A DNA stretch of 64,000 nucleotides, taken from positions 157,760-221,759 of the forward strand of contig CAVOYH010000004.1 of the NCBI GenBank assembly GCA_963700635.1, read 5' to 3'. Shown here piece after piece: positions 1 to 64,000 of this stretch. This stretch comes from an uncultured Bacteroidota bacterium. GTDB taxonomy: Bacteria; Bacteroidota; Ignavibacteria; UBA10030; UBA6906. The position numbers were made by a program, and so were the translations under genes. The notes under the pieces were generated by a model, which had not been told where the DNA came from, made no database searches, and saw nothing but the letters and a program-made list of their open reading frames with translations. Within the stretch, counting starts at the first letter, position 1. The number at the start of each line of letters is the position of its first letter.

Positions 1-2639
1 CAAATGCCCTGCAGGAACTGATACAACGGCTGGATCAGGAAGAGAGTGATCGACAGCAGGAGCGCCTCCGGCAGGAGACCTTACGCGAGGCATCCCAGGT
101 GCGCCTGCAGGATCTCCGCACACAGGAACAACAACTCCGGGCCGATCAGACGTTGCGTCAATCGGAATTTGAGGATACCGAACGCCGCCTTGCGGAGAAG
201 AAGAGTGAAGTCAAATCCCTGAATGACTCCATGATCCTCCTCGTGCATCGCATCGCCGAGCGGCAGTCTGAACAGGACCTGGGTCAGGGGCGTATCGACA
301 CCATCCAGGCCAGCCTGGGCGAGGTCGAGGAGGAGAGCCGGTCCTACACCACCGAACTCCAGCGCCTTGCAGAGACGATTGCAGCCCTTACCGAGGAAGA
401 CCGCCAGCGCCGTCGGTCGTTCGCAGAAGCTGAAGTACGGTACTACGACACAGAAAAACGCAAACAAGAACTCCGCGGCCACGCCGAGTCGCTCCTGCAA
501 GAGCAGACAGGGATCCGGTCCGAGATCGAACGCGCGTCGGCCCGCATTGATTTCCTGAAAAGTTTGATGGAGAGCCGGGAAGGGTATGCCGAAGGCGTAC
601 GCTTCCTGTCCATGTCCGACCGCTGGCATCCCACGCGCAAACTCACGGTTGCAGATGCATTACACGCCGATGAGCAGTACCGGATAGCCATTGAAGCGGC
701 TCTTGGCGAGGCGGGTGGCCTGATGATCGTCGATCGCGCCGCCGATGCGGAGCTGGGTGTCATTCTGTTACAGGAGGAGCAGAAAGGAAAGGCAACCTTT
801 GTGTGCCTCGACAGGCTCCCCCGGATTACGCGTGACTACCGGTTGCCCCCGTTGCCCGGCGTGCATGGGTGGGCTCTTGATCTTGCCCGTTTTGACCCGG
901 AGTTTGCGCCACTGTTTGGCTTCCTGTTTGATCGTGTGCTGGTCGTGGATGATCATGCCACCGCCGAACAGGTGACTGCCATGGCAAGCGGGATCCGGTG
1001 CGTGACGTTGCAGGGCGAAATCAGCACCTCGGTGGGCGTGCTGCGCGGCGGGAGCCGCCGGCATGATGAAGGCGGTACAATCGGAAAACAACACCAGGTG
1101 GATGATCTCAAGAGCCAGATCGTGGTGTTATCAAGCAGGATTGAGTCAGTGGAACACGATCGGACCGCACTGTTGGCCGAACATGACGGCATCGACCTGA
1201 AAGCTCTCTCCGAAGAGGTCAAGGCGATCGAAAAAGAGATGCACGGGGTGGAGATGCGTATCGCCCAGCTGGCCTTTGAACGGAAACGCGCAGAGGAAAC
1301 GATCGAGGCAAATCATGAACACCGGAAACGTCTTACCGCCGAAATCGAAGGGCTGCGTGCAGAACGTGATTCGTTGCTCCCCGAACTTGAAGAATCCCGG
1401 AAAGAAAAACAGAGCGTCGATCAGCGTATCGAAGAGGCGACAGGGGAGCTGGTACACCTGGAAGACGAGTGGACCCGCCGGTCACGAGTTGTCCAGGACC
1501 TTGGTCTTGCCCTCGTGCGCGTAAGCAATAACTACCAGACAGCCGAGAACGACCTCCAGCGCACCGGTGCGGCAATTGCCGGTATACTGGAATCCTCAGA
1601 GAAGCACAGGACGGACACAGAACATGCGCACGTAGCGCTTGTGAACGTTTCGGGAGGCGTGGAGGAAAATCGTCACGACCTCGAGCGTCTGTTTCAAGAG
1701 CTGGCCGTCCTTGAGTCCTCACGCGCTGATGCCGAAGCCCAAACAGACCGCATGCGTAATGAGATCCACGCAACCGAACTGCGCATACGGGACCAGAGAC
1801 GTCTCCACGATGATGCGCTCCGGACACTTCACGACACGGAGCTGAAGATTGCTGATCTCCAGGCGCGCTCACACCATCTCGTGGACCGCGCCCGTGAAGA
1901 ATTCGAACTCGCTCTTGAACTCAAGACCTATCCCGAGTCGGAGTTTGTGGATTTCGCAGTCCTGCGTGAGGAAATTCAGGGGCTCAAGGACCGTCTCCGG
2001 ACCCTGGGAAACATCAATTTCGCCGCGTTTGAAGAATATACCCAGGAAAAGCAGCGGTTTGATTTTATGACGACGCAGCGCAAGGATCTGCTGGAAGCGG
2101 AGAAAACATTACTGACGACGATCGAGGAAATTAATGCCACCGCCCAGAAGAAATTTCTTGATACGTTCGCGCTGATCCGCGCCAATTTTGTTGAGACCTT
2201 TAAGAGTCTTTTTGATCCCGGGGACGAATGTGACCTGAAGCTCGAAGAAGAAGTGGATCCACTGGAGGCACGCATCGAGATTGTGGCGAAACCGCGAGGA
2301 AAGCGGCCCACATCCATAGACCTCCTCTCCGGCGGAGAAAAGACTCTGACGGCGACGGCACTTCTTTTTGCCATCTACCTCGTCAAGCCAAGCCCATTCT
2401 GCATTCTGGACGAAGTTGACGCACCGCTGGATGATGCCAACATTGACCGGTTTACACGGATCATCCACAAGTTCTCCGCAAACACACAGTTTATCGTGGT
2501 CACGCACAATAAGCGTACGATGGAATCCGCCAATGCGCTGTATGGCGTGACGATGGAGGAAGAAGGTATCTCCAAACTCGTAACAGTACGCTTTAATCAG
2601 GGCACACAGATCGCGTCCGCTTCCGTGGCAACAGCATGA
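1..2639 (+). CDS. smc: Chromosome segregation protein SMC, C-terminal part (5' end outside window)
   Basis: Reading frame is open from base 3, with no stop before the listed Met at 99. Long charged coiled-coil sequence. C-terminal ABC signature LSGGEKTLTATALLFAIY and Walker B FCILDEVDAPLDD. Confidence 0.92.
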   Translation, partial: NALQELIQRLDQEESDRQQERLRQETLREASQVRLQDLRTQEQQLRADQTLRQSEFEDTERRLAEKKSEVKSLNDSMILLVHRIAERQSEQDLGQGRIDTIQASLGEVEEESRSYTTELQRLAETIAALTEEDRQRRRSFAEAEVRYYDTEKRKQELRGHAESLLQEQTGIRSEIERASARIDFLKSLMESREGYAEGVRFLSMSDRWHPTRKLTVADALHADEQYRIAIEAALGEAGGLMIVDRAADAELGVILLQEEQKGKATFVCLDRLPRITRDYRLPPLPGVHGWALDLARFDPEFAPLFGFLFDRVLVVDDHATAEQVTAMASGIRCVTLQGEISTSVGVLRGGSRRHDEGGTIGKQHQVDDLKSQIVVLSSRIESVEHDRTALLAEHDGIDLKALSEEVKAIEKEMHGVEMRIAQLAFERKRAEETIEANHEHRKRLTAEIEGLRAERDSLLPELEESRKEKQSVDQRIEEATGELVHLEDEWTRRSRVVQDLGLALVRVSNNYQTAENDLQRTGAAIAGILESSEKHRTDTEHAHVALVNVSGGVEENRHDLERLFQELAVLESSRADAEAQTDRMRNEIHATELRIRDQRRLHDDALRTLHDTELKIADLQARSHHLVDRAREEFELALELKTYPESEFVDFAVLREEIQGLKDRLRTLGNINFAAFEEYTQEKQRFDFMTTQRKDLLEAEKTLLTTIEEINATAQKKFLDTFALIRANFVETFKSLFDPGDECDLKLEEEVDPLEARIEIVAKPRGKRPTSIDLLSGGEKTLTATALLFAIYLVKPSPFCILDEVDAPLDDANIDRFTRIIHKFSANTQFIVVTHNKRTMESANALYGVTMEEEGISKLVTVRFNQGTQIASASVATA

Positions 2640-3226
2640 ACCGGGGTCTGCATATGTTCCTGGACGTTGGTGAACTGAACGCCCATGGAGATCCGGGTCC
2701 TCAGTCTTCCGCCCTTGCGCCCGGGCTGACGGCCCTCCTGAGCTTCTGCAAGGATCACACAATCACAGCTACCGTGTTCATAAACAACGGGGATGGCTCG
2801 CTCCTTCCTGCACTCCACCACCACGGTTATCCGGAGGTGAGGGTGGTCTCGGAAGAGCACCTCTGGTTACCCGCGGCTGATGGTCTCTCCATGCAGGAGT
2901 GTCAGACATTTGCGTATGCCAACACCGAATGTGACCGGTGTCCTCGCTGCATGCGAAACGTCATGCTGGGAAACACCGGGGAGGGGGATGTGCTGATCTA
3001 TGTCGGTGATGGACACGCTGATCCATGTCCCGCAGAGTATGCCGATATCGTGATCGCACATGGCGCGCTGCAGACGTGGTGCCAGCGCCATAACATCACC
3101 CATATCGTCTACCGTTCGCTTGAGGATGTGCACCGGTGTCTTGCCACAATGCTTGAACGGCGGAAACTCCGACCGAGCGCGCGCGCGGGGAGAAAACGCA
3201 GAGAGGCATACCGGATAGAAGCATGA
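2636..3226 (+). CDS. HAD-IB / MtnX-like phosphatase-fold protein with a degenerate N-terminal motif
   Basis: ATGA overlap with the smc stop. C-terminal VLIYVGDGHADPCPAEYADIV resembles the HAD motif IV region of MtnX-like phosphatases. The N-terminus reads FLDVGE instead of DxDGT, and the cap region is short. Confidence 0.4.
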   Translation: MNRGLHMFLDVGELNAHGDPGPQSSALAPGLTALLSFCKDHTITATVFINNGDGSLLPALHHHGYPEVRVVSEEHLWLPAADGLSMQECQTFAYANTECDRCPRCMRNVMLGNTGEGDVLIYVGDGHADPCPAEYADIVIAHGALQTWCQRHNITHIVYRSLEDVHRCLATMLERRKLRPSARAGRKRREAYRIEA

Positions 3227-3825
3227 GTTCATCGTTCGACATACGGGGCTGGATGTTCCGTTACAGAAGTTACACACCCCTTCCATTCCTGATTGTCATG
3301 GTGCTTTTTGCGCGGCCCACACTGCTCAGTCTGGGGATCGGATTCTTCATCGTGGTGCTGGGCGAGTTGATCCGTTTTTGGGGTGTCTCCATTGTGGGTG
3401 CCGAGACGCGCACCACCGGAACCGTGGGTGGCACGTATTTGATCACCACAGGGCCTTTTGCATTTGTCCGGAACCCCCTGTACGTCGGCAATATGCTCAT
3501 GTATGCGGGGGTGGGGATCATGTCCATGGCCCTCTTCCCGTGGCTTCTCATTGCAGCCATCGTCTGGTTTTATGTACAGTATGCCCTTATCATTTCCCGA
3601 GAAGAAGAATATCTTTTCAGCCGGTTTGGGCCGGCGTATGAAGAATACCGCAAACATGTTCCACGTTTTATAATGCGGTTGACTCCTTACCGGACCAATG
3701 CGCCGCAGGTCAAACGACTGAATGTCCCGGAAGGGCTTGCCTCGGAACGGCGTACGCTTCAGGCGATGGGATTGGTAACGTTCCTGCTCATCGGTATTTA
3801 TCTGGTCCGGGCGGTGTTGACCTGA
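3223..3825 (+). CDS. Isoprenylcysteine carboxyl / phospholipid methyltransferase-family membrane protein
   Basis: Multi-TM 200-aa ORF with the ICMT/PEMT-type block GPFAFVRNPLYVGNMLMYAGVGI...EEEYLFSRFGPAYEEYRKHVPRF. ATGA overlap with the upstream ORF. Confidence 0.7.
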   Translation: MSSSFDIRGWMFRYRSYTPLPFLIVMVLFARPTLLSLGIGFFIVVLGELIRFWGVSIVGAETRTTGTVGGTYLITTGPFAFVRNPLYVGNMLMYAGVGIMSMALFPWLLIAAIVWFYVQYALIISREEEYLFSRFGPAYEEYRKHVPRFIMRLTPYRTNAPQVKRLNVPEGLASERRTLQAMGLVTFLLIGIYLVRAVLT

Positions 3826-3827
3826 CG

Positions 3828-4961
3828 ATGGCCCGGCGCATAATGGTCATAGCAGGGGAGGCATCCGGCGATCTCCACGGCGCCGGCGTGGTGCGCGAAC
3901 TGAAACGGCTGTCGCCCGGCATCGAGGTCTTTGGCATGGGCGGGGCCATGCTGCGCGCAGAGGGGATGGAGATCCTGGTGGACATCCGCACAATGGCGTT
4001 TATGGGTTTTGTGGAAGTTGCGCAGAATCTTCGTACGATTTTGAAGACGGAGCGCATACTAAAAAAGTCTCTGGCGGACCGAAAACCGGATGCGGTACTC
4101 CTTATCGACTATCCCGGATTTAATCTCCGGTTTGCTCGTGCAGCGAAACGCGCGGGAGCGGCCGTCCATTATTACATCAGCCCTCAGATCTGGGCCTGGC
4201 GCCGGAGCAGAGTGAACACCATCGCGCGTGTTGTCGACAAAATGCATGTGATCTTTCCGTTTGAAGAACAGATCTACGCTCAGGCGGGAGTCCCGGTGAT
4301 GTTCGTCGGACATCCGCTGGTTGAACGGTTCACTCCGCTTGACTCGGTTGCAGCGTGGAAGCAGGCACACGGGTTTGATCCGGGCAAGCCACTGCTCGGG
4401 CTCTTTCCTGGCAGCCGCACACAGGAAATCGATCGTATTCTGCCTGTGATGGTTGAAGCGGCACGCATGCTGATGAAGCGACATCCGCTGGAAGTGGCAG
4501 TCGGGCTTGCGTCAAATCTTGAGTCCGGGGTGATGCGGAAGAATCTACCACATGCTTCCGGGATACGGATTGTAGAACACGCCACGCACGAATTGATGCA
4601 GGCAGCCGATGCCGCGCTGGTTACATCAGGAACAGCTACCCTGGAGATTGGCTGGTACGGGACGCCGTTTGTTGTCGTGTACAAAACGTCACCCGTCACG
4701 TACGCCATCGGTCGAGCCCTGGTGGATGTTGAACATATAGGGCTGGTGAATATCGTCGCCGGCCGTACCATTGTACCGGAGCTCGTCCAGAGTGCGTGCA
4801 CTCCGGCGAGGATGGTCCGGGAGCTGGAACCAATCCTGTTTGATCCGGCAGTCCGGCTGCGCGTCAGCAATGCATTGTCGGAGATCCGGGCAAAGCTCGG
4901 GGGACCCGGGGCATCCCGGAAGGTGGCAGAGTCCGTTCTCACCTTCAAGGGAGCAGCATGA
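3828..4961 (+). CDS. lpxB: Lipid-A-disaccharide synthase
   Basis: 377 aa. N-terminal IMVIAGEASGDLHGAGVV and YISPQIWAWR are typical LpxB blocks. Confidence 0.9.
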   Translation: MARRIMVIAGEASGDLHGAGVVRELKRLSPGIEVFGMGGAMLRAEGMEILVDIRTMAFMGFVEVAQNLRTILKTERILKKSLADRKPDAVLLIDYPGFNLRFARAAKRAGAAVHYYISPQIWAWRRSRVNTIARVVDKMHVIFPFEEQIYAQAGVPVMFVGHPLVERFTPLDSVAAWKQAHGFDPGKPLLGLFPGSRTQEIDRILPVMVEAARMLMKRHPLEVAVGLASNLESGVMRKNLPHASGIRIVEHATHELMQAADAALVTSGTATLEIGWYGTPFVVVYKTSPVTYAIGRALVDVEHIGLVNIVAGRTIVPELVQSACTPARMVRELEPILFDPAVRLRVSNALSEIRAKLGGPGASRKVAESVLTFKGAA

Positions 4962-5833
4962 ACACGAACGGTCCTGATGTGGCAGCTCGCAAAGGATATT
5001 CCTGGATTGTGCCGTCGGGATTCTTCCTGCTCTTCTGGGCGGCCGGCTGCGGATCCCCGGGGGAAGCCGGGCGCACGACCGCCGGGCCGAAGGACATGAG
5101 CAAAGAGGATATGCACCGCAAAGCACAATTGTACCAGCACGAACAACAGTATGACAGCGCGGTGGCGCTGTACGGCCGCGCGGGGTTGGTCGATTCGGCC
5201 TATGTTCAGCCGGTGCGAGACCTTGCCCAGCTTTATTACGAACTGGCACAACGCGCCCCTGAAGAGAGCACGCTGCGGCGTGATCGCTTCCTGGCTGCCC
5301 GGGCACAGTATGCGCGGCTCGAGTCACGAGGGGTGTACGATGCGGATCTGTACGATAGGCTCTGTGAACTCTCGGTTCTGCTCCACGACGACCGGGCATT
5401 CCTGTCATGGGCAAAAAAAAATGCGCAGCGGTATCCGTATGATCGTCAACAGTATAATCTTGTCCGCGCATACTTTGATACGGATGATTTTCAGGGCGTG
5501 ATCAGAACGGCAAAAGTCTCGCTGGAGAAGTTCCCGGATTCCCCCTATATCAGCAGCTTCTACCGGATCCTCGGACAGGCCTACATGAAAGTGGATCGGG
5601 ATCAAACGGCTGAACGGATACTTACGGCAGGGGTGAGTGTAACAGACAGACGAATCGCCGGACTGGGTGCGGAGAAACCGGCGGCGTACAAGACCACGGA
5701 TCAGTATCGCCGGCTTCACGATGACAAAGTGTACATGTTGCTTCTGTTGAAGCAACTGCACACAACGTACAGGGCCCAGGAGAAACTACAACAGGTTGAG
5801 CGACAGCTGAAACAGGAGGGCTACGACCGTTAA
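4958..5833 (+). CDS. TPR-like lipoprotein, function unknown
   Basis: Signal peptide with lipobox LFWAAGC. Helical repeat-like body rich in Y/A/L/R. ATGA-coupled to lpxB and 1 nt upstream of lpxK. Confidence 0.5.
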   Translation: MNTNGPDVAARKGYSWIVPSGFFLLFWAAGCGSPGEAGRTTAGPKDMSKEDMHRKAQLYQHEQQYDSAVALYGRAGLVDSAYVQPVRDLAQLYYELAQRAPEESTLRRDRFLAARAQYARLESRGVYDADLYDRLCELSVLLHDDRAFLSWAKKNAQRYPYDRQQYNLVRAYFDTDDFQGVIRTAKVSLEKFPDSPYISSFYRILGQAYMKVDRDQTAERILTAGVSVTDRRIAGLGAEKPAAYKTTDQYRRLHDDKVYMLLLLKQLHTTYRAQEKLQQVERQLKQEGYDR

Positions 5834-5834
5834 G

Positions 5835-6872
5835 ATGCTCACGCCCCTTTCGTGGGTGTACGGTGCGGGGACGATGATCCGCAATGCCGCCTACGACCTG
5901 CAGATTCTCCGGAGTATCACTCCGAGCGTACCGGTCATTGCCGTCGGCAATCTTACAGCCGGCGGAACGGGGAAGACTCCCATTGTGGGATGGATTACCC
6001 GGTACCTGCTCACATGCGGGCTCCGCCCGGTCATCATCAGCAGAGGGTATGGGCGCAGGTCGCAGGGGGTCCGTGTGGTATCCGACGGAAACACCGTGCT
6101 GGTACAGGCGGATGAGGGGGGCGACGAGCCCGTTCAACTCGCACAGACGTTTCCCATGGTGCCGGTCGTCGTGGGTGAACGACGCACGGAGGCAGCCAGT
6201 ATGGCGCTCGAGAAGTTCCGTCCGGATGTCCTCATTCTGGACGATGCATTCCAGCACAGGGCGATTGGCAGGCATCTGAACGTCATGGTTGTTGATGCGA
6301 GCGCCGATCTGACGCGCGAACCGTTATTACCGGCCGGACGCAGGCGGGAGCGATTACAAAGCCTGCGCAGGGCATCGTTGATGGTGTTTACGCATGTCCA
6401 TGGTTCCCCGGGGACGGTGGAATGGGAACCCCGTCTCCGACATTGGTATGGCGGAGAAATCGTGTACAGCACCAGAAGGATTACGTCGTTTCGATCCTCT
6501 TCAGGACACGCTCTGGACCCTGATGCCTGCAGGGGTAAACGGTGTGTGTTGCTGAGCGGTATCGGCAAACCCCGGCAGTTCGAAGATGATGTACGTGGCC
6601 TGGGCATAACGGTTGTGAAACATCTCCGGTATCGGGATCATTTCCGATATTCCCTGCAGGAAATTGAGACCATGGTGGGGGAGGCCGGACAAGCCGGTGC
6701 TGAACTGCTGTTGACAACGGAAAAAGACATGATGAGGTTGGCTGCCGTTGAGGGGGCTCTGTCCAGACTTGAATCAGCAATGGAAGTGTTCGCTGCCGTT
6801 CTGGAAGTACACGTTTCTCCCGCGGGTCGGTTCGAGGCACATATTGATGCCTGCGTGCGGCGGGCCGCATGA
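5835..6872 (+). CDS. lpxK: Tetraacyldisaccharide 4'-kinase
   Basis: 345 aa with P-loop VGNLTAGGTGKTP near the N-terminus, and ILDDAFQH. Confidence 0.9.
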   Translation: MLTPLSWVYGAGTMIRNAAYDLQILRSITPSVPVIAVGNLTAGGTGKTPIVGWITRYLLTCGLRPVIISRGYGRRSQGVRVVSDGNTVLVQADEGGDEPVQLAQTFPMVPVVVGERRTEAASMALEKFRPDVLILDDAFQHRAIGRHLNVMVVDASADLTREPLLPAGRRRERLQSLRRASLMVFTHVHGSPGTVEWEPRLRHWYGGEIVYSTRRITSFRSSSGHALDPDACRGKRCVLLSGIGKPRQFEDDVRGLGITVVKHLRYRDHFRYSLQEIETMVGEAGQAGAELLLTTEKDMMRLAAVEGALSRLESAMEVFAAVLEVHVSPAGRFEAHIDACVRRAA

Positions 6873-7561
6873 AACCTGTTATTGGATTGACCGATCCCAT
6901 GAGTTCGCCCGTGAAATCGGAACACTACAGAACATGGTTGTCCCGGTGGATCCCCGAAGCAGAGATACGTATGCTGTCGCACACCAACAGAAGCCGCGAT
7001 CCGATCGCGGGATGTCATGCATTGGTACTCTCCGGCGGCGTTGACGTCAACCCGGCACTGTATGGCCGGCCGGAGGCGGTAGACATTACGGAGAAGCCGA
7101 ATCCCGAGCGGGATGATTTTGAATCGGCCCTTATCACAAGAGCGATAGAACGGAGACTTCCTGTTTTTGGCATTTGCCGCGGGATGCAGCTGGCGAATGT
7201 GGTTCTGGGCGGGACACTGTTTCCTGATCTCGAGAAGGCGGGGCACTCCGATCACCGTTCGACCCGGGACGGTGACCGGCACCACGGGTTGATCGTCGAG
7301 CCCGGCACCCTCTTGTCTTCCATCGTTGGAACGGAGGGCGGAGAGGTGAACTCCGCGCACCACCAGGCGGTAGATCAACCGGGCAACGGTCTGCGTATTG
7401 CGGCGCGATCAGCGGATGGACTGATTGAAGCGTTGGAGTGGGCCGAGCCGGACGATCACCCGTATTGTATGCTGGTTCAGTGGCATCCGGAACGTATGCG
7501 CAACGCAGAACATCCGTTAGCGCGAAAACTCATTTTGTATTTGGCAGAAGCACTCAAATGA
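6869..7561 (+). CDS. Class-I glutamine amidotransferase / peptidase C26 (gamma-glutamyl-GABA hydrolase family)
   Basis: Nucleophile elbow GICRGMQLANVVLGG plus the downstream HHQAV and VQWHPE blocks. ATGA overlap with lpxK. Confidence 0.8.
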   Translation: MKPVIGLTDPMSSPVKSEHYRTWLSRWIPEAEIRMLSHTNRSRDPIAGCHALVLSGGVDVNPALYGRPEAVDITEKPNPERDDFESALITRAIERRLPVFGICRGMQLANVVLGGTLFPDLEKAGHSDHRSTRDGDRHHGLIVEPGTLLSSIVGTEGGEVNSAHHQAVDQPGNGLRIAARSADGLIEALEWAEPDDHPYCMLVQWHPERMRNAEHPLARKLILYLAEALK

Positions 7562-7584
7562 CACATCACAAATAAGGATCACCC

Positions 7585-10371
7585 ATGAAGAAGTACGTGT
7601 ATTTCTTTGGCAAAGGTAAAGCGGAAGGTCGTGCGGAAATGAAAGGCCTGCTCGGTGGCAAAGGAGCCAACCTGGCAGAAATGGTGAATATCGGCCTCCC
7701 TGTTCCGGCGGGCTTTACAATCTCGACAGACGTGTGCACCTACTATTACGATAATAAGAAGACCTATCCAAAGTCGCTAACCGGCGACGTGAAGGCGGCC
7801 CTCAAGAAAGTGGAAAAGACGATGGGATCGAAGTTTGGTGATCCCAGAAACCCGCTTCTTGTCTCCGTCCGGTCCGGCGCACGTGCATCCATGCCCGGCA
7901 TGATGGATACCATTCTCAATCTTGGACTCAATGACAAGGTTGCGGAAGGTCTGGTCGCCCGCACCAATAATCCGAGGTTTGTCTACGATTCATACCGCCG
8001 TTTTGTGCAGATGTACGGCGACGTCGTGCTTGGCCTGAAGCCAGTCCATAAAGATGAAATTGATCCTTTCGAAGTTATCATCGAGGCGAAAAAGAAACAG
8101 AAGCGTGTCCATCTGGATACCGATCTCACCGCAGATGATATGAAGGAACTTGTGGCGTTGTTCAAGGCGGCGATCAAAGAGAAGACCGGCCACGACTTCC
8201 CGCAGGATCCCATGAAACAGTTGTGGGGAGCGATTGGAGCGGTATTTGGTTCGTGGAACAACGATCGGGCCATTGCATACCGGAAGATGTACGACATCCC
8301 GTATTCATGGGGAACCGCGGTCAACATCCAGTCGATGGTGTTCGGGAATATGGGTGAAGACTCCGGAACCGGGGTGGCGTTTACCCGTGATGCGGCGACG
8401 GGAGAAAACGTGTTCTACGGGGAGTTCCTCATGAACGCCCAGGGAGAAGACGTCGTGGCGGGTACACGTACCCCTCTTCCCATCTCCAAGCTGGCCGAAG
8501 ACAATCCGCGGATTTACAAGCAGCTGGACGCCATCCGGAAGAAGCTTGAAAAACACTATCGTGACATGATGGATGTCGAGTTTACGATCCAGCAGGATAC
8601 CTTGTACATGCTGCAGTGCCGTGTGGGCAAGCGGACCGCGTTCGCGGCGATCAAGATCGCGGTGGATATGGTTGCCGAACACCTGATCACGGACAAAGAA
8701 GCGATCATGCGGATCGAGCCGGATCAGCTGAATCAGCTCCTCCGGCCGGTATTCGACCTGAAAGAGAAAGATACCGCAGTAAAGGGTGGACGGTTGCTCG
8801 CCAAGGGTCTGAACGCCGGCCCCGGCGCCGCCACGGGAAGGGTCGTATTTAATGCGCCTGACGCCGAGGAGTGGAAGGCGCGGGGTGAGGATGTGATTCT
8901 CACGCGCATCGAGACTTCGCCGGAAGATATCAAGGGAATGAACGCGGCGGAAGGTATTCTGACCGCCCGCGGTGGTATGACTTCGCATGCGGCGCTGGTC
9001 GCCCGCCAGATGGGAAAGGTGTGCGTGGCCGGTTGTTCGGAGCTGGAGATGGACTACAACACCCACACCATGGTGGTGAAAGGGCGGACCATCCGCGAAG
9101 GCGATTGGATATCGATTGACGGCACCACCGGTGAAGTGATCGAGGGTAAGCTCCCAACAAAACCGTCCGAGGTATTGCAGGTTCTGATTGATAAAACCTG
9201 TGACCCGAACGATGCGCCGATCTTCCAGCAGTACAAGAAGATCATGACCTGGGCGGACAAATATCGCCGGTTGAATATCCGGACGAATGCTGACCAGCCT
9301 GACCAGGCCCGGAACGCGATCGCGTTCGGCGCGGAAGGGATCGGGTTGTGCCGCACGGAGCACATGTTCTTTGGCGAAGGCAAAATCGGACCGATGCGCG
9401 AGATGATTCTGGCGGACAGGCTGGAATTGCGGAAAGCGGCATTGGAGAAGCTCCTGCCGCTGCAGCGTGAGGATTTTGAGGGGATCTTTGAGGCGATGAA
9501 TGGCTGGCCGGTGACGATCCGCACGATTGATCCGCCGTTGCATGAATTTGTGCCGCATGAGGAAAAGGCACAGCGGGAACTTGCGGCCCAGATCGGCCTT
9601 ACCTACGAAAAAGTCCATGCGCGCGTTGAAAGCCTCCACGAGTTTAACCCTATGCTCGGGTTCCGGGGATGCCGCCTGGGCATCGTCTTCCCGGAAATAA
9701 CCGAGATGCAATCACGGGCGATCTTTGAAGCCGCGGCAAATGTCAAGCAGCGCGGCATAAAAGTTGAACCGGAGATCATGATTCCGCTTGTGGGGAACGT
9801 GAAAGAACTCGCCCACCAGGAGAAGATCGTTCGGCGCGTTGCCGGTGAAGTGATGAAAGAGAAGGGTGTGCGATTCCCGTATCTGGTCGGAACCATGATA
9901 GAAATCCCGCGCGGTGCGTTAACGGCCGACGAGATTGCCACGGTTGCCGAGTTTTTCAGCTTCGGGACAAATGATCTGACCCAAACTACGCTCGGCGTGA
10001 GCAGGGACGATGCCGCGAGGTTCCTGATCCCGTATGTCGAAATGGAAATCTACCCGAGAGATCCATTCGAAGTGCTGGATCGTGTGGGGGTGGGATCGCT
10101 GATGAAGATCGCCATTGAGAAGGGGCGCGGTGTCCGTCCGGGATTGAAGGTCGGTATCTGCGGCGAGCATGGCGGTGATCCATCAAGCGTGGAGTTCTGC
10201 CATCAGATCAATCAGAACTATGTCAGCTGTTCGCCGTTCCGTGTGCCGATTGCACGCCTCGCGGCCGCACGTGCCGCCCTTGCCGATACACCGGCGAAGA
10301 GTGGCGCAAAAGCGAAAAAGGCGAAGAAGACGAAGAAGGTGAAGAAGGCCAGCGTAAGACGGAAGAAATAA
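7585..10371 (+). CDS. ppdK: Pyruvate, phosphate dikinase with a lysine-rich C-terminal extension
   Basis: 928 aa. N-terminal [10 protein letters not shown], phospho-His region [16 protein letters not shown]-terminal PEP/pyruvate domain [10 protein letters not shown]...[14 protein letters not shown]. An extra tail [25 protein letters not shown] follows. Confidence 0.95.
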
Positions 10372-10386
10372 TCCTCCGTATTCCCG

Positions 10387-10417
10387 CCCGCGCGTTCCGT
10401 AACGCGGAACGTGCGGG
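10387..10417 (+). terminator. 13-bp GC-rich hairpin downstream of ppdK (no U-tract)
   Basis: cccgcgcgttccg / taacg loop / cggaacgtgcggg, 16 nt after the ppdK stop. One G:U pair. No T-run follows, so intrinsic-terminator status is uncertain. Confidence 0.35.
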
Positions 10418-10449
10418 TGATGTGTATCATCTTTAGGAGTGTATGACGT

Positions 10450-11488
10450 ATGAAGCTCTCCGACTTCCGGTATCCTCTTCCCAGGAACCTGATTGCACGG
10501 TACCCCGCGAATCCACGCGACGCTGCCCGTCTGATGGTGATCAACCGGTCGGAAGAATCGATCACCGGGATGCGGTTTAATGAGATATCCCAGTTCTTCA
10601 AGAAAGGGGACTGCCTGGTCGTCAATGAGACCAAGGTATTTCCCGCCCGCTTGTTCGGCCGGAAAGAAAAGACCAACGCCAAGATCGAGGTCTTCCTCCT
10701 TCGTGAGCTGAACAAAGAAGAGAATATCTGGGATGTTATCGTTGATCCCGCGCGCAAAGTCCGCATCGGCAACAAGATCTTCTTTGACGAAGGCCGGTTG
10801 TGGTGCGAGGTGATCGACAATACCACGTCACGGGGTCGCACGGTGCGGTTTAATGCCACCGGTGATTTCTTCAAGATCATCGATCGAATCGGAAAGATGC
10901 CCCTTGCCGTACTATATCAAACGGGATCCGACCGAAAAGGACAAGGATACATATCAGACGGTGTATGCACGGGTCATCGGCGCTGTCGCCGCACCCACGG
11001 CCGGTCTTCACTTTACAAAGCGCCTGCTCAGCACGCTGAAACGGAAAGGCGTCAAGGTGGTTCCTGTTGTCCTGCACGTCGGACTGGGATCCTTCCGGCC
11101 GGTCGAGGTGGAAGACCTCACGAAGCACAAGATGGATTCTGAATACTATGAGATCCCGGAATCAACGGTAACGGTGGTGAACAAAAGCATTGACAGCAAG
11201 TGTAATGTGTTTGTTGCCGGCACGAGTACCTGTCGGGCGTTGGAATCCTGCGTCACCACGGATGGTCATCTGAAGTCGAACCGGGGATGGACGGACAAAT
11301 TTATCTTTCCACCCTACGATTTCAAGATCACCGACAAGTTGATCACGAACTTTCACATGCCGGAATCCACCCTGCTGATGCTGGTGGCGGCGTTCGCCAA
11401 TCGTGATCTCATCATGAAGTCGTACAAAAAAGCGATCAAGGAGGGTTACCGGTTCTACAGCTATGGTGACGCCATGTTGATGCTCTAG
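10450..11488 (+). pseudogene. queA: S-adenosylmethionine:tRNA ribosyltransferase-isomerase, interrupted as sequenced by one extra base in a C-run
   Basis: ORFs 10450..11142 and 10853..11488 together give a complete QueA. The junction is IDRIGKMPL | PYYIKRDPTEKD. Removing one C from cccc (10900-10903) restores the GKMPLPYYIKR motif. Confidence 0.85.
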
Positions 11489-11510
11489 CACGGCGGGCTG
11501 GCCGGGATCT

Positions 11511-13346
11511 ATGAAACTCCTGATTCTCGGGCTTGTTGCCCTGACGGTGATCGGGGTCTTTGTCTGGCTCTTCCGGAAGAAGAACCTGCTCGCGTATTTC
11601 AGCGCCGGACGATGGTGGTTGACCTGGTTGTCCATCGCCGTGATCACCCTGATGGATGAGCTCACGTCGATCTTCTACGCGCCGAGCGAGGCCTTCCGTT
11701 TTATCGGGTCGCACGCAATCCCGTTTATTGCCATCACGTCACTCCTCATGCGTTTTCTCTCTACCCGCATGGTGGAGATCGCGGAGATCCTCGAGCATCA
11801 CAATATCAGAGGCGGAGGGGTGTATTCCTTTTCGTATCTGACGCTCGGGCCCACCTTTTCGTTCATCGCTGTGGCGTCCATCATGGTGGACTACGTGCTG
11901 ACCGCATGTATCTCTGCGGTCAGCGCCGTAGAAAACGGTCTCACGTTTATGGCGCTGAGTCCCACCCTCAAGCTGCTTATACAGTTTGCCGTGGTCTGGG
12001 GCATCGCCGGGCTTAATGTTCTGGGCATCAAGGATAACGCCCGGTTCACGTTCGGGGTGTTCTTTATTGTCGTGCTCGTGCTCGTGATCCTGCTTGCCTC
12101 AGCCCTCTTCGAGGCTCCCGCGTCGTCCTGGGCGGCAATCGGAAACAGCTACGAGGGAGCTGTGGAGCATGTCGCGGACAAAGGGTTCTTTGGAGGATAT
12201 GCTTTCCTGATTATCTGCATATCCAGTTGTATTCTCGCCTACTCGGGTATCGAGTCGGTGGTGCAGACTGCCGGACTCACAAAAAGCTGGCGTGACACCG
12301 GCCGGGCGTACATCTTTCTCGCGTTGACGACCGGTATCTTTACCCCGATTCTGTCGGCTCTTGTTCTCAGTTCCGGATTAAATCCCGCGGAGCACGAAAC
12401 CGACCTCATCACCCAGTTTGCCGCCTCCCTGAACGGCGTTTCATTCGGATTCGTGGTCGGCGGAATTGCCAGCGTCGCATTGATTATGGCAGTCAATACG
12501 GCTTTTGTCGCTTCCAGCGAGCTGATGGAGCGTGTGGCCCAGCGGTACAACTTCAACTGGATCATCAAACCGAACGCCCGACAGTCCCTGTACCGGGTTC
12601 ACATCATCAATGCGGTGTTCTACTCTACCATCATTGTTCTGACGGAGGGAAGCCAGAAGATCCTTGCGGAGATGTACGCCCTCGGCCTCGTGGCCAGCTT
12701 CACGATCAACATGGGCAGCCTGCTGTACTACCGGTATTTCACCGGCACAAAGGAAATCAGGGCCTACCATACATCCCGCATAGGAACGGCGGTGCTGTTC
12801 GTTATCCTCCTGAGTTGCTTTGTCTATCTGGGAATGAGCAAACCTTACGGCATTGCCCTCTGGAGTCTGGTTGCGGGATTTTTCCTGATCGTCGGATTCC
12901 GCGTGGCGAAGAAACGTGCCCCCGAAATTGCACATGTTGCACAGACCGACAGCCCGATGCAAATGGTGTTTGCCCTGGCCGAGGTTCCCGATGACAGGGT
13001 GGATATTTTCTTCAAGCGTCCGCTGGAAGGCGTGGATACCGCCGATCCTCACGTCGCGTTCGTCACGTTCTATTCTCCCCGACAGGGTATTCCGAACCGG
13101 GTGGCGACCAACCATTACCGGTTTGCACAATCAGGTCAATCGTTGTTTGACAGTATCACCGAACTCCTGTATGTACTAAAATACGAACTCCCGCATAAGC
13201 AGATTACGATCCATATTGGCTGGCCGCGTTCTTCGTGGATCGACCGTCTGGCAATCGGGGTGATGGTGTTCAGCATGATGAAGTTGCCTGACATGTTTCC
13301 AGAATTTAACTTTCTGATCGAGTATGCCCCGCGCAAACACGCCTGA
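11511..13346 (+). CDS. APC-superfamily-like permease with a cytoplasmic C-terminal domain
   Basis: 611 aa. About 12 predicted TM segments, followed by a soluble tail of roughly 130 aa. Assigned by general resemblance to amino-acid/polyamine permeases; no diagnostic motif was recognised. Confidence 0.5.
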   Translation: MKLLILGLVALTVIGVFVWLFRKKNLLAYFSAGRWWLTWLSIAVITLMDELTSIFYAPSEAFRFIGSHAIPFIAITSLLMRFLSTRMVEIAEILEHHNIRGGGVYSFSYLTLGPTFSFIAVASIMVDYVLTACISAVSAVENGLTFMALSPTLKLLIQFAVVWGIAGLNVLGIKDNARFTFGVFFIVVLVLVILLASALFEAPASSWAAIGNSYEGAVEHVADKGFFGGYAFLIICISSCILAYSGIESVVQTAGLTKSWRDTGRAYIFLALTTGIFTPILSALVLSSGLNPAEHETDLITQFAASLNGVSFGFVVGGIASVALIMAVNTAFVASSELMERVAQRYNFNWIIKPNARQSLYRVHIINAVFYSTIIVLTEGSQKILAEMYALGLVASFTINMGSLLYYRYFTGTKEIRAYHTSRIGTAVLFVILLSCFVYLGMSKPYGIALWSLVAGFFLIVGFRVAKKRAPEIAHVAQTDSPMQMVFALAEVPDDRVDIFFKRPLEGVDTADPHVAFVTFYSPRQGIPNRVATNHYRFAQSGQSLFDSITELLYVLKYELPHKQITIHIGWPRSSWIDRLAIGVMVFSMMKLPDMFPEFNFLIEYAPRKHA

Positions 13347-14028
13347 CGTAGCAGTGATCATTGCCGCCGGAGGGACAGGCAAACGGATGGGCGGACGTGT
13401 GCCCAAGCAGTTCCTGCGGGCTGGAGCACACCCCGTTCTTGTCACGACCGTAAGAGCCTTTGAGGCGATCCGTTCCGTGCGGGAGATCGTGGTCGTGGTG
13501 CCGCGTGGATATGCAGAGTTCACCCACCGGCTCCTGACGCGTGCGGGGTGTCAGAAGATCGGCACGGTGATCGAAGGGGGCAGGGAAAGGCAGAATTCGG
13601 TGAGGGCAGGCCTGGATATGCTCTCCGGCGACCCGGATATCGTGCTTGTGCACGATGCGGTACGCCCGTTTGTGACAGGAAAGGTCATCCGAAAAGTTAT
13701 CAAAGAGAGTGCGCGCTTTGGTGCCGCGGTGGTGGGTGTCCGCGTAAAAGACACCATCAAAAAAGAGGGGAAGCGGGGCTTCTACAGTCAGACCCTTCAA
13801 CGTCACCTGTTATGGGCGGTCCAGACACCCCAGGGATTCAGGGTTCCTCTCTTTAAAAGAGCGCACAGAAGGGCACTCCTGGACGGGTTTCTGGGGACTG
13901 ACGATGCGATGCTTGCCGAACGCCTTGGCATTCCGGTCCGTATTGTGGAGGGACTGGACGCAAATGTGAAGATTACGACCCGGGAAGACCTTATTCTGGC
14001 CCGCAGGGTGCTCGGGAAGCGGAAATAG
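13324..14028 (+). CDS. ispD: 2-C-methyl-D-erythritol 4-phosphate cytidylyltransferase
   Basis: AVIIAAGGTGKRMGGRVPKQFL N-terminus, VLVHDAVRPFV, and TDDAMLAERLG blocks. Overlaps the upstream permease by 23 nt. Confidence 0.9.
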   Translation: MPRANTPDVAVIIAAGGTGKRMGGRVPKQFLRAGAHPVLVTTVRAFEAIRSVREIVVVVPRGYAEFTHRLLTRAGCQKIGTVIEGGRERQNSVRAGLDMLSGDPDIVLVHDAVRPFVTGKVIRKVIKESARFGAAVVGVRVKDTIKKEGKRGFYSQTLQRHLLWAVQTPQGFRVPLFKRAHRRALLDGFLGTDDAMLAERLGIPVRIVEGLDANVKITTREDLILARRVLGKRK

Positions 14029-14035
14029 GCTACTC

Positions 14036-14064
14036 TTGCATATGGCCACACGGTTCGTTATATT
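14036..14064 (+). promoter_or_regulatory. Sigma-70-like promoter TTGCAT-N17-TATATT upstream of plsY-gpsA
   Basis: -35 at 14036-14041 and -10 at 14059-14064, 38 nt before the plsY ATG. One of five sites in the window that match the same motif. Confidence 0.4.
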
Positions 14065-14101
14065 TTGACCGACGTGTCCGATCACAACAGCGTAAAAGGT
14101 T

Positions 14102-14798
14102 ATGATTCCTATTAGTATTATCGCCATCCTGAGTTACCTCATCGGGTCGATCCCCACGAGTATTATTGTGGCTCGCAAAGCCCGGGGGATAGATATCCGG
14201 CACTACGGCAGCGGGAACGCCGGCGGGACGAATGTGTTCCGTGTGCTGGGATGGAAGGCCGGGGTGTTCGTGATCTCTCTGGATATGGCGAAGGGACTGA
14301 TCGCGACAATGTTTGTGGCGCGGTTGATGGAGGGCGCCGATTCCCTTTTCGAATGCCACCCCTTTTGATGATTTTACCGTTGTCCAGATCATTGCGGGTT
14401 GTTCTGCGATTCTCGGACACATCTGGACGGTTTTTGCGGGGTTCAAGGGCGGGAAAGGTATCGCAACGGCCGGCGGCATGCTCATCGGTATTGCGCCTGT
14501 TGAAGTCGCAGTTTCGTTCGGCGTGTTTGCCATCGTCTTCCTGCTCACACACTACGTGTCCCTGGGTTCGCTCAGCGCTGCCGTTGCATTCCCTCTGACG
14601 ATGTTCTTCCGTGAAAACGTGTTTATGGTCGATGTCCCCGGCTACGGCACGCTCATCTTCTTCTCAATCGGCATTTCATTATTGATCATTTTTACCCATC
14701 GATCCAACATCGTCCGGCTTCTGCGAGGCAATGAGAACAGGATCGCTTCGATCCGGCCCTTCCGAAAGAAGGAAGAGCGGACCTCGCACGCCGGCTAA
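14102..14798 (+). pseudogene. plsY: Glycerol-3-phosphate acyltransferase PlsY, interrupted as sequenced by a +1 frame change
   Basis: ORF 14102..14368 carries GSGNAGGTNVFRVLG. The frame that contains ORF 14478..14798 is open from 14328 and encodes AILGHIWTVFAGFKGGKGIATAGG. The frame switch must lie in 14328-14368, a region containing tttt and cccc runs. Confidence 0.8.
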
Positions 14799-14812
14799 CT
14801 CCTTCGGCGGAC

Positions 14813-15814
14813 ATGCACATTGCAGTACTAGGCGCAGGGAGCTGGGGGACCACGCTCGCGATCGTTCTTTCTGAGAATGGCCACACTGTCACGCTCTGGT
14901 CGTTTCTCGAAAGAGACGCCCTCCTCATCCGGGAAAGAGGGGAAAATCCATCGTTCCTGCCCGGCGTGGCTATCCCTCCGGCCATCAAGGTCACCAGTGA
15001 CGTCCGTGCGGCGGTCGCCGGCGCAGAGCTGATCGTCGCTGCGGTCCCGGCGCAGCACCTCCGGGGGGTCATGATGCAGCTTCGTGATCTTCCCCTGCAG
15101 GGTGTGCCCGTTGTCAATGTGGCAAAGGGCATTGAGATGGGCACGTTGATGACGATGTCCGAGATGCTCCATGATACGCTCCCGGACCTTGACCCCAGGC
15201 ATGTCTGTACACTCTCCGGTCCAAGCCACGCGGAAGAAGTAAGCCGGCATATTCCCACGACAGTGGTTGTCGCATCCACCAGCATAGAAACTGCGCGGAC
15301 GGTCCAGTCTGCATTTATGCTCCCGTATTTTCGCGTATATGTCAGCACGGATCTCCGCGGAGTGGAAATCGGGGGCGCTCTGAAAAATGTCATCGCCATC
15401 GCGGCGGGAATAATCGACGGAGCAAATCTGGGCGACAACACCAAAGCGGCAGTCATGACGCGCGGCATCGCGGAGATCGCCCGTATCGGCGTTGCGCTCG
15501 GTGCCCGGATTCAAACCTTCGGCGGACTCTCCGGCATCGGTGACCTCATGGTTACCTGTATGAGCAGGCACAGCCGCAACCGGTACATCGGCGTTGAGAT
15601 CGGAAAAGGAAGGTCGCTGCAGGCGATTCAGGCTGGAATGGTGATGATCGCCGAAGGAGTCGCCACGACCCAGTCAGCGTTTGATCTCGCCCGGAAAGTC
15701 GGTGTAGAAGTGCCAATTATCGAACAGGTACACAGAATACTCTTCGAGGACAAGGATCCGTTAAAAGCGTGCCGGGATTTGATGACAAGGGACCCCAAAG
15801 GGGAGGTGTGGTAA
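14813..15814 (+). CDS. gpsA: NAD(P)H-dependent glycerol-3-phosphate dehydrogenase
   Basis: MHIAVLGAGSWGTTLA Rossmann N-terminus, and GALKNVIAIAAGI. Classical plsY-gpsA pairing. Confidence 0.92.
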   Translation: MHIAVLGAGSWGTTLAIVLSENGHTVTLWSFLERDALLIRERGENPSFLPGVAIPPAIKVTSDVRAAVAGAELIVAAVPAQHLRGVMMQLRDLPLQGVPVVNVAKGIEMGTLMTMSEMLHDTLPDLDPRHVCTLSGPSHAEEVSRHIPTTVVVASTSIETARTVQSAFMLPYFRVYVSTDLRGVEIGGALKNVIAIAAGIIDGANLGDNTKAAVMTRGIAEIARIGVALGARIQTFGGLSGIGDLMVTCMSRHSRNRYIGVEIGKGRSLQAIQAGMVMIAEGVATTQSAFDLARKVGVEVPIIEQVHRILFEDKDPLKACRDLMTRDPKGEVW

Positions 15815-15861
15815 TGTAAACGGGAGAATATCAGGAATCAGTAGGGCAATCAGCTGCCAGG

Positions 15862-15905
15862 AAAAAAAAAGAGAAGAACGACAGTCGTTCTTCTCTTTCC
15901 GTTTA
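15862..15905. terminator. Bidirectional intrinsic terminator between convergent gpsA and hppA
   Basis: A9 tract (15862-15870), then stem agagaagaacg / cgttcttctct (15870-15880 / 15886-15896), then T-rich sequence. On the minus strand the hairpin is followed by U9. Confidence 0.65.
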
Positions 15906-15959
15906 TGGCATATCGGTCGTGGTGTTACCGCCCGACCGGGCGCGGTGCCGGTATTCCCG

Positions 15960-18128
15960 TCAGATGAACAGAGGGGCAAGCACCAGGGTAATCGTGCTCA
16001 GAAGCTTGACCAGCACGTGGAGCGATGGACCCGCAGTATCCTTAAACGGGTCGCCGACCGTGTCACCCACCACTGACGCCTTGTGCGGATCGGAACGCTT
16101 TCCTCCGTACACGCCGGTTTCGATATACTTCTTTGCGTTATCCCACGCCCCGCCGCTGTTGTTGAGGAACAGGGCGACGAGGATACCGACGATTGTTCCG
16201 ACCATAAGGAAGCCGCCAACCACTTCGGCGCCGGTAGCGCCCGTGGGCGGAGCCCCTGTGGCATAGTAGAACCACCGGAACACCAACCCCACAGCCACCG
16301 GAAGAAGGACCACGAGGAGCCCCGGGGCGATCATTTCCTTGAGGGCTGATTTTGTCGCGATATCAACACACTGACCATAATCCGGTTTTGAAGTTCCCGC
16401 CATGATTCCCGGATTATTCTTAAACTGCTCCCGCACGTTGTTGATGATTGCCTGTGCCGCTTTACCCACAGCTTTGATCGCGAGAGAGGAGAACAGAAAT
16501 ACGAGAACTGCCCCCAGCATCGCGCCGACAAACACTTCGGGTTTGTTCAGATTGATGACCGGCTCAAAGGACGGCATATACGCACGGACTTCGTCAATAT
16601 ACGCGCTGAAGAGCAGGAAGGCAGCAAGTGCTGCCGAGCCCACCGCATAACCCTTTGTAAGCGCTTTGGTGGTATTTCCGACGGAGTCGAGACGATCGGT
16701 CCGGTCGCGGACTTCTTTGGATTGCTGGCTCATCTCCACGATGCCGCCTGCATTGTCGGTGATGGGCCCGAAGGTGTCCATGGCGAGGATATAGGCCGCT
16801 GTGGACAGCATGCCCATCGTTGCGACTGCGGTGCCGAAGAGACCGGCATGCTCGAGTCCGGAACTTGCCCCGAGAAAGTAGGATCCAATGATCGCTGCCG
16901 CAATGACGAGTACCGGAATACCGGTGGATTCCATACCGATTGCGATGCCGCTGATGATATTTGTCGCCGGGCCGGTTTGTGATGATTCAACGATGGACAG
17001 CACCGGGCGGTAGCGGTAATCGGTATAGTAGATCGTGATAAGCACAAACGCGAGCGCTGTCAGGACCCCCACCATCCCGCACAGGAAGAAATTGAAGTAG
17101 AATTCGGGACCCAGGAGCCAGCGGGATGCGATGTAGAATCCGATCATTGCCAGGACGGTGGTCACGTAGTATCCCCGGTTCAGCGCCTTCATCGGATCTT
17201 CGGTATCGGTAGTGCGAACGATCAGGATACCGACCATGGACGCGATAATACCAAAGGCGCGAGCAACGAGGGGGAAGAGCAGGACCCCGATGAGCGTAAG
17301 TTCGTGTTCGGCAAAGAGCGAGGCATTGGCGCGATACAGTCCGGCCGCAAGAATCATGGCGCCGATATTTTCAGCGGCGGTTGATTCGAACAAATCGGCT
17401 CCACGGCCTGCGCAATCCCCGACATTGTCACCCACAAGATCCGCAATCACGGCGGGGTTCCGGGGATCGTCTTCGGGTATGCCGGCTTCCACTTTTCCCA
17501 CGAGATCAGCACCCACATCTGCTGCCTTTGTGAAAATACCACCTCCCAGCTGTGCGAAGAGGGCGACAAAGCTGGCGCCGAATCCGTATCCCACGATGAG
17601 CAGCGGAATTTTTGAGATGTCTTCAGTGACGCCGGAAGCGCTGACCAAGGCAAAGAGTCCGGCCACACCCAGCAGGCTCAGGGCAACCACAAAGAATCCG
17701 GATGCGGCACCCCCGCGAAGGGCAGGCTGGAGCGCGCTGTTCATGTTCTTCATGGCACCGGCCGCGGTGCGGATGTTGGATCGGATGGCGACCCACATGC
17801 CCATGTACCCGGCGGCCACGGAACACGCGGCGCCGAAGACAAACGAGACGGTCGTCCACAACGCAAGGGCGCCGGGACCTGCGGGATCATGTTCATGATG
17901 TGCACGGGCGAATGCATACAGAATATAGATCAGACAGGCCAGGGCAATGGAGAGATAGATGATGGTGCGATACTGACGGGCAAGGAAGGCTTCTGCACCG
18001 GCCTTGATCGCATCCGAGATTTCACGCATCTTCTCGCTGCCGGTCTCGCGTCGGAGCACATTGCCGATCAGGTATAGTGCGAACAACAGCCCAAGAACAC
18101 TGATACCGATAATGAGGGTGAGTTCCAT
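15960..18128 (-). CDS. hppA: Membrane H+-translocating pyrophosphatase, K+-independent type
   Basis: 722 aa, multi-TM. Motifs DNVGDCAGRGADLFES and VGDTVGDPFKDTAGPS. The GNTTKALTKG signature (Lys/Thr variant) marks K+-independent H+-PPases. Confidence 0.93.
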   Translation of the reverse strand: MELTLIIGISVLGLLFALYLIGNVLRRETGSEKMREISDAIKAGAEAFLARQYRTIIYLSIALACLIYILYAFARAHHEHDPAGPGALALWTTVSFVFGAACSVAAGYMGMWVAIRSNIRTAAGAMKNMNSALQPALRGGAASGFFVVALSLLGVAGLFALVSASGVTEDISKIPLLIVGYGFGASFVALFAQLGGGIFTKAADVGADLVGKVEAGIPEDDPRNPAVIADLVGDNVGDCAGRGADLFESTAAENIGAMILAAGLYRANASLFAEHELTLIGVLLFPLVARAFGIIASMVGILIVRTTDTEDPMKALNRGYYVTTVLAMIGFYIASRWLLGPEFYFNFFLCGMVGVLTALAFVLITIYYTDYRYRPVLSIVESSQTGPATNIISGIAIGMESTGIPVLVIAAAIIGSYFLGASSGLEHAGLFGTAVATMGMLSTAAYILAMDTFGPITDNAGGIVEMSQQSKEVRDRTDRLDSVGNTTKALTKGYAVGSAALAAFLLFSAYIDEVRAYMPSFEPVINLNKPEVFVGAMLGAVLVFLFSSLAIKAVGKAAQAIINNVREQFKNNPGIMAGTSKPDYGQCVDIATKSALKEMIAPGLLVVLLPVAVGLVFRWFYYATGAPPTGATGAEVVGGFLMVGTIVGILVALFLNNSGGAWDNAKKYIETGVYGGKRSDPHKASVVGDTVGDPFKDTAGPSLHVLVKLLSTITLVLAPLFI

Positions 18129-18138
18129 AACGGAGGGG

Positions 18139-18279
18139 TCACTCCTTTCTCTGGTGGTTGGATTGAGTGTGAGAGTCTGACTTTCGTGGCGTGCGCAGCA
18201 TTTTCAGAAAGAAATAGACGGAGAATCCGGTGACGATCCCCATGGTCAGGACCATCATAAGAATGGCCGATAGGTTCAT
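18139..18279 (-). CDS. 46-aa single-TM protein, MetS-like small subunit of the NSS transporter (not in the ORF track)
   Basis: MNLSAILMMVLTMGIVTGFSVYFFLKMLRTPRKSDSHTQSNHQRKE. Its ATG (18279-18277) overlaps the transporter TGA (18278-18276) as ATGA. It ends 10 nt before the hppA ATG. The layout of a hydrophobic helix plus a basic tail matches small subunits found after NSS genes. Confidence 0.55.
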   Translation of the reverse strand: MNLSAILMMVLTMGIVTGFSVYFFLKMLRTPRKSDSHTQSNHQRKE

Positions 18280-19949
18280 TGGGTGGATTCCTTTGCTGTG
18301 ACATGTTTGCGTGCCGCAACATAGACCAGAGCGCAGATGCCGAGGAATACAACGGTCAGCAGGGTCCGCGCAGCATTAACAAGGGCAAGACTTTTTTCCA
18401 GATGCGCAAGCACAGCCGGATCGGTTGCCGCTGCGATCTGCTCGTGCAGGCCCGCATTGAGGAACATCTTGATAAGGGAACCATTGTCAAGTGTCCAGCC
18501 CGTTCCGGCAACGAGGCTGTTCCACGCTCCCGGCCAGTCGCCGCCATGCGGGGAAACCACCGATCCGACGAACACGAAAAGCAGGAACAACGGCGTCACA
18601 TATTTGATGATGAACATGTACGGGGTGGGGACCTTCATATCGGCGCCGCTGGTAATTTCCGCCCATCCCTTTTTGATACCAAAGATCCAGGAAAAGACAA
18701 TCGATTCGGCGAGAGCAAAGAGCACAAGGGAGACTGTTCCGGCCCAGTAGTCATATTCCGCATGGACGCCATAATTGTAGAAGAAGACGGTGGGAAGGCC
18801 CAGGACGAGGACAATGGCGCCGAACGACCAGGCCGATTTCTGCCGCCCCCAGTTGAACTCATCCTGCATAAATCCCATCCATGGTGTTCCCATAGCCAAC
18901 GACGAGGTAATCCCGGCGAAAAACAAAAGTCCGAACCAGGCGATGCCGGCCATCGTTGCAAAAAGAGGTCCCCAGTTTTCAAAGAGGAACGGCATGGTCT
19001 GAAAGGCCATGCCAAAACCGGCGTTCTCTTTCACCCAGTCCAGGCCAAGATACCCTGCGGCAATCGGGATAACAATCGCACTGCCGAGCACGACTTCCAT
19101 AAACTCGTTCATCCATCCGGCCGACATCGCATTGAGGGCGATGTCGTCTTTGGACCTGACGTAGGCGGCATAACAATGGACAGTCCCCATCCCGACGGAC
19201 AACGTGAAGAAGATCTGGCCGGCAGCAGCAAGCCAGACTTTAGGATTGGCAAGAGAGTCGAATTGTGGCGTCCACAGGAAACTGAGCCCGGCCCACGCAT
19301 TGGCATCCGGATGGGCCTCGGTGGCGCCTGAGGTGCCGAGCGTGACCCCGCGGATAGCCAGGAAGATCCCGAAGAGGACCAGGAGCGGCATCCCGATCTT
19401 CGCTGTCTTTTCCACCCCGCCGCTGAGCCCACGCGACAGGATCCACGTGTTTAACAGGAGGCAGAGCACATAAAAGATCGGGGCTTCATAGGGAATGCCG
19501 GTTGTTGTCGTCGAGATGTCAATGTAGTTGGTGAAAAACATTGCCACTTCAGACTGGGACATACCCTCAAACGTACGGCCGATGGAGTGCAGGACGTACG
19601 ACATGGTCCAGGATTCGATATAACAGTAGTAGGCAGCAACAGCCAGGTTCGTCCAGATGCCGAACACGCCAAAGTATTTCCAGAATTTCTGACGGGTCAT
19701 ACTTTGCATCATGAACGGTGCGGCGTGATGACCGTGTTTGCCTCCGAACCGGCCCATTGACCACTCAATCCAGAGCAGAGGGATCCCCATGACGAGAAAG
19801 GAGACCAGATAAGGGATAATAAACGCGCCGCCGCCGTTGTTGATTGCCTGGACCGGGAAGCGGAGGAAGTTGCCAAGCCCTACCGCATTCCCCGCCATTG
19901 CGAGGACTAATCCGAGGCGTGAGCCCCAGCGTTCATTAGTGATAGACAT
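18276..19949 (-). CDS. Sodium-dependent transporter, neurotransmitter:sodium symporter (SNF/NSS) family
   Basis: 557 aa. N-terminal WGSRLGLVLAMAGNAVGLGNFLRFP is the NSS signature. About 12 TM segments. Confidence 0.9.
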   Translation of the reverse strand: MSITNERWGSRLGLVLAMAGNAVGLGNFLRFPVQAINNGGGAFIIPYLVSFLVMGIPLLWIEWSMGRFGGKHGHHAAPFMMQSMTRQKFWKYFGVFGIWTNLAVAAYYCYIESWTMSYVLHSIGRTFEGMSQSEVAMFFTNYIDISTTTTGIPYEAPIFYVLCLLLNTWILSRGLSGGVEKTAKIGMPLLVLFGIFLAIRGVTLGTSGATEAHPDANAWAGLSFLWTPQFDSLANPKVWLAAAGQIFFTLSVGMGTVHCYAAYVRSKDDIALNAMSAGWMNEFMEVVLGSAIVIPIAAGYLGLDWVKENAGFGMAFQTMPFLFENWGPLFATMAGIAWFGLLFFAGITSSLAMGTPWMGFMQDEFNWGRQKSAWSFGAIVLVLGLPTVFFYNYGVHAEYDYWAGTVSLVLFALAESIVFSWIFGIKKGWAEITSGADMKVPTPYMFIIKYVTPLFLLFVFVGSVVSPHGGDWPGAWNSLVAGTGWTLDNGSLIKMFLNAGLHEQIAAATDPAVLAHLEKSLALVNAARTLLTVVFLGICALVYVAARKHVTAKESTQ

Positions 19950-20165
19950 AGTCTTCTCTTACTCCGGTACCCTCTCCGGGAGATCGTCCGGCTACGGACG
20001 GCGAGAGGTGATTTTTCACGCGGGATCGTTGCCTGCAGGTGGACTGCCCGACAACAATCAGAAGCGTGTACTTCGTGAGAGCAATGATGGGTCTGAGCAT
20101 TACCGTGGTGTGTCGTTCAGCGGGGTTCGGGTGCGTTGATTCATTTTCTCTACGTTCATGCCGTT

Positions 20166-20819
20166 TTACGGTACGTGTGTAGTGTCCTGCGCATCAACCG
20201 GCACCGGAGTACTCTTTCCTTTTTCCGACCGGTGCTGGAGGTACTTGATGATTATAGGGAGAATAGACAAAAACACGACAACAATGATCACGTATTCGAT
20301 ATGCCGTTCGATGCCCGGGATCACACGCCCGAGAAAGTACCCTGTGAGCGTCATGCTCGTCACCCACCCGATTCCGCCCGTGATATTAAAGAGAGCGAAC
20401 CGGCGATACTTCATCTCTGCCACTCCCGCCACAACAGGCGCGAATGTACGGGCGAAGGGCATAAAACGGGCGATCACAATTGTGATGCCGCCGTATTTAT
20501 CGTAGAATGCCCTGGTCTTGATGAGGTGATCGCGACGGAACCAGCGGGATTGGGGGCGGCTGTAGAGGGTATGACCAGCTTTGAGTCCGATGTAGTAGCC
20601 CGTGGCATCACCCGCAATAGCCGCGAAGATCAGGAGAACATTGAGGAGCACGATATCCATCTGACCACGCGCGGCAAAAAGTCCCGCGGTGACAAGGAGT
20701 GAGTCGCCAGGCAGAAAGAACCCGATCAACAGTCCGGTCTCGGCAAAGATGATTGCAAAAAGGCCGATGTAACCTCCCCAGATAACAATCTCTTCAAGCG
20801 TCGGCAGTTGTTCGAGCAC
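20166..20819 (-). CDS. DedA-family membrane protein
   Basis: 217 aa. AETGLLIGFFLPGDSLLVTAGLFAA and FIARFMPFARTFAPVVAG blocks. GTG start. Confidence 0.85.
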   Translation of the reverse strand: MLEQLPTLEEIVIWGGYIGLFAIIFAETGLLIGFFLPGDSLLVTAGLFAARGQMDIVLLNVLLIFAAIAGDATGYYIGLKAGHTLYSRPQSRWFRRDHLIKTRAFYDKYGGITIVIARFMPFARTFAPVVAGVAEMKYRRFALFNITGGIGWVTSMTLTGYFLGRVIPGIERHIEYVIIVVVFLSILPIIIKYLQHRSEKGKSTPVPVDAQDTTHVP

Positions 20820-21061
20820 ACGTCCTCGGGTTTTTGGCTATTGGGACAAGATACAACCTTTGGTGAAAAGACACAACGTCAAAGTAGCCCGCTTGCGTGT
20901 CGATGAGCACCATCGTATCTTCTCTGACGGGGGTTCTCCCCGCAGTTTGTGTTCGTACAAATCTTCCGAGTCTGGGGAACATGCCGGCGCGGGCGTTATG
21001 GGCTGTGTTCTGCCGGACGGATATTCACTCTGTACTGGAAACGTGTTATGATACGATCCCT

Positions 21062-23293
21062 ATGACTACCCCGGGACATACAACAGTGCTGAGCAGGCCT
21101 GTACAGTTTGTCAAGGGGGTGGGGCCGAAAAAGGGTCAAGCCCTGAGTGTGGTCGGCATCACCTCAGTCGGGGACCTCCTGATGTACGTGCCGCGGCGGT
21201 ACCTCGACCGCACCACGGTTGCGACAATTGCACAGGTTCGGGGGATGACACAGCCGGACAATGCCTTGCCGGACACAGATGTCCGGCGTGAAGCGACTGT
21301 TCTGGGAGACGTTCGTTCCTTCCGGGTCCTCGGAGCCGGGCGCAGGGCCCGCTTTGTCCTGGTCCTCGGCGATGCCACGGGCTCTCTGCAGTGCGTCTGG
21401 TTTGGAGCCGTACACTACTGGAAGTCACGTTTCAAGATCGGCGACAGTCTCGCGGTGTCGGGGCAGCCCTCCCTTTTCGGCGCGGTGCTGCAGATGGTCC
21501 ATCCCGATGTGGATTGGATTGAAGGTCGCGCGGGGGAGGAACGCGACGGGACCACAGAAGGTGGCCTTGTACACGGTGACGGGCTTATCCCGCTGTATGC
21601 AAGCACACAGGAGCTGGCGCGGGTGGGACTCGACAGCGGAGGATTCCGGCGGCTGCTTGCGCATGTGATCCGTGAAGTTCTGGAAACCGTTGTGGATCCG
21701 CTTCCCGAAAGCCTTTTACACAAACATCGTCTGCTCCCGTTACGCGATGCCCTTCGTACTGTACACTTTCCCAAGACGGGCACCGACATTGCAGAGGCGT
21801 TGCGCCGGCTCAAGTACCAGGAGCTGTTTGAATTTCAGCTGAAGCTGGCTCTCCAGCGGAACCGGGCCAAACAGGAATCCAGAGGGATCACCTTTGCTGT
21901 GCAAAGCAAGCTGGCCCGTCAGTTTGTGGACGGTCTCCCCTTTGTGCTGACTTCTGCGCAGGTGAAAGTGGTACGGGAAATTCTGGACGATATGGGATCC
22001 CCGCAACCGATGCACCGGCTTCTCCAGGGCGACGTCGGAAGTGGCAAGACCGTGGTTGCGCTCACGGCAATGCTGATCGCTGTGGAAAATGGTTATCAAG
22101 CGGCGTTTGTAGCCCCGACTGAAATTCTAGCGGAGCAGCATTTCCGGACAATGCGGGCGCTCCTCGGGGCTCTTCCCGTACACCATCGGCTTCTTGTGGG
22201 AGCACAACGGTCGGCCCTGCGTCGTGATGTTCTCGAAGATATCCGTTCCGGTGCCGCCCAGATTGTTGTCGGCACACATGCGGTATTCGAAGAGGATGTT
22301 GTGTTTGCGCGTCTGGGGTTGGCCGTGATTGATGAGCAGCACCGGTTTGGAGTGTTGCAGCGTGCGCGTATCCGCAAGAAGGGGGAGCATCCGGATGTGC
22401 TGATCATGACCGCGACGCCGATTCCCCGGACACTCTCGCTGACACTGTACGGGGATCTGGATGTGTCCGTCATCGAAGCGCTTCCGGAGGGCCGCCGTCC
22501 GATCCGTACCCTTCTGAAGTATGATGATGAGAAGGAAAGCGTCTATCAGTTTGTGCGGGAGCAGGTGTCGGCTGGCCGTCAGGCCTATTTTGTCTACCCC
22601 CTGGTTGAGGAATCCGAGGTGCTGGACCTTAAGGCGGCCACCGTGCACGTTGAGCAGCTGCAACGGGACGTCTTTCCGGCATTACGGCTGGGACTCCTGC
22701 ACGGTCGGCTCAGCGCCGAGGAAAAAGACGGCGTCATGCAGCGGTTTGTAAGCCGGTCCCTGGATATCCTTGTGGCGACCACGGTGATAGAGGTGGGGAT
22801 TGACGTGGCGAATGCAACCGTCATGGTCATCGAAAATGCCGAGCGGTTTGGTTTGTCGCAGTTGCATCAGCTCCGCGGCCGGGTGGGACGCGGGAGCGAC
22901 CAGTCGTATTGTATCCTCATGACGCAGCGCTGGATTGCCCGCCGTGCGGCACGGGTCCGGGCGGCGGGAGATGATCAGGCAGCGCTTGAACAGTATCGTG
23001 CAGCGGAGCGACGGCTCGCGACCATGGTACGTACGACGGACGGATTTGAGATTGCGGAGGCTGATCTCGAGTTGAGGGGGCCCGGTGACTACTTCGGGAC
23101 CCGACAGAGCGGCATCCCGGAGTTTCGCGTGGCGAATCCGGTGCTCGACGTCGCGCTCCTCTCGTCAGCGCGTGATGATGCCTTCGCGATCGTCGCCGAC
23201 GATCCATCTCTCCGTCATGAGGCGCATCGACTCCTCGCAGAGCATCTCCGCTCCCGGTTCGAGAAGGAGACGACGCTGATACAAACTGGATGA
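21062..23293 (+). CDS. recG: ATP-dependent DNA helicase RecG
   Basis: Wedge-domain N-terminus PVQFVKGVGPKKGQAL..DLLMYVPRRY, helicase motifs GDVGSGKT and DEQHRFG, and a C-terminal TRG-type region. The start is placed at ATG 21062; the tracked ORF from 20897 adds 55 non-homologous residues. Confidence 0.9.
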   Translation: MTTPGHTTVLSRPVQFVKGVGPKKGQALSVVGITSVGDLLMYVPRRYLDRTTVATIAQVRGMTQPDNALPDTDVRREATVLGDVRSFRVLGAGRRARFVLVLGDATGSLQCVWFGAVHYWKSRFKIGDSLAVSGQPSLFGAVLQMVHPDVDWIEGRAGEERDGTTEGGLVHGDGLIPLYASTQELARVGLDSGGFRRLLAHVIREVLETVVDPLPESLLHKHRLLPLRDALRTVHFPKTGTDIAEALRRLKYQELFEFQLKLALQRNRAKQESRGITFAVQSKLARQFVDGLPFVLTSAQVKVVREILDDMGSPQPMHRLLQGDVGSGKTVVALTAMLIAVENGYQAAFVAPTEILAEQHFRTMRALLGALPVHHRLLVGAQRSALRRDVLEDIRSGAAQIVVGTHAVFEEDVVFARLGLAVIDEQHRFGVLQRARIRKKGEHPDVLIMTATPIPRTLSLTLYGDLDVSVIEALPEGRRPIRTLLKYDDEKESVYQFVREQVSAGRQAYFVYPLVEESEVLDLKAATVHVEQLQRDVFPALRLGLLHGRLSAEEKDGVMQRFVSRSLDILVATTVIEVGIDVANATVMVIENAERFGLSQLHQLRGRVGRGSDQSYCILMTQRWIARRAARVRAAGDDQAALEQYRAAERRLATMVRTTDGFEIAEADLELRGPGDYFGTRQSGIPEFRVANPVLDVALLSSARDDAFAIVADDPSLRHEAHRLLAEHLRSRFEKETTLIQTG

Positions 23294-23309
23294 AAAGTTC
23301 ACTTTTTTC

Positions 23310-23337
23310 TTGACACAGATGCAGAATTGCTTATATT
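23310..23337 (+). promoter_or_regulatory. Near-consensus promoter TTGACA-N16-TATATT for the ATP-grasp/GNAT/kamA operon
   Basis: -35 at 23310-23315 and -10 at 23332-23337, 17 nt after the recG stop and about 75 nt before the GTG start at 23413. Confidence 0.45.
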
Positions 23338-23412
23338 AACCTGCAAGACAATTGAGTTTCACTACACGGACTGTTTCTGGTACCTCCTCATACAGCGCTT
23401 CCATCGACTGCG

Positions 23413-24531
23413 GTGACGATCGCATTGACCTACAACGTCAAGATGGAAGCAGGTTCTCTCCCTTCGACAACTCCCGATCAGGCAGCAGGCCCTTCATCCG
23501 ACGCCGCTCTCGTTTTGTCCGTGGCGCATGCCGAACGCAAACACGATCTGTACGCCGAGTGGGATACACTGGACACCATTCACGCGGTGCGCGACGCGCT
23601 TGCGGAACGGTTCACCGTTGAATTGGTTGAGGCCAATGCCGATGCCTTCGAACGTTTGCGAACCATGCGACCGACTTTTGTGTTCAATATTGCGGAAGGT
23701 CTTGTGGGCGTATCACGCGAGGCGCAGCTTCCGGCAATGTTGGAATTGTTGCAGATCCCGTATCTCGGTTCTGATCCGCTGACGCTGGCGCTGTGTCTGG
23801 ACAAGGGACGGACCAAGGAGGTGCTTGCGCATCATGGAGTACGCACGGCACCCTTTGTGATGATTTCGTCGATGGAGGAACTGGACGATGCCCGTGTGCG
23901 CTTCCCGCTGATTGTAAAACCGCTTCATGAAGGATCGAGCAAAGGGATTTACAATTCGTGCGTTGCGCGCAACAGTGAAGAACTCGAAAGGGAAGTGAAG
24001 ACGATTCTCGAGACGTACGATGAACCAGTGCTTGTGGAGGAATTTCTTGCGGGAAGGGAGTTTACCGTTGCCGTGCTCGGGAACGGGAACCAGCTCACGG
24101 TTCTCCCCATAGTGGAGATCTCATTTTCAGCGTTACCCGAGGGGATGAATCCCATTTACTCCTATGAAGCGAAATGGATCTGGGACAAGGCGGAGAACCC
24201 GCTTGAGATTTTTTCCTGTCCGGCACACCTTCAGGAATCACTTGCCGAAGAGATCCGTGCGCTGTGTACGCGCACGTACCGGGTATTACGGTGCCGTGAT
24301 TGGTCGCGGATAGACGTCCGTCTTGACGGAGAGGGGCGTCCGCATATTTTAGAAGTAAATCCGTTGCCGGGTATACTTCCCCGGCCGGAAGACAATTCCT
24401 GTTTTCCGAAGGCAGCGCGGGCGGCGGGTATGACGTACGCGCAGTTGATAAATAGAGTGCTTGACATTGCGATGGCGCGCTGCGGTATCGTGGTCAGGGA
24501 ACAACAAATCATGCACGACCAGATACAATAA
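23413..24531 (+). CDS. ATP-grasp ligase, D-Ala-D-Ala-ligase-like (paralogue 1)
   Basis: 372 aa, GTG start. ATP-grasp blocks FPLIVKPLHEGSSKGI, EEFLAGREFTVAVLG, and CRDWSRIDVRLDGEGRPHILEVNPLPG. Lacks the Ddl N-terminal GGxSxEhxVS motif. Confidence 0.8.
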   Translation: MTIALTYNVKMEAGSLPSTTPDQAAGPSSDAALVLSVAHAERKHDLYAEWDTLDTIHAVRDALAERFTVELVEANADAFERLRTMRPTFVFNIAEGLVGVSREAQLPAMLELLQIPYLGSDPLTLALCLDKGRTKEVLAHHGVRTAPFVMISSMEELDDARVRFPLIVKPLHEGSSKGIYNSCVARNSEELEREVKTILETYDEPVLVEEFLAGREFTVAVLGNGNQLTVLPIVEISFSALPEGMNPIYSYEAKWIWDKAENPLEIFSCPAHLQESLAEEIRALCTRTYRVLRCRDWSRIDVRLDGEGRPHILEVNPLPGILPRPEDNSCFPKAARAAGMTYAQLINRVLDIAMARCGIVVREQQIMHDQIQ

Positions 24532-24541
24532 CGGATATCTC

Positions 24542-25663
24542 ATGGGAAAAAAATTACGAATTTCTATTCTTTTTAACGAACCAGCGGTCAGCGATGAAAA
24601 TCTGCAAAAACTCGTCACAGAGAACGGGCAGATCAGAAGCGATCCGGATGCTCTATTAAAGAAGCTCGCGGCGGAAAGAACACCACGTTCCCGAAAACCG
24701 CCTCCTTCTGTCGATCTGTCTGAACTTGGCGTTATCGAGGAAATGGAAGATATCAAGATCGCCCTCGATTCCCTCGGATACAAAACCTCCATTACGAACG
24801 TCAACAGTGATGTGTACAGACTGATTGACTACCTCAGGGAAGAACGACCGGATATTATCTTCAATCTGGTGGAATGTGTCGAAAACGAATCCCTGCAGGA
24901 AATGAATGTGGCGGGACTGTACGACCTCCTGAAGATTCCGTATACCGGAGCAGGACCTCTTGCACTGGGTACGGCCCTCAACAAACCGCGCGTGAAGGAA
25001 ATTCTGACCTATCACGGCATCCGCACGCCCGACTACCAGGTCTTCCGCGCCCAGGATCGTATCGTGCTCAAAGAAGGGCTCACGTTTCCGCTGATCGTAA
25101 AACCATCACATGAAGATGGCAGCGTGGGAATTTCCGATCTGTCGATCGTCAACAACCTCAGCGAGCTCCGCAAACGTGTTCGGTTTATTCATGCAGAGTT
25201 TGAACAACCCGCCCTGGTGGAGCAGTACATCCTCGGCCGTGAGATGAACGTCGCCATCCTCGGCTCGTTACGTCCGCAGGTCCTCCCGATCTCCGAAATT
25301 GATTTCTCCGGGCTGCCCGCGGATATGCACAAGATTGTCAGTTATGAGGCAAAGTGGATGCACGGCACTGCCGCCTATGAAGGAACTCGCGGTGTCTGTC
25401 CGGCCAAGCTGACTGCGCGCCAGGAGGGGGAGATGAAACGCACTGCGCTCACCTGCTTCCAGTTGATCGGGTGCAGGGACTATGCCCGCATCGATTTCCG
25501 CCTGACTCCTGAAGGAGTGCCGTACGTGCTGGAAGTCAACCCGAACCCGGATATTTCCGATGACGCAGGCTTCGCACGATCAGCCCGCGGTGCGGGGTAT
25601 TCATTCCCTGAGGCAATAGGGAAAATCGTAGAATCGGCGGTCGAACGATGGCAGTCGAGGTAG
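24542..25663 (+). CDS. ATP-grasp ligase, D-Ala-D-Ala-ligase-like (paralogue 2)
   Basis: Start placed at ATG 24542 (MGKKLRISILFNEP), 10 nt after the upstream stop. Collinear with paralogue 1: FPLIVKPSHEDGSVGI, EQYILGREMNVAILG, CRDYARIDFRLTPEGVPYVLEVNPNPD. Confidence 0.8.
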   Translation: MGKKLRISILFNEPAVSDENLQKLVTENGQIRSDPDALLKKLAAERTPRSRKPPPSVDLSELGVIEEMEDIKIALDSLGYKTSITNVNSDVYRLIDYLREERPDIIFNLVECVENESLQEMNVAGLYDLLKIPYTGAGPLALGTALNKPRVKEILTYHGIRTPDYQVFRAQDRIVLKEGLTFPLIVKPSHEDGSVGISDLSIVNNLSELRKRVRFIHAEFEQPALVEQYILGREMNVAILGSLRPQVLPISEIDFSGLPADMHKIVSYEAKWMHGTAAYEGTRGVCPAKLTARQEGEMKRTALTCFQLIGCRDYARIDFRLTPEGVPYVLEVNPNPDISDDAGFARSARGAGYSFPEAIGKIVESAVERWQSR

Positions 25664-26157
25664 TCACGGGAACCATACGGGCGCTCCGGCCGGCAGACCG
25701 TGAACCATTACATCGTCTGCTCGAACAAACCGGTGTCTTCACAGACGACGAGATCGGGATCGCCCTCGAACTGATCGATACGGTCCTGCAAAAACCGGAG
25801 CAGAAGGACTATGAGATCGCCGTGTACGATGATGGCTCAGGCCCTCTCGGGTATACGTGTATTGGTCCAACACCCGGAACGGACGGGACGTACGATCTGT
25901 ACTGGATAGCCGTTGCTCCCGCCCTGCACGGACGGGGTATCGGACGTGAACTCGATGCGCATGTCGGATCCACGGTGCGCGCGCGTCACGGACGCTTGAT
26001 TGTCGCGGAGACCTCATCCACCCCGCGATACAACACAACACGGATGTTTTATCAGCGCTGTGGCTACACTGAGCTTGCCCGCATCCCCGGATACTACCGG
26101 CAGGGCGACGATCTTGTAGTCTACGGCAAGTATCTTGTCTCACAAGTAGGAGCGTGA
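25648..26157 (+). CDS. GNAT-family N-acetyltransferase
   Basis: 169 aa. Acetyl-CoA loop WIAVAPALHGRGIGREL, and a C-terminal YQRCGYTELARI block. Overlaps the upstream ligase by 16 nt. Confidence 0.75.
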   Translation: MAVEVVTGTIRALRPADREPLHRLLEQTGVFTDDEIGIALELIDTVLQKPEQKDYEIAVYDDGSGPLGYTCIGPTPGTDGTYDLYWIAVAPALHGRGIGRELDAHVGSTVRARHGRLIVAETSSTPRYNTTRMFYQRCGYTELARIPGYYRQGDDLVVYGKYLVSQVGA

Positions 26158-26166
26158 CAGTCACGC

Positions 26167-27312
26167 ATGGAACTCTGGCAGGAAATGCTTAGGCAGAGTG
26201 TAGATAGCTCCAAAGACCTGGTTGAACGTTTTGGCTTTAATGAGGAACTCTCCGAGAAACTCAACCGGCTGTTTCATATCCGGATCAACCCGTACTATCT
26301 CAGCCTGATCCGGTACCCGGGAGATCCCATCTGGCTCCAGTGTATCCCGGATGCCAAGGAACTGGAAGAAGATGGTCTTCCGGAAGATCCTCTCGCAGAG
26401 GACTCACACAGTCCTGTGCCAAGCATCGTACACCGATATCCGGACCGGGTGCTCTTCCTCACGACGAGCCAGTGTTCGATGTACTGTCGGTTCTGCACAC
26501 GCAAGCGGAAAGTCGGCGATTCGAGCAAAATCAACATGAAGTTTATTCAGGGCGGTATCGATTACATCGCTGCGCATCCCGAAGTGCGTGATGTGATCAT
26601 GTCCGGCGGTGACCCGCTGATGCTTACGGACTTCATGCTGGAAAAAATTATCTCGGGTCTGCGCGCGATTCCCCATGTCGAGATTATCCGCCTGGGCACA
26701 AAAATGCCCTGCGTGCTCCCGCAGCGGATCACTCCCAAACTCGTGAAGATGCTCAAGAAGTATCATCCGATCTATATCAATACGCACTTTAACCATCCAT
26801 GGGAATGTACCACGGAAGCCAAACGGTCCTGCGAGCTTATCGCGGATGCCGGCATTCCCCTGGGTAACCAGGCCGTCCTGATGAAGGGTGTGAACGACGA
26901 TCCGGATGTGATGCTCGAACTTATGCGCAAATTGCTCACCATGCGCGTGCGGCCGTACTATCTCTATCAGGCCGATATTACCAAGGGGGCGAATCACTTC
27001 CGTGCTCCGGTCAGCGTCGGACTCGACATCATGGATAAGCTCCGGGGTCATACCTCAGGTCTGGCCATTCCGCATTTTGTGATCGACGCGCCAGGCGGTG
27101 GGGGCAAAATCCCGCTTCTGCCGCAATACGTCCTGGGCAGGAACGGAAATCAGATCATCATGCGCAACTATAAATACGACATCTTTACCTACCCGGACGT
27201 CGAGGAAGACCCAAAAATTCCGACTCCGACAGTCGAGCGCCGGTTCACCCGGAAGAAAAAAGGCCCGCGCCGGCTTATGCGCCGGATGAGGCAGGGGTGT
27301 AGGGGGGGGTGA
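26167..27312 (+). CDS. kamA: Lysine 2,3-aminomutase (KamA-family radical SAM enzyme)
   Basis: 381 aa. CSMYCRFCTRKRKVG radical-SAM cluster motif, VIMSGGDPLML, and YYLYQADITKGANHFR. Basic C-terminal tail that ends in a G8 run directly before the stop. Confidence 0.9.
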   Translation: MELWQEMLRQSVDSSKDLVERFGFNEELSEKLNRLFHIRINPYYLSLIRYPGDPIWLQCIPDAKELEEDGLPEDPLAEDSHSPVPSIVHRYPDRVLFLTTSQCSMYCRFCTRKRKVGDSSKINMKFIQGGIDYIAAHPEVRDVIMSGGDPLMLTDFMLEKIISGLRAIPHVEIIRLGTKMPCVLPQRITPKLVKMLKKYHPIYINTHFNHPWECTTEAKRSCELIADAGIPLGNQAVLMKGVNDDPDVMLELMRKLLTMRVRPYYLYQADITKGANHFRAPVSVGLDIMDKLRGHTSGLAIPHFVIDAPGGGGKIPLLPQYVLGRNGNQIIMRNYKYDIFTYPDVEEDPKIPTPTVERRFTRKKKGPRRLMRRMRQGCRGG

Positions 27313-27366
27313 CGTAGCCGGGAAGATCTGCCGGCAAGGCTGATCGATACGGTGATGCTGGATAAG

Positions 27367-27415
27367 AAACCGCCGGGTGGCGAGAGACACTACCCGGCGG
27401 TTTTTTTCTTTTTTT
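27367..27415 (+). terminator. Rho-independent terminator of the kamA operon
   Basis: Stem aaaccgccgggt (27367-27378) pairs with acccggcggttt (27392-27403), 9 G/C-rich bp. Followed by tttttttctttttt. Confidence 0.78.
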
Positions 27416-27451
27416 CCCGAATCCACCGCACGGCTTCAGGACCCAAGCCAG

Positions 27452-27480
27452 TTGCCTCCGTATCCGGCTTTCCGTAGATT
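27452..27480 (+). promoter_or_regulatory. Candidate promoter TTGCCT-N17-TAGATT directly in front of dnaG
   Basis: The -10 ends at 27480, and the dnaG ATG is at 27487. This predicts a leaderless or near-leaderless transcript. Confidence 0.3.
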
Positions 27481-27486
27481 ATCCCT

Positions 27487-29346
27487 ATGCGTATTCCCGA
27501 GACGACCATTGATGAGATCCGCAACGCAACCGACATCGTCGAGGTGATCGGTGCCTATGCCCGATTAAAAAAGCGCGGCAAGAACTACATCGGACTCTGT
27601 CCGTTCCATCAGGAAAAAACCCCGTCGTTTACTGTCAGCGCCGAGAAACAGATGTTCCATTGCTTCGGTTGCGGCGTGGGCGGGAATGTGTTCACATTTT
27701 TGATGGAGCACGACAAACTTTCGTTCATAGAAGCGGTTCGCACACTTGCCGACCGCGCCGGAATCCGGTTGCCCGAAGAGGGAAGAGACGACCGGGAGGA
27801 AATCACCGAACAGGAGAAGCTCCTGAGCCTCTGCCGCGCTGCAGCTCTCCGGTTTCATGACAACCTGATGACAAGCGTTGAGGGAAGCATCGCCCGGGAG
27901 TATTTTCGTCACCGGGGCCTCACCGATGCGACCATTGCAGCATTCGGCCTGGGGTATTCGATGAACTCCTGGGATGATTTCCTCTCCTATGCACGGCGGG
28001 AGGGGTTTGACCCGGTGTACCTCGAGAAGGCGGGATTGATCGTGCGCCGTGACGACGGATCCGGGTTTTACGACCGGTTCCGCGGGCGAGCGATGTTTCC
28101 GATTTTCTCGCCGACCGGCCGCCCGATCGCCTTCGGCGCCCGGAAGGTGCGCGAGGACGACCCGCTTGCCAAATATATCAATTCGCCGGAAACGCCGGTG
28201 TATAACAAGAGCCGGGTATTATATGGTCTCTCCCAGGCAAAAGACGCCATCCGCGACAAGGATTTTGCGCTGCTCGTGGAGGGCTATATGGACCTCATCA
28301 CACTTCACCAGGCAGGCTTCCAGCATGTTGTGGCATCCAGCGGTACGGCGTTAACGACGGAACAAATTCAATTGCTGGGCCGGTACACAAAACACATTAC
28401 GCTTGTCTATGACGCCGACTCTGCCGGCTCAAAAGCCGCACTGCGGGGTGGAGATCTGGTTCTGGAACAGGATATTGATGTTCGTGTGGCCGAACTCCCT
28501 GCAGGCGAAGACCCGGACTCCTTTATCCGGAAGCAAGGACCAAAGGCGTTCCAGGCTATACTTGACGGCGCGGTGTCATTTCTTGAATTCCGGGCCATTC
28601 AGCTTGAAGCGGCGGGCGCGTTTTCCACGCCGGATGGGAAGGCGCAGGCAATCCGAACCCTGGTAGAGACGGTTGCGCGGATGCGAGATGAACTGAAGCG
28701 GACCTTTTTTATCAAGCGTCTGGCGGAGCAGTACGATATCTACGAAAGTGTGTTGTTCCGCGAACTGGAAAGCGTGCTCGGAAAGCAACAACAGGCGAGC
28801 AGGGTTGAGCGAAACATCCCGCGCTCTGCTCCGGCGGAGACCCCGCCGCCAGCTCACCGCGTGGTGCAGAACCAGAGTATCCCACCTGCCGAACGGGACC
28901 TTCTGAAACTGATGCTTGAACACGGCAGTGCCATGGTGCGTTACGTTCGGGAACTGATCGATCCTGCACAGTTCACATCCACGACCGCCCGGTCGATCCT
29001 TGCCGTGCTTCTGGATCACGACGAGGCGGGGGAATTCTGGGATGCCGGTATGATTATGGATGATCTGCAGGATGCCTCGCTGAAACGTATCGTGACGGAA
29101 CTGATGATCTCGCGCTATGAGATCAGCAAGGGCTGGCAGGAAATGGGTTCTGAACCTGCGCTGCCCGACCCGCGGAGCATGGCGTCTGACTGTATCGCCA
29201 GGATGCAGCTTCTCTCTCTGGACGAGCGTATTGCGGAAACGTATCGTCTGATGAAAGACTCTGAGCTGCGGGGGGAAGACAGCACGGAGTTCCAGCAGGA
29301 GATTATGCGGATGCAGCGGGCCAGGAAGGATGTGCGGGGGCGTTGA
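27487..29346 (+). CDS. dnaG: DNA primase
   Basis: Zinc-ribbon CPFHQEKTPSFTVSAEKQMFHCFGCGVGGNVFTF and TOPRIM LVEGYMDLITLHQAG...VYDADSAG. Confidence 0.92.
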   Translation: MRIPETTIDEIRNATDIVEVIGAYARLKKRGKNYIGLCPFHQEKTPSFTVSAEKQMFHCFGCGVGGNVFTFLMEHDKLSFIEAVRTLADRAGIRLPEEGRDDREEITEQEKLLSLCRAAALRFHDNLMTSVEGSIAREYFRHRGLTDATIAAFGLGYSMNSWDDFLSYARREGFDPVYLEKAGLIVRRDDGSGFYDRFRGRAMFPIFSPTGRPIAFGARKVREDDPLAKYINSPETPVYNKSRVLYGLSQAKDAIRDKDFALLVEGYMDLITLHQAGFQHVVASSGTALTTEQIQLLGRYTKHITLVYDADSAGSKAALRGGDLVLEQDIDVRVAELPAGEDPDSFIRKQGPKAFQAILDGAVSFLEFRAIQLEAAGAFSTPDGKAQAIRTLVETVARMRDELKRTFFIKRLAEQYDIYESVLFRELESVLGKQQQASRVERNIPRSAPAETPPPAHRVVQNQSIPPAERDLLKLMLEHGSAMVRYVRELIDPAQFTSTTARSILAVLLDHDEAGEFWDAGMIMDDLQDASLKRIVTELMISRYEISKGWQEMGSEPALPDPRSMASDCIARMQLLSLDERIAETYRLMKDSELRGEDSTEFQQEIMRMQRARKDVRGR

Positions 29347-29376
29347 TATTCAGCCGGAACGGGGGTATATTGTGGT

Positions 29377-30471
29377 GTGACGCACCCGGAGCCCCTTCTG
29401 TTGAGTGAACCTCAGAGAATTCTCATAGTCCGCACCGATCGCCTCGGTGACGTCATTCTTACCCTTCCGATGCTTGCCCTCCTGCGATCACGCTACCCGA
29501 CGGCAGTTCTGGGGATGCTCCTGAGCACCTATACCGGCCAGCTTGTGCGTGGACACCGCCACGCGGACACGCTCATCTGGTACGATCGCGACGGTGTGCC
29601 TCGTCCGGCCCGTGAACTCCTCCGCGAAATCCACAGTCATCAGTTCGATACGGTGTTTGTGGTACATCCGACACCACGCCTTGCATGGCTCATGTATCGT
29701 GCAGGAATTCCGGTGCGCATTGGAACCGGGTACCGTTTCTACTCGTTTTTGTTCACGAAGAGGGTATTTGAACACCGGAAGGATGCGAGGTTTCACGAGC
29801 TTGAATACAATGTTCGACTCCTCAAGGTCCTGGATCCCGAATTTACGGAAGAGGGACTACAACCAGATTTTGGTATCACAGTCGATCCCGGAGCGGTCGC
29901 GGGTGTGCAGAGCCGGCTGGCTGAGCTCGGAGTCCGGCCCGGTGAACGCCTGGTGGTCCTTCACCCGGGCAGCGGGGGATCTGCCAGAGACTGGCCCCTG
30001 GAGAGGTTTGCTCTCCTGGGGGGACGTCTGGCCCACGATGAGGGTGTGCGGCTGGTCGTAACCGGAGGTAAAGGGGAGGAGTCCGTCACCCGAAATCTGG
30101 CGGATCGTGTAGGGGGTGCTACGGTCTCTTTCTCAGGTACGCTCACGCTTCCGGAATTGGCGGCGCTTCTGGCGCAGGCCTCGCTGGTGGTGGCGAATTC
30201 CACAGGCCCCCTTCATCTTGCCTCCGCCCTGGGCACGCCTGTGGTGGGAATCTACCCCCAGCTGACCGCGATGAGTCCGCGCCGCTGGGGACCGTATGGA
30301 CCTGTGAAAAGAGTGCTTGTCCCGGCTGAACCGGCGGATTGCCGGAAATGCCGGAACGGCAAGCGTTGCACCTGCATGGACACGATCTCCGTGGACGAGG
30401 TGTACGATGTTTCACAAGAGATACTTCAACAGACTTCGAACCAGGGAAGGCGGAACAGTGCACATGCGTAA
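29377..30471 (+). CDS. Glycosyltransferase family 9 (LPS heptosyltransferase-like)
   Basis: GTG start. ILIVRTDRLGDVILTLPM N-terminus and ANSTGPLHLASALGTPVVGIY C-terminal block. Confidence 0.8.
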   Translation: MTHPEPLLLSEPQRILIVRTDRLGDVILTLPMLALLRSRYPTAVLGMLLSTYTGQLVRGHRHADTLIWYDRDGVPRPARELLREIHSHQFDTVFVVHPTPRLAWLMYRAGIPVRIGTGYRFYSFLFTKRVFEHRKDARFHELEYNVRLLKVLDPEFTEEGLQPDFGITVDPGAVAGVQSRLAELGVRPGERLVVLHPGSGGSARDWPLERFALLGGRLAHDEGVRLVVTGGKGEESVTRNLADRVGGATVSFSGTLTLPELAALLAQASLVVANSTGPLHLASALGTPVVGIYPQLTAMSPRRWGPYGPVKRVLVPAEPADCRKCRNGKRCTCMDTISVDEVYDVSQEILQQTSNQGRRNSAHA

Positions 30472-31471
30472 GTTTGCCCGATCAGAGTTTATGCCTCGTT
30501 TGGTACGACGGGTGCTCCCTCTGGTTCTCGTAACAGCAGGTATCGTGTTCTTTCTTGCTGCACAAACGCAAAAGACAACCCGAAAGCCTGTTCGCCCCGC
30601 CAGCCGTGCACAGGCTGCGGCAGCCAGGGCTGACAGCCTCAGACGGTTACACATTGCAGATTCGCTTCGCACCGTTGCACGCGCTGCATTTGTTGCTGAT
30701 TCGGCGCGAACGGCGGATTCTCTTGTTCTTCATCAGGCGGCGCTCCAGCGCGCCTCCACCTTTCGCACGATTCGTAATGAGGCTTTCGGTGTGGGCGAAC
30801 GGTTGGTGTTTGATGTGAATTTCGGATTCATCACGGCCGGCGAAGCCGTGATGGCCGTCGCCCGGTTTGATTCAGTCGCCGGGCGCAAGTGTTTCCGGAT
30901 CGAGTTCTCGGTCAATTCACTCCCCAGTTTCTCCTGGATTTACAAGGTGGAAGATCGGTATCTCACGTTTATTGATGTTGAATCAATCGCGCCCTGGCGG
31001 TTCGAGCAACATATCCGTGAAGGATCATACGTGCGCGATTTTGTGGCCGATTTTGACCATCGTAATAAGGTCGCCAGAACTACCGAGGGAGAATTTCCTA
31101 TCCCTCCGTATGTGCATGATATCCTCTCCGCGTTCTACTATGCGCGCACGGTGGATTACACAGGCCTGAAAACAGGCGACACGCTGATGCTCCATAACTT
31201 CTACAAAGACAAAAGTTACGAGCTCGTGATCAGGGTCCTGGGCCGGCAGGAACTTGAAGTGGGAGCAGGGACCTTCCGCACCATTGTGGTAGAGCCGCTC
31301 GTGAAAGAAGGCGGGCTGTTCAAGAGTGAGGGACGGATCGTGATCTGGTTGACCGATGACGAACGGAAGATCCCCGTCCGTGTGAACACGAAAGTCATCA
31401 TTGGTTCCATTGATACAGAACTCCGGGAGTACTCCGGCATCGCAGGGCAGCTTCGTGCCCGGATCCGTTGA
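30464..31471 (+). CDS. DUF3108-family protein with an N-terminal signal anchor
   Basis: Start placed at ATG 30464 (MRKFARSEFMPRLVRRVLPLVLV). GERLVFDVNFGFITAGEAVMAV...VHDILSAFYYAR...IVIWLTDDERKIPVRV matches the DUF3108 pattern. Confidence 0.72.
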   Translation: MRKFARSEFMPRLVRRVLPLVLVTAGIVFFLAAQTQKTTRKPVRPASRAQAAAARADSLRRLHIADSLRTVARAAFVADSARTADSLVLHQAALQRASTFRTIRNEAFGVGERLVFDVNFGFITAGEAVMAVARFDSVAGRKCFRIEFSVNSLPSFSWIYKVEDRYLTFIDVESIAPWRFEQHIREGSYVRDFVADFDHRNKVARTTEGEFPIPPYVHDILSAFYYARTVDYTGLKTGDTLMLHNFYKDKSYELVIRVLGRQELEVGAGTFRTIVVEPLVKEGGLFKSEGRIVIWLTDDERKIPVRVNTKVIIGSIDTELREYSGIAGQLRARIR

Positions 31472-31494
31472 CAGAAGTTCAGACAGGAGATAGT

Positions 31495-32454
31495 ATGGTA
31501 CGACATCCGCGCGCCGATCTCTCACGGGTCCGGACAATATCCATCCGGGCGCGGAAGAGCAAGGTAACACCTGAGCAGTTCGCTGTTCCCTTCCAGAAGG
31601 ACAAGGATTCCTTTGCCCGTTTTGTCAAGGGCATGCCGGACATTCTCGTAGCACGGGATTTGCGCCTTCTGGTGGACGACATTGTGCGCAGCGCGCGCAA
31701 ACGGAAGCCGGTGGTTGTCATGATCGGGGGACACGTCATCAAGGTGGGCCTTGCGCCGGTCCTCATCGATCTGATGCGCCGCAAGGTCATAACCGCCGTG
31801 GCAATGAACAGCGCCGCGGCGATTCACGATGTGGAAACTGCGCTCTGGGGAAAAACATCGGAAGATGTGGCGGCGAACATGATGGATGGCCGGTTTGGCA
31901 TGGCGAGGGAGACAGCGGAATTTATCAACGGGACGCTTCTGGAGGCCAGCCGCGGGCCGGATCAGGGGTATGGTGAGGCCCTCGGAGCCAGACTGGCTGC
32001 GGTAAAAGCACAATACCGGAAGGTCAGCCTTCTTGCAAGTGCCTATACCCTGGGCATTCCGGCCACCGTGCATGCTGCGATTGGAACCGATACGATTCAT
32101 CAGCAGCCGACGATGGACGGTGGCGTCACCGGGGAGATGTCGTTCCGGGACTTCCGGACTCTCTGCGCAGTGTGCGGGCGGCTTACAAAAGACGGGGTAG
32201 TGCTCAACATAGGGAGCGCAGTGATCCTGCCGGAAGTGTTCCTCAAGGCACTGACGGTGGCCCGCAATCTGGGTGCGCGTGCGAAGGGGTTTACAACCGC
32301 GGTGTTTGACATGAACGCCCATTATCGACCCACGATGAATGTCCAACGTCGTCCCACACAGGATGGAGGAAAGGGGTTGTACATCATCGGGCATCACGAG
32401 ATCATGGTGCCCTTGCTCGGCGCAATGATCGTTTCCAGAATGCGCCATGAGTAA
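31495..32454 (+). CDS. Hypothetical protein with weak deoxyhypusine-synthase-fold resemblance
   Basis: ATG 31495 is preceded by AGGAGA (31485-31490). PVVVMIGGHVIKVGLAPVLIDLMRRKVITAVAMNSAAAIHDVE resembles the DHS nucleotide-binding core. I could not find an equivalent of the catalytic Lys. Confidence 0.35.
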   Translation: MVRHPRADLSRVRTISIRARKSKVTPEQFAVPFQKDKDSFARFVKGMPDILVARDLRLLVDDIVRSARKRKPVVVMIGGHVIKVGLAPVLIDLMRRKVITAVAMNSAAAIHDVETALWGKTSEDVAANMMDGRFGMARETAEFINGTLLEASRGPDQGYGEALGARLAAVKAQYRKVSLLASAYTLGIPATVHAAIGTDTIHQQPTMDGGVTGEMSFRDFRTLCAVCGRLTKDGVVLNIGSAVILPEVFLKALTVARNLGARAKGFTTAVFDMNAHYRPTMNVQRRPTQDGGKGLYIIGHHEIMVPLLGAMIVSRMRHE

Positions 32455-33367
32455 GAATCCCGGGGAACCACTTCCTGTGCACGAAGGCCCGACAAGGCCA
32501 CTCCCATTTTTCCGCAGGATTCATGGTATTCCGTTCGTCCTGATTTCCCTTGCAAGCGTATTCTTCCTCTATCAGATTATCGCAGGGGGCGTAACCCTGC
32601 TCCTTGCAGGCGGGTCCATCACGGAGAATACCGTGCAATGGGTACGCTGGTCAACGCTTATCGGGCAGCTGCTGTTTATTCTTGTGCCAACGCTCGTGCT
32701 GACGCACCTGCGGTACGGGAGTATCATGCAGCCGTTGCGGCTCCGGCCGCCTGATCTGTCACAGCTTCTGGTCGTACTGGTGGGAATTTTCGCGTTGCAG
32801 CAGGTGTTGCAGGGATACATGCTGGTGCAGGACCTGATCCCGTTACCTGCCGGGGTGCAGCGGTGGGTGGACATGATCAAAGATATGTTTGAAGCGACGT
32901 ACCGCCTGCTCGTCACGGCCAAGACCCCCGGGGAGTTACTACTGGTGGTCTTCACCGTGGCCGTCGTCCCGGCGATTGCAGAGGAATTGCTGTTCAGGGG
33001 GCTCGTTCAGCGCGACCTGGAAACGCTGGTGAGCGGCAGGACAAGCGCAGTGATCGCAGGCGTGATATTTGCCCTGTATCACATGAATCCGTTCAGTCTT
33101 GTCCCTCTTGTCACGCTCGGTATCGTGTTTGGCCTGATTGTCTATCGCTCCGGCAATATCACGCTTGCCATGGCCGCACATTTTATGAACAACTTTGTCG
33201 CGAGCATCGCTCTGTATCTGAATGTCGATGAAGATTTTCTGGTCACATCACCCGAAGGTGTGGGGAGTGCAGGCGACGTGGTGTTGAATACCTTCGTGTT
33301 TCTCATGGTTTTTGTGGGGGCAATGTACTACTTTATTCGCATTACCAGGACATCTCACGCTGTTTAG
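32447..33367 (+). CDS. CPBP-family intramembrane metalloprotease (CAAX protease / Abi)
   Basis: AEELLFRGLVQ, FALYHMN and AAHFMNN motifs in a multi-TM protein. Confidence 0.82.
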   Translation: MSKNPGEPLPVHEGPTRPLPFFRRIHGIPFVLISLASVFFLYQIIAGGVTLLLAGGSITENTVQWVRWSTLIGQLLFILVPTLVLTHLRYGSIMQPLRLRPPDLSQLLVVLVGIFALQQVLQGYMLVQDLIPLPAGVQRWVDMIKDMFEATYRLLVTAKTPGELLLVVFTVAVVPAIAEELLFRGLVQRDLETLVSGRTSAVIAGVIFALYHMNPFSLVPLVTLGIVFGLIVYRSGNITLAMAAHFMNNFVASIALYLNVDEDFLVTSPEGVGSAGDVVLNTFVFLMVFVGAMYYFIRITRTSHAV

Positions 33368-33379
33368 GATGAGAAGCGC

Positions 33380-34330
33380 ATGGCAATCAGCAATCTTACA
33401 ACACGGGTGCTTGTTGCACTTGTTGGCATTCCGGCGGTCGTCGTCGCCACGCTTATCGGAGGATACCTCTTTTTTGTGCTCGTCTTGACGATTTCACTTT
33501 TTGCCCTCAGGGAGTTTTATGCTCTGGCCCGGGCCAAAGGCTCCTCGCCGCAGCCGGTGCCAGGATACCTGATGGGGGTTCTCATGCTCTCAGTGTTCAT
33601 GTACGATCGTCTTCATGTTGCGATACTCTCAGTGTTTCACAGCCGGGGTATGTCCGTTCCGTTTCCCACAATGGCGCAGGAGTTTCTGATTCTGCTCCTG
33701 ATATGTGTTCCTCTTATTATCGTTCTGGAACTGTTTCGCGGCAAAGAACAGCCGCTGTTCAACATCGCCGTGACCATTATGGGAGCGCTGTACGTGTCCT
33801 TGTTCTTCGGCAGTCTGGTTGGCCTGCGCGAACTGTTTGTTCCCGCAGACTTCCCTGTGTATGCCCACTTTTCAATCATAGGAGCGGCTGTTCCGGCTGA
33901 GGTTGTCTCGACAATATACGGATGGGGGGGATGGACCGTTCTCACGTTTTTTATTGCCGTCTGGGTTTGTGATTCGGCTGCCTATTTTGCCGGAAGGGCA
34001 TTCGGACGTCACAAACTCTTTGAACGCGTGAGCCCCAAAAAGACCTGGGAGGGTGCTGCTGCCGGTTTTGTGGGAGCGGTCGTGGCATTCCTGCTTATGA
34101 AGGCGTTAGTCCTGCCCTATCTGACCGTCACGCAGAGTCTTGTGTGCGGGTCCCTGGTCGGGCTCTTCGGGCAGCTCGGCGATCTTGCGGAGTCATTGCT
34201 CAAACGTGACGCAGGTGTCAAGGACTCTTCCACGATGATTCCAGGGCATGGGGGTGTACTCGACAGGTTCGACAGCGTCATGATGGCGTCTCCGTTTCTT
34301 TTTCTGTATCTCGACTTTATAGTGTTTTGA
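33380..34330 (+). CDS. cdsA: Phosphatidate cytidylyltransferase
   Basis: DSAAYFAGRAFGRHKLFERVSPKKTWEGAAAG and IPGHGGVLDRFDS signature blocks. Confidence 0.88.
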   Translation: MAISNLTTRVLVALVGIPAVVVATLIGGYLFFVLVLTISLFALREFYALARAKGSSPQPVPGYLMGVLMLSVFMYDRLHVAILSVFHSRGMSVPFPTMAQEFLILLLICVPLIIVLELFRGKEQPLFNIAVTIMGALYVSLFFGSLVGLRELFVPADFPVYAHFSIIGAAVPAEVVSTIYGWGGWTVLTFFIAVWVCDSAAYFAGRAFGRHKLFERVSPKKTWEGAAAGFVGAVVAFLLMKALVLPYLTVTQSLVCGSLVGLFGQLGDLAESLLKRDAGVKDSSTMIPGHGGVLDRFDSVMMASPFLFLYLDFIVF

Positions 34331-34334
34331 AGGG

Positions 34335-35657
34335 TTGGTGATGGTGAAGCGAGTCCGTGCGGGTGGTGCAGGCAGGCCCAGCGTCCATGTGATTACCATG
34401 GGGTGCGCGAAGAACACCGTTGATTCCGAAAAACTGCTGGCACAGTTGCGGATCAACCGGATTCCTATTGCCGGTTCCATCGAAGACGCCGATGTAGCGG
34501 TGATCAATACGTGCGGGTTTATCGACGCTGCCAAAGAAGAGTCGATTGACATGATCATTGCAAACGTGAAGCGGAAGGGGAAGGGCCGACTCCGCAAAGT
34601 GCTTGCGATGGGATGCCTCACCGAGAGGTACCGGGTGGATCTGGAACGGGAGATTCCCGAAGTTGACCGGTTCTTTGGTTCGCATCAGTTGGCTGATGTT
34701 ATCGAAGAGCTGGGCGGTCATCTCCGGAAAGAGCTCCTCGGTGAACGTTTGTTGACCACCCCCTCGCATACGGCCTATCTGAAGATCTCGGAGGGGTGCG
34801 ACCATCCCTGTTCTTTTTGCGCCATCCCGCAGATGCGGGGGACGCACGTCAGCCGGCCCATGAAAGAGATCATGGCAGAGGCCCGTCTTCTTGCCGAGGG
34901 GGGGGTGAAGGAGCTGGTGGTAATCGGACAGGACACGACATATTACGGGATGGACCGATGGGGCGAACGGAGACTTGCCCGATTGCTGGAACAGCTGACG
35001 TCTGTGGATGGCATTGAATGGATCCGCCTCATGTACGCCTATCCCGCCCACTTCCCGTTGGATGTGTTCGATGTTATGGCTGAGAATGACCGCATCTGCA
35101 ACTATATTGACATGCCGGTGCAGCACGCTTCCGAAACCGTGCTCAAATCCATGCGCCGGGGAATGTCAGCCCGCACGCTGAGGGAGGTCATAACACAGGC
35201 CAGGACGCGTGTTCCCGGTATTTGCCTTCGCACGACGCTTATTGTGGGCTATCCTGATGAAGGCGAAAAGGAATTTGAGGAACTTCTCTCCTTCGTCAGG
35301 GAAACCCGGTTTGACCGTCTGGGAGTTTTTACGTATTCCCGGGAGGAAGGCACAACAGCCCATCCGCTGGGCGATCCGGTGTCTCCATCAGAAAAAGAGA
35401 GGAGAAGGGGAGCAGTGATGGAGGCTCAGAGGGAGGTCTCGGAGGCCAAAAACGGGGCGCTGATAGGGTCAAATCAGCATGTGCTTGTAGATCGCGAGGA
35501 AGGGGGAACGTTTTACGGGAGAACCAGAATGGATGCTCCGGAAATCGACAATGAGGTGATCCTGCCCCCCAATCCGGCCTTGTTGGTGGGGAGCTTTTAC
35601 GACGCCGTAATTGTTGATGCTTATGAGTATGATCTTATTGGAAGGGTAACTTCATGA
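34335..35657 (+). CDS. rimO: Ribosomal protein S12 methylthiotransferase
   Basis: MTTase N-domain ITMGCAKNTVDSEKLL..VINTCGFIDAAKEES, radical-SAM EGCDHPCSFCAIP, and a C-terminal TRAM domain. Confidence 0.85.
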   Translation: MVMVKRVRAGGAGRPSVHVITMGCAKNTVDSEKLLAQLRINRIPIAGSIEDADVAVINTCGFIDAAKEESIDMIIANVKRKGKGRLRKVLAMGCLTERYRVDLEREIPEVDRFFGSHQLADVIEELGGHLRKELLGERLLTTPSHTAYLKISEGCDHPCSFCAIPQMRGTHVSRPMKEIMAEARLLAEGGVKELVVIGQDTTYYGMDRWGERRLARLLEQLTSVDGIEWIRLMYAYPAHFPLDVFDVMAENDRICNYIDMPVQHASETVLKSMRRGMSARTLREVITQARTRVPGICLRTTLIVGYPDEGEKEFEELLSFVRETRFDRLGVFTYSREEGTTAHPLGDPVSPSEKERRRGAVMEAQREVSEAKNGALIGSNQHVLVDREEGGTFYGRTRMDAPEIDNEVILPPNPALLVGSFYDAVIVDAYEYDLIGRVTS

Positions 35658-36973
35658 CAACCATCGGGCGATCATCAAACCGTCTTCTTCGAATCGTTGG
35701 GATGGCCATGTGCCTCTACACAGCGGATACGGCTGCCCAGGTGGAGGTAAGTGGCGTGGTCCCCGATCCCATGGGTCAATCCTTTTTTATTGATGCCATT
35801 GCTTTTGCTGGACGGGACGGCCAGAGCAGCCGCCTCGACGTTTTTGCCATGGTTGGGTATGATATTCTGAGCTTTGTGAAGAGTAACGATCTGTATGATG
35901 CCTCCTATGAGATGACCATCTCCATTTTTGATTCGTCCAACACGCTTATCAGCGAAAAACTGTGGACGGAGGACATCAAAAGTGTTCCCTTTGAACGGTC
36001 TGTCTCTCCCGGGGCCATGAGCATCACGCAAAGAGTTTTTACCCTTGCGCCGGGCCGCTACGCCGTGCGGGCAGTCATGAGGGACAGGGAGAGCAAGGCC
36101 TCCCGGCAGATCGTCCGTCAATTGCTGGTATCCGACTATGCCGCCTCTGACTTTAGCATAAGTGACATCATGCTGCTCAGCCGGGTCTCGATGCAGGGTG
36201 GGCGCCGCTCCATTACACCGAGTGTCTCACCCAATATCGCACTCCTCCCTGATGCCTTCTTCATGTACCTCGAGGTGTACAATACGCGCTCACTGGACTC
36301 CGTCTCGTTCGTCAGTGCCATTCTGGACAAGAAAGGGGACCCGGTGTTCTCGGCCGATACGCTGGTGGTTCTCAATCCCGACCGCAACGAACTTATTCTG
36401 CGGGTTGCTCATGGAAATCTCCCCATCGGCGACTACCGACTGATTGTGAGCGCGCGTGACATCCATGCGGCCGAAGATGACCGGTCGCTGGCATCCACCA
36501 ACCGGACGGTTGTTGTACGGTGGCAGGGGCTCCCCCGCTCGATCAAGGATATGGACCTTGCCATCGAACAGTTGCGGTACATTGCCAAGGATGACGAGTT
36601 CTCCATTCTCAAAAATGCAGTCACTCCCGAAGAGAAACAGGCCAGGTTCCAGGAGTTCTGGAAGAAACGGGATCCTAATCCCAACACACCGCGAAATGAA
36701 AAGATGGAAGACTACTACGCGCGGATCGAGTATGCAAACAAGCACTTTAGTCACTACATTGAAGGGTGGCGGACGGATATGGGGATGATCTATATCATCT
36801 TCGGCGCGCCCAACAATGTCGACCGCCATCCGTTCGAAGTCGATTCCAAACCATACGAAGTGTGGGCGTACTACGATCTCAACTATAACATCATTTTCGT
36901 GGATGAAACGGGGTTTGGCGACTACCGCCTTCAAACTCCGATTTGGGAAATCTGGCAGCGGGTGCGCAACTGA
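35654..36973 (+). CDS. GWxTD-domain protein (secreted)
   Basis: N-terminal signal sequence. C-terminal FWKKRDPNPNTPRNE...HFSHYIEGWRTDMGMIYIIFGAPNNVD contains the literal GWRTD motif. Confidence 0.8.
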   Translation: MTTIGRSSNRLLRIVGMAMCLYTADTAAQVEVSGVVPDPMGQSFFIDAIAFAGRDGQSSRLDVFAMVGYDILSFVKSNDLYDASYEMTISIFDSSNTLISEKLWTEDIKSVPFERSVSPGAMSITQRVFTLAPGRYAVRAVMRDRESKASRQIVRQLLVSDYAASDFSISDIMLLSRVSMQGGRRSITPSVSPNIALLPDAFFMYLEVYNTRSLDSVSFVSAILDKKGDPVFSADTLVVLNPDRNELILRVAHGNLPIGDYRLIVSARDIHAAEDDRSLASTNRTVVVRWQGLPRSIKDMDLAIEQLRYIAKDDEFSILKNAVTPEEKQARFQEFWKKRDPNPNTPRNEKMEDYYARIEYANKHFSHYIEGWRTDMGMIYIIFGAPNNVDRHPFEVDSKPYEVWAYYDLNYNIIFVDETGFGDYRLQTPIWEIWQRVRN

Positions 36974-36974
36974 C

Positions 36975-38765
36975 ATGAACCTCGCACGGACCCGGCCGAT
37001 GAGACTCTGCGGTCTGGTCCTTTGTATCACTGCCTGCGGCATGCTGCACGCCCAGCCTGCCGGAGGGAGTGTCGGAAGCCGCGCGCCGCGTATTACATCC
37101 ATTCTCTTCCAGAACCATCCCGCATTTACCGCACGGGAGATAGCCGGATGGCTCTTCACCCGCCCGCAAGAACGTTACTCCCCTGAACGGCTCCAGAGCG
37201 ATCTGATCACAATCCGTGATCGGTACCGCGCCGCAGGCTTCTACGGCGCTGAAGTAATGCTGGCAGAATGTCTCTTCTCAGCCGACACAAGCACGGTTGA
37301 CCTCACGATTAATATTGTGGAAGGGAAACAAACCGTATTTGCCGGGATACGTGTCCTCGGTGGAACACAACCCGGCACCGGAGCATTCGCCGCACTTCTG
37401 GAGAGCAAGGTTGGCGATCCGGTGAATGTACGGGTCCTGGAGGGGGATATCTCGGCCCTGCTGGATCGGTATGACCGGTACGGGTTTGCTCTTGCGGATT
37501 GCCGGATCGACAGTGTGGCCATACGGCACGGTGACCAGGTCGACTCCGCAGAAGTCTTTGTGAAGGTATCAGAGGGACCGAGATTCTTGATTGACGAAGT
37601 GCGGGTCGAGGGAAACAAGGAAACGCAGACCGCGGTAATCCTCCGCGAAGCCCGGCTGCAACCCGGCGAGCCATTTGATCCCGCGCGCGCCTCTGCGATA
37701 CGGCAACGGCTCATGCGGCTGAACATCTTCTCACAGGTTTCTGAACCCGCATTGTATATGAGGGGGGACCGCGGGGGATTACTGATACAGGTGCAGGAAG
37801 GCTCCACCAATACCTTCGACGGCGTCGTCGGGTATATTCCGGGCAGCGTAGCCGGAGAGGGGGGCACGTTCACGGGCATGGTGACCATCGTCATGCGTAA
37901 TCTCTTCGGGACTGGCCGGAAGATGAATCTGCGGTGGCAGAAAGAAGACCGTACCACGCAGGATCTCGCGCTCGCGTACACGGAACCATGGCTGTTTGGC
38001 CTTCCGGTGAATGTCGGGGCCGAATTCCAGCAAAGGAGGCAGGACACCACCTACGTCCGGCAGGCGGGGCGATTACGCGCGGAACTTATGGTCTCGGAAG
38101 AGCTATCGGTCAGCGTCGTGGGTGGATCGGAAAGTGTTATTCCATCTTCCGATACCCTGACAACGAGAGTTCCGCGCAGCTCCATGCTCACCATCGGGGG
38201 GGAGGCGTTGTATGATACCAGGGATGATCTCTACAACCCCGCCCGTGGCGCCCGGTACAGAGCGGACTACCACTTCGGAAGGAAGCGGGTAAACGAATCT
38301 CCGGGTGCTGTTCCGGTAACCGCCTCGGTTCAGCGTTTCGGACTCGATCTTGAGTTCTATATCTCACCGTTCGCGCGACAGGTTATAGCAATGGGCCTTC
38401 ATGGACGTCAGGTTCAGGGAGGAAGTATTGATGACAGCGAGTTGTTCCGATTTGGCGGTGCCAATACCCTGCGCGGGTACAGAGAAAACCAGTTTGTCGG
38501 CGCGAGGGTCGCGTGGACAAATACCGAGTACCGTCTGGTCGTTGGACGCCAGTCGTTCCTCTACGGATTCTTTGACACGGGGTATTACAGCCGACCGGGC
38601 AGTGTCGTACGATCCACACCCGGGTCCGAAGCCTTTCATTTCGGCTATGGGATCGGCATGCGGTTTGATACCCCCCTGGGAAATCTCGGCGTGAGCTTCG
38701 CACTCGGAAAGGGAGATTCCTTCGCACAGGGGAAGGTCCATTTTGGGATTCTGAATGAATTCTGA
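36975..38765 (+). CDS. Omp85/BamA-family outer-membrane protein with about three POTRA repeats
   Basis: Start placed at ATG 36975 (MNLARTRPMRLCGLVLCITACG), 1 nt after the GWxTD stop. POTRA-like units (IVEGKQTVFAGIRVLGG; LIDEVRVEGNKETQ). C-terminal beta-barrel ending in F. At 596 aa it is shorter than a canonical 5-POTRA BamA. Confidence 0.78.
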   Translation: MNLARTRPMRLCGLVLCITACGMLHAQPAGGSVGSRAPRITSILFQNHPAFTAREIAGWLFTRPQERYSPERLQSDLITIRDRYRAAGFYGAEVMLAECLFSADTSTVDLTINIVEGKQTVFAGIRVLGGTQPGTGAFAALLESKVGDPVNVRVLEGDISALLDRYDRYGFALADCRIDSVAIRHGDQVDSAEVFVKVSEGPRFLIDEVRVEGNKETQTAVILREARLQPGEPFDPARASAIRQRLMRLNIFSQVSEPALYMRGDRGGLLIQVQEGSTNTFDGVVGYIPGSVAGEGGTFTGMVTIVMRNLFGTGRKMNLRWQKEDRTTQDLALAYTEPWLFGLPVNVGAEFQQRRQDTTYVRQAGRLRAELMVSEELSVSVVGGSESVIPSSDTLTTRVPRSSMLTIGGEALYDTRDDLYNPARGARYRADYHFGRKRVNESPGAVPVTASVQRFGLDLEFYISPFARQVIAMGLHGRQVQGGSIDDSELFRFGGANTLRGYRENQFVGARVAWTNTEYRLVVGRQSFLYGFFDTGYYSRPGSVVRSTPGSEAFHFGYGIGMRFDTPLGNLGVSFALGKGDSFAQGKVHFGILNEF

Positions 38766-39462
38766 CCCCGGCCTACATCCCGGCATTAGCACGCTCCATG
38801 AAGAAATACTCTGGAGGCAGGGAAGCCTGCACATCGCCGGAGTTGACGAGGCCGGACGGGGACCCCTCGCGGGTCCGGTCGTGGCCGCAGCAGTAATTTT
38901 TCCTCCCCACCTCACGTTACCCGGTGTGGATGATTCGAAAAAGCTCACCCCCGATCGCCGGGAACAACTCTTTGAAATCATTCACGCCCGGGCGCTTGCC
39001 GTTGGATGTGGTGTTGTCGGACACCTCGAAATCGACAGCATCAATATCCTGCAGGCGACGTACAAGGCGATGCACCTGGCCCTGGCCTCCCTGCCGGTAA
39101 CCCCGCAACACGTTCTGGTTGACGGAAACAGCTTCCCTGGAACGGGAATTCCCTACACGACGATTGTGAATGGGGATGCCTTATGTCATACGATTGCTGC
39201 AGCCTCCATCATTGCAAAGGTCACACGCGACCGCCTCATGTCAGAGTCTGATCTTCTCTATCCGGGCTACGGATTTGCCAGGCATAAGGGGTACGGTACC
39301 GTTGCGCATCGTGAAGCCCTGGCACGATTGGGCCCCTGTCCGATTCACCGCCGTACATTTCTGCGGAACCTCAGACCGATTTGTCCGGGCGAAGTTCCGG
39401 GGGAGGGAAATCAAAAAGGAGAAATGATGACCGGGGGGAAGGGGCGTGACCAACTGGGGTAG
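38755..39462 (+). CDS. rnhB: Ribonuclease HII
   Basis: IAGVDEAGRGPLAGPVVAAAV and DSKKLTP, AASIIAKVTRD blocks. Confidence 0.9.
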   Translation: MNSDPGLHPGISTLHEEILWRQGSLHIAGVDEAGRGPLAGPVVAAAVIFPPHLTLPGVDDSKKLTPDRREQLFEIIHARALAVGCGVVGHLEIDSINILQATYKAMHLALASLPVTPQHVLVDGNSFPGTGIPYTTIVNGDALCHTIAAASIIAKVTRDRLMSESDLLYPGYGFARHKGYGTVAHREALARLGPCPIHRRTFLRNLRPICPGEVPGEGNQKGEMMTGGKGRDQLG

Positions 39463-39793
39463 TGTTGGCGAGTCTCTTGCGCAAACGTATCTTGCGAACC
39501 ATGGATTCCGGATACGTGCCACCAATTACCGGTTCCACCACGGGGAAATCGATATTGTTGCCGAAGAAGGAGAAGTGCTTGTATTCTGTGAGGTAAAAAC
39601 CAGAACGAACACGGAGTTTGGCCCGCCGGAGTGTGCGTTGTCCGTGCAAAAACAGCGCCAGCTGCGTCGGCTGGCGCAGGCGTACCTGACTGTACACCAT
39701 GTTCACGACCGGATCTGCAGGTTCGACGTTATCGCAATTCGTGTCGAAGCAGGGCAGGCACATATTCATCACATCCGCGACGCTTTCCGATAG
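39446..39793 (+). CDS. yraN: YraN-family (UPF0102) endonuclease-like protein
   Basis: 115 aa. GEIDIVAEEGEVLVFCEVKTR core. The rnhB-yraN adjacency is common. Confidence 0.85.
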   Translation: MTNWGSVGESLAQTYLANHGFRIRATNYRFHHGEIDIVAEEGEVLVFCEVKTRTNTEFGPPECALSVQKQRQLRRLAQAYLTVHHVHDRICRFDVIAIRVEAGQAHIHHIRDAFR

Positions 39794-39863
39794 CCGAATC
39801 CCCGGTTTACATCTTCCCCCCCCCGGTCGTTCCCCTCGATTCCTGCCTGGTAGACGTTAGTGT

Positions 39864-41525
39864 CTACCCTTCTACGGCTGTGACAATCGCCGGCACGCCG
39901 GAGCGCCGCAGACGCTTGTACACTTCATACGCGATGATGATTCCAAGCAGCATCAGTACCACAGCGATGATTCCAAGGGCGACATTGTTCCCCGGGATGT
40001 ACTGCCAGAAGAGCTGATAGAACAGGGCAGCCTCTGTGGTAAGGAGCATAAACAGGCCCGGGATGAGAGTGTACGCAGTCCGGCGTTTGAACCCGAAGAG
40101 GTAGGCTGAAACGACGAGCAGAGAAAGGGCGGCAATGAGCTGATTCGCTGCGCCGAAGGCCGGCCAGAGTACTTCGCCGCCGTGGCCGAGAGTAAGGAGG
40201 TAAGCCACAACGAGTCCGGCCGCAGTTGCGGTGTACCGGTTGTTGAGAACCGGGACCTTTTTTCCGACACTCTCGGTCACAATAAAGCGGGTCAGGCGTG
40301 TACAGGTGTCGAGGGTGGTCAGGATAAACGCGTTCAGCATGAGTACACCAAATGCCGTTCCGTACACAAGCGGGATACCGATACTCTCCATAACCCTTCC
40401 CATTGCCGTCCCGAATGTGATATTCGGTCCCTTGTCCGCCAGCAGGGTCTGGAACACGAATCCGGAAAGGTCCCCGGACGGAGGAATCGTCCAGTAAAGC
40501 ACACTGGCCATAAGGAGGATCACAATTGCGGCGAGCGCTCCTTCTGTGAGCATTCCGCCAAAGGCGACTTTTCGCCCGTCGCTCTCCTTGCGGAGTTGTT
40601 TGGCTGTGGTCCCGCTGGAGACCACAGAATGGAAACCGGATACCGCCCCGCACGCTACGGTAATAAACAGGATTGGCCAGAGCGGACCCTTTGCGCTGTC
40701 GAAGGTGACAAAGGCCGGACCGGTTATTTCCGGTTGCAGGACGAGGAGCGAAACAAACGCCAGGCCGAGGCCGGCGATGAGGATGTACATCGACAGGTAA
40801 TCACGCGGTTGGAGGAGCACCCACACCGGCAGGGTTGCGGCCATGAAGCAGTAGATAAGCGAGAACACCAGCCAGAACTCATACGTTGCCGGAACCGGGA
40901 CCAGATCGCCGACGATGATGAGGCCGACCATCAGAACAAGCGCGAACACAGTACCTACCCAGACGTTAACACCTTTGCGGTACACGGCAAAGCCGAAGCC
41001 GACCGCCAGCAGCACAAGACCCAATGTCGGGATAACAATTTCGGGTTGCTGGGCCAGTGTTTGGGCCGTGAACACAGCAAACACGGCGATAACAAGAACA
41101 AGTGCGAGCCAGAGGAATGCGGAGAAAATCCAGCGTGCCGTGCTGGAGACGTGTTTTTCCGCGAGGTCGGCGATGGAGACGCCCTTGTGTCTGACCGACG
41201 CCATAAGCGATGTATAATCGTGCACGGCGCCAATGAACACCGATCCGAGCAGCACCCACAATAAAGCGGGAAGCCAGCCGAAGAGCGAATATGCCAGAAT
41301 CGGTCCGACGATCGGCCCTGCCCCGGCTATCGAAGAAAAATGGTGGCCGAAGAGTATTCCGGGCTGGGTGGGCATGTAATCGATATCGTCTCTTTCGGTA
41401 TGCGCGGGTGTGGGCAAATCATCGGATGGCCGGACGACCTGTTTGTCTATGATATTCCCATACCAACGGTACATAAACGCGAACCAGAGTGCGCCGAGGA
41501 CACCAATCAGGGCGGCATTCAGCAT
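39864..41525 (-). CDS. cstA: Carbon starvation protein A (peptide/pyruvate transporter family)
   Basis: 553 aa, multi-TM. LFGHHFSSIAGAGPIVGPILA and TVACGAVSGFHSVVSSGTTAKQL blocks. Confidence 0.92.
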   Translation of the reverse strand: MLNAALIGVLGALWFAFMYRWYGNIIDKQVVRPSDDLPTPAHTERDDIDYMPTQPGILFGHHFSSIAGAGPIVGPILAYSLFGWLPALLWVLLGSVFIGAVHDYTSLMASVRHKGVSIADLAEKHVSSTARWIFSAFLWLALVLVIAVFAVFTAQTLAQQPEIVIPTLGLVLLAVGFGFAVYRKGVNVWVGTVFALVLMVGLIIVGDLVPVPATYEFWLVFSLIYCFMAATLPVWVLLQPRDYLSMYILIAGLGLAFVSLLVLQPEITGPAFVTFDSAKGPLWPILFITVACGAVSGFHSVVSSGTTAKQLRKESDGRKVAFGGMLTEGALAAIVILLMASVLYWTIPPSGDLSGFVFQTLLADKGPNITFGTAMGRVMESIGIPLVYGTAFGVLMLNAFILTTLDTCTRLTRFIVTESVGKKVPVLNNRYTATAAGLVVAYLLTLGHGGEVLWPAFGAANQLIAALSLLVVSAYLFGFKRRTAYTLIPGLFMLLTTEAALFYQLFWQYIPGNNVALGIIAVVLMLLGIIIAYEVYKRLRRSGVPAIVTAVEG

Positions 41526-41637
41526 GAGGCAGTCTCCATTTTGAAGCGTGGTGTAATCCTGCGCGGGGAGCGCAGAGTATTAGAACAAAGCTACAGATTT
41601 TTTGGCGCCGGGGCAACTGCCTCTGTTTCATATGCGG

Positions 41638-42594
41638 TCACGCATTGACCACATTACGGGGCTGGCCGTTCAGAAACGCCCGTACGTTCTCGACGACTTC
41701 TTCGAGCAATCGACCGCGTGCCGCCGTACTCGCCCAGGCAAAATGCGGGGTGACGTAGCAGTTCCGCGCTGTCAACAGCGGATGATCCGCGGGGGGAGGT
41801 TCTTGCTCCAGGACATCCAGGCCAGCCCCGGCAATGCTCCCGGTTTCGAGTGCTTCATGGAGAGCACGTTCATCAATGACCTGGCCGCGGCTGGTGTTGA
41901 TGAGGAACGCCGTCGGTTTCATCATCCCCAGGCGTTTCCGGTTCACCAGGTGCGTCGTTTCAGGAGTCAAAGGACAGTGGAGCGTGAGCACATCAGCGTG
42001 CGAAAACAGGTCTTCCAGCGTGACCATCCGGATCTGTGGGGGTGCTGAGACTGTTGAGGAGGGGTCGAACGCGATGACCTCCATGTTCAACGCCTCCGCC
42101 ACACGTGCCACCGATCCGCCTATACGCCCCAGCCCCACAATTCCCATGGTCTTCCGGCTCAGTTCTATCAGCGGAGCATCCCAGAACGCAAAATCAGCGG
42201 ATGCCGACCAACGGCCGTTGCGCACCGCATCCGTGTGAAACGCGATGCGGTGTGTCAGATTCAGGAGATGCGCAAACACAACCTGCACAACGGACATCGT
42301 GCCGTAGCTGGGGACGTTGGTGACGGGGATTCCCCGTTCCCGTGCAGCGGCGGCATCAACAATGTTGTAACCCGTGGCGAGAACGCCGATATATCGGAGC
42401 GAAGGAAGCAACGCGATCGTCTCCGCGGAAAGGGGGGTCTTGTTCGTGAGGACAATATCGGCCGGTGCAGCGCGCGTGACGATGTCTGAAACCGGGGTCC
42501 GATCGTATACCGTACACTCACCGAGTGCCTCAAGCGTATCCCAACGAAGATCGCCGGGATTGAGTGTAAATCCGTCGAGCACAACGATTCTCAT
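41638..42594 (-). CDS. D-isomer-specific 2-hydroxyacid dehydrogenase (glycerate dehydrogenase-like)
   Basis: Start placed at ATG 42594 (MRIVVLDG), preceded by GAGAGGAA. NAD-binding motif GIVGLGRIGGSVA. Catalytic-region NTSRG..IDE...LDV. Confidence 0.85.
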   Translation of the reverse strand: MRIVVLDGFTLNPGDLRWDTLEALGECTVYDRTPVSDIVTRAAPADIVLTNKTPLSAETIALLPSLRYIGVLATGYNIVDAAAARERGIPVTNVPSYGTMSVVQVVFAHLLNLTHRIAFHTDAVRNGRWSASADFAFWDAPLIELSRKTMGIVGLGRIGGSVARVAEALNMEVIAFDPSSTVSAPPQIRMVTLEDLFSHADVLTLHCPLTPETTHLVNRKRLGMMKPTAFLINTSRGQVIDERALHEALETGSIAGAGLDVLEQEPPPADHPLLTARNCYVTPHFAWASTAARGRLLEEVVENVRAFLNGQPRNVVNA

Positions 42595-42670
42595 AGTTCC
42601 TCTCTGATATCGTGTAATAGTAACATGTTTACGCTTTACCCGCAACGGTCATCTTCCGTTGATCCGCGCA

Positions 42671-42699
42671 TTGCAGAAAAGCCGCTATTGTCGTATATT
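42671..42699 (+). promoter_or_regulatory. Promoter-like TTGCAG-N17-TATATT upstream of carB
   Basis: -35 at 42671-42676 and -10 at 42694-42699, 30 nt before the TTG start of carB. Confidence 0.4.
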
Positions 42700-42728
42700 C
42701 ATGCGCAACTATCCAGGAACATCCCCCA

Positions 42729-45700
42729 TTGCCAAAACGGACTGACCTTCACTCCATCCTCCTGATTGGATCCGGCCCGATCGTCATCGGCCAGGCGTGT
42801 GAATTTGACTATTCCGGCACGCAGGCCTGCAAAGTGCTTCGTGACGAAGGATTTCGTGTTATCCTCATCAACAGTAATCCCGCCACCATCATGACAGATC
42901 CGGACATTGCGGATCGTACCTACATTGAGCCGATTACACCGGAGTTTGTGGCAAAGATCATCGAGCGCGAACGCCCTGATGCAATTCTGCCTACCATGGG
43001 AGGCCAGACTGCGCTCAACACCGCGGTCGCTCTCGCTGAACAGGGTGTGCTTGAACGGTACAACGTCGAGCTGATCGGCGCGAAACTGGATGCCATCAAA
43101 AAGGCTGAAGGGCGCGAGTTGTTCAAATCGGTAATGGATCAGGCCGGACTCGAGACCCCGAGGGGCGGGTTCGTGCATTCGATGGAAAATGCCGAAGAAC
43201 TCGTCGCACAGTTCGGATTTCCGGTCATCATCCGTCCGTCCTTCACATTGGGCGGGACAGGGGGCGGCATTGCCATGAACGCGGATGAATTCGAGGAGAA
43301 AGTTCTGTACGGCCTCGAAGCAAGCCCGGTCCATGAAGTCCTGCTTGAAGAGTCCGTCATCGGCTGGAAAGAATACGAGCTGGAGGTCATGCGGGACCTC
43401 AAGGACAACGTCGTGATTGTCTGCTCCATCGAAAACCTGGATCCCATGGGAGTGCACACGGGGGATTCCATCACTGTGGCACCGCAGCAGACCCTCACGG
43501 ACAAAGAGTATCAGGCCATGCGCGATGACGCAATAAAGATCATCCGTGCAATCGGGGTTGAGACCGGCGGATCGAACATCCAGTTCGCCGTGAACCCGCA
43601 GACGGGGAGGCGGCTTGTGATCGAGATGAACCCCCGGGTCTCCCGCTCTTCCGCGCTCGCGTCAAAGGCGACGGGTTTTGCCATTGCGAAGATCGCCACC
43701 AAACTTGCAATCGGCTATACACTTGATGAAATTCCCAATGATATCACCCGCGTAACGCCCGCCTCCTTTGAACCAAGCATTGACTACTGTGTCGTGAAGA
43801 TCCCACGCTGGGATTTTGAGAAATTTAAGGGCGTCGACGAGATTCTGGGCGTGCAAATGAAATCCGTCGGCGAAGTTATGGCATTCGGGAGGACGTTCAA
43901 AGAGGCCCTCCAGAAGGCGCTGCGCTCGCTGGAACAGGATCGCCATGGCCTCGGGGCTGACGGAAGAGACACATGTAACGTTGTGTCTCTGTCAGAAGAG
44001 GAGCGTAAAGACTGGCGGCAACGGGTCAGGGACTACGTGGCCAAACCCCGTGCAGACCGCCTCTTTTATCTCCGGTATGGCATGCAACTCGGGATGGGTG
44101 ATGCGGAGTTGTACGAACTTACCGGGATTGATCCCTGGTTTCTCGCTCAAATCCGGTCGATCGTTGACATGGAGGAGACCGTCCGCTCCGCGCCGGCACT
44201 TGAGCGCGAGTTGCTCTGGCAATCAAAACAATATGGCTTTTCTGACAGACAGCTGGCGTTCCTCCGGTCGACCGATCAGAACAGCATCCGCGCCCTTCGC
44301 AAGTCCCTGGGCGTTGTGCCGGTGTACAAGACAGTAGATACATGCGGTGCTGAATTCCAGGCCGAGACCCCGTACCACTATTCAACCTACGAGCAGGAAA
44401 ACGAGGCAAGACGGTCAGACCGGAAGAAGATCGTGATCCTGGGCGGTGGCCCGAACCGTATCGGACAGGGAATTGAATTTGATTATTGCTGTGTGCACGG
44501 GGTCATGGGGCTGGCGGAAGAGGGTTACGAGACCATCATGGTCAACTGCAACCCTGAGACAGTATCCACCGATTACGACACGACGGACAAGCTGTACTTC
44601 GAACCGCTGACGTTGGAAGACGTGTTGAATATCTGTGATCTCGAGCAACCGGATGGCGTGATCGTGAGTTTTGGCGGTCAGACACCGCTCAAGCTTGCGC
44701 ATGCACTGGAATCACACGGATATCGCATTCTGGGGACGACGACCGATGGGATTGACCTTGCGGAAGACCGCAAACGGTTCGGTGCGTTGCTGGATGAACT
44801 CGGGATTGCTTGCCCGGCATACGGAACCGCATCCGACCTCGACGGTGCCCTTCAAGCGGCACACCGGATCGGATATCCGGTCCTGATCCGTCCGTCCTAT
44901 GTGCTCGGAGGGCGAGCCATGGAGATCTGCTATTCCGACGCTGGTCTGCGGGAGTACATGGCCAAAGCCGTGCACGTTTCAGAGGAGCGTCCCGTCTTAA
45001 TCGACCGGTTCCTGGAAGATGCGTTTGAGTTTGATGTAGATGCATTGTGTGATGGCACGGATGTGTACATCGGTGGCATAATGCAACATATTGAAGAGGC
45101 GGGGGTACATTCCGGAGACAGTGCCTGCGTGCTGCCCCCGTACGCGGTGACCCCGCAACAACTCCACGATCTGGTCACCCACACGCGGCGCCTCGCGCTG
45201 GCATTACACGCGGTTGGACTGGTGAACATCCAGTATGCGATGCAGAACGGCGTGGTAAGTGTCCTTGAGGTAAACCCGCGTGCTTCGCGCACCACTCCGT
45301 TTGTCAGCAAAGCCACCGGGGTTCCCCTTGCAAAAATCGCCGCGAAGTTGAAAGTCGGTCGGACCCTGAAAGACCTGGGTGTGCAGGGGTATTCCTGGGC
45401 AAAACACGTGTCGATCAAGGAATCGGTCTTCCCGTTCTCGAAATTCCCTCAGGCGCGACATTTCCTGGGGCCGGAGATGCGTTCGACGGGGGAGGTGATG
45501 GGTATCTCCGACAGCTTCGGTGCGTCTTTTGCGAAAGCTTCACTGGCGGCGGGCACCGTTCTGCCGACAAAAGGCACGGTGTTTGTCAGTGTGAATGACA
45601 ATGACAAGCAGCTGCGTGCGGTCAATATTGTGCGTTCCTACATACGACTGGGTTTTAACATCATCGCCACCGAAGGGACGTCGGCTTTTCTGAAGACGCA

Positions 45701-46055
45701 GGGGATCAGAAACCGCACGGTGCTGAAGGCCAGCGAAGGCACCTTGAACATCATTGACGTGATCAGGAACGGATGGGTTCAACTCATCATCAACACCCCC
45801 CTCGGGCAGGTGTCGCGGCAGGACGAGCATGCGATTGGCCGTGCGGCATACGAATGTAGGGTGCCATTCCTTACCACCCTCTCGGCTGCTGCGTCGGCGG
45901 CGAAGAGTATCGAGCGGCTGCGGCAGGCGGATTTGCCGGTCGTGAGCGTGCAGGAATACCATGAACTCGCCCGGCAGGGTGGCGCACCCCGGCAGCTCGA
46001 GACCCTGGAAGACTGTACCCGGCTGGTTGAGTATATCCGGTCGTTCCAGATGTAA
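42729..46055 (+). CDS. carB: Carbamoyl-phosphate synthase large subunit
   Basis: 1108 aa. TTG start gives [30 protein letters not shown]. Duplicated ATP-grasp halves and an MGS-like C-terminal domain. No carA is adjacent. Confidence 0.95.
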
Positions 46056-46067
46056 GGGGATTCTGTC

Positions 46068-47897
46068 GTGCCAACACCTGCGTATATACTCGGCATTTCC
46101 TGCTACTATCATGATGCGGCCGCCGCGCTTCTGCGTGACGGAGAGATCCTCGCTGCGGCGCAGGAGGAACGGTTCAGCCGGGTGAAGCATGATTCGCGCT
46201 TTCCTTCAGCTGCCATATCCTACTGTATGGCTGAGGCGGGGATCACAGCATCCGATCTGACGGCCGTGGTGTTCTATGACAAACCACTGCTCAAGTTCGA
46301 GAGAATCCTCGAGACCTCTCTCGCGTATGCGCCGCGGGGCCTCCGCTCTTTTCTGACGGCAATGCCGGTCTGGCTGAAAGAAAAACTCTGGATCCCTTCC
46401 CAAATCCGCAAGGAACTGGACTACGACGGTCTCCTCCTGTTCACCGAACACCACGAATCGCACGCCGCATCCGCCTTTTTCCCGTCTCCGTACGAACGGG
46501 CGGCAATAATCACGATGGATGGCGTAGGGGAGTGGGCCACCGCAAGCTACGGGGTGGGGAACGGGAACAGCATCACGCTTCTCGGAGAACTCCGGTTCCC
46601 GCACTCTCTCGGGCTTCTGTATTCCGCATTCACATACTACACCGGGTTCAAAGTAAATTCTGCGGAGTACAAGGTGATGGGCCTTGCACCCTATGGCGAA
46701 CCACGGTATGTTCAGACCATGTATGACCACCTGATCGATCTGAAGGACGATGGATCATTCAGGATGAATATGGAGTTTTTTGATTACTGCACCGGTCTCA
46801 GGATGACCAGTCGGAAGTTTGACCTCCTGTTCGGGGGGCCCCCGCGTACGCCGGAGTCGCCGCTGACACAACGCGAGATGGATCTCGCCCGGTCGCTGCA
46901 GGATGTCACGGAGGAAATCATGCTGCGAATGGCGCGGCATGTTCATCACGAGACGGGCGAACAGAATCTTGTGCTTGCCGGCGGGGTCGCCTTAAATTGT
47001 GTAGGGAACGGCCGTGTGCTCCGCGAAGGACCTTTTGACCATCTCTGGATTCAACCGGCTGCGGGTGATGCGGGCGGGGCACTCGGAGCGGCGCTTTTTG
47101 GCTGGCACGTGTATTACAATGCGCCACGCAGCGCCGATAACACACATGACAGGCAAAAGGGGTCGTATCTCGGACCGGCATTCCCGGATGAAGCCATCGA
47201 AGCATTCCTGAACGCCCGGGGTTCATCATATCAGCGTCTGGAGCCGGAGCAACTTGTTGATCATGTCGCCGATCTGCTTGCGGCGGGTGCCGTGGTGGGC
47301 TGGTTCGCCGGCAGGATGGAATTCGGTCCAAGAGCGCTCGGCGCAAGAAGTATCCTGGGTGACGCCCGGTCCGGAACGATGCAGGCCACGATGAACCTGA
47401 AGATCAAGTTCCGCGAGTCGTTCAGACCATTTGCGCCGAGCATTCTCCGGGAGCGGGCTGCAGAGTACTTCGAGCTGGATCACGATAGCCCGTACATGCT
47501 GCTCGTTGCACCGATCGTTGCCGCCAGGCGCACGCCGGTGACGGATGAACAGAATCGCCTGTTCGGAATCGACAAGCTGAACATTGTTCGGTCCGATATT
47601 CCTGCCGTGACCCACGTGGATTATTCCGCCCGCGTGCAGACAGTCAGCCGGGAAGATCACCCGCTGTATTACGATCTGATCAAGGCTTTTGAGCGCCGCA
47701 CGGGATGTCCCGTGGTCATCAATACGTCGTTTAATGTCCGGGGTGAACCTATTGTGTGCCGGCCGGAAGAGGCGTACCGTTGTTTCATGCGCACGGACAT
47801 GGACGCCCTGGTGATGGGAAGTTTTGTGCTGGCGAAGAAAGACCAGAGTCCTCTCGAGGAGGAGGGAAACTGGAGGAAGGAGTTCGCACTTGACTGA
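46068..47897 (+). CDS. Carbamoyltransferase, NodU/CmcH/SxtI family
   Basis: 609 aa. N-terminal ILGISCYYHDAAAALLRDGEILAAAQEERFSRVKHD, followed by the C-terminal YrdC-like/Kae1-like carbamoyltransferase architecture. Starts 12 nt after the carB stop. Confidence 0.9.
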   Translation: MPTPAYILGISCYYHDAAAALLRDGEILAAAQEERFSRVKHDSRFPSAAISYCMAEAGITASDLTAVVFYDKPLLKFERILETSLAYAPRGLRSFLTAMPVWLKEKLWIPSQIRKELDYDGLLLFTEHHESHAASAFFPSPYERAAIITMDGVGEWATASYGVGNGNSITLLGELRFPHSLGLLYSAFTYYTGFKVNSAEYKVMGLAPYGEPRYVQTMYDHLIDLKDDGSFRMNMEFFDYCTGLRMTSRKFDLLFGGPPRTPESPLTQREMDLARSLQDVTEEIMLRMARHVHHETGEQNLVLAGGVALNCVGNGRVLREGPFDHLWIQPAAGDAGGALGAALFGWHVYYNAPRSADNTHDRQKGSYLGPAFPDEAIEAFLNARGSSYQRLEPEQLVDHVADLLAAGAVVGWFAGRMEFGPRALGARSILGDARSGTMQATMNLKIKFRESFRPFAPSILRERAAEYFELDHDSPYMLLVAPIVAARRTPVTDEQNRLFGIDKLNIVRSDIPAVTHVDYSARVQTVSREDHPLYYDLIKAFERRTGCPVVINTSFNVRGEPIVCRPEEAYRCFMRTDMDALVMGSFVLAKKDQSPLEEEGNWRKEFALD

Positions 47898-48294
47898 TGA
47901 AGGATTAACCGGGACCCGCGACCTGCGGCGTTTTGGATTACTCTTTGGTGGTCTGGGGTTAGCGCTTGCCGGTTACTGGTGGTGGCAGAACACCACATAC
48001 TGGTGGGCTCCGGCCTTGTGGGCGGCACTGTTCGCGGGTACAGGGATCTTAGCGCCGTCCCTGCTCCGTCCTCTGCACGCCGGTTGGATGAAGTTTGCAC
48101 AGTTCCTGGGATGGCTTAATACCCGGATACTTCTCACGCTGTTCTTCTATATGGTGATAACGCCTGTGGCGATTATCCTGAAGGTTTTCCGGAAGGAGCT
48201 TCTGGAAGAATACAGAGGGAAACCTGCCGCTACGTATTGGAAGCGCAGGCCGGATGTTGTGGTCGAAAAATCACGATACGAGAATCTCTTTTAA
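47890..48294 (+). CDS. SxtJ-family membrane protein
   Basis: RDLRRFGLLFGGLGLALAGYWWW...WMKFAQFLGWLNTRILLTLFFYMVITP is typical of SxtJ homologues. The start is tentatively TTG 47890, which overlaps the upstream stop. The tracked ORF from 47824 lies inside the carbamoyltransferase. Confidence 0.7.
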   Translation: MTDEGLTGTRDLRRFGLLFGGLGLALAGYWWWQNTTYWWAPALWAALFAGTGILAPSLLRPLHAGWMKFAQFLGWLNTRILLTLFFYMVITPVAIILKVFRKELLEEYRGKPAATYWKRRPDVVVEKSRYENLF

Positions 48295-48309
48295 CAACCC
48301 ATACCACCT

Positions 48310-48483
48310 ATGCCTCACAAGAAACACAATCGCATCTCGATCCTTGCCGAACTCTGGGCATTCATGAAGGTCCGCAAGAAGTGGTGGCTCGGACCAATCT
48401 TCCTGATGCTTCTCGTGCTGGGCCTGATCGTGGTGATGACGCAGGGTTCCGCTCTCGCACCGTTTATCTACACGTTGTTCTGA
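48310..48483 (+). CDS. DUF5989 / SxtK-like small membrane protein (not in the ORF track)
   Basis: 57 aa: MPHKKHNRISILAELWAFMKVRKKWWLGPIFLMLLVLGLIVVMTQGSALAPFIYTLF. Shows the ELWxFxKxRKKxWLxP...APFIYTLF pattern of DUF5989. The tracked ORF 48237..48545 is in another frame. Confidence 0.85.
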   Translation: MPHKKHNRISILAELWAFMKVRKKWWLGPIFLMLLVLGLIVVMTQGSALAPFIYTLF

Positions 48484-48498
48484 GAGGCGCGACGCCTC
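48484..48498. terminator. Short GC hairpin between convergent sxtK-like gene and hydrolase
   Basis: gaggcg-cga-cgcctc, a 6-bp stem, in a 21-nt convergent gap. No U-tract. Confidence 0.25.
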
Positions 48499-48504
48499 CG
48501 ACGT

Positions 48505-49302
48505 CTACGGCAGTCCCGAGAGAAACGTATTCAGGTGTTCATTGACCGCGCCGGGATTCTCAAGGGGGCTCATGTGTGCGGCTCCCGGAATGATATGGAG
48601 TTGAGATCCGCGGATACGTTCAAACATTGATCGGGATGCCTCCGGAGGGGTGGTCGTATCGTGCTCGCCGACGAGAATCAGCGTGGGCACGGCGATCGCG
48701 GCCAGAGATGACGTGGTATCCGTCCGCGCCGCAAGGGCCAGCAGCATCCCTGCGATTGCCAGGGGTGGCGTATGTGCAATCGTCGTGCGTATCAATTCGA
48801 CGGCATCGGGCACACGCGCAAAGGATTCCGGCGCAAAGATCTTCTTGACAAAGTCCTCCGCGAACCAGAGGGAGCCGCGTGATTTCACGGCCGCCATTGC
48901 CCGCGCCCTCGAAATCTTTGCTTCATTGCCATCCGCCTCGCTCCGTGTGTTACACAGAACGGCGGCCCGGAATCGTTCAGGATTCCGTTCCAACGCGCGG
49001 AGTGTAATGTATCCTCCCATGGACATACCGACGACCACGGTCTGCTGGATTTCCAGATGATCGAGCAGGGCAATCAGATCATCCACGTGACCTTCGATGG
49101 TGTATTGGCCGTCGCCCATGCTGCTTTCGCCGAGGCCGCGCAGGTCATACGCGATCGTGCGAAAGGATGAGCTGACGGCTTCCCGCTGAGAGGCCCACAT
49201 TTTGTGACTGAAGGGGAATCCGTGAATAAACACGATGGGTGGTGCGCCCGCATCTCCCTTCTCGGCCACATGCAGGAGCGCAGTCTGTACCTGAACATGC
49301 AT
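48505..49302 (-). CDS. Alpha/beta-fold hydrolase (3-oxoadipate enol-lactonase-like)
   Basis: IVFIHGFPFS oxyanion region, nucleophile elbow GMSMGG, and C-terminal GAAHMSPLENP. Confidence 0.85.
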   Translation of the reverse strand: MHVQVQTALLHVAEKGDAGAPPIVFIHGFPFSHKMWASQREAVSSSFRTIAYDLRGLGESSMGDGQYTIEGHVDDLIALLDHLEIQQTVVVGMSMGGYITLRALERNPERFRAAVLCNTRSEADGNEAKISRARAMAAVKSRGSLWFAEDFVKKIFAPESFARVPDAVELIRTTIAHTPPLAIAGMLLALAARTDTTSSLAAIAVPTLILVGEHDTTTPPEASRSMFERIRGSQLHIIPGAAHMSPLENPGAVNEHLNTFLSGLP

Positions 49303-49374
49303 AGTCGTGCCTCCAAGATGTCGTACGGAAATCTACACAAATATGGGGTGATTGTCACGTGGAGGGCGCAAATC

Positions 49375-49403
49375 TTGCTCCTCGTGCCCTGATATACTAT
49401 ATT
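49375..49403 (+). promoter_or_regulatory. Promoter-like TTGCTC-N17-TATATT upstream of the M20 dipeptidase
   Basis: -35 at 49375-49380 and -10 at 49398-49403, 41 nt before ATG 49444. Confidence 0.4.
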
Positions 49404-49443
49404 AAACCATCTCTTCGATCGTCTCCCAACATCCGGGGCTCAT

Positions 49444-50829
49444 ATGAACGACGTTCTTTCGCACATACAGAGCAACAGTACGCGCTACGTACGTGAGTTA
49501 ACAGATCTCCTTGCGATTCCGAGTGTGAGCACAAATCCTGAGAACGTGCCGGATATCCGGCGCTGTGCAGAGTGGGTGGCCGGGCATCTTCGGGGGATAG
49601 GAATACCCGATGCCCGTGTGATACCCACCCCGGGGCACCCGGTGGTGTACGGGTCATGGATGAACGCGCCGGGGAAACCAACACTCCTGATCTACGGACA
49701 CTATGACGTTCAGCCTCCCGAGCCGCTCGACTTGTGGACATCGCCCCCGTTTGAAGCGACTATCCGTGGTGACAATCTGTATGCGCGCGGTTCATCCGAC
49801 GATAAAGGTCAGTTCTTTGTTCATCTGAAAAGTATAGAAGCGTTTCTCAAGACAACCGGTACACTTCCCCTGAATGTGAAGTTCCTTATTGAGGGGGAGG
49901 AGGAGATTGGGAGCGAACATCTGGAGGAGTTTGTGCGGGCGCAGACCGATCTGCTCAAGGCCGATCTTGTTATGATCTCGGATTCTTCCATGTTTGCGCG
50001 GAATGTTCCGTCGATCTGCTACGGACTCCGCGGGCTCTCGTACATGCAGGTCGAGCTTGTCGGACCGAGCCGTGATCTTCATTCCGGATCGTTCGGAGGA
50101 TCGGTGCTGAACCCGATTCAGGCCCTGGCCGAGATGATTGCGCGGCTTCACGACCGTCACGGCCGGATTACCATTCCCGGTTTTTATGACGATGTGCGGC
50201 CCCTCAGCAGGAAGGAGCGCGCGGCGTATAAACAACTTCCCTGGAATGACAGGACCTATGCAAAGGAGCTGGGTGTACGGGCACTGTATGGCGAGAAGGG
50301 GTTTACGACGCTGGAACGCCTCTGGGCGCGGCCAACCCTGGAATGTAACGGCATCTGGGGTGGCTTCACGGAGGAAGGCGCCAAGACGGTTCTCCCATCA
50401 AAAGCCTCCGCAAAGATTTCGATGCGTCTTGTGCCTGATCAGACTTCACAAAAAGCCAGTGCGCTCTTCACCCGATACATGAAGAAGATTCTTCCCCCCG
50501 GCGTCCGGATGACCGTGCGCTCCCTCCACGGCGGCGAACCGGCCATTACGCCGATTGACAGTCCCGGCGTCCGTGCCGCAGTCTCTGCTCTGGAGAAAGG
50601 ATTTGGAAAAAAACCATTGTATCAGCGGGAGGGCGGGTCAATTCCCATTGTTGTACAATTCAAGAAGCTCCTGAAGATAGATACGGTGTTGCTGGGATTT
50701 GGCCTGCCGGATGAGAATGCGCATGCTCCGGATGAGTTTCTCCACCTGCCCAATTTTTACGGTGGCATCCGCACATCGGCGCATTTTCTGAGTGAACTTC
50801 CATCCTTTATGGGAAAGGCCGGGGCATAG
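49444..50829 (+). CDS. M20-family dipeptidase / metallo-hydrolase
   Basis: 461 aa. LLIYGHYDVQPPEP, ARGSSDDKGQ, FLIEGEEEIGS, and a C-terminal ENAHAPDE block. Confidence 0.88.
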   Translation: MNDVLSHIQSNSTRYVRELTDLLAIPSVSTNPENVPDIRRCAEWVAGHLRGIGIPDARVIPTPGHPVVYGSWMNAPGKPTLLIYGHYDVQPPEPLDLWTSPPFEATIRGDNLYARGSSDDKGQFFVHLKSIEAFLKTTGTLPLNVKFLIEGEEEIGSEHLEEFVRAQTDLLKADLVMISDSSMFARNVPSICYGLRGLSYMQVELVGPSRDLHSGSFGGSVLNPIQALAEMIARLHDRHGRITIPGFYDDVRPLSRKERAAYKQLPWNDRTYAKELGVRALYGEKGFTTLERLWARPTLECNGIWGGFTEEGAKTVLPSKASAKISMRLVPDQTSQKASALFTRYMKKILPPGVRMTVRSLHGGEPAITPIDSPGVRAAVSALEKGFGKKPLYQREGGSIPIVVQFKKLLKIDTVLLGFGLPDENAHAPDEFLHLPNFYGGIRTSAHFLSELPSFMGKAGA

Positions 50830-50840
50830 CCCACCGCACA

Positions 50841-51809
50841 GTGCTGCGCATAAATCTGCTTGTCCACATTCACAGCGCCGGATTACGGCGCGACCTGAGG
50901 GTGTTCCAGGAAGCCCTGAAGGGCCTCCCCGTCCGGCTGACGGTTACCGCATTTGATCCCGCATGGCTCCCGCGGCTCGGGCGGGGCATCCGTCGGGCGA
51001 CAGGGACAGTACTCCCCGGGAAACTCTACGACATTAATCTTTTTGTGGAAGAGATCGCCCCGGCGTGGATGCCCCTTGCCCGGGTGAATTGCCTGGTGCC
51101 TCACCAGGAGTGGTTTACCGATCTTACCCGGACCCATCTGCAGCGCATGGACTGGGTCCTCTGCAAATCACAGTTTGCGGTACAGATGTTTGAATCAATC
51201 GGGTCCCGCACAGCGTACACCGGATTCACCACCCTCGATCGTTATGATCCTTCTGTCCGCAAAGACTTTTCTGAATCCGTGCATGTCGGCGGAAGCAGTC
51301 GCCAGAAAGGCTCGGCCACGGTCAACACTGTCTGGTTGCAACACCCTCAATGGCCCATGCTGACGATCCACTGGTACGAGCCTGCGGCACATCCCGTGGA
51401 GGCCTCGAACATCCGGTGTGTGAGATCATTTGTGGATGAACGTACGTTAAGCAACACGCAGAACAGGTGTGGGATACACCTGTGTCCCTCGGAAGCGGAA
51501 GGATTCGGACATTATCTCGTTGAGGCAATGAGTTGTGCCGCTGTTGTGCTGACGACCGCCGCTCCGCCAATGAACGAACTGGTTCAACCGGAGAGGGGAG
51601 TGCTTGTCGGATATCATCGTCAGGCCCCCCAGGGGGTTGGCATGAACTACTACGTCGATCCGGTCCTGCTCGGGGAAGCCGTGGAAGGGGTGCTGGGTAC
51701 AAGTCTGCTCGAGCGTGAACGGATGGGCAAACGGGCAAGGGAGTGGTTCCTTGAGAATGACCGCCTTTTTCGCACCAGGTTGTGGGAAGTGCTCCAGGGA
51801 ATTGCCTGA
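50841..51809 (+). CDS. Glycosyltransferase (GT-B, GT1/GT4-like)
   Basis: GTG start. C-terminal HLCPSEAEGFGHYLVEAMSCAAVVLTT resembles the EX7E region of retaining GT-B enzymes. Confidence 0.65.
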   Translation: MLRINLLVHIHSAGLRRDLRVFQEALKGLPVRLTVTAFDPAWLPRLGRGIRRATGTVLPGKLYDINLFVEEIAPAWMPLARVNCLVPHQEWFTDLTRTHLQRMDWVLCKSQFAVQMFESIGSRTAYTGFTTLDRYDPSVRKDFSESVHVGGSSRQKGSATVNTVWLQHPQWPMLTIHWYEPAAHPVEASNIRCVRSFVDERTLSNTQNRCGIHLCPSEAEGFGHYLVEAMSCAAVVLTTAAPPMNELVQPERGVLVGYHRQAPQGVGMNYYVDPVLLGEAVEGVLGTSLLERERMGKRAREWFLENDRLFRTRLWEVLQGIA

Positions 51810-51838
51810 AAATGGGACGAGCCGATTTGACTACGGTA

Positions 51839-51867
51839 TTGAAAATTTCTGAGAGAAGTCGTATATT
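51839..51867 (+). promoter_or_regulatory. Promoter-like TTGAAA-N17-TATATT directly upstream of tRNA-His
   Basis: -35 at 51839-51844 and -10 at 51862-51867. The tRNA 5' end (51878) is 11 nt downstream of the -10. Confidence 0.45.
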
Positions 51868-51877
51868 AAGTATTCTT

Positions 51878-51951
51878 GCTGGCGTAGCTCAGTTGGTTAG
51901 AGCACCAGATTGTGGATCTGGGGGTCACAGGTTCAAATCCTGTCGCCAGTA
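51878..51951 (+). tRNA. tRNA-His (anticodon GTG) with non-canonical acceptor end (no encoded G-1; G1:U72; A73; no CCA)
   Basis: Hand-folded cloverleaf:
- acceptor GCTGGCG / CGCCAGT
- D arm GCTC-AGTTGGTTA-GAGC
- anticodon arm CCAGA-TTGTGGA-TCTGG, anticodon at 51912-51914
- variable loop GGGTC
- T arm ACAGG-TTCAAAT-CCTGT
- discriminator A at 51951
- base -1 is T (51877). Confidence 0.85.
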
Positions 51952-51989
51952 CACCCTCCCCCTCCTCATACGCGAACGCAATTCCGACT

Positions 51990-53454
51990 ATGGCCGACGA
52001 CCGAACTGTTGAACCACGGCTGCTGCGCGGATTCAGGGATTACCTGCCCGCGCAGATGAACGCCCGACTCAAACTCATTGCCACCATCCGCCAGGTCTAC
52101 GAACGGTATGGGTTTCTTCCCCTTGAAACGCCCGCGCAGGAATACAAGGTCACGCTCCTGGGGTATGGCGAAGAAAACACCAAACAAATCTTCTGCTTTA
52201 AGAACCCCGAAGAAGAAGATGTAGCGCTGCGGTTCGATCTGACCGTTCCCCTCGCCCGTGTTGTCGCACAATACCCCGATCTGCCTCTCCCGTTTCGCCG
52301 TTACCAGATTGCGCCGGTCTGGCGTGCCGACAAACCGGATCCGGGCCGGTTCAGGGAGTTCCTGCAATTCGATCTCGACTCCGTGGGAGTGTCGTCTCTC
52401 GCCGCCGATGCGGAGATTCTGACCGGTATGTACGATACGCTTGAGGCGCTTGGACTGCATCAGTCCGTTGTCCGGTTCAGCAGCCGGAAAGTGCTGAACA
52501 GCCTGCTGGACTATGCCGGGATACCCCGTACGATGGCGCATGGGGTGTTTCGTGTGCTGGACAAGCTGGAGAAAATTGGCCGGGAAAACGTCGCGGCGGA
52601 ACTTGCCGGAGGACGTGTTGATGTCTCGGGCGACAAAATTCCGGGGTTGGGCCTCGGCAGAAAAGCTATAGACCACATTGAAGAGTTTCTGGTTTTGCCG
52701 AAAGGGACGCGGGAAGAGGTCTTGCAGGGAATCACACGTCTGTTTGCCGGGGTCGATACAGCTTCCGAGGCAATACACGAGCTCGATTTTCTCTGCACAT
52801 CACTTGACGTTCTGGAGATTCCAGAGGAAAGAGTGGCCCTTGACCTGAGCATTGCGCGGGGGCTGGACTACTATACCGGACCGGTGTTTGAAGCGATGCT
52901 CACAGAAGCTCCCGAGTTCGGGTCAATCTTCGGGGGGGGGAAGATACGACGGTCTTGTTGAACGATTCCTGGGTCGGAAGATTCCCGCTGTCGGGGCCTC
53001 TATCGGTGTAGACCGCCTCTTTGCGGCCATGCAGAAGCTTGGCCTCTTCTCCATGGGGAATGCCACGGCGCAGGTTCTGGTAACCATCATGGAACCCGGC
53101 CGGCTGGCGGATTATCAGCGCCTTACGAGACAGCTGCGGAACGAAGGCATCAACACGGAAATGTATCTTGGCGAAGAGCGTAGTCCGGGCAAACAACTCC
53201 AGTACGCCAACCGGCAGCATATCCCTGTCGCCATCCTCATGGGCAGCAACGAGTTCCAACATGGCGAGGTAACGATCAAGGACCTTGTGCTGGGTGCAGC
53301 AATGCAGGACAAAAAGAAAACCATGACCGGAAAAGACCGAGAACGGTATCTTCAGGAAACGCGGACGGTGCAGGTGACGGTTCCTCTTGCCGAATGTGCC
53401 GTCACGATCAGATCGATCCTCGCCCGTCACGATAAATCACAACCTCCGGGATGA
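51990..53454 (+). pseudogene. hisS: Histidyl-tRNA synthetase (long, divergent type), interrupted as sequenced by one extra G in a G9 run
   Basis: Start at ATG 51990 (MADDRTVEPRLLRGFRDYLP). The tracked start at 51912 lies inside the tRNA. Motif 2 is FRRYQIAPVWRADKPDPGRFREFLQFD. ORF1 ends ...FGGGKIRRSC, while ORF2 carries GGGRYDGLVERFLGRKIPAVGASIGVDRL. Removing one G from 52932-52940 restores motif 3. Confidence 0.9.
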
Positions 53455-53469
53455 ACGAGGGATCAACCC

Positions 53470-54987
53470 ATGCCCAAGACTCTTCAGATTGATGGTAGCT
53501 CGCTGACCATCGATCGTGTTGTTTCGGTGGCGCGTCATGGTGTGCGGGCACGCCTCTCGCCGCTGGCACGTGAAGGAATGCGACGTTCCCGCGAATGGGT
53601 AGAGCGTGCGGTCCGTGAACACGCGGTGGTGTACGGTGTGACCACGGGGTTCGGGGCATTTCAGAACGTTTCCGTCCGTTCCGAACGCCTCCGGGAGCTT
53701 CAACGGAATCTCATCCTCAGCCACTGTGCCGGAGTGGGCCCTCCGTTCGCGGAAGAAATTGTCCGTGCCATGCTCCTCCTTCGCGCGAATGCGCTCGCAC
53801 GGGGTCATTCGGGGATACGTATCGCCGTCGTCGAGCGGCTCCTGGAGATGCTTCACTGTGGTGTCCATCCTATTGTGCCCGAACAGGGCTCTGTGGGCTC
53901 GAGCGGTGATCTGGCTCCACTTTCGCATGCTGCGGCAGTCCTCATCGGTGAAGGTGAGGCGATCTATCGGGGGAAACGGATGAGCGGGAGGAAGGCGATG
54001 CGCGCTGCCGGTCTCAAACCGGTCGTGCTGGAAGCGAAGGAAGGACTGGCTCTAAACAACGGCACACAGGCAATGACCGCCGTTGGGGTGCTGGCTGTTC
54101 ATGATGCCGGCCGCCTGGCGGATCTTGCTGATATTGCAGCCGCATTGAGTCTGGAAGCTGTCAAGGGAAAAAGTACCCCGTTTGCGGAAAAAGCCCTGGC
54201 CACACGCCCTCATGCAGGACAGGCCCGCTCCGCCCGTAATATCCGGACAATGATCGCCGGGAGCCGGCTGGTGGACCGTGTAGACCATGATACCCGGAAC
54301 AAGGTTCAGGACTCGTATTCTATCCGCTGCGCTCCGCAGGTGCACGGGGCATCTCGGGACGCCATTGAATACGTGGCGCGCGTTGTGGAGACGGAGATCA
54401 ATGCGACAACCGACAATCCGCTGATCTTCCCGGATTCCAACGAAGTCTTCAGTGTCGGGAATTTTCACGGACAACCCGTTGCTCTCGCAATGGATTTTCT
54501 CGCGCTCGCGGTTGCAGAGCTTGGAAATATTTCGGAGCGGCGGACTGCCAAATTGATGGACCGCGAGCACAGCTGCGGCCTCCCGCCGTTTCTTGCCGTG
54601 GATGGCGGACTCGAGTCGGGCCTGATGATCGAGCAATATACCGCTGCAGCGCTGGTGTCGGAGAACAAAGTCCTCATCCATCCTGCCAGCGGTGATTCGA
54701 TCCCGACCTCTGCGAACCAGGAAGACCATGTGAGCATGGGGACCATCGCGGCCCGGCAGGCGCGCCAGGTCATTCAGAACGTGGAACACGTGATTGCCAT
54801 AGAACTCCATGGCGCCATCGAGGCCCTTGCGTATCGATCCGAACGTCCGGGTGAAGGAACGCGCAAGGCGCTCCGCATGTTGCGAGAAGTGGTTCCCCCT
54901 CTCCGCGGTGACCGGCCGTTGTCTCAGGACATCGAAGCCCTTGTGCAGTTCATCCGCAACGACGCCCTTCGCGCCCTTGTCCGTTAG
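53470..54987 (+). CDS. hutH: Histidine ammonia-lyase
   Basis: 505 aa. YGVTTGFG, HAL-type LILSHCAGVG, MIO region GSVGSSGDLAPLSH, and NQEDHVSMG. Confidence 0.9.
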   Translation: MPKTLQIDGSSLTIDRVVSVARHGVRARLSPLAREGMRRSREWVERAVREHAVVYGVTTGFGAFQNVSVRSERLRELQRNLILSHCAGVGPPFAEEIVRAMLLLRANALARGHSGIRIAVVERLLEMLHCGVHPIVPEQGSVGSSGDLAPLSHAAAVLIGEGEAIYRGKRMSGRKAMRAAGLKPVVLEAKEGLALNNGTQAMTAVGVLAVHDAGRLADLADIAAALSLEAVKGKSTPFAEKALATRPHAGQARSARNIRTMIAGSRLVDRVDHDTRNKVQDSYSIRCAPQVHGASRDAIEYVARVVETEINATTDNPLIFPDSNEVFSVGNFHGQPVALAMDFLALAVAELGNISERRTAKLMDREHSCGLPPFLAVDGGLESGLMIEQYTAAALVSENKVLIHPASGDSIPTSANQEDHVSMGTIAARQARQVIQNVEHVIAIELHGAIEALAYRSERPGEGTRKALRMLREVVPPLRGDRPLSQDIEALVQFIRNDALRALVR

Positions 54988-55023
54988 AATAACGCAGAGA
55001 CACAGTGTGCCAGGGAGCCACCC

Positions 55024-56016
55024 GTGAATACATGGAAACCCGATGGTGAGCGTTATACATCCCTGATCTATCGCCGGTGCGGGCGAAGTGGTCTCAGACT
55101 TCCGCCGGTGTCGCTCGGACTCTGGCACAACTTCGGCGGCGTTGATCCGGAAGGCAATGGCCGGGCGATGCTCCGGAGAGCCTTTGACCTCGGCATCACC
55201 CACTTCGACCTTGCGAATAATTATGGTCCGCCGCCCGGATCGGCGGAAGAAACATTTGGCAGAATCTTCAAGAGTGATTTTGCTCCGTACCGTGATGAGC
55301 TGATCATATCCACAAAGGCTGGGCACCTGATGTGGCCCGGACCGTATGGAGAATGGGGATCGCGGAAATATCTTATCGCCAGTCTGGATCAAAGTCTGAA
55401 GCGGATGGGATTGGAGTATGTTGACATCTTCTACTCCCACCGTCCCGATCCGGATACACCTCTTGAAGAAACCATGGGAGCGCTGGATTTTGCCGTTCGC
55501 TCGGGCAGGGCATTATACGCCGGCATTTCTTCGTACAATGCCGACCAGACACGCCGGGCGGCGGCCCTCCTGCGTCAGATGGGTACACCCTGCCTTATTC
55601 ACCAGCCCGTCTATAACATGTTCAACCGGTGGATCGAGGGGGAACTCCTCGAAGTGCTCTCCCAGGATGGCATGGGTTGTATTGTCTTCTCCCCCCTGTC
55701 GCAGGGACTTCTGACCGAAAGGTACCTCGATGGAATTCCCCAGGACTCCCGGGCCGGAAAACCTCACGGATTTCTCAGACCCCAGCACATTACTGAAGAG
55801 AAGCTCACCCGGGTGCGGGCACTCCGGGTGATCGCCCGACGCCGGGACCAGACCGTGGCTCAGTTGGCGCTGTCATGGGTGCTGCGGCATCCGGGAGTCA
55901 CTTCTGCGCTAGTCGGCGCAAGCTCCGTGGCGCAGATCGAAGAGAACCTCGCGGCGAGCGCCGCTCCCCCTCTTTCGGACGCGGAACTTCAGGAGATCGA
56001 CAGGATTCTTCATTAA
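55024..56016 (+). CDS. Aldo/keto reductase (YghZ / L-glyceraldehyde-3-phosphate reductase-like)
   Basis: GTG start. YRRCGRSGLRLPPVSLGLWHNFG closely resembles the YghZ N-terminus. Also DLANNYGPPPGSAEE and ISTKAG. Confidence 0.88.
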   Translation: MNTWKPDGERYTSLIYRRCGRSGLRLPPVSLGLWHNFGGVDPEGNGRAMLRRAFDLGITHFDLANNYGPPPGSAEETFGRIFKSDFAPYRDELIISTKAGHLMWPGPYGEWGSRKYLIASLDQSLKRMGLEYVDIFYSHRPDPDTPLEETMGALDFAVRSGRALYAGISSYNADQTRRAAALLRQMGTPCLIHQPVYNMFNRWIEGELLEVLSQDGMGCIVFSPLSQGLLTERYLDGIPQDSRAGKPHGFLRPQHITEEKLTRVRALRVIARRRDQTVAQLALSWVLRHPGVTSALVGASSVAQIEENLAASAAPPLSDAELQEIDRILH

Positions 56017-56107
56017 GAACCCCCTGCAGTCATCGTCAGCACTCCCTCCACTCGCCGGAACCAGACAACCGCTCCTTGTGTTAGAATAGCAAAGGGAAAG
56101 ATACCCC

Positions 56108-56612
56108 ATGCGGATGATTATCGGTTTTGTACTTTTCTGGGTCATTATGATAGGGAATGACGTTGAGTCTCCTCAACGTATCAAAGTCTATTCTCTTGCG
56201 TCGAAAGGATATATCTCAGTGGAAAAGGTCGTAAAGTCGGATGAGGAATGGCGCAAGCAGTTGACGCCGGAACAATATGAAGATTACCCGCGGCCATGGG
56301 ACCGAACGTGCATGTTCGGGGCTTTACTGGGCGAACCACGAAGCCGGTGTCTATTCCTGCGTGTGTTGTGATCTGGAGCTCTTTTCGTCCGGAACAAAAT
56401 TTGATTCCGGAACCGGATGGCCCAGTTTCTGGGGTCCGGTGGCAAAAGAGAATATCCGGTCCGTGACGGACAGAAGTTACGGCATGGCACGGACCGAAAT
56501 TCTGTGTGCCCGGTGTGACGCCCACCTGGGGCACGTGTTCGAAGACGGGCCTGCACCCACAGGACTCCGCTACTGCCTGAACTCTGTGGCATTAACATTC
56601 GCCCCGCGGTAA
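56108..56612 (+). pseudogene. msrB: Peptide-methionine (R)-S-oxide reductase MsrB with N-terminal membrane anchor, interrupted as sequenced by a +1 frame change
   Basis: ORF1 (56108..56371) encodes a TM helix followed by [17 protein letters not shown]2 (56277..56612) encodes [17 protein letters not shown]...CVCC...GWPSFW...[10 protein letters not shown]. The junction is at 56276-56285, and one surplus base separates QY from (K/E)ITRGHGTE. Confidence 0.85.
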
Positions 56613-56661
56613 CGCCCGGTACGCAGTGGTATCCCGCCCTCGCTCCCGGGCCGTAACCACC

Positions 56662-56690
56662 TTGCAACTCTTACCCCTTTGGTGTATCTT
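56662..56690 (+). promoter_or_regulatory. Candidate promoter TTGCAA-N17-TATCTT upstream of the glycosyltransferase/flippase locus
   Basis: -35 at 56662-56667 and -10 at 56685-56690, 44 nt before the TTG start at 56734. Confidence 0.3.
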
Positions 56691-56733
56691 GCCTTGAATC
56701 TGCTGGCTTTTTATGTCTCTCCCGGGTTGACAC

Positions 56734-57720
56734 TTGCAGCGCAAGAAGATACTGTTTACCTCCAGCCTCTCCTCGCCGTTTATTCAGGAAGATCTCAGAC
56801 TCTTGAAGCGGCATTTTGATGTAACGTACGTATGCACTGCCGGTCTCACCGCCCCCTTCAAAATTTTCTCGAAGGTGCGATCCCATGATGTGACATTCAC
56901 ATGGTTTGCATCCGTCTACGCGTTTTTCGCCGTGCTGGCCGGGCGTTTGTTTGGCAAGCGATCGATTGTCGTTATCGGAGGTGCTGACGCGTCAAAGATC
57001 CCGGAGATCCGGTACGGTATCTGGCTCTCCCCCTGGAAGGCCCAGCTGGTGAAGTGGGCGATGCGCCATGCCTATCGTGTGCTGGCGGTCGATCCCTCAT
57101 TACAGAAAGAAGCAGCCCGCCTTGCGCAGTACGGAGGGGGGAATATTGAGTATGTCCCGACGGGCTATGATCCTGAAGTATGGAAACCCTCCGGACCGAA
57201 GGAAGCCTTCGTCCTGACTGTTGCCGGGTGTGACGACCGGTGGCGGATGAAGAAAAAAGGGCTGGACGTATTATTTGATGCAGCGGGAGCCTGTTCGGAT
57301 GTACGTTTTGTTGTCGTGGGGATTCGCTCTGAGCTGATCAAGGAAATCCGCGAGTCTGTTCCGTCAAATGTTGAGCTGATCCCGTATCTGAGTCAGACTG
57401 ACCTCCTGGCATACTACCAGCGTGCGGCCGTATATTGCCAGCCTTCTTATACGGAGGGCTTGCCCAACAGTCTTTGTGAAGCCATGCTGTGTGAATGTGT
57501 TCCGGTGGGGACAATTGCTGGAGGCATTCCCACGGCCATCAATGATCGTGGCTACCTTGTCCCGTATGGAGATCCAGCTGTTCTGGCTGGTGCGATCCGG
57601 GAGGCATTGCAGGCGTCAGCGGGTGCGGGTAAACGGGCGCGGGAGTTCATCAGCGAGACGTTTACGCTGGAGAGAAGGGAATTGGCGTTGAACCGGGTGA
57701 TAGGGGAGGCAACGCGGTGA
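56734..57720 (+). CDS. Glycosyltransferase family 4 (GT-B)
   Basis: TTG start. C-terminal YCQPSYTEGLPNSLCEAMLCECVPVGT is the GT4 EX7E-type block. Confidence 0.8.
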   Translation: MQRKKILFTSSLSSPFIQEDLRLLKRHFDVTYVCTAGLTAPFKIFSKVRSHDVTFTWFASVYAFFAVLAGRLFGKRSIVVIGGADASKIPEIRYGIWLSPWKAQLVKWAMRHAYRVLAVDPSLQKEAARLAQYGGGNIEYVPTGYDPEVWKPSGPKEAFVLTVAGCDDRWRMKKKGLDVLFDAAGACSDVRFVVVGIRSELIKEIRESVPSNVELIPYLSQTDLLAYYQRAAVYCQPSYTEGLPNSLCEAMLCECVPVGTIAGGIPTAINDRGYLVPYGDPAVLAGAIREALQASAGAGKRAREFISETFTLERRELALNRVIGEATR

Positions 57721-57733
57721 TGGTGTCTGGGAT

Positions 57734-59137
57734 ATGAAACGACCGCTCCGCAACATAGCTTCACTCTTTGCTGGTGATGTTGCCAGCCGCGGGGTTGGTT
57801 TTCTTGTTACCGTCTATCTTGCCCGGGTCCTCGAGCCTGCGGGGTTTGGGCTTGTGAGTGTAGGCATGGCTCTGCTGGGACACCTGCAGATGCTCTCGAG
57901 TCCGGGCGTGCAGCTTGTAGAGACACGGAACGCCGCCCGTCCGGGCGGGATGGACGCCAGACGTTTCGGCGGCGTCCTCACACTACGCCTTGTGCTGTCG
58001 GCGATGCTGTTTGTCACCGCGGCTGTTGTCTTGTTCAGCATTCCGTATGATCCCGCCTTCCGTGCTGTAGTCCTCTGGAGTCTGGCCTCTCTGTTTCCTC
58101 TTGCCGTTGCCACAGACTGGTATTTGCAGGGGCACGAACGTATGGGCCCGGTTGCCCTCGCCCGATTTGTGGGCTACTGTTTTTACGGACTGGTTGCCTG
58201 GATGCTCGTCCGCTCCACAGACGACGTCACGATGGCTCCCGCAGCGTTTTTTCTGGGAAGTATCGTTACGTCGGGGATGCTCTGGAACGCTGCCGTGTCC
58301 CGGCGTTCTCCCCTCCGGCTGACCTGGGATCGGAAGCTCTGGGTGCAGGTACTGCGTGAAAACATCGCCGTCGGCGGCGCAATGTTTGTCGGGCAGATGG
58401 TCATCAACCTCCCTCCCGTGGTGATTGCGGCAACATGGAGTACCGCAGATGCCGGACTTTATAACGCTGCCATGAAGCTTGTGTTTTTGCTTCTGATTGC
58501 CGACCGTGTTCTCAATGCGATTCTCCTTCCGGCGCTGACAAGGGTTCGCAACACAAAACCAGCCGAGCTGGAGAACCTGGTGACAATCACGACAAAACTC
58601 GTGCTCGCGGGTATCGTCTGTATCATTCTTCTCGGAAATCTCCTCGCGCCATGGGGAGTCCATCTTGTGTACGGTCAGGCCTATGAAGGTGCCGGACTGG
58701 TGTTCCGCATCCTCCTTTTGTATGTTGGACTTACGCTTATCAATTCTGTTGCATCAAATGTCCTGCTTGCGGCCGGGCAGGAGCGTGTGTACAGCGGAAT
58801 CCTGGTGCGGGGATCTCTCGTCCTTGTGGTGGCCATGGTTGTCCTCACGCCGCTCTTCGGGATCGTGGGGACTGCGGCCGGAGCCGTGATCGGGGAACTG
58901 GTTACTGTAATACTGATGGCCCGGCGGGCGAGATCCGAGGGGCTTTTCCCGCGAATCGGTGTGATCGCCGCTCCTCTCCTTGCCGGCTCAGTCGCCGCGG
59001 CTGCCGGATGGATGACATGGCCGGTTTCGGGATTTCTCTCTGTGGGTGCAACGGGTGTCATATTTATAGGACTCCTGATACTTTTTAGAGTGTTTAAGAG
59101 TGAAGATTTTGTGTACATGAAGGACCGACTCGTCTGA
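57734..59137 (+). CDS. Polysaccharide/oligosaccharide flippase (Wzx-like, MOP superfamily)
   Basis: 467 aa with about 12-14 TM segments. N-terminal NIASLFAGDVASRGVGFLVTVYLARVL is typical of Wzx-type exporters. Confidence 0.8.
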   Translation: MKRPLRNIASLFAGDVASRGVGFLVTVYLARVLEPAGFGLVSVGMALLGHLQMLSSPGVQLVETRNAARPGGMDARRFGGVLTLRLVLSAMLFVTAAVVLFSIPYDPAFRAVVLWSLASLFPLAVATDWYLQGHERMGPVALARFVGYCFYGLVAWMLVRSTDDVTMAPAAFFLGSIVTSGMLWNAAVSRRSPLRLTWDRKLWVQVLRENIAVGGAMFVGQMVINLPPVVIAATWSTADAGLYNAAMKLVFLLLIADRVLNAILLPALTRVRNTKPAELENLVTITTKLVLAGIVCIILLGNLLAPWGVHLVYGQAYEGAGLVFRILLLYVGLTLINSVASNVLLAAGQERVYSGILVRGSLVLVVAMVVLTPLFGIVGTAAGAVIGELVTVILMARRARSEGLFPRIGVIAAPLLAGSVAAAAGWMTWPVSGFLSVGATGVIFIGLLILFRVFKSEDFVYMKDRLV

Positions 59138-59214
59138 ACATCCTCGCAGGTCTTACACGGCGTTCCCGTACATGGGAGCAGGTACTCACGAGAGAGGGAT
59201 TCCCCTGGCGCTCT

Positions 59215-60690
59215 GTGAATCTTTCGGATGGGGAGGGGGTGCCGGAGTGCAGCCTGCTGATTGTGACACACACACTGGATGCAACCGAGCGGGATACCAT
59301 TGAACAGTACCTCCGGAGTGGAGGGGCCATCCTGGCGTATGCCCGCCATGTGGCGGGTGTCGGGGGTACAAGTGTGCGTCGTGAGCGGCTCCATTATATT
59401 CTTTCCGAGGGTGATCCGGTGTTTCCATCCATCCGGGTCATAGATCTTGGGTGCGAAGGCCATATCCCCCGGGAGGCAAATCATCTCCGCACGCATCAGA
59501 ACCAGCACGCCATATTTGCCGGCCCGCTGCTGGGCGGTTCGGCCGTCCTCCTCCCGTTTGATGTGCAACGGGTGCTTACAGACGTCCGGACGACGAACAA
59601 AGCATTTTATTCGCGCCGGGACCGCCTGCCAACAGAGCGTGTGTCACTTGTGTCACGGGGAGAGATATTCCAGCTCTGTCATCATGCGTTCGAGTACCTG
59701 CATCATTCCCGGTCGTTGCCGTATGTTCACCTCTGGTATTTCCCGGAAACGGCTGGAAATGTGCTGGCATTTCGTATTGATACAGATGGCGCGGCCCGGC
59801 ATGATATCGATGCTCTCTACAGCGTTCTCCGGAACGCTCAGACCGAGGGAACCTGGTTTCTGGATGTGGCCGCGCATGAGCCCTGGCTTCCGCATTTTTC
59901 GACCCTGGCGGGACAGGAGCTGGCCCTTCACTGTTACGAACACCGCATTGAAGCGGACCCCGGGCGTCAGGCCGCACAGTGGGGTCGTGCACTCGCGATG
60001 ATGCGGCAGGCAGGTTTTGCCCCGCACGGCGTTGCGGCTCCGTTCGGAACGTGGACTCCGGCGCTGGGGAAGGTCATCGATGGGCTTGGCCTGTTATACT
60101 CTTCCGAGTTTTCGTATGCCTACGATACACTTCCTCTTCTTGCCGAGGCAGACGATCGGATCTACCGTACGCTTCAAGTGCCGGTGCATCCGATCAGCAT
60201 CGGAAGTCTCCGCCGGGCAGGAGCGACCTCACGGCAGATGATTGACTACTACAGATCGACGATTGACGCGCACTGGGCCCGGAATATTCCGCTTGTGTTT
60301 TACCATCACCCGGGACACCGGCACTGGGAGGTTGTTGAGGCGCTGCTGGAGTACGGGCAAACGTTCAATGTGTCACGGATGCGTCTGGGTCAAGTGGCGC
60401 AATGGTGGATGGCCCGCGGGCAGCTGGAAGCACGATTTGAAGTCCGGGAGAGCGTGTTACAGGTGGCCAATGCTGATGCTCTGGCCGAAGCGCGTATTGG
60501 AATCAGGGTCGCGCTAACGGAGGAACATTCGCTCGTGCTCCGACCCGCCGCGACCATTCTTCTGGACTCGCGTGAACAGCTTGTCCGGGCGCAGGTGCAG
60601 GTCCCTGATGACCTTCACCGGATCCGGGCTGCAGATCCGCGGCGCGTGCTCGGAGATCTTTACACAGCAATGCTCAGGAGGTTGAAGTGA
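59215..60690 (+). CDS. Two-domain protein with a NodB/CE4-like polysaccharide-deacetylase-fold C-terminal half
   Basis: AFRIDTDGA and ELALHCYEHR resemble NodB motifs 1 and 2. The frame is open from 59104 and encodes a plausible extension (NILAGLTRRSRTWEQVLTREGFPWRS) that has no ATG/GTG/TTG. The true start may therefore be CTG 59134 or may be obscured by a sequence error. Confidence 0.5.
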   Translation: MNLSDGEGVPECSLLIVTHTLDATERDTIEQYLRSGGAILAYARHVAGVGGTSVRRERLHYILSEGDPVFPSIRVIDLGCEGHIPREANHLRTHQNQHAIFAGPLLGGSAVLLPFDVQRVLTDVRTTNKAFYSRRDRLPTERVSLVSRGEIFQLCHHAFEYLHHSRSLPYVHLWYFPETAGNVLAFRIDTDGAARHDIDALYSVLRNAQTEGTWFLDVAAHEPWLPHFSTLAGQELALHCYEHRIEADPGRQAAQWGRALAMMRQAGFAPHGVAAPFGTWTPALGKVIDGLGLLYSSEFSYAYDTLPLLAEADDRIYRTLQVPVHPISIGSLRRAGATSRQMIDYYRSTIDAHWARNIPLVFYHHPGHRHWEVVEALLEYGQTFNVSRMRLGQVAQWWMARGQLEARFEVRESVLQVANADALAEARIGIRVALTEEHSLVLRPAATILLDSREQLVRAQVQVPDDLHRIRAADPRRVLGDLYTAMLRRLK

Positions 60691-61721
60691 CGGTCCACGT
60701 TGCGGGATATCAGGCGGTCTCCATATTACACGGCGGGCCCCGGACACAGATAGACGAAACGGTACGGCATCTGGAGGGTCTGGGGGTTAACACGGCCCTG
60801 TTTGATCCCTGGAAGCCCTTCCGTCCGGCGCCGGACGACATTGTTCATATGTTCGCTGCGAACATCGGGACATACCACCTGGCCCGGGAGATCAGGGCGC
60901 TGGGTGTTCCGCTCGTTGTGTCACCCATTACCTACAGCCGCCATTCTCCCCGATTTATCCGAAACGTGCTGCGCACCACCCGGGTGATCCAGAAAAAGGC
61001 ACGGGGAGTCTGGACGGATTACGGTCTCTGTGCGGAAATCTGTTCGTGGGCAGCCAGAGTCATGCCCAACACGCAGGCAGAAGCAGATCTGCTCGTGCGC
61101 GGTTATGGCGTTCCGGAGGGGAAGGTGCGTGTGGTCCCCAACGGCGTCCATGAACGATTTCTTGACGCCGATCCGAAAACCTTTGAAAAGGCATACGGGT
61201 TAAAGGGTTTTATCTTGAACGTCGGGCACACGGGGCATACACGGAAGAACGTGCTGCGACTTATTAAAGCACTCGGGCCGCTTGGCCATCCGGCGGTGAT
61301 CATCGGACGGATTATCAAGAGTCCGTACGGGGACGCCTGTGTCCGCGAGGCCGCCCGGTACAAACACATCCTGCTCATTGACGGGTTGGAGAACAATTCT
61401 GCCATGCTTGCTTCGGCATACGCGGCGTGTGATGTGTTTGTGCTTCCTTCCTTATTCGAGACGCCGGGCATCGCCGCTCTTGAGGCCGGCCTTGCCGGAG
61501 CAAAGGTGGTGATCACTCCCCATGGAGGGACCCGTGAGTATTTTGGGGATCTGGCCCGGTATGTCGATCCGTTGAGCGAAGATTCAATCCGGCAGGGGAT
61601 TCAGGAAGTGTTGAGCATGACAAAAGACGAGCGGCTCAGACGTCACATCGCCGGCCACTATCTCTGGCGGCACGTTGCGGAAAAGACTGCAGCGGTGTAT
61701 CGGGAAATTATGTCCCGTTGA
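60687..61721 (+). CDS. Glycosyltransferase family 4 (GT-B)
   Basis: GTG start overlapping the upstream stop by 4 nt. VFVLPSLFETPGIAALEAGLAGAKVVITPHGGTREYFG. Confidence 0.85.
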   Translation: MTVHVAGYQAVSILHGGPRTQIDETVRHLEGLGVNTALFDPWKPFRPAPDDIVHMFAANIGTYHLAREIRALGVPLVVSPITYSRHSPRFIRNVLRTTRVIQKKARGVWTDYGLCAEICSWAARVMPNTQAEADLLVRGYGVPEGKVRVVPNGVHERFLDADPKTFEKAYGLKGFILNVGHTGHTRKNVLRLIKALGPLGHPAVIIGRIIKSPYGDACVREAARYKHILLIDGLENNSAMLASAYAACDVFVLPSLFETPGIAALEAGLAGAKVVITPHGGTREYFGDLARYVDPLSEDSIRQGIQEVLSMTKDERLRRHIAGHYLWRHVAEKTAAVYREIMSR

Positions 61722-61736
61722 TGACTTGCAGAAAAT

Positions 61737-62180
61737 CTAATCAGCAGGCAGAGGTTCCCAGAGTAGTTCGATGTCTGTACCGCTCAGCACGCCGATCTGG
61801 ATATCGTACCGTTCCTCCTGAATGGTAATCGTTCCCCATCCGGGCATGACATAGGAATTGCCCGGTCCGGCCCGCTGGAATCGCAGGACAATTCCCGTAC
61901 CGAAGTCCACCGTAATCCAATCCTCTCCCTGAGCCACAGCTCTCCCTTGATCGGCAGTTGAAACCCGAAGGTAGCGGTGTCCGTCCTTCTTGAATGGCCC
62001 TTTGTCGTCCAGCGGTTCCAGAATCCCGACAGACCGGAATTCCGTATCGACGGCAATGTGGAACACACAATCTGTCAGATTGCGGGTCATCCGGACTTCG
62101 TCAGTGAACGGTGCGTATGATGGAGCACAGCCGGAGATCATCAGCGCAAGGATCAGGGGGAGCGAGTGTCTTCTCTTCAT
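61737..62180 (-). CDS. Small lipoprotein, function unknown
   Basis: 147 aa. Signal peptide with lipobox LMISGC. Beta-rich body. Confidence 0.6.
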   Translation of the reverse strand: MKRRHSLPLILALMISGCAPSYAPFTDEVRMTRNLTDCVFHIAVDTEFRSVGILEPLDDKGPFKKDGHRYLRVSTADQGRAVAQGEDWITVDFGTGIVLRFQRAGPGNSYVMPGWGTITIQEERYDIQIGVLSGTDIELLWEPLPAD

Positions 62181-62191
62181 GGGAGTTGAGA

Positions 62192-62920
62192 TTATGGTTG
62201 AGAGTGATCGTGGGGGACCGGGTGGGCATCGGCGGCCATTGTGGCGGCAAGTTCATGGCCGAGATATCGGTCCACTCCGGCATGGACGAGATAGAGAATC
62301 GGCGTGATTCCCACAGCGATAAGAAATTTATAGATGTAGTTTGTGGTGCCTATGCCCAGAATCTGCATGGCGGATAATGGGCCGAGGAATGCTATGTAGA
62401 GGACGACGAATGAGTCGACCAATTGTGAGACAACGGTTGATCCGGTCGCCCGGAGCCAGAGCATCTTTCCTCCTGTCCGGCGCCGGAGATAGTGAAAGAC
62501 ATAAATATCCACAAATTGTCCGATGAGGTATGCGGTGAGCGAACCAACAATGATCCGGGCCGAGACCCCGAAGACGGAATTAAACGCTTCATGTGATACC
62601 GGCGATATGGCCGCAGCCGGTATGGACATTTCAATCTGAAGGAGCACCAGGGCGAACAGGACCATTGCCATTCCCAGCAGGGTGATAAACCGTATGCCCC
62701 TGCGCCCGTAATATTCGTTAATAATATCGGTCACGATGAAGGTGATGGGAAAGGGGATCACGCCCATCGTGAGGATAAAATCCAGTTCGCCCCAGAGGGT
62801 GATCTGGATGAGTTTTCCACCGGTTATCTCCGCCAGCAGCAGGGCGGTGAGAAAAACACTTCCGAGAATAGTGAAGAGCGTGACGCGTTTGTCCATGAGC
62901 GAGCGGTTCCGAAAATGCAT
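62192..62920 (-). CDS. yhhQ: Queuosine-precursor transporter (YhhQ / DUF165 / VUT family)
   Basis: 242 aa, multi-TM. GVIPFPITFIVTDIINEYYGRRG and SQLVDSFVVLYIAF blocks are typical of YhhQ. Confidence 0.85.
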   Translation of the reverse strand: MHFRNRSLMDKRVTLFTILGSVFLTALLLAEITGGKLIQITLWGELDFILTMGVIPFPITFIVTDIINEYYGRRGIRFITLLGMAMVLFALVLLQIEMSIPAAAISPVSHEAFNSVFGVSARIIVGSLTAYLIGQFVDIYVFHYLRRRTGGKMLWLRATGSTVVSQLVDSFVVLYIAFLGPLSAMQILGIGTTNYIYKFLIAVGITPILYLVHAGVDRYLGHELAATMAADAHPVPHDHSQP

Positions 62921-63156
62921 CTAGTCAATTGTACTAAGATACAAAATCTCCGGTTAATTCGTAATCATTCCATCCTCTATGCTTCCTGTTCTCAGGATGC
63001 CATAGCCGGCATGATCGGGCGACACGGGGGTGCCTCTGAAAACCCATAGGGAGACCCGCGCGACGGTGTACAGTATCATGTCCTGCGGGAATATTGATTT
63101 TTTTCATGGAAATGCTTTGATTGAGGGCATATTGAATTGTTCTTTTCGAGAGCCCC

Positions 63157-64000
63157 GTGAAGGTGCATACAGCTTTCGTTGTTTTTCTGCTCTCTCTGGG
63201 TATGCTGGTCCCACTTGCGATCGGCCTGAGGGGATGCAGCTACTACGCTACTGGAGTCGCGGATCGGCCTTTCCATTCGCAGTACGAAGCTCTTAAACCT
63301 TCAGGCACCGAAAGCCACGGATATGGAATCGTCGGTTCACTTCTGATTATTACTGGAGTCACGTCGTACTCCTCCCGCAAACGATGGCGGCTGCTCCGCA
63401 CAGCTGGCTCGCTTCGCACCTTCCTTGAAGTCCACATTTTTCTCTGCCTTCTCGGTCCCACGCTTGTCCTGTACCATACAACATTTAAATTCGGCGGACT
63501 GATCGCCGTTGGGACCTGGAGCATGCTGGCCGTCGTCGCCAGCGGTGTAATCGGCCGGTATTTATACACCCAGATACCGAAAACGCTGCAGGGTCACGAA
63601 ATGACTGTCGAGGAACTTGGCCGGGAGACCGATCGACTCAAGCAACAAATCGAGATCCAATCCGGTCTTTCGGCCGTTGAACTCGATCGACTGGATACCC
63701 TCCTCATTGCACCTGTTGGCGTCCGTCCGGAGAGCGTATTCACAACCCTTGGCCGCACGCTTGTCTTCGACCTGACAAAATACCGACGGCTACGTGTGTT
63801 CCGGGCTGAATTGAAGCATCGTATTGCCGGTCGTGCGATTGCCGATCTTGAAAGGACAGCCCTGCGCCGCGTCAATCTCCGTCGCCGCCTGGCCTTGCTC
63901 GAACACTCCCGCAAGCTATTTCATCTCTGGCATGTTATTCACCTCCCATTCACGATTGTTCTGTTCGTGATCCTTCTCGTGCACGTGGCAGTTGCCCTGG
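63157..64000 (+). CDS. Multi-TM membrane protein with conserved-looking histidines, function unknown (3' end outside window)
   Basis: This frame is open from 63136 to the window end. Candidate GTG starts at 63157 and 63163. TM segments include FLEVHIFLCLLGPTLVLYHTTF and LFHLWHVIHLPFTIVLFVILLVHV. It is absent from the ORF track, probably because it has no stop in the window. Confidence 0.5.
   Translation, partial: MKVHTAFVVFLLSLGMLVPLAIGLRGCSYYATGVADRPFHSQYEALKPSGTESHGYGIVGSLLIITGVTSYSSRKRWRLLRTAGSLRTFLEVHIFLCLLGPTLVLYHTTFKFGGLIAVGTWSMLAVVASGVIGRYLYTQIPKTLQGHEMTVEELGRETDRLKQQIEIQSGLSAVELDRLDTLLIAPVGVRPESVFTTLGRTLVFDLTKYRRLRVFRAELKHRIAGRAIADLERTALRRVNLRRRLALLEHSRKLFHLWHVIHLPFTIVLFVILLVHVAVAL

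Follow-up and report, generated by a model that had tools for sequence, protein, structure and literature searches.

In the 64,000-nt window (the whole stretch of DNA analysed here), we confirmed that two D-Ala-D-Ala-ligase (Ddl)-like enzymes (Lig1 and Lig2), a GNAT acetyltransferase and a KamA-type lysine 2,3-aminomutase form a real four-gene operon. On balance we consider it somewhat more likely than not that this operon specifies all steps of a cytoplasmic pathway whose product is an N-acetylated amide containing beta-lysine (a pseudopeptide), with a solute-like role as the most likely function.

An autonomous four-gene operon

The data support the operon (Table 1) as an autonomous unit that has a conserved promoter and a terminator of its own, as proposed in an earlier note made from the sequence of this DNA. 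The TTGACA-N16-TATATT promoter described there matched at 11 of 12 positions and was the top promoter-like site in a scan of positions 20000–30000, and both hexamers are invariant across seven related loci, despite the variable intergenic DNA surrounding them. The 5′ UTR is approximately 70 nt long and contains a conserved block for which there was neither an Rfam match nor a conserved RNA fold. The ORF coordinates agree with the tight packing of four same-strand genes in the earlier note, with intergenic gaps of ≤10 nt (10 nt between Lig1 and Lig2, 9 nt between the GNAT and KamA genes) and a 16 nt overlap between Lig2 and the GNAT gene. The GTG start of Lig1 is supported since homologues conserve the N-terminal strand TIALTYNVK, which is also confidently modelled, while Lig2 most plausibly starts at the ATG that gives the 10 nt gap. 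The hairpin of the proposed terminator has a fold energy of −31.5 kcal/mol (z = −5.2); none of 200 shuffled sequences was equally stable. A simple terminator scan did not list it on the forward strand.

Table 1 Coordinates of the operon's genes and signals in the window
Feature	Position	Strand	Evidence
Promoter, σ70-like, TTGACA-16 nt-TATATT	23310..23337	+	10-kb scan, invariant hexamers
5′ UTR block, CGGAnnGTTCTGGTACC-like	23367..23384	+	Conserved in seven loci
Lig1, Ddl-like ATP-grasp carboxylate-amine ligase, 372 aa, GTG start	23413..24531	+	Pfam, fold, residues
Lig2, paralogous Ddl-like ATP-grasp ligase, 373 aa, ATG start	24542..25663	+	Pfam, paralogy, residues
GNAT acetyltransferase, 169 aa, overlapping Lig2	25648..26157	+	Pfam Acetyltransf_7/1/10
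KamA-family radical-SAM/PLP aminomutase, 381 aa	26167..27312	+	2A5H match, invariant residues
Intrinsic terminator, GC-rich hairpin and T-tract	27367..27415	+	Sequence, fold energy

The operon is located in the core chromosome in housekeeping surroundings, with recG on one side and dnaG on the other, and shows no sign of being a genomic island, as its GC content is similar to that of its flanks in the window. The operon encodes neither an exporter nor a precursor peptide, and it also lacks genes for a carrier protein or for resistance.

Conservation of the module across lineages

With Lig1 we retrieved 80 related loci, out of at least 586 species matches, and the order Lig1-Lig2-GNAT-KamA was identical in 80/80 of these wherever the contig permits. 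The earlier note had allowed that kamA might show no conserved linkage with the ligases in related genomes; linkage was found in all 80 loci, and also in every complete context reached in other phyla via the GNAT. The module is apparently a vertically inherited, syntenic core locus in Ignavibacteria-type genomes, and the four-gene set is maintained across several bacterial phyla, in species numbering in the hundreds. Other gene orders occur in Desulfuromonadales, Desulfovibrio (KamA-Lig1-Lig2-GNAT), Woeseia, other Gammaproteobacteria and one spirochaete, the contig of the latter being truncated, with Lig2-GNAT visible, while the second ligase is present only as a fragment in the Woeseia locus L085. 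Since the same genes cluster in differing orders, the linkage persists through rearrangement of gene order. The genes flanking the module vary by lineage and are unrelated to it, consistent with a self-contained unit.

A further gene, for an acetylpolyamine-amidohydrolase-like deacetylase, is part of the module in many of its proteobacterial forms. The resulting five-gene form, in which a deacetylase fusion lies between the Lig2 and GNAT genes, was found complete in loci L087–L089 (Gammaproteobacteria or unlabelled contigs). DMT/MFS transporters are encoded within or beside some gammaproteobacterial clusters, an arrangement compatible with export of the product.

Two ancient Ddl-like ligases

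Lig1 and Lig2 share 36% identity over 311 residues (E = 1e-64) and have in common every sequence block quoted when they were originally described as paralogues. Both match Pfam Dala_Dala_lig_C (E = 6e-41 for Lig1, 3e-33 for Lig2), in line with the proposed ATP-grasp/Ddl catalytic half, and neither matches the Ddl N-terminal Pfam family. The GGxSxE site is indeed missing, with the glycine-rich loop replaced by a disordered low-complexity insert (residues 12–36), but the claim needs refinement, as the fold comparison indicates that a Ddl-like N-terminal domain is present. The AF2 model of Lig1 (pLDDT 85) has DdlB as its top PDB fold match, and Foldseek aligned the ligases with DdlB-type chains of approximately 305 residues over 354–366 columns (TM 0.81–0.84 on the target; E = 6e-26 versus Ddl). 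The ligases resemble Ddl and VanA/B/C in their three-domain ATP-grasp fold and in the conservation of all ATP, Mg and transition-state residues. They differ from them in scoring lower than every curated Ddl or Van threshold (200 versus 243 bits for Lig1 with the NCBIfam Ddl model), in the replaced loop, in several pocket substitutions, and in their setting within a beta-lysine module and not among mur/fts or van genes, although their public annotation is D-alanine--D-alanine ligase. The match to the RimK Pfam family was below cut-off (E = 0.006).

Residues K97, K144, E180, E187, K215, R255, D257, E270 and N272 (DdlB numbering) are kept in ≥93% of members of both ligase groups, and in the 84 Lig1 orthologues nearly all of the catalytic, ATP and Mg residues are 100% conserved. 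With all of these residues retained, both enzymes should use the acyl-phosphate mechanism of Ddl. In contrast, the substrate pocket is altered, as judged by alignment to DdlB and not from a ligand-bound structure: H63E, R202E and Y216W are common to Lig1 and Lig2, Lig2 has the additional changes G149D, G276D, S281A and L282G, and H63, Y216 and L282 are replaced across all orthologues. The replacements are mostly acidic, and such pockets would suit substrates with more ammonium groups than those of Ddl, like lysine and beta-lysine. At every locus, one ligase is of the Lig1 type and the other of the Lig2 type, which places the duplication far back and implies different jobs for the two enzymes; Lig1 and Lig2 represent ancient, separately conserved orthologous groups.

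The aminomutase and the acetyltransferase

The fourth gene product, earlier called a KamA-type radical-SAM enzyme, contains the CSMYCRFCTRK motif and matches lysine 2,3-aminomutase 2A5H with E = 2.5e-120. Residues C125, C129, C132, R134, D293, D330 and K337 are invariant in 80/80 cluster-linked orthologues, so that the Fe-S motif is retained together with the PLP lysine and the two aspartates responsible for binding the epsilon-amine of lysine. The enzyme, which is 78–94% identical across related loci, passes TIGR00238 and is probably a lysine 2,3-aminomutase. AblA was the best-scoring NCBIfam model (462 bits versus a cut-off of 525), and the arginine- and glutamate-aminomutase models also gave substantial scores, so a basic amino acid other than lysine is possible as substrate. 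The Zn-site cysteine Cys268 is absent, and the quaternary structure may be unlike that of the clostridial enzyme; the Ignavibacteria enzymes have a conserved Lys/Arg-rich tail.

The third gene product matches Pfam Acetyltransf_7/1/10, as expected for the GNAT predicted earlier, and has a solved orthologue in 2R7H (E = 5e-35). A protein 99% identical to 2R7H is encoded in a KamA-Lig1-Lig2-GNAT cluster, and the source of 2R7H differs from the window in being a Desulfovibrio-type organism with the KamA gene first. The entry name, 'Putative D-alanine N-acetyltransferase of GNAT family', is a guess from structural genomics. In the NCBIfam search the GNAT did not match the AblB model and gave only weak matches below cut-off, to rimI (28.8 bits; 50.5 bits, also below cut-off, for a gammaproteobacterial orthologue) and to one weaker generic GNAT model. 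In the family, 94 clusters at 50% identity score E ≤ 1e-30, and 35 of its 149 best representatives are natural Lig2-GNAT fusion proteins. These fusions, together with the ancient separation of the Lig1 and Lig2 groups, strengthen the idea of a single pathway.

The deacetylase domain found in other lineages is nearest to acetylpolyamine amidohydrolases (E = 6e-73), which act on N-acetylated aliphatic amines. Co-encoding an acetyltransferase and a deacetylase is ill-suited to a simple end-product osmolyte.

Alternative explanations

N-epsilon-acetyl-beta-lysine is made by ablA/ablB in methanogens and green sulfur bacteria, and by yodP-kamA in Bacillus. The operon resembles this pathway in co-transcribing a GNAT with a KamA-family aminomutase that retains the lysine site and has AblA as its best NCBIfam model, but the aminomutase is below the AblA cut-off and the GNAT is of another family, that of 2R7H. 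Moreover, the abl pathway has no ligase, whereas here two ATP-grasp ligases are obligatorily linked and one is often fused to the GNAT. A KamA enzyme and a GNAT suffice for N-epsilon-acetyl-beta-lysine, the best solved relatives of the ligases are true Ddl enzymes and the public annotation agrees, so that the operon could combine two unrelated neighbouring functions, with the ligases as spare D-Ala-D-X cell-wall enzymes. The Lig2-GNAT fusions, the linkage of all four genes across phyla despite changes in order, the lack of an AblB match, the scores below every Ddl cut-off without the Ddl N-terminal motif, and the universal replacement of H63, Y216 and L282 make this very unlikely. A graspetide (microviridin-like) RiPP, in which two ATP-grasp macrocyclases and the GNAT would act on a ribosomal precursor peptide, is barely credible: microviridin clusters likewise pair two ATP-grasp ligases with a GNAT, but neither the 5′ UTR nor the gaps leave space for a precursor gene, a conserved small ORF was not seen in the flanks, the strong Ddl scores mark the ligases as Ddl-type, unlike those of graspetide systems, and the free-lysine residues of KamA are conserved.

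It is also conceivable, if quite improbable, that the product is a modified protein, with beta-lysine (and a second residue) ligated to a lysine or carboxylate of a target such as a ribosomal protein or EF-P, after which the RimI-like GNAT would acetylate the adduct. Such a system would either parallel EF-P beta-lysylation (EpmA/EpmB/EpmC), where a KamA-family aminomutase likewise supplies the beta-lysine that is joined through an amide bond at the expense of ATP, but without EpmA, or be a RimK/RimI-style modification, since RimK (ATP-grasp) and RimI (GNAT) modify ribosomal proteins. The rimI matches, the lack of an exporter, the housekeeping surroundings, a Lys/Arg-rich KamA tail as a possible binding site for RNA or an acidic partner, and the absence of Cys268 would fit. 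However, the aminomutase scores 462 bits with the AblA model and only 235 bits with that for EpmB (cut-off 369) and is thus far nearer to AblA, a gene for the LysRS-like EpmA is missing from the operon and its immediate neighbours, with ATP-grasp ligases in its place, the ligases are near the small-molecule ligase Ddl and not RimK, the co-clustered deacetylase best resembles small-molecule amidohydrolases, and a linked target-protein gene was found in no lineage examined. A secreted bioactive metabolite containing beta-lysine (a cationic peptide antibiotic, or a siderophore-like or signalling compound), with the GNAT and deacetylase as a pair for self-protection and activation, is unlikely too. 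Streptothricins contain beta-lysine and resistance GNATs act on its amine, acetylation followed by deacetylation is a known pro-drug logic, and DMT_6 or MFS transporters lie in or near some gammaproteobacterial versions. In the Pbo cluster of Pseudomonas syringae, which directs synthesis of a small molecule, the KamA-like radical-SAM gene pboF adjoins pboG, encoding an ATP-grasp L-amino-acid ligase (PMC8473136). That cluster differs in being a 16-gene island with further genes of NRPS-type, KAS III, dioxygenase and MFS families; its one ligase is BL00235-type, and no GNAT is mentioned in the paper text (PMC8473136). Against a secreted metabolite, the window operon and most loci have no transporter, KamA is very strongly conserved, and a syntenic, apparently vertical core locus with host-like composition is atypical for antibiotic clusters.

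Proposed pathway and role

For the favoured pathway to an acetylated beta-lysine amide we propose the following substrates, order of steps, product and physiological role. Driven by a constitutive promoter, the operon would provide a KamA-family enzyme that converts L-lysine to beta-lysine, the known KamA product, by radical-SAM/PLP chemistry, as its conserved active-site residues suggest. With their intact Ddl machinery, Lig1 and Lig2 would each use ATP to activate a carboxylate and join the resulting acyl-phosphate to an amine, yielding two different amide bonds. The Lig2 fusions suggest that the GNAT would then use acetyl-CoA to acetylate an amine on the substrate or product of Lig2. In other lineages, the cluster-encoded deacetylase could strip the acetyl group again, and because it is co-encoded, acetylation is perhaps a protecting group in synthesis or a turnover switch.

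The models for AblA, AblB, EpmB and Ddl were missed or scored below cut-off, and the operon did not match an already characterised pathway, a possibility the earlier note had left standing. No description of the gene combination was found in the literature searched; it may have been predicted earlier in comparative genomics of ATP-grasp and GNAT amidoligases, as reportedly undertaken by Iyer et al. in 2009. In N-acetylglutaminylglutamine amide (NAGGN) synthesis by Ngg/AsnO, one bifunctional GNAT and ATP-grasp enzyme makes an N-acetylated dipeptide osmolyte. The common Lig2-GNAT fusions and the overlap of the two genes in the window are reminiscent of this, a likeness of architecture and not of demonstrated sequence relationship to Ngg, whereas the ligases here belong to another, Ddl-like ATP-grasp subfamily, an AsnO-type amidotransferase is absent, and the operon adds a second ligase and an aminomutase. 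Many of the host MAGs originate from fens, soils and groundwater and not from saline sites, habitats that do not obviously fit an osmolyte. The product is most likely a small intracellular solute, which may serve as a compatible solute or a polyamine-like metabolite and would be analogous to N-epsilon-acetyl-beta-lysine and N-acetylglutaminylglutamine amide.

Organisation of the operon

The genes for the two ATP-grasp ligases (Lig1 and Lig2), the GNAT acetyltransferase and the KamA-family radical-SAM aminomutase lie tightly packed on one strand (see table), and the layout described in the earlier note, four closely spaced ORFs between a promoter and a terminator of their own, was borne out by both the coordinates and a reading of the junction. 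The Lig1 stop codon TAA is separated by 10 nt from the Lig2 start codon, and the coordinates give a 16 nt overlap between Lig2 and GNAT and a 9 nt gap between GNAT and KamA. The TTGACA-16-TATATT promoter was the top promoter-like site in a 10-kb scan, with 11 of 12 positions matched, and an alignment of upstream regions from seven related loci showed that both hexamers are invariant and the neighbouring DNA is variable. The terminator hairpin, followed by a T-tract, has a folding energy of -31.5 kcal/mol, compared with a mean of -16.7 for shuffled sequences (z = -5.2). The 5′ UTR contains a short block, CGGAnnGTTCTGGTACC-like and conserved in seven related loci, a candidate operator or translation signal; the alignment of related loci gave no conserved RNA fold for this block and it had no Rfam match. 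The Rfam scan of the window detected no riboswitch or leader, its sole match being a tRNA elsewhere in the window.

The surroundings are ordinary core chromosome, with genes for SMC, LpxB, PPDK, GpsA, H+-PPase, RecG, DnaG, BamA and CarB, and the GC content of the operon is that of its flanks. A horizontal-transfer island was rejected in view of the host-like composition and the conserved synteny. Two other ORFs in the window lacked Pfam matches: a 328-aa ORF three genes downstream of dnaG, with a strong match (391.7 bits) to the uncharacterised family NF052581 ('GSU2086 family protein'), and a 491-aa ORF, also lacking an NCBIfam match, among polysaccharide-synthesis genes (flippase-like Polysacc_synt, glycosyltransferases).

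Coordinates of features in the window and in related loci (L numbers) from other genomes
Location	Feature	Position	Strand	Details
Window	Promoter	23310-23337		TTGACA-16-TATATT
Window	5′ UTR block	23367-23384	+	CGGAnnGTTCTGGTACC-like
Window	Lig1	23413-24531	+	372 aa; GTG start 23413; stop TAA 24529-24531
Window	Lig1 N-terminal strand	23413-23442		Dropped in public gene call P0001
Window	Lig1 insert	23446-23520		Residues 12-36
Window	Lig2	24542-25663	+	ATG start 24542
Window	Lig2 extra stretch	~24575-24720		
Window	GNAT	25648-26157	+	169 aa
Window	KamA	26167-27312	+	381 aa
Window	KamA C-terminal tail	~27190-27312		VERRFTRKKKGPRR
Window	Terminator	27367-27415		Hairpin and T-tract
Window	GSU2086-family ORF	31468-32454	+	328 aa
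Window	ORF, no family match	59215-60690	+	491 aa
L071	GNAT-like/deacetylase fusion	6510-8231		
L083	GNAT-like/deacetylase fusion	5891-7636		
L083	Circularly permuted ATP-grasp, Alpha-E, DUF2126 cluster	11994-17080		
L084	Sigma-54-dependent activator	2874-4310		Same strand as KamA
L085	Deacetylase, no GNAT-like match	6505-8001		498 aa
L087	GNAT-like/deacetylase fusion	6269-8011		
L088	MFS transporter	732-2171		
L088	GNAT-like/deacetylase fusion	6268-8004		
L089	DMT_6 membrane protein	5848-6204		
L089	GNAT-like/deacetylase fusion	6250-7980		
L089	MFS transporter	8582-10114		

The two ligases

Lig1 and Lig2 are paralogues (36% identity, E = 1e-64) which share the catalytic half of D-alanine--D-alanine ligase (Ddl, EC 6.3.2.4), as had been read from the sequence, since both match the Pfam family Dala_Dala_lig_C (PF07478; E = 6e-41 for Lig1 and 3e-33 for Lig2). 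The nearest solved relatives of both in a sequence search were true Ddl enzymes. Neither ligase matched the N-terminal Ddl family of Pfam (Dala_Dala_lig_N), and their alignments to the NCBIfam Ddl models begin only at profile position 25-30. The top Foldseek matches of the AlphaFold model of Lig1 (pLDDT 85) were DdlB, on which the model superposes over ~360 columns (E = 6e-26, TM up to 0.84), and Lig1 thus possesses the N-terminal domain. The lack of the Ddl GGxSxE(h)xVS site claimed in the earlier note thus holds for the loop, which is replaced by an insert, and does not extend to the domain. In Lig1 this insert is of low complexity and predicted to be disordered, and follows directly on the first β-strand at the position of the Ddl GGxSxE motif; Lig2 has a comparable extra stretch, as judged by sequence. 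Homologues share that first strand (TIALTYNVK) and the model places it with confidence, which argues that the GTG codon is the right start of Lig1, and the public gene call P0001 (362 aa), beginning at Met11, drops this conserved strand. Several Lig1 homologues of ~320 aa, which cover ~85% of the query, may be similarly cut short.

The functional roles of the residues of Ddl are well established, and we aligned 84 Lig1-type and 90 Lig2-type sequences to the E. coli enzyme DdlB, whose numbering is used here. The residues K97, K144, E180, E187, K215, R255, D257, E270 and N272, which serve ATP, Mg and transition-state binding, are retained by at least 93% of the members of each family. The D-Ala-binding set H63, S150, Y216, S281 and L282 is not retained: both families have H63E and Y216W, among the shared departures from Ddl I60N, H63E, R202E, Y216W and M259R, and Lig2 alone has G149D, T189N, W253Y, S274N, G276D and S281A. 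Position 282 is G in Lig2 (L282G) and C in Lig1 (L282C; narrower 76/72-orthologue alignment), and the D-Ala-site changes of both ligases, which in Lig2 are S150A/G, S281A and L282G besides the shared ones, are conserved across orthologues. The best NCBIfam model, NF002378, gave 200.1 bits for Lig1 and 161.9 bits for Lig2 and its cut-off of 243 was not reached, with both ligases far under the cut-offs of the remaining Ddl and Van models. The likeness to Ddl therefore lies in the ATP-grasp fold, the C-terminal domain and the ATP, Mg and catalytic residues, whereas the score, the N-terminal motif and the D-Ala residues differ. A spare Ddl was rejected, as the curated thresholds and the substrate residues both fail. 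Since the catalytic residues are kept and pocket residues are changed, we infer that Lig1 and Lig2 are active ligases, with pockets distinct from and more acidic than that of Ddl.

The aminomutase and the acetyltransferase

The assignment of the fourth ORF as a KamA-type radical-SAM aminomutase was supported by a match to the Clostridium lysine 2,3-aminomutase 2A5H (E = 2.5e-120), and the radical-SAM cysteines C125, C129 and C132 (CxxxCxxC), as well as R134, D293, D330 and K337 (2A5H numbering), are invariant in 80/80 cluster-linked orthologues. In 2A5H, K337 binds PLP and R134 the carboxylate, and the lysine ε-ammonium group is bound by D293 and D330, two positions at which glutamate 2,3-aminomutase has other residues. 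Judged from these residues, KamA most likely acts on lysine. The zinc-site Cys268 of the clostridial enzyme is lost (D, N or S in 80/80 orthologues), and the C-terminal tail of KamA has no CxCxxC motif. KamA passes only the broad family model TIGR00238 (296.7 versus a cut-off of 199.2), and does not reach the cut-offs of the AblA equivalog TIGR03820 (462 versus 525.4 bits), of the EpmB model TIGR03821 (235.1 versus 369.3) or of the equivalogs for glutamate and arginine 2,3-aminomutase. The C-terminus is a Lys/Arg-rich tail (VERRFTRKKKGPRR), the basic character of which, across L002-L080, is kept in Ignavibacteria-type orthologues and absent in Desulfuromonadales.

The third ORF matched generic Pfam acetyltransferase families, confirming it as a GNAT, and its complete NCBIfam list at E <= 0.01 consisted of two families, rimI (weak, 28.8 bits) and one generic GNAT model, with no match to AblB. 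The GNAT has a solved orthologue in 2R7H (E = 5e-35), which is annotated as 'Putative D-alanine N-acetyltransferase of GNAT family'. When 1.84 billion representatives were searched exhaustively with the GNAT, 94 clusters reached E <= 1e-30, and 35 of the 149 best GNAT-family representatives carried a Lig2-type ATP-grasp domain followed by the GNAT in one chain (P0372, P0379, P0368, P0415 and ~30 more), with lengths of ~490-620 aa, mostly ~490-545 aa with one of 624 aa, and a few shorter entries that look truncated. Such fusions are classic Rosetta-stone evidence, and suggest that Lig2 and GNAT act on the same molecule.

Conservation of the module

A scan with the Lig1 alignment, using one genome per species, gave at least 586 confirmed matches. 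The best 80 loci among them come mostly from MAGs of Ignavibacteria-type Bacteroidota, and a few bear the labels Desulfuromonadales, Thermodesulfobacteriota or Acidobacteriota. The order Lig1-Lig2-GNAT-KamA was found in 80/80 of these best loci wherever the contig allows, and the association of kamA with the ligases first noted in a single genome was thus retained in relatives. Conservation of the neighbours, RecG upstream and DnaG downstream, is confined to Ignavibacteria-type genomes, and the Desulfuromonadales flanks are unrelated (Hsp90, PEPCK, YkuD transpeptidase, toxin-antitoxin pairs and others). When flank ORFs from 83 loci were clustered de novo, no further conserved partner gene emerged, the sole signal being the synteny of RecG, DnaG and glycosyltransferase genes in Ignavibacteria-type genomes. 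Two loci with typical Ignavibacteria-type synteny are labelled 'Synechococcus sp. UW140' (L060) and 'Chitinophaga pinensis' (L066), and are probably mis-binned or mislabelled MAG contigs. Cultured carriers include Geoalkalibacter halelectricus, G. ferrihydriticus, Desulfuromonas versatilis and a Desulfovibrio/Oleidesulfovibrio strain.

Loci found from the 2R7H GNAT provided a second, independent entry to the module. A Desulfovibrio/Oleidesulfovibrio-type contig (L084) has the order KamA-Lig1-Lig2-GNAT behind a sigma-54-dependent activator gene immediately upstream of KamA, which suggests that expression there is regulated rather than constitutive. In L087-L089 (Gammaproteobacteria or unlabelled) the order is KamA-Lig1-Lig2-[GNAT-like and deacetylase fusion]-GNAT, an arrangement repeated in the Woeseia locus L085, except that there the second ligase is a fragment and the deacetylase gene lacks a GNAT-like match; a spirochaete contig carries Lig2-GNAT at its cut end. 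Each locus pairs one Lig1-type with one Lig2-type ligase (the fragment in L085 being the second), which argues that the ligase duplication is ancient and, as this holds for the rearranged clusters, that linkage has been kept through changes of gene order across phyla. The module is present in at least 586 species-level genomes and, going by how the records label their organisms, its linkage spans at least four bacterial phyla.

The fusion protein (~580 aa) is encoded within the module or next to it in L071, L083 and L087-L089, of Desulfuromonadales-type and gammaproteobacterial origin, and combines a weakly GNAT-like N-terminal part with a C-terminal domain nearest to acetylpolyamine amidohydrolases (E = 6e-73). 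The 64-kb window contains no homologue of this HDAC/APAH fusion. One gammaproteobacterial module includes a gene for a small DMT_6 membrane protein, and two have MFS transporter genes beside them, a hint that some lineages transport the product. The circularly permuted ATP-grasp cluster downstream of the Desulfuromonas versatilis module (L083) is probably unrelated to it.

Comparison with known systems and proposed pathway

The literature searched, a scope outside which the amidoligase paper of Iyer et al. 2009 falls, contained no description of this gene combination, and its sole loose precedent was the Pbo cluster, a secondary-metabolite cluster of Pseudomonas syringae (PMC8473136). None of the four proteins matched a defence system in PADLOC. 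The closest functional analogies are the ablA/ablB pathway and the Ngg enzyme of NAGGN synthesis. The abl pathway to N-ε-acetyl-β-lysine comprises two enzymes and no ligase, whereas the module always has two linked ligases, one of them often fused to the GNAT, and its GNAT is without an AblB match. Ngg, a bifunctional GNAT/ATP-grasp enzyme, has the two activities acting together and often in one chain, as in the 35/149 Lig2-GNAT fusions. The synthesis logic is shared, and it is on this logic that the likeness to Ngg is drawn. The module ligases are Ddl-like, no Ngg-family name occurred in the complete NCBIfam list of the GNAT or among the 25 best-scoring models for each ligase, and no AsnO-type amidotransferase was found in any locus examined. 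For EF-P β-lysylation (EpmA/EpmB), KamA falls under the EpmB cut-off, and no EpmA (LysRS-like) gene was found in or adjoining the operon in any locus examined.

In the pathway that we infer, as to product, step order and role alike, KamA would form β-lysine, Lig1 and Lig2 would each make one amide bond via an acyl-phosphate intermediate, and the GNAT would acetylate an amine on the substrate or product of Lig2. If a deacetylase is encoded as well, it would take an acetyl group off again, and acetylation would act as a protecting group or a turnover switch. The domain fusions and the optional deacetylase point to one coherent chemistry. On balance we favour a β-lysine-containing acetylated amide metabolite as the product, with far less confidence in any specific physiological role. 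A new class of N-acetylated β-lysine pseudopeptide metabolite, with a built-in acetylation/deacetylation cycle, is a tentative proposal to which we give not quite an even chance, and which we rank as likelier than β-lysylation of a translation protein.

The operon contains no gene for an exporter, carrier protein, precursor peptide or target protein, which, together with its core syntenic location, points to an intracellular small molecule more than to a secreted antibiotic, a cell-wall precursor or a RiPP. A secreted bioactive compound has the Pbo precedent and the DMT/MFS neighbours seen now and then to speak for it, but appears unlikely given the core synteny and the many loci, the majority, that lack transporters. 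We think it quite improbable that, independently of EpmA, a protein of the translation apparatus such as EF-P or a ribosomal protein receives β-lysine from the ligases, followed by another residue and an acetyl cap; the housekeeping setting of the operon, the weak rimI hit as top match of the GNAT and the polybasic tail of Ignavibacteria-type KamA would agree with this, yet no target gene is linked and both the ligases and the deacetylase look like small-molecule enzymes. That two unrelated functions merely lie side by side is very hard to reconcile with the Lig2-GNAT fusions and with the failed Ddl and AblB tests, and a graspetide (microviridin-like RiPP) system is the least credible of all, there being no room for a precursor gene inside the operon and no conserved small ORF in the flanks.

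Conclusions

To our knowledge, few bacterial fates of β-lysine are known, namely N-ε-acetyl-β-lysine, EF-P modification, lysine fermentation and NRPS-made antibiotics, and the module would add an ATP-grasp route to these. We rate it as a coupling of β-amino-acid metabolism to ATP-grasp peptide ligation; its enzyme families are familiar, but the module is coherent, widely distributed and uncharacterised, and the implied chemistry is plausible rather than startling. It is directly testable, as the genes fit a 4-kb fragment, cultured hosts exist, and the crystal structure of the GNAT (2R7H) has no assigned function. Should protein modification be the true reading, it would represent a new kind of post-translational β-lysylation, spanning Ignavibacteria-type Bacteroidota, Desulfuromonadales, Desulfovibrio and some Gammaproteobacteria. 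Solving the function would correct the misleading 'D-alanine--D-alanine ligase' annotation of thousands of proteins, and bacteria abundant in sediment and soil could turn out to make a compatible solute or polyamine-like metabolite that is new.

Follow-up and report, generated by a model that had tools for sequence, protein, structure and literature searches.

The window analysed here is a stretch of 64,000 nucleotides from an uncultured Ignavibacteria-like Bacteroidota bacterium, in which a tRNA-His gene, a histidyl-tRNA synthetase gene (hisS) and a histidine ammonia-lyase gene (hutH) follow one another on the same strand. To our knowledge, the G-1:C73 pair is the textbook and nearly universal mark of tRNA-His. 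The tRNA-His(GTG) gene at positions 51878..51951 (+ strand), identified with ARAGORN, Rfam RF00005 and direct reading of the sequence, is of the G-1-less type. The base at position -1 (51877) is T, so that no G-1 is encoded, G1 (51878) pairs with U72 (T at 51950) and is followed by C2:G71, and the discriminator is A73 (51951); together with an Asp at the Gln site of the synthetase, these residues take the place of the canonical G-1:C73 histidine identity at this locus. The D-loop, AGTTGGTTA, is 9 nt long and includes U20a, and the anticodon loop reads TTGTGGA, with G37. The RF00005 covariance model matches the gene over its complete length (model 1-71, 74.5 bits, E 1e-16) in a register identical to that of ARAGORN. 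The acceptor stem thus keeps the register of the original prediction, with no G-1:C73 pair, and the anatomy given there (T-1, a G:T pair at 1:72, A73 and no CCA) is borne out by both methods. The discriminator is followed by CACCC, hence CCA is not encoded, and the ARAGORN end at 51952 differs from 51951 solely by an encoded C74. Almost every tRNA gene in the genome likewise encodes C74. The features of the G-1-less tRNA are common to 33 of the 36 unique G-1-less tRNA-His genes found in relatives, whereas all nine canonical comparators (9/9) have G-1, G1:C72 and C73.

A promoter-like site, TTGAAA-17-TATATT, lies 10 nt 5' of the tRNA gene (51839..51867, +) and matches the consensus at 10 of 12 positions; since the search returned one site where 1.0 was expected by chance, we regard it as no more than suggestive. 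The 38-nt spacer between the tRNA and hisS (51952..51989, +) has no other Rfam match, and no terminator-like sites were found between tRNA-His, hisS and hutH. The hutH gene (53470..54987, +) starts 15 nt past hisS and scores 676 bits against TIGR01225 (cut-off 539), while hutU is located elsewhere in the genome, apart from hutH. This layout is not peculiar to the window. Among the loci compared, 41 named ones from at least seven phyla have a tRNA-His gene no more than 700 nt upstream of hisS, most of the related loci in other phyla have a spacer of 2-98 nt, and about 25 related loci, belonging to several phyla, have a hutH-like gene next after hisS. However, the closest relatives (L004, L005, L006 and L046) have no tRNA within 1.5 kb of hisS, so the linkage of the two genes is frequent but not fixed.

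The hisS gene (51990..53454, +) encodes a class IIa synthetase of the G-1-independent, Caulobacter type, assigned by TIGR00442, by PF13393 together with PF03129, and by phylogeny. Its position just downstream of the tRNA is as first described, with an ATG at 51990. The reading frame is broken by a run of nine G (52932..52940, +) inside motif 3, where eight G would give FGGGRYDGLV; removal of one G restores the motif FGGGRYDGLVERF and yields a protein of 487 aa, in agreement with the length of about 487 aa anticipated after such a correction. The corrected protein scores 362 bits against the TIGR00442 equivalog model (cut-off 286.75) and is 70-87% identical to its relatives. Its best matches in the PDB are 6nhi, 3net and the human enzyme, the trypanosomatid structures 3hri and 3hrk matching more weakly than the human one. 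About 30 relatives encode GGGRYD without a frame break, using mixed Gly codons and no G run; an error of assembly is the probable cause of the frameshift.

Comparison of motif 2 in a 69-sequence alignment located the diagnostic difference from canonical enzymes. The motif-2 loop, RADKPDPGRFREFLQFD (aa 112-128; 52323..52373, +), has Asp117 at the position of E. coli Gln118 and Lys115 at that of Arg115 in T. thermophilus, the relevant Gln being residue 118 in E. coli and 117 in T. thermophilus (PMC4357726, PMC3937112). The corresponding loops are RHERPQKGRYRQFHQ in E. coli, RQERPQAGRLRQFHQ in canonical enzymes of the same order, RADRPQKGRFREFYQ in 6nhi and RNEKPGPGRFREFLQ in alphaproteobacteria, so that the Gln site reads KPDPG in the window enzyme, RPQKG in E. 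coli and 6nhi, and KPGPG in alphaproteobacteria. The original prediction had quoted the strings GRFREFLQ and GRYRQFHQ, which are correct, but had taken the replacement of Gln by Glu within them as the diagnostic change. The same Glu occurs in PDB 6nhi (RPQKGRFREF) and in the human enzyme, and the true Gln site lies six residues upstream of it. Loss of the motif-2 Gln is by itself an insufficient marker, because the outgroup enzymes L063 and L066 lack it, yet are paired with a canonical tRNA.

The insertion that had been proposed in the anticodon-binding domain is real on the same alignment. It comprises 25 aa, AAMQDKKKTMTGKDRERYLQETRTV (aa 436-460; 53296..53370, +), in the last beta-hairpin of the domain, and aligns with those of alphaproteobacteria, Planctomycetota, Krumholzibacteria and others; an insertion of about 20 aa with the pattern R-x-E/A-W ... 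GQ is present in all members of the G-1-less clade, including alphaproteobacteria. It is absent from E. coli, from canonical enzymes of the same order and from Gln-retaining CPR relatives, while the 6nhi, Nostoc and human sequences end just before this region. With a numbering offset that we infer from the alignment, its flanks would correspond to the T. thermophilus residues that read U35 and G36 (PMC4357726).

No second histidine system was found in the genome, a bin of 4.2 Mb that is 97% complete with 6.7% contamination, so that all counts refer to the binned contigs. The gene at 51878-51951 is the only tRNA-His among 47 tRNAs, and a search of the genome for the canonical C72-C73 tRNA-His pattern found none. 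The gene at 51990 is likewise the only one for a histidyl-tRNA synthetase. The second PF13393 match adjoins hisG and was rejected as a second HisRS: it is hisZ, with 281.6 bits against TIGR00443, no anticodon domain and an overlap with hisG. Thg1 (PF04446), sought across the whole genome, had no match at E<=1. The checks originally suggested for a second tRNA-His, a second hisS and Thg1 therefore returned nothing in this 97% complete bin.

For the window pair, the analysis itself establishes the anatomy of the genes, their uniqueness in the genome, the family to which they belong, their covariation and their phylogeny. Covariation was examined in 41 relatives from nine families (f1-f9) of one GTDB order, whose loci were read with ARAGORN. 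Families f1 and f6 have a long HisRS (58-87% identity) and a tRNA with A73 and U72, whereas the HisRS of f2-f5 and f7-f9 is 420-450 aa long, about 30% identical, and is accompanied by a tRNA-His that has C73, G1:C72 and a G-1 encoded in the gene. Within a single order, the G-1-less pair is thus found in the family of the window and one other, and the canonical pair in seven. Across 251 genomes from the phylum, the G-1-less tRNA is confined to the eight that have the G-1-less HisRS. The canonical tRNA pattern was matched, by pattern match only, in 232 of the 251, including one of the eight (G147); a loosened pattern (TGTG...GNTC) gave mostly noise, and of its matches only the obvious tRNAs were used. 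The body of the window tRNA is identical at 66-67 of 74 positions to tRNA-His of Krumholzibacteria, with an identical acceptor stem, but at only 50-53 of 74 to canonical tRNA-His of its own order. The tRNA-His-hisS unit, often with hutH, recurs in at least seven phyla.

A maximum-likelihood tree of HisRS was built with the trait columns (motif 2 and insertion) removed. The G-1-less enzymes form a clade of 48 rows (support 97/93) that contains both the alphaproteobacterial enzymes and the window enzyme. Within it the family of the window joins family f6 (100/100) and alphaproteobacteria join SAR11 (100/100), although the backbone inside the clade is without resolution. On the far side of the longest branch (100/100) lie the canonical enzymes of the order, together with E. 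coli, and the window enzyme is not grouped with 6nhi, Nostoc or human HisRS. The phylogenetic check foreseen at the outset thus gave no clustering with canonical enzymes, and the motif-2 Gln is missing on a proper alignment.

Among Caulobacter-type pairs, the biochemistry is known only for that of C. crescentus, whose signature is A73, G1-U72 and a 9-nt D-loop with U20a, and whose HisRS selects its tRNA by the anticodon, U72 and A73, independently of G-1 (PMC3064791). The G-1-less pair of the RRCH alphaproteobacteria was reportedly described by Ardell & Andersson (2006) and Wang et al. (2007), and later by Yuan et al. (2011; PMC3064791). With the RRCH alphaproteobacteria (Caulobacter crescentus, Sinorhizobium) the window system shares the lack of an encoded G-1, G1-U72, A73, the 9-nt D-loop with U20a, and G37, as well as a HisRS of about 480-500 aa that lacks the motif-2 Gln, carries a homologous hairpin insertion and belongs to the same clade. 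The two enzymes are nonetheless only 40-42% identical, the host is an Ignavibacteria-like Bacteroidota rather than an alphaproteobacterium, the Gln site holds Asp (KPDPG) instead of Gly (KPGPG), the insertion measures 25 aa against about 20 aa, and hisS is directly preceded by the tRNA gene, an arrangement that the Rhizobiales-type loci examined do not have. In SAR11 (Pelagibacterales), hisS does have a G-1-less tRNA-His gene right in front of it in the same orientation, and co-transfer of the two genes was reportedly discussed by Wang et al. (as cited in PMC3937112). However, the SAR11 spacer is 2-8 nt rather than 38, the tRNA genes encode CCA, no hutH follows hisS, and the enzymes, which fall inside the alphaproteobacterial subclade, are 35-39% identical to the window HisRS. 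With canonical HisRS (E. coli; T. thermophilus 4RDX, PMC4357726) the window enzyme shares the class IIa fold, motifs 1-3 and the HGTP anticodon domain at about 25% identity, but canonical enzymes have the Gln in RPQKG, no hairpin insertion and about 420 aa, and their tRNA has an encoded G-1 and C73. Acanthamoeba castellanii and Trypanosoma brucei, which have a G-1-independent HisRS, also have tRNA-His without G-1 and lack Thg1 (PMC3561963, PMC4338351), so recognition must rest elsewhere than on G-1; these are eukaryotic lineages of separate origins. Our searches of the searchable literature for a G-1-less system outside alphaproteobacteria found nothing.

Several other explanations of the locus were considered. 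The U at -1 could stay on the mature tRNA and pair with A73, giving an 8-bp acceptor stem that mimics G-1:C73. The window tRNA gene indeed has T at -1, as do 26 of the 36 unique G-1-less tRNA-His genes, and ARAGORN adds a T-1:A73 pair to the stem in several loci. U at -1 is, however, generally preferred in bacterial RNase P substrates. Of the same 36 genes, seven have C, one has G and one has A at -1, and C-1 occurs with an unchanged A73 within the window's own family (L015-L017, L105 and L108), so a -1:73 pair is not maintained; moreover, an extra -1 residue gave no benefit to C. crescentus HisRS (PMC3064791). We consider this reading very unlikely. Still more improbable is a G-1-dependent HisRS whose tRNA receives G-1 post-transcriptionally from a Thg1-like enzyme, as happens in eukaryotes with A73. 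A73 without an encoded G-1 is a eukaryotic gene pattern too, and the best PDB matches (6nhi, 3net, human) place the window HisRS in the eukaryote-like half of the family, but the genome has no match to the Thg1 family at E<=1, and the enzyme lacks the motif-2 Gln, carries the insertion typical of G-1-independent enzymes and clusters with the Caulobacter-type clade.

Hardly any probability attaches, in our estimation, to the idea that this lineage lost G-1 independently while its vertically inherited HisRS changed by convergence, one of the two origins first put forward, even though one paper argues that the alphaproteobacterial case is possibly convergent with eukaryotes (PMC5370408). In the seven other families of the order, HisRS resembles the E. 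coli enzyme and shares about 30% identity with that of the window. The homologous insertion and the clade supported at 97/93 are common to the window enzyme and those of many phyla, and tRNA-His from other phyla resembles the window tRNA more closely than the canonical tRNA-His of its order does. Horizontal transfer, the other proposed origin, is supported by this evidence, and the recurrence of the tRNA-His-hisS(-hutH) unit in at least seven phyla argues for horizontal replacement rather than independent loss. The frameshift, for its part, could be genuine, hisS being a recent pseudogene or expressed solely via transcriptional or ribosomal slippage on the G run. The assembly does contain nine G, and it is not obviously riddled with such errors, since frame breaks at homopolymers do not exceed background: runs of 8-9 bases join broken ORFs in 8-9% of cases genome-wide compared with 6.7% at random positions. 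Nevertheless, this essential gene is the only copy in the genome, both halves are intact and conserved with a normal stop, and the relatives are all single-frame, making a genuine break unlikely.

Taken together, the organism very probably relies on a G-1-independent type of histidine charging as its sole system, with a pair that was acquired horizontally. The original reading of a linked Caulobacter-type tRNA and HisRS set is upheld by the register of the tRNA, uniqueness in the genome and membership of the HisRS clade. By analogy with characterised systems, the tRNA would be expressed from a promoter close to its 5' end, and hisS and hutH would probably belong to the same transcript. RNase P would be expected to cleave at the ordinary +1 position, since there is no G-1:C73 pair to displace cleavage, and the mature tRNA would then begin at G1, its CCA presumably being added post-transcriptionally as for most tRNAs of the genome. 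The HisRS, in which the motif-2 Gln was lost and an insertion was added to the hairpin presumed to read the anticodon, would pick its tRNA by the GUG anticodon, U72 and A73, as the C. crescentus enzyme does. Transfer of tRNA and hisS, with or without hutH, as one linked unit is the most likely route of arrival, and the newcomer would have displaced a canonical G-1:C73 tRNA and short HisRS such as sister families of the order have kept.

The G-1-less system is now seen in a phylum other than that of the alphaproteobacteria, namely in Ignavibacteria-like Bacteroidota. Sister families of one order that have either pair, with tRNA and enzyme covarying perfectly, provide a natural experiment on how a tRNA identity rule that is essential comes to be swapped. 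A linked tRNA-synthetase unit is a plausible vehicle for such a swap, since the pair that comes in would be orthogonal to the one already present. Genetic-code engineering could likewise draw on these loci for additional orthogonal HisRS/tRNA pairs of natural origin. Loss of G-1 has been treated as a unique event of one alphaproteobacterial clade and used as a phylogenetic character (PMC3937112, PMC3245924, PMC9976931). We lean slightly towards a different view, in which tRNA-His-hisS(-hutH) is a self-sufficient mobile 'identity cassette' that has ousted the canonical pair on many occasions, with at least seven or eight bacterial phyla affected and at least two such events in Ignavibacteria-like lineages, the alphaproteobacterial RRCH/SAR11 system being one offshoot, sister to a Planctomycetota enzyme, and not an alphaproteobacterial invention. 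If so, the G-1-less trait would be an unsafe synapomorphy on which to place SAR11 and similar lineages.

The sole tRNA that ARAGORN identified in the 64-kb window is a tRNA-His(GTG) at 51878-51952. The Rfam tRNA covariance model gave a full-length match to 51878-51951 (74.5 bits, E 1e-16), in the same register as the original prediction. Direct reading of the acceptor stem, GCTGGCG/CGCCAGT, yields the pairs G1:U72 and C2:G71; G1 is preceded by T (51877), and A (51951) occupies the discriminator position. The gene also has a nine-base D-loop (AGTTGGTTA) and G37. Since the 3' trailer is CACCC, the gene does not encode CCA, as is the case for all but 5 of the 47 tRNA genes of the genome; the extra base in the ARAGORN call is an encoded C74, which follows the discriminator in nearly all of them. 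The acceptor stem GCTGGCG/CGCCAG recurs in tRNA-Thr(CGT) and tRNA-Thr(TGT) (C1:389831-389904 and C3:1617217-1617290), whose acceptor ends differ from that of tRNA-His only at positions 72 (C versus U) and 73 (U versus A). In this organism, then, the acceptor ends of the two isoacceptor families can be told apart by U72 and A73 alone. No tRNA-Asn was detected by ARAGORN in the whole genome.

In agreement with the predicted Caulobacter-type identity set (here termed G-1-less: no extra 5' G, U72 and A73, as opposed to the canonical G-1:C73 pair), the assembly (4.2 Mb, 6 contigs, 97% complete, 6.7% contamination) contains one tRNA-His among its 47 tRNAs, and a pattern scan of the whole assembly gave no match to a canonical C72-C73 tRNA-His. 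Two loci in the genome match PF13393, one of them being the single hisS. We rejected the other, on contig C1, as a second synthetase: it overlaps the 5' end of a short-form hisG, has no anticodon domain and scores 281.6 bits on the hisZ equivalog TIGR00443 (cut-off 271.65), which identifies it as hisZ, the ATP-phosphoribosyltransferase regulatory subunit. A search of the genome with E. coli HisRS revealed no further copy, and no Thg1-family gene was found in it at E<=1.

A 38-nt spacer separates tRNA-His from hisS (ATG at 51990), whose frame is broken by a run of nine Gs at 52932-52940. With one G removed, the gene encodes 487 aa, including class II motif 3 (FGGGRYDGLVERF) and the PF13393 and HGTP anticodon domains; this protein scores 362 bits against TIGR00442, the hisS equivalog, whose cut-off is 286.75. 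As all relatives encode GGGRYD in a single frame, using a mixture of glycine codons, both halves of the gene are intact and hisS is single-copy and essential, the break is most likely an assembly indel; we think it improbable that it is real, whether as a true mutation or as a sign of slippage-dependent hisS expression. Across the genome, frame breaks were not clearly more frequent at homopolymer runs than at random positions. Further candidate homopolymer frame breaks, at which a one-base change would join two long open stretches, occur in this genome at a G10 run about 2.7 kb before the window (G000:C4:155013-155022; 305 and 600 codons) and a C8 run at C3:1860905-1860912 (777 and 843 codons). 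Downstream, hutH (53470-54987; TIGR01225, 676 bits) begins 15 nt after hisS. In about 25 loci (range L005-L038) from Ignavibacteria-like, Planctomycetota and other bins, G-1-less hisS is likewise followed by a hutH-like gene (40-88% identity); in one Patescibacteria locus, the hutH-like gene comes before hisS. The MIO triad of HutH, usually Ala-Ser-Gly, is Ser-Ser-Gly (GSVGSSGDLAP) in the window's protein, and hutU lies elsewhere in the genome (C3:1198670).

Among solved structures, the best matches of the window's HisRS are 6nhi, Nostoc 3net and human cytoplasmic HisRS, those of T. thermophilus and E. coli being far weaker, which places the enzyme in the eukaryote-like half of the family. On a 69-sequence alignment, the motif-2 loop reads RHERPQKGRYRQFHQ in E. 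coli, RQERPQAGRLRQFHQ in canonical HisRS from the window's order, RADRPQKGRFREFYQ in PDB 6nhi, RNEKPGPGRFREFLQ in alphaproteobacteria and RADKPDPGRFREFLQ in the window. The motif-2 Gln has been described as covarying with G-1:C73 (PMC3937112), and Gln117 of T. thermophilus HisRS is reported to contact the acceptor end (PMC4357726). The motif-2 Gln site is occupied by Asp in the window's HisRS and by Gly in alphaproteobacteria. The original prediction had instead taken the Glu of GRFREF as the key change, but this residue is also present in 6nhi and human HisRS and is not diagnostic. It was right about an insertion in the anticodon-binding domain, which occupies residues 436-460 (AAMQDKKKTMTGKDRERYLQETRTV) in the last hairpin. 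This insertion, usually about 20 aa with the pattern R-x-E/A-W ... GQ, is present in every member of the G-1-less clade, including alphaproteobacteria, and missing from E. coli, canonical HisRS of the same order and a CPR group that keeps Gln; the transcribed 6nhi, Nostoc and human sequences stop just short of the region and are thus uninformative. Numbering based on the E. coli/T. thermophilus offset suggests that the Lys and Gln beside the insertion are counterparts of the residues that, in the 4RDX complex, are described as reading G36 and U35 (PMC4357726).

HisRS type covaries with tRNA-His across the 41 relatives compared. Family f1, to which the window belongs, and f6 have a long HisRS (58-87% identity) and a tRNA-His with a non-G base at -1, G1:U72 and A73, versus a HisRS of 420-450 aa (about 30% identity) and a tRNA-His with encoded G-1, G1:C72 and C73 in f2-f5 and f7-f9 of the same GTDB order. 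In an even, phylum-wide sample of 251 genomes, genuine G-1-less tRNA-His was confined to exactly eight, those with a G-1-less-type HisRS (five f1 and one each of f6, f16 and f17). The canonical pattern was matched in 232 of the 251 and in none of seven of the eight; the eighth, G147, has one canonical match, known from pattern alone, and no second HisRS. All genomes checked that encode a 6nhi-like HisRS (33-43% identity, without the insertion) have canonical tRNA-His. G075, an f1 genome 100% complete by marker estimate, has no detectable hisS (a hisZ-like match only) and no tRNA-His pattern, as would be expected if the linked pair sat on one unbinned contig. Two histidine systems are present in G288/L068, of about 0.8 Mb and either a small genome or a mixed bin (C4:31571-32176, C16:17150-18421, C22:51164-51204): one combines a HisRS resembling that of E. 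coli with a canonical G-1/C73 tRNA-His, and in the other a FREFLQFD-type HisRS that retains Gln precedes a tRNA-His bearing T at -1, G1:C72 and A73. On a Candidatus Eiseniibacteriota chromosome (L057, 2898-2974), the tRNA-His directly 3' of hisS has T at -1, G1:C72 and U73, a set neither canonical nor Caulobacter-type, and the HisRS keeps Gln (KPQLG) without the insertion.

A maximum-likelihood tree of 66 HisRS (IQ-TREE, LG+C20, 1000 ultrafast bootstraps and SH-aLRT), with motif-2 and insertion columns removed, places the window's enzyme with alphaproteobacteria in a clade of 48 insertion-bearing HisRS (support 97/93). On the far side of the longest branch, the same-order canonical HisRS join E. 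coli (100/100). Alphaproteobacteria plus SAR11 are monophyletic (100/100) and sister to a Planctomycetota enzyme (96/92), and f1 groups with f6 (100/100). Neither of these two clades lies inside the other. Deep branches of the G-1-less clade are not resolved in this tree. A quick tree built on all columns gave a result in agreement. HisRS from three loci in bins labelled Ignavibacteria or Ignavibacteriaceae (L030, L031 and L049) form a second G-1-less lineage, separate from the window's clade (46-50% identity; support 100/100), which suggests more than one acquisition within Ignavibacteria-like bacteria. In the genome of L031, the G-1-less tRNA lies away from hisS.

Among 80 named loci from GTDB species genomes, 41 have tRNA-His <=700 nt upstream of hisS on the same strand, mostly with a spacer of 2-98 nt, under the labels Ignavibacteria/Bacteroidota, Zixibacteriota, Krumholzibacteriota, Planctomycetota, Acidobacteriota, Patescibacteria and Pelagibacterales. 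The sister families' canonical hisS does not adjoin its own tRNA-His. G1:U72 and A73 are invariant among the 36 unique G-1-less tRNA-His genes parsed from the named loci and relatives' genomes, and a 9-nt D-loop together with G37 occurs in 33. At position -1, 26 of these genes carry T and 7 carry C, while G and A are seen once each. The window's tRNA-His is identical to Krumholzibacteria tRNA-His at 66-67 of 74 positions, including the entire acceptor stem, D-arm and anticodon arm, versus only 50-53 of 74 for the canonical tRNA-His of its own order. This closer likeness favours the view that the tRNA gene arrived together with hisS, although convergence under the synthetase's constraints retains some residual probability for a molecule of only 74 nt. 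Linkage varies: in the four closest relatives, no tRNA-His lies within 1.5 kb of hisS.

Transcription would start from a promoter-like TTGAAA-17-TATATT ten bases upstream of tRNA-His, a match no better than chance, and no terminator was found between tRNA-His and hutH. RNase P would cut the precursor at +1, CCA would be added post-transcriptionally and HisRS would recognise the anticodon, U72 and A73 by analogy with C. crescentus HisRS, for which anticodon changes cause 91- to 1000-fold, U72C 91-fold and A73C 3-fold losses, and an added G-1 brings no gain (PMC3064791).

In searchable papers, the G-1-less bacterial system is confined to an alphaproteobacterial clade plus SAR11 (PMC3245924, PMC3064791, PMC9976931), and we found no report of it outside alphaproteobacteria in the searchable literature; co-transfer of tRNA-His and hisS is discussed for SAR11 in PMC3937112, citing Wang et al. 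The window's locus agrees with this Caulobacter-type kind in every sequence-level criterion and is distinguished only by its host phylum, its Gln-site residue, the length of the insertion and the gene linkage. What it newly provides is a clean contrast between canonical and G-1-less pairs within a single order.
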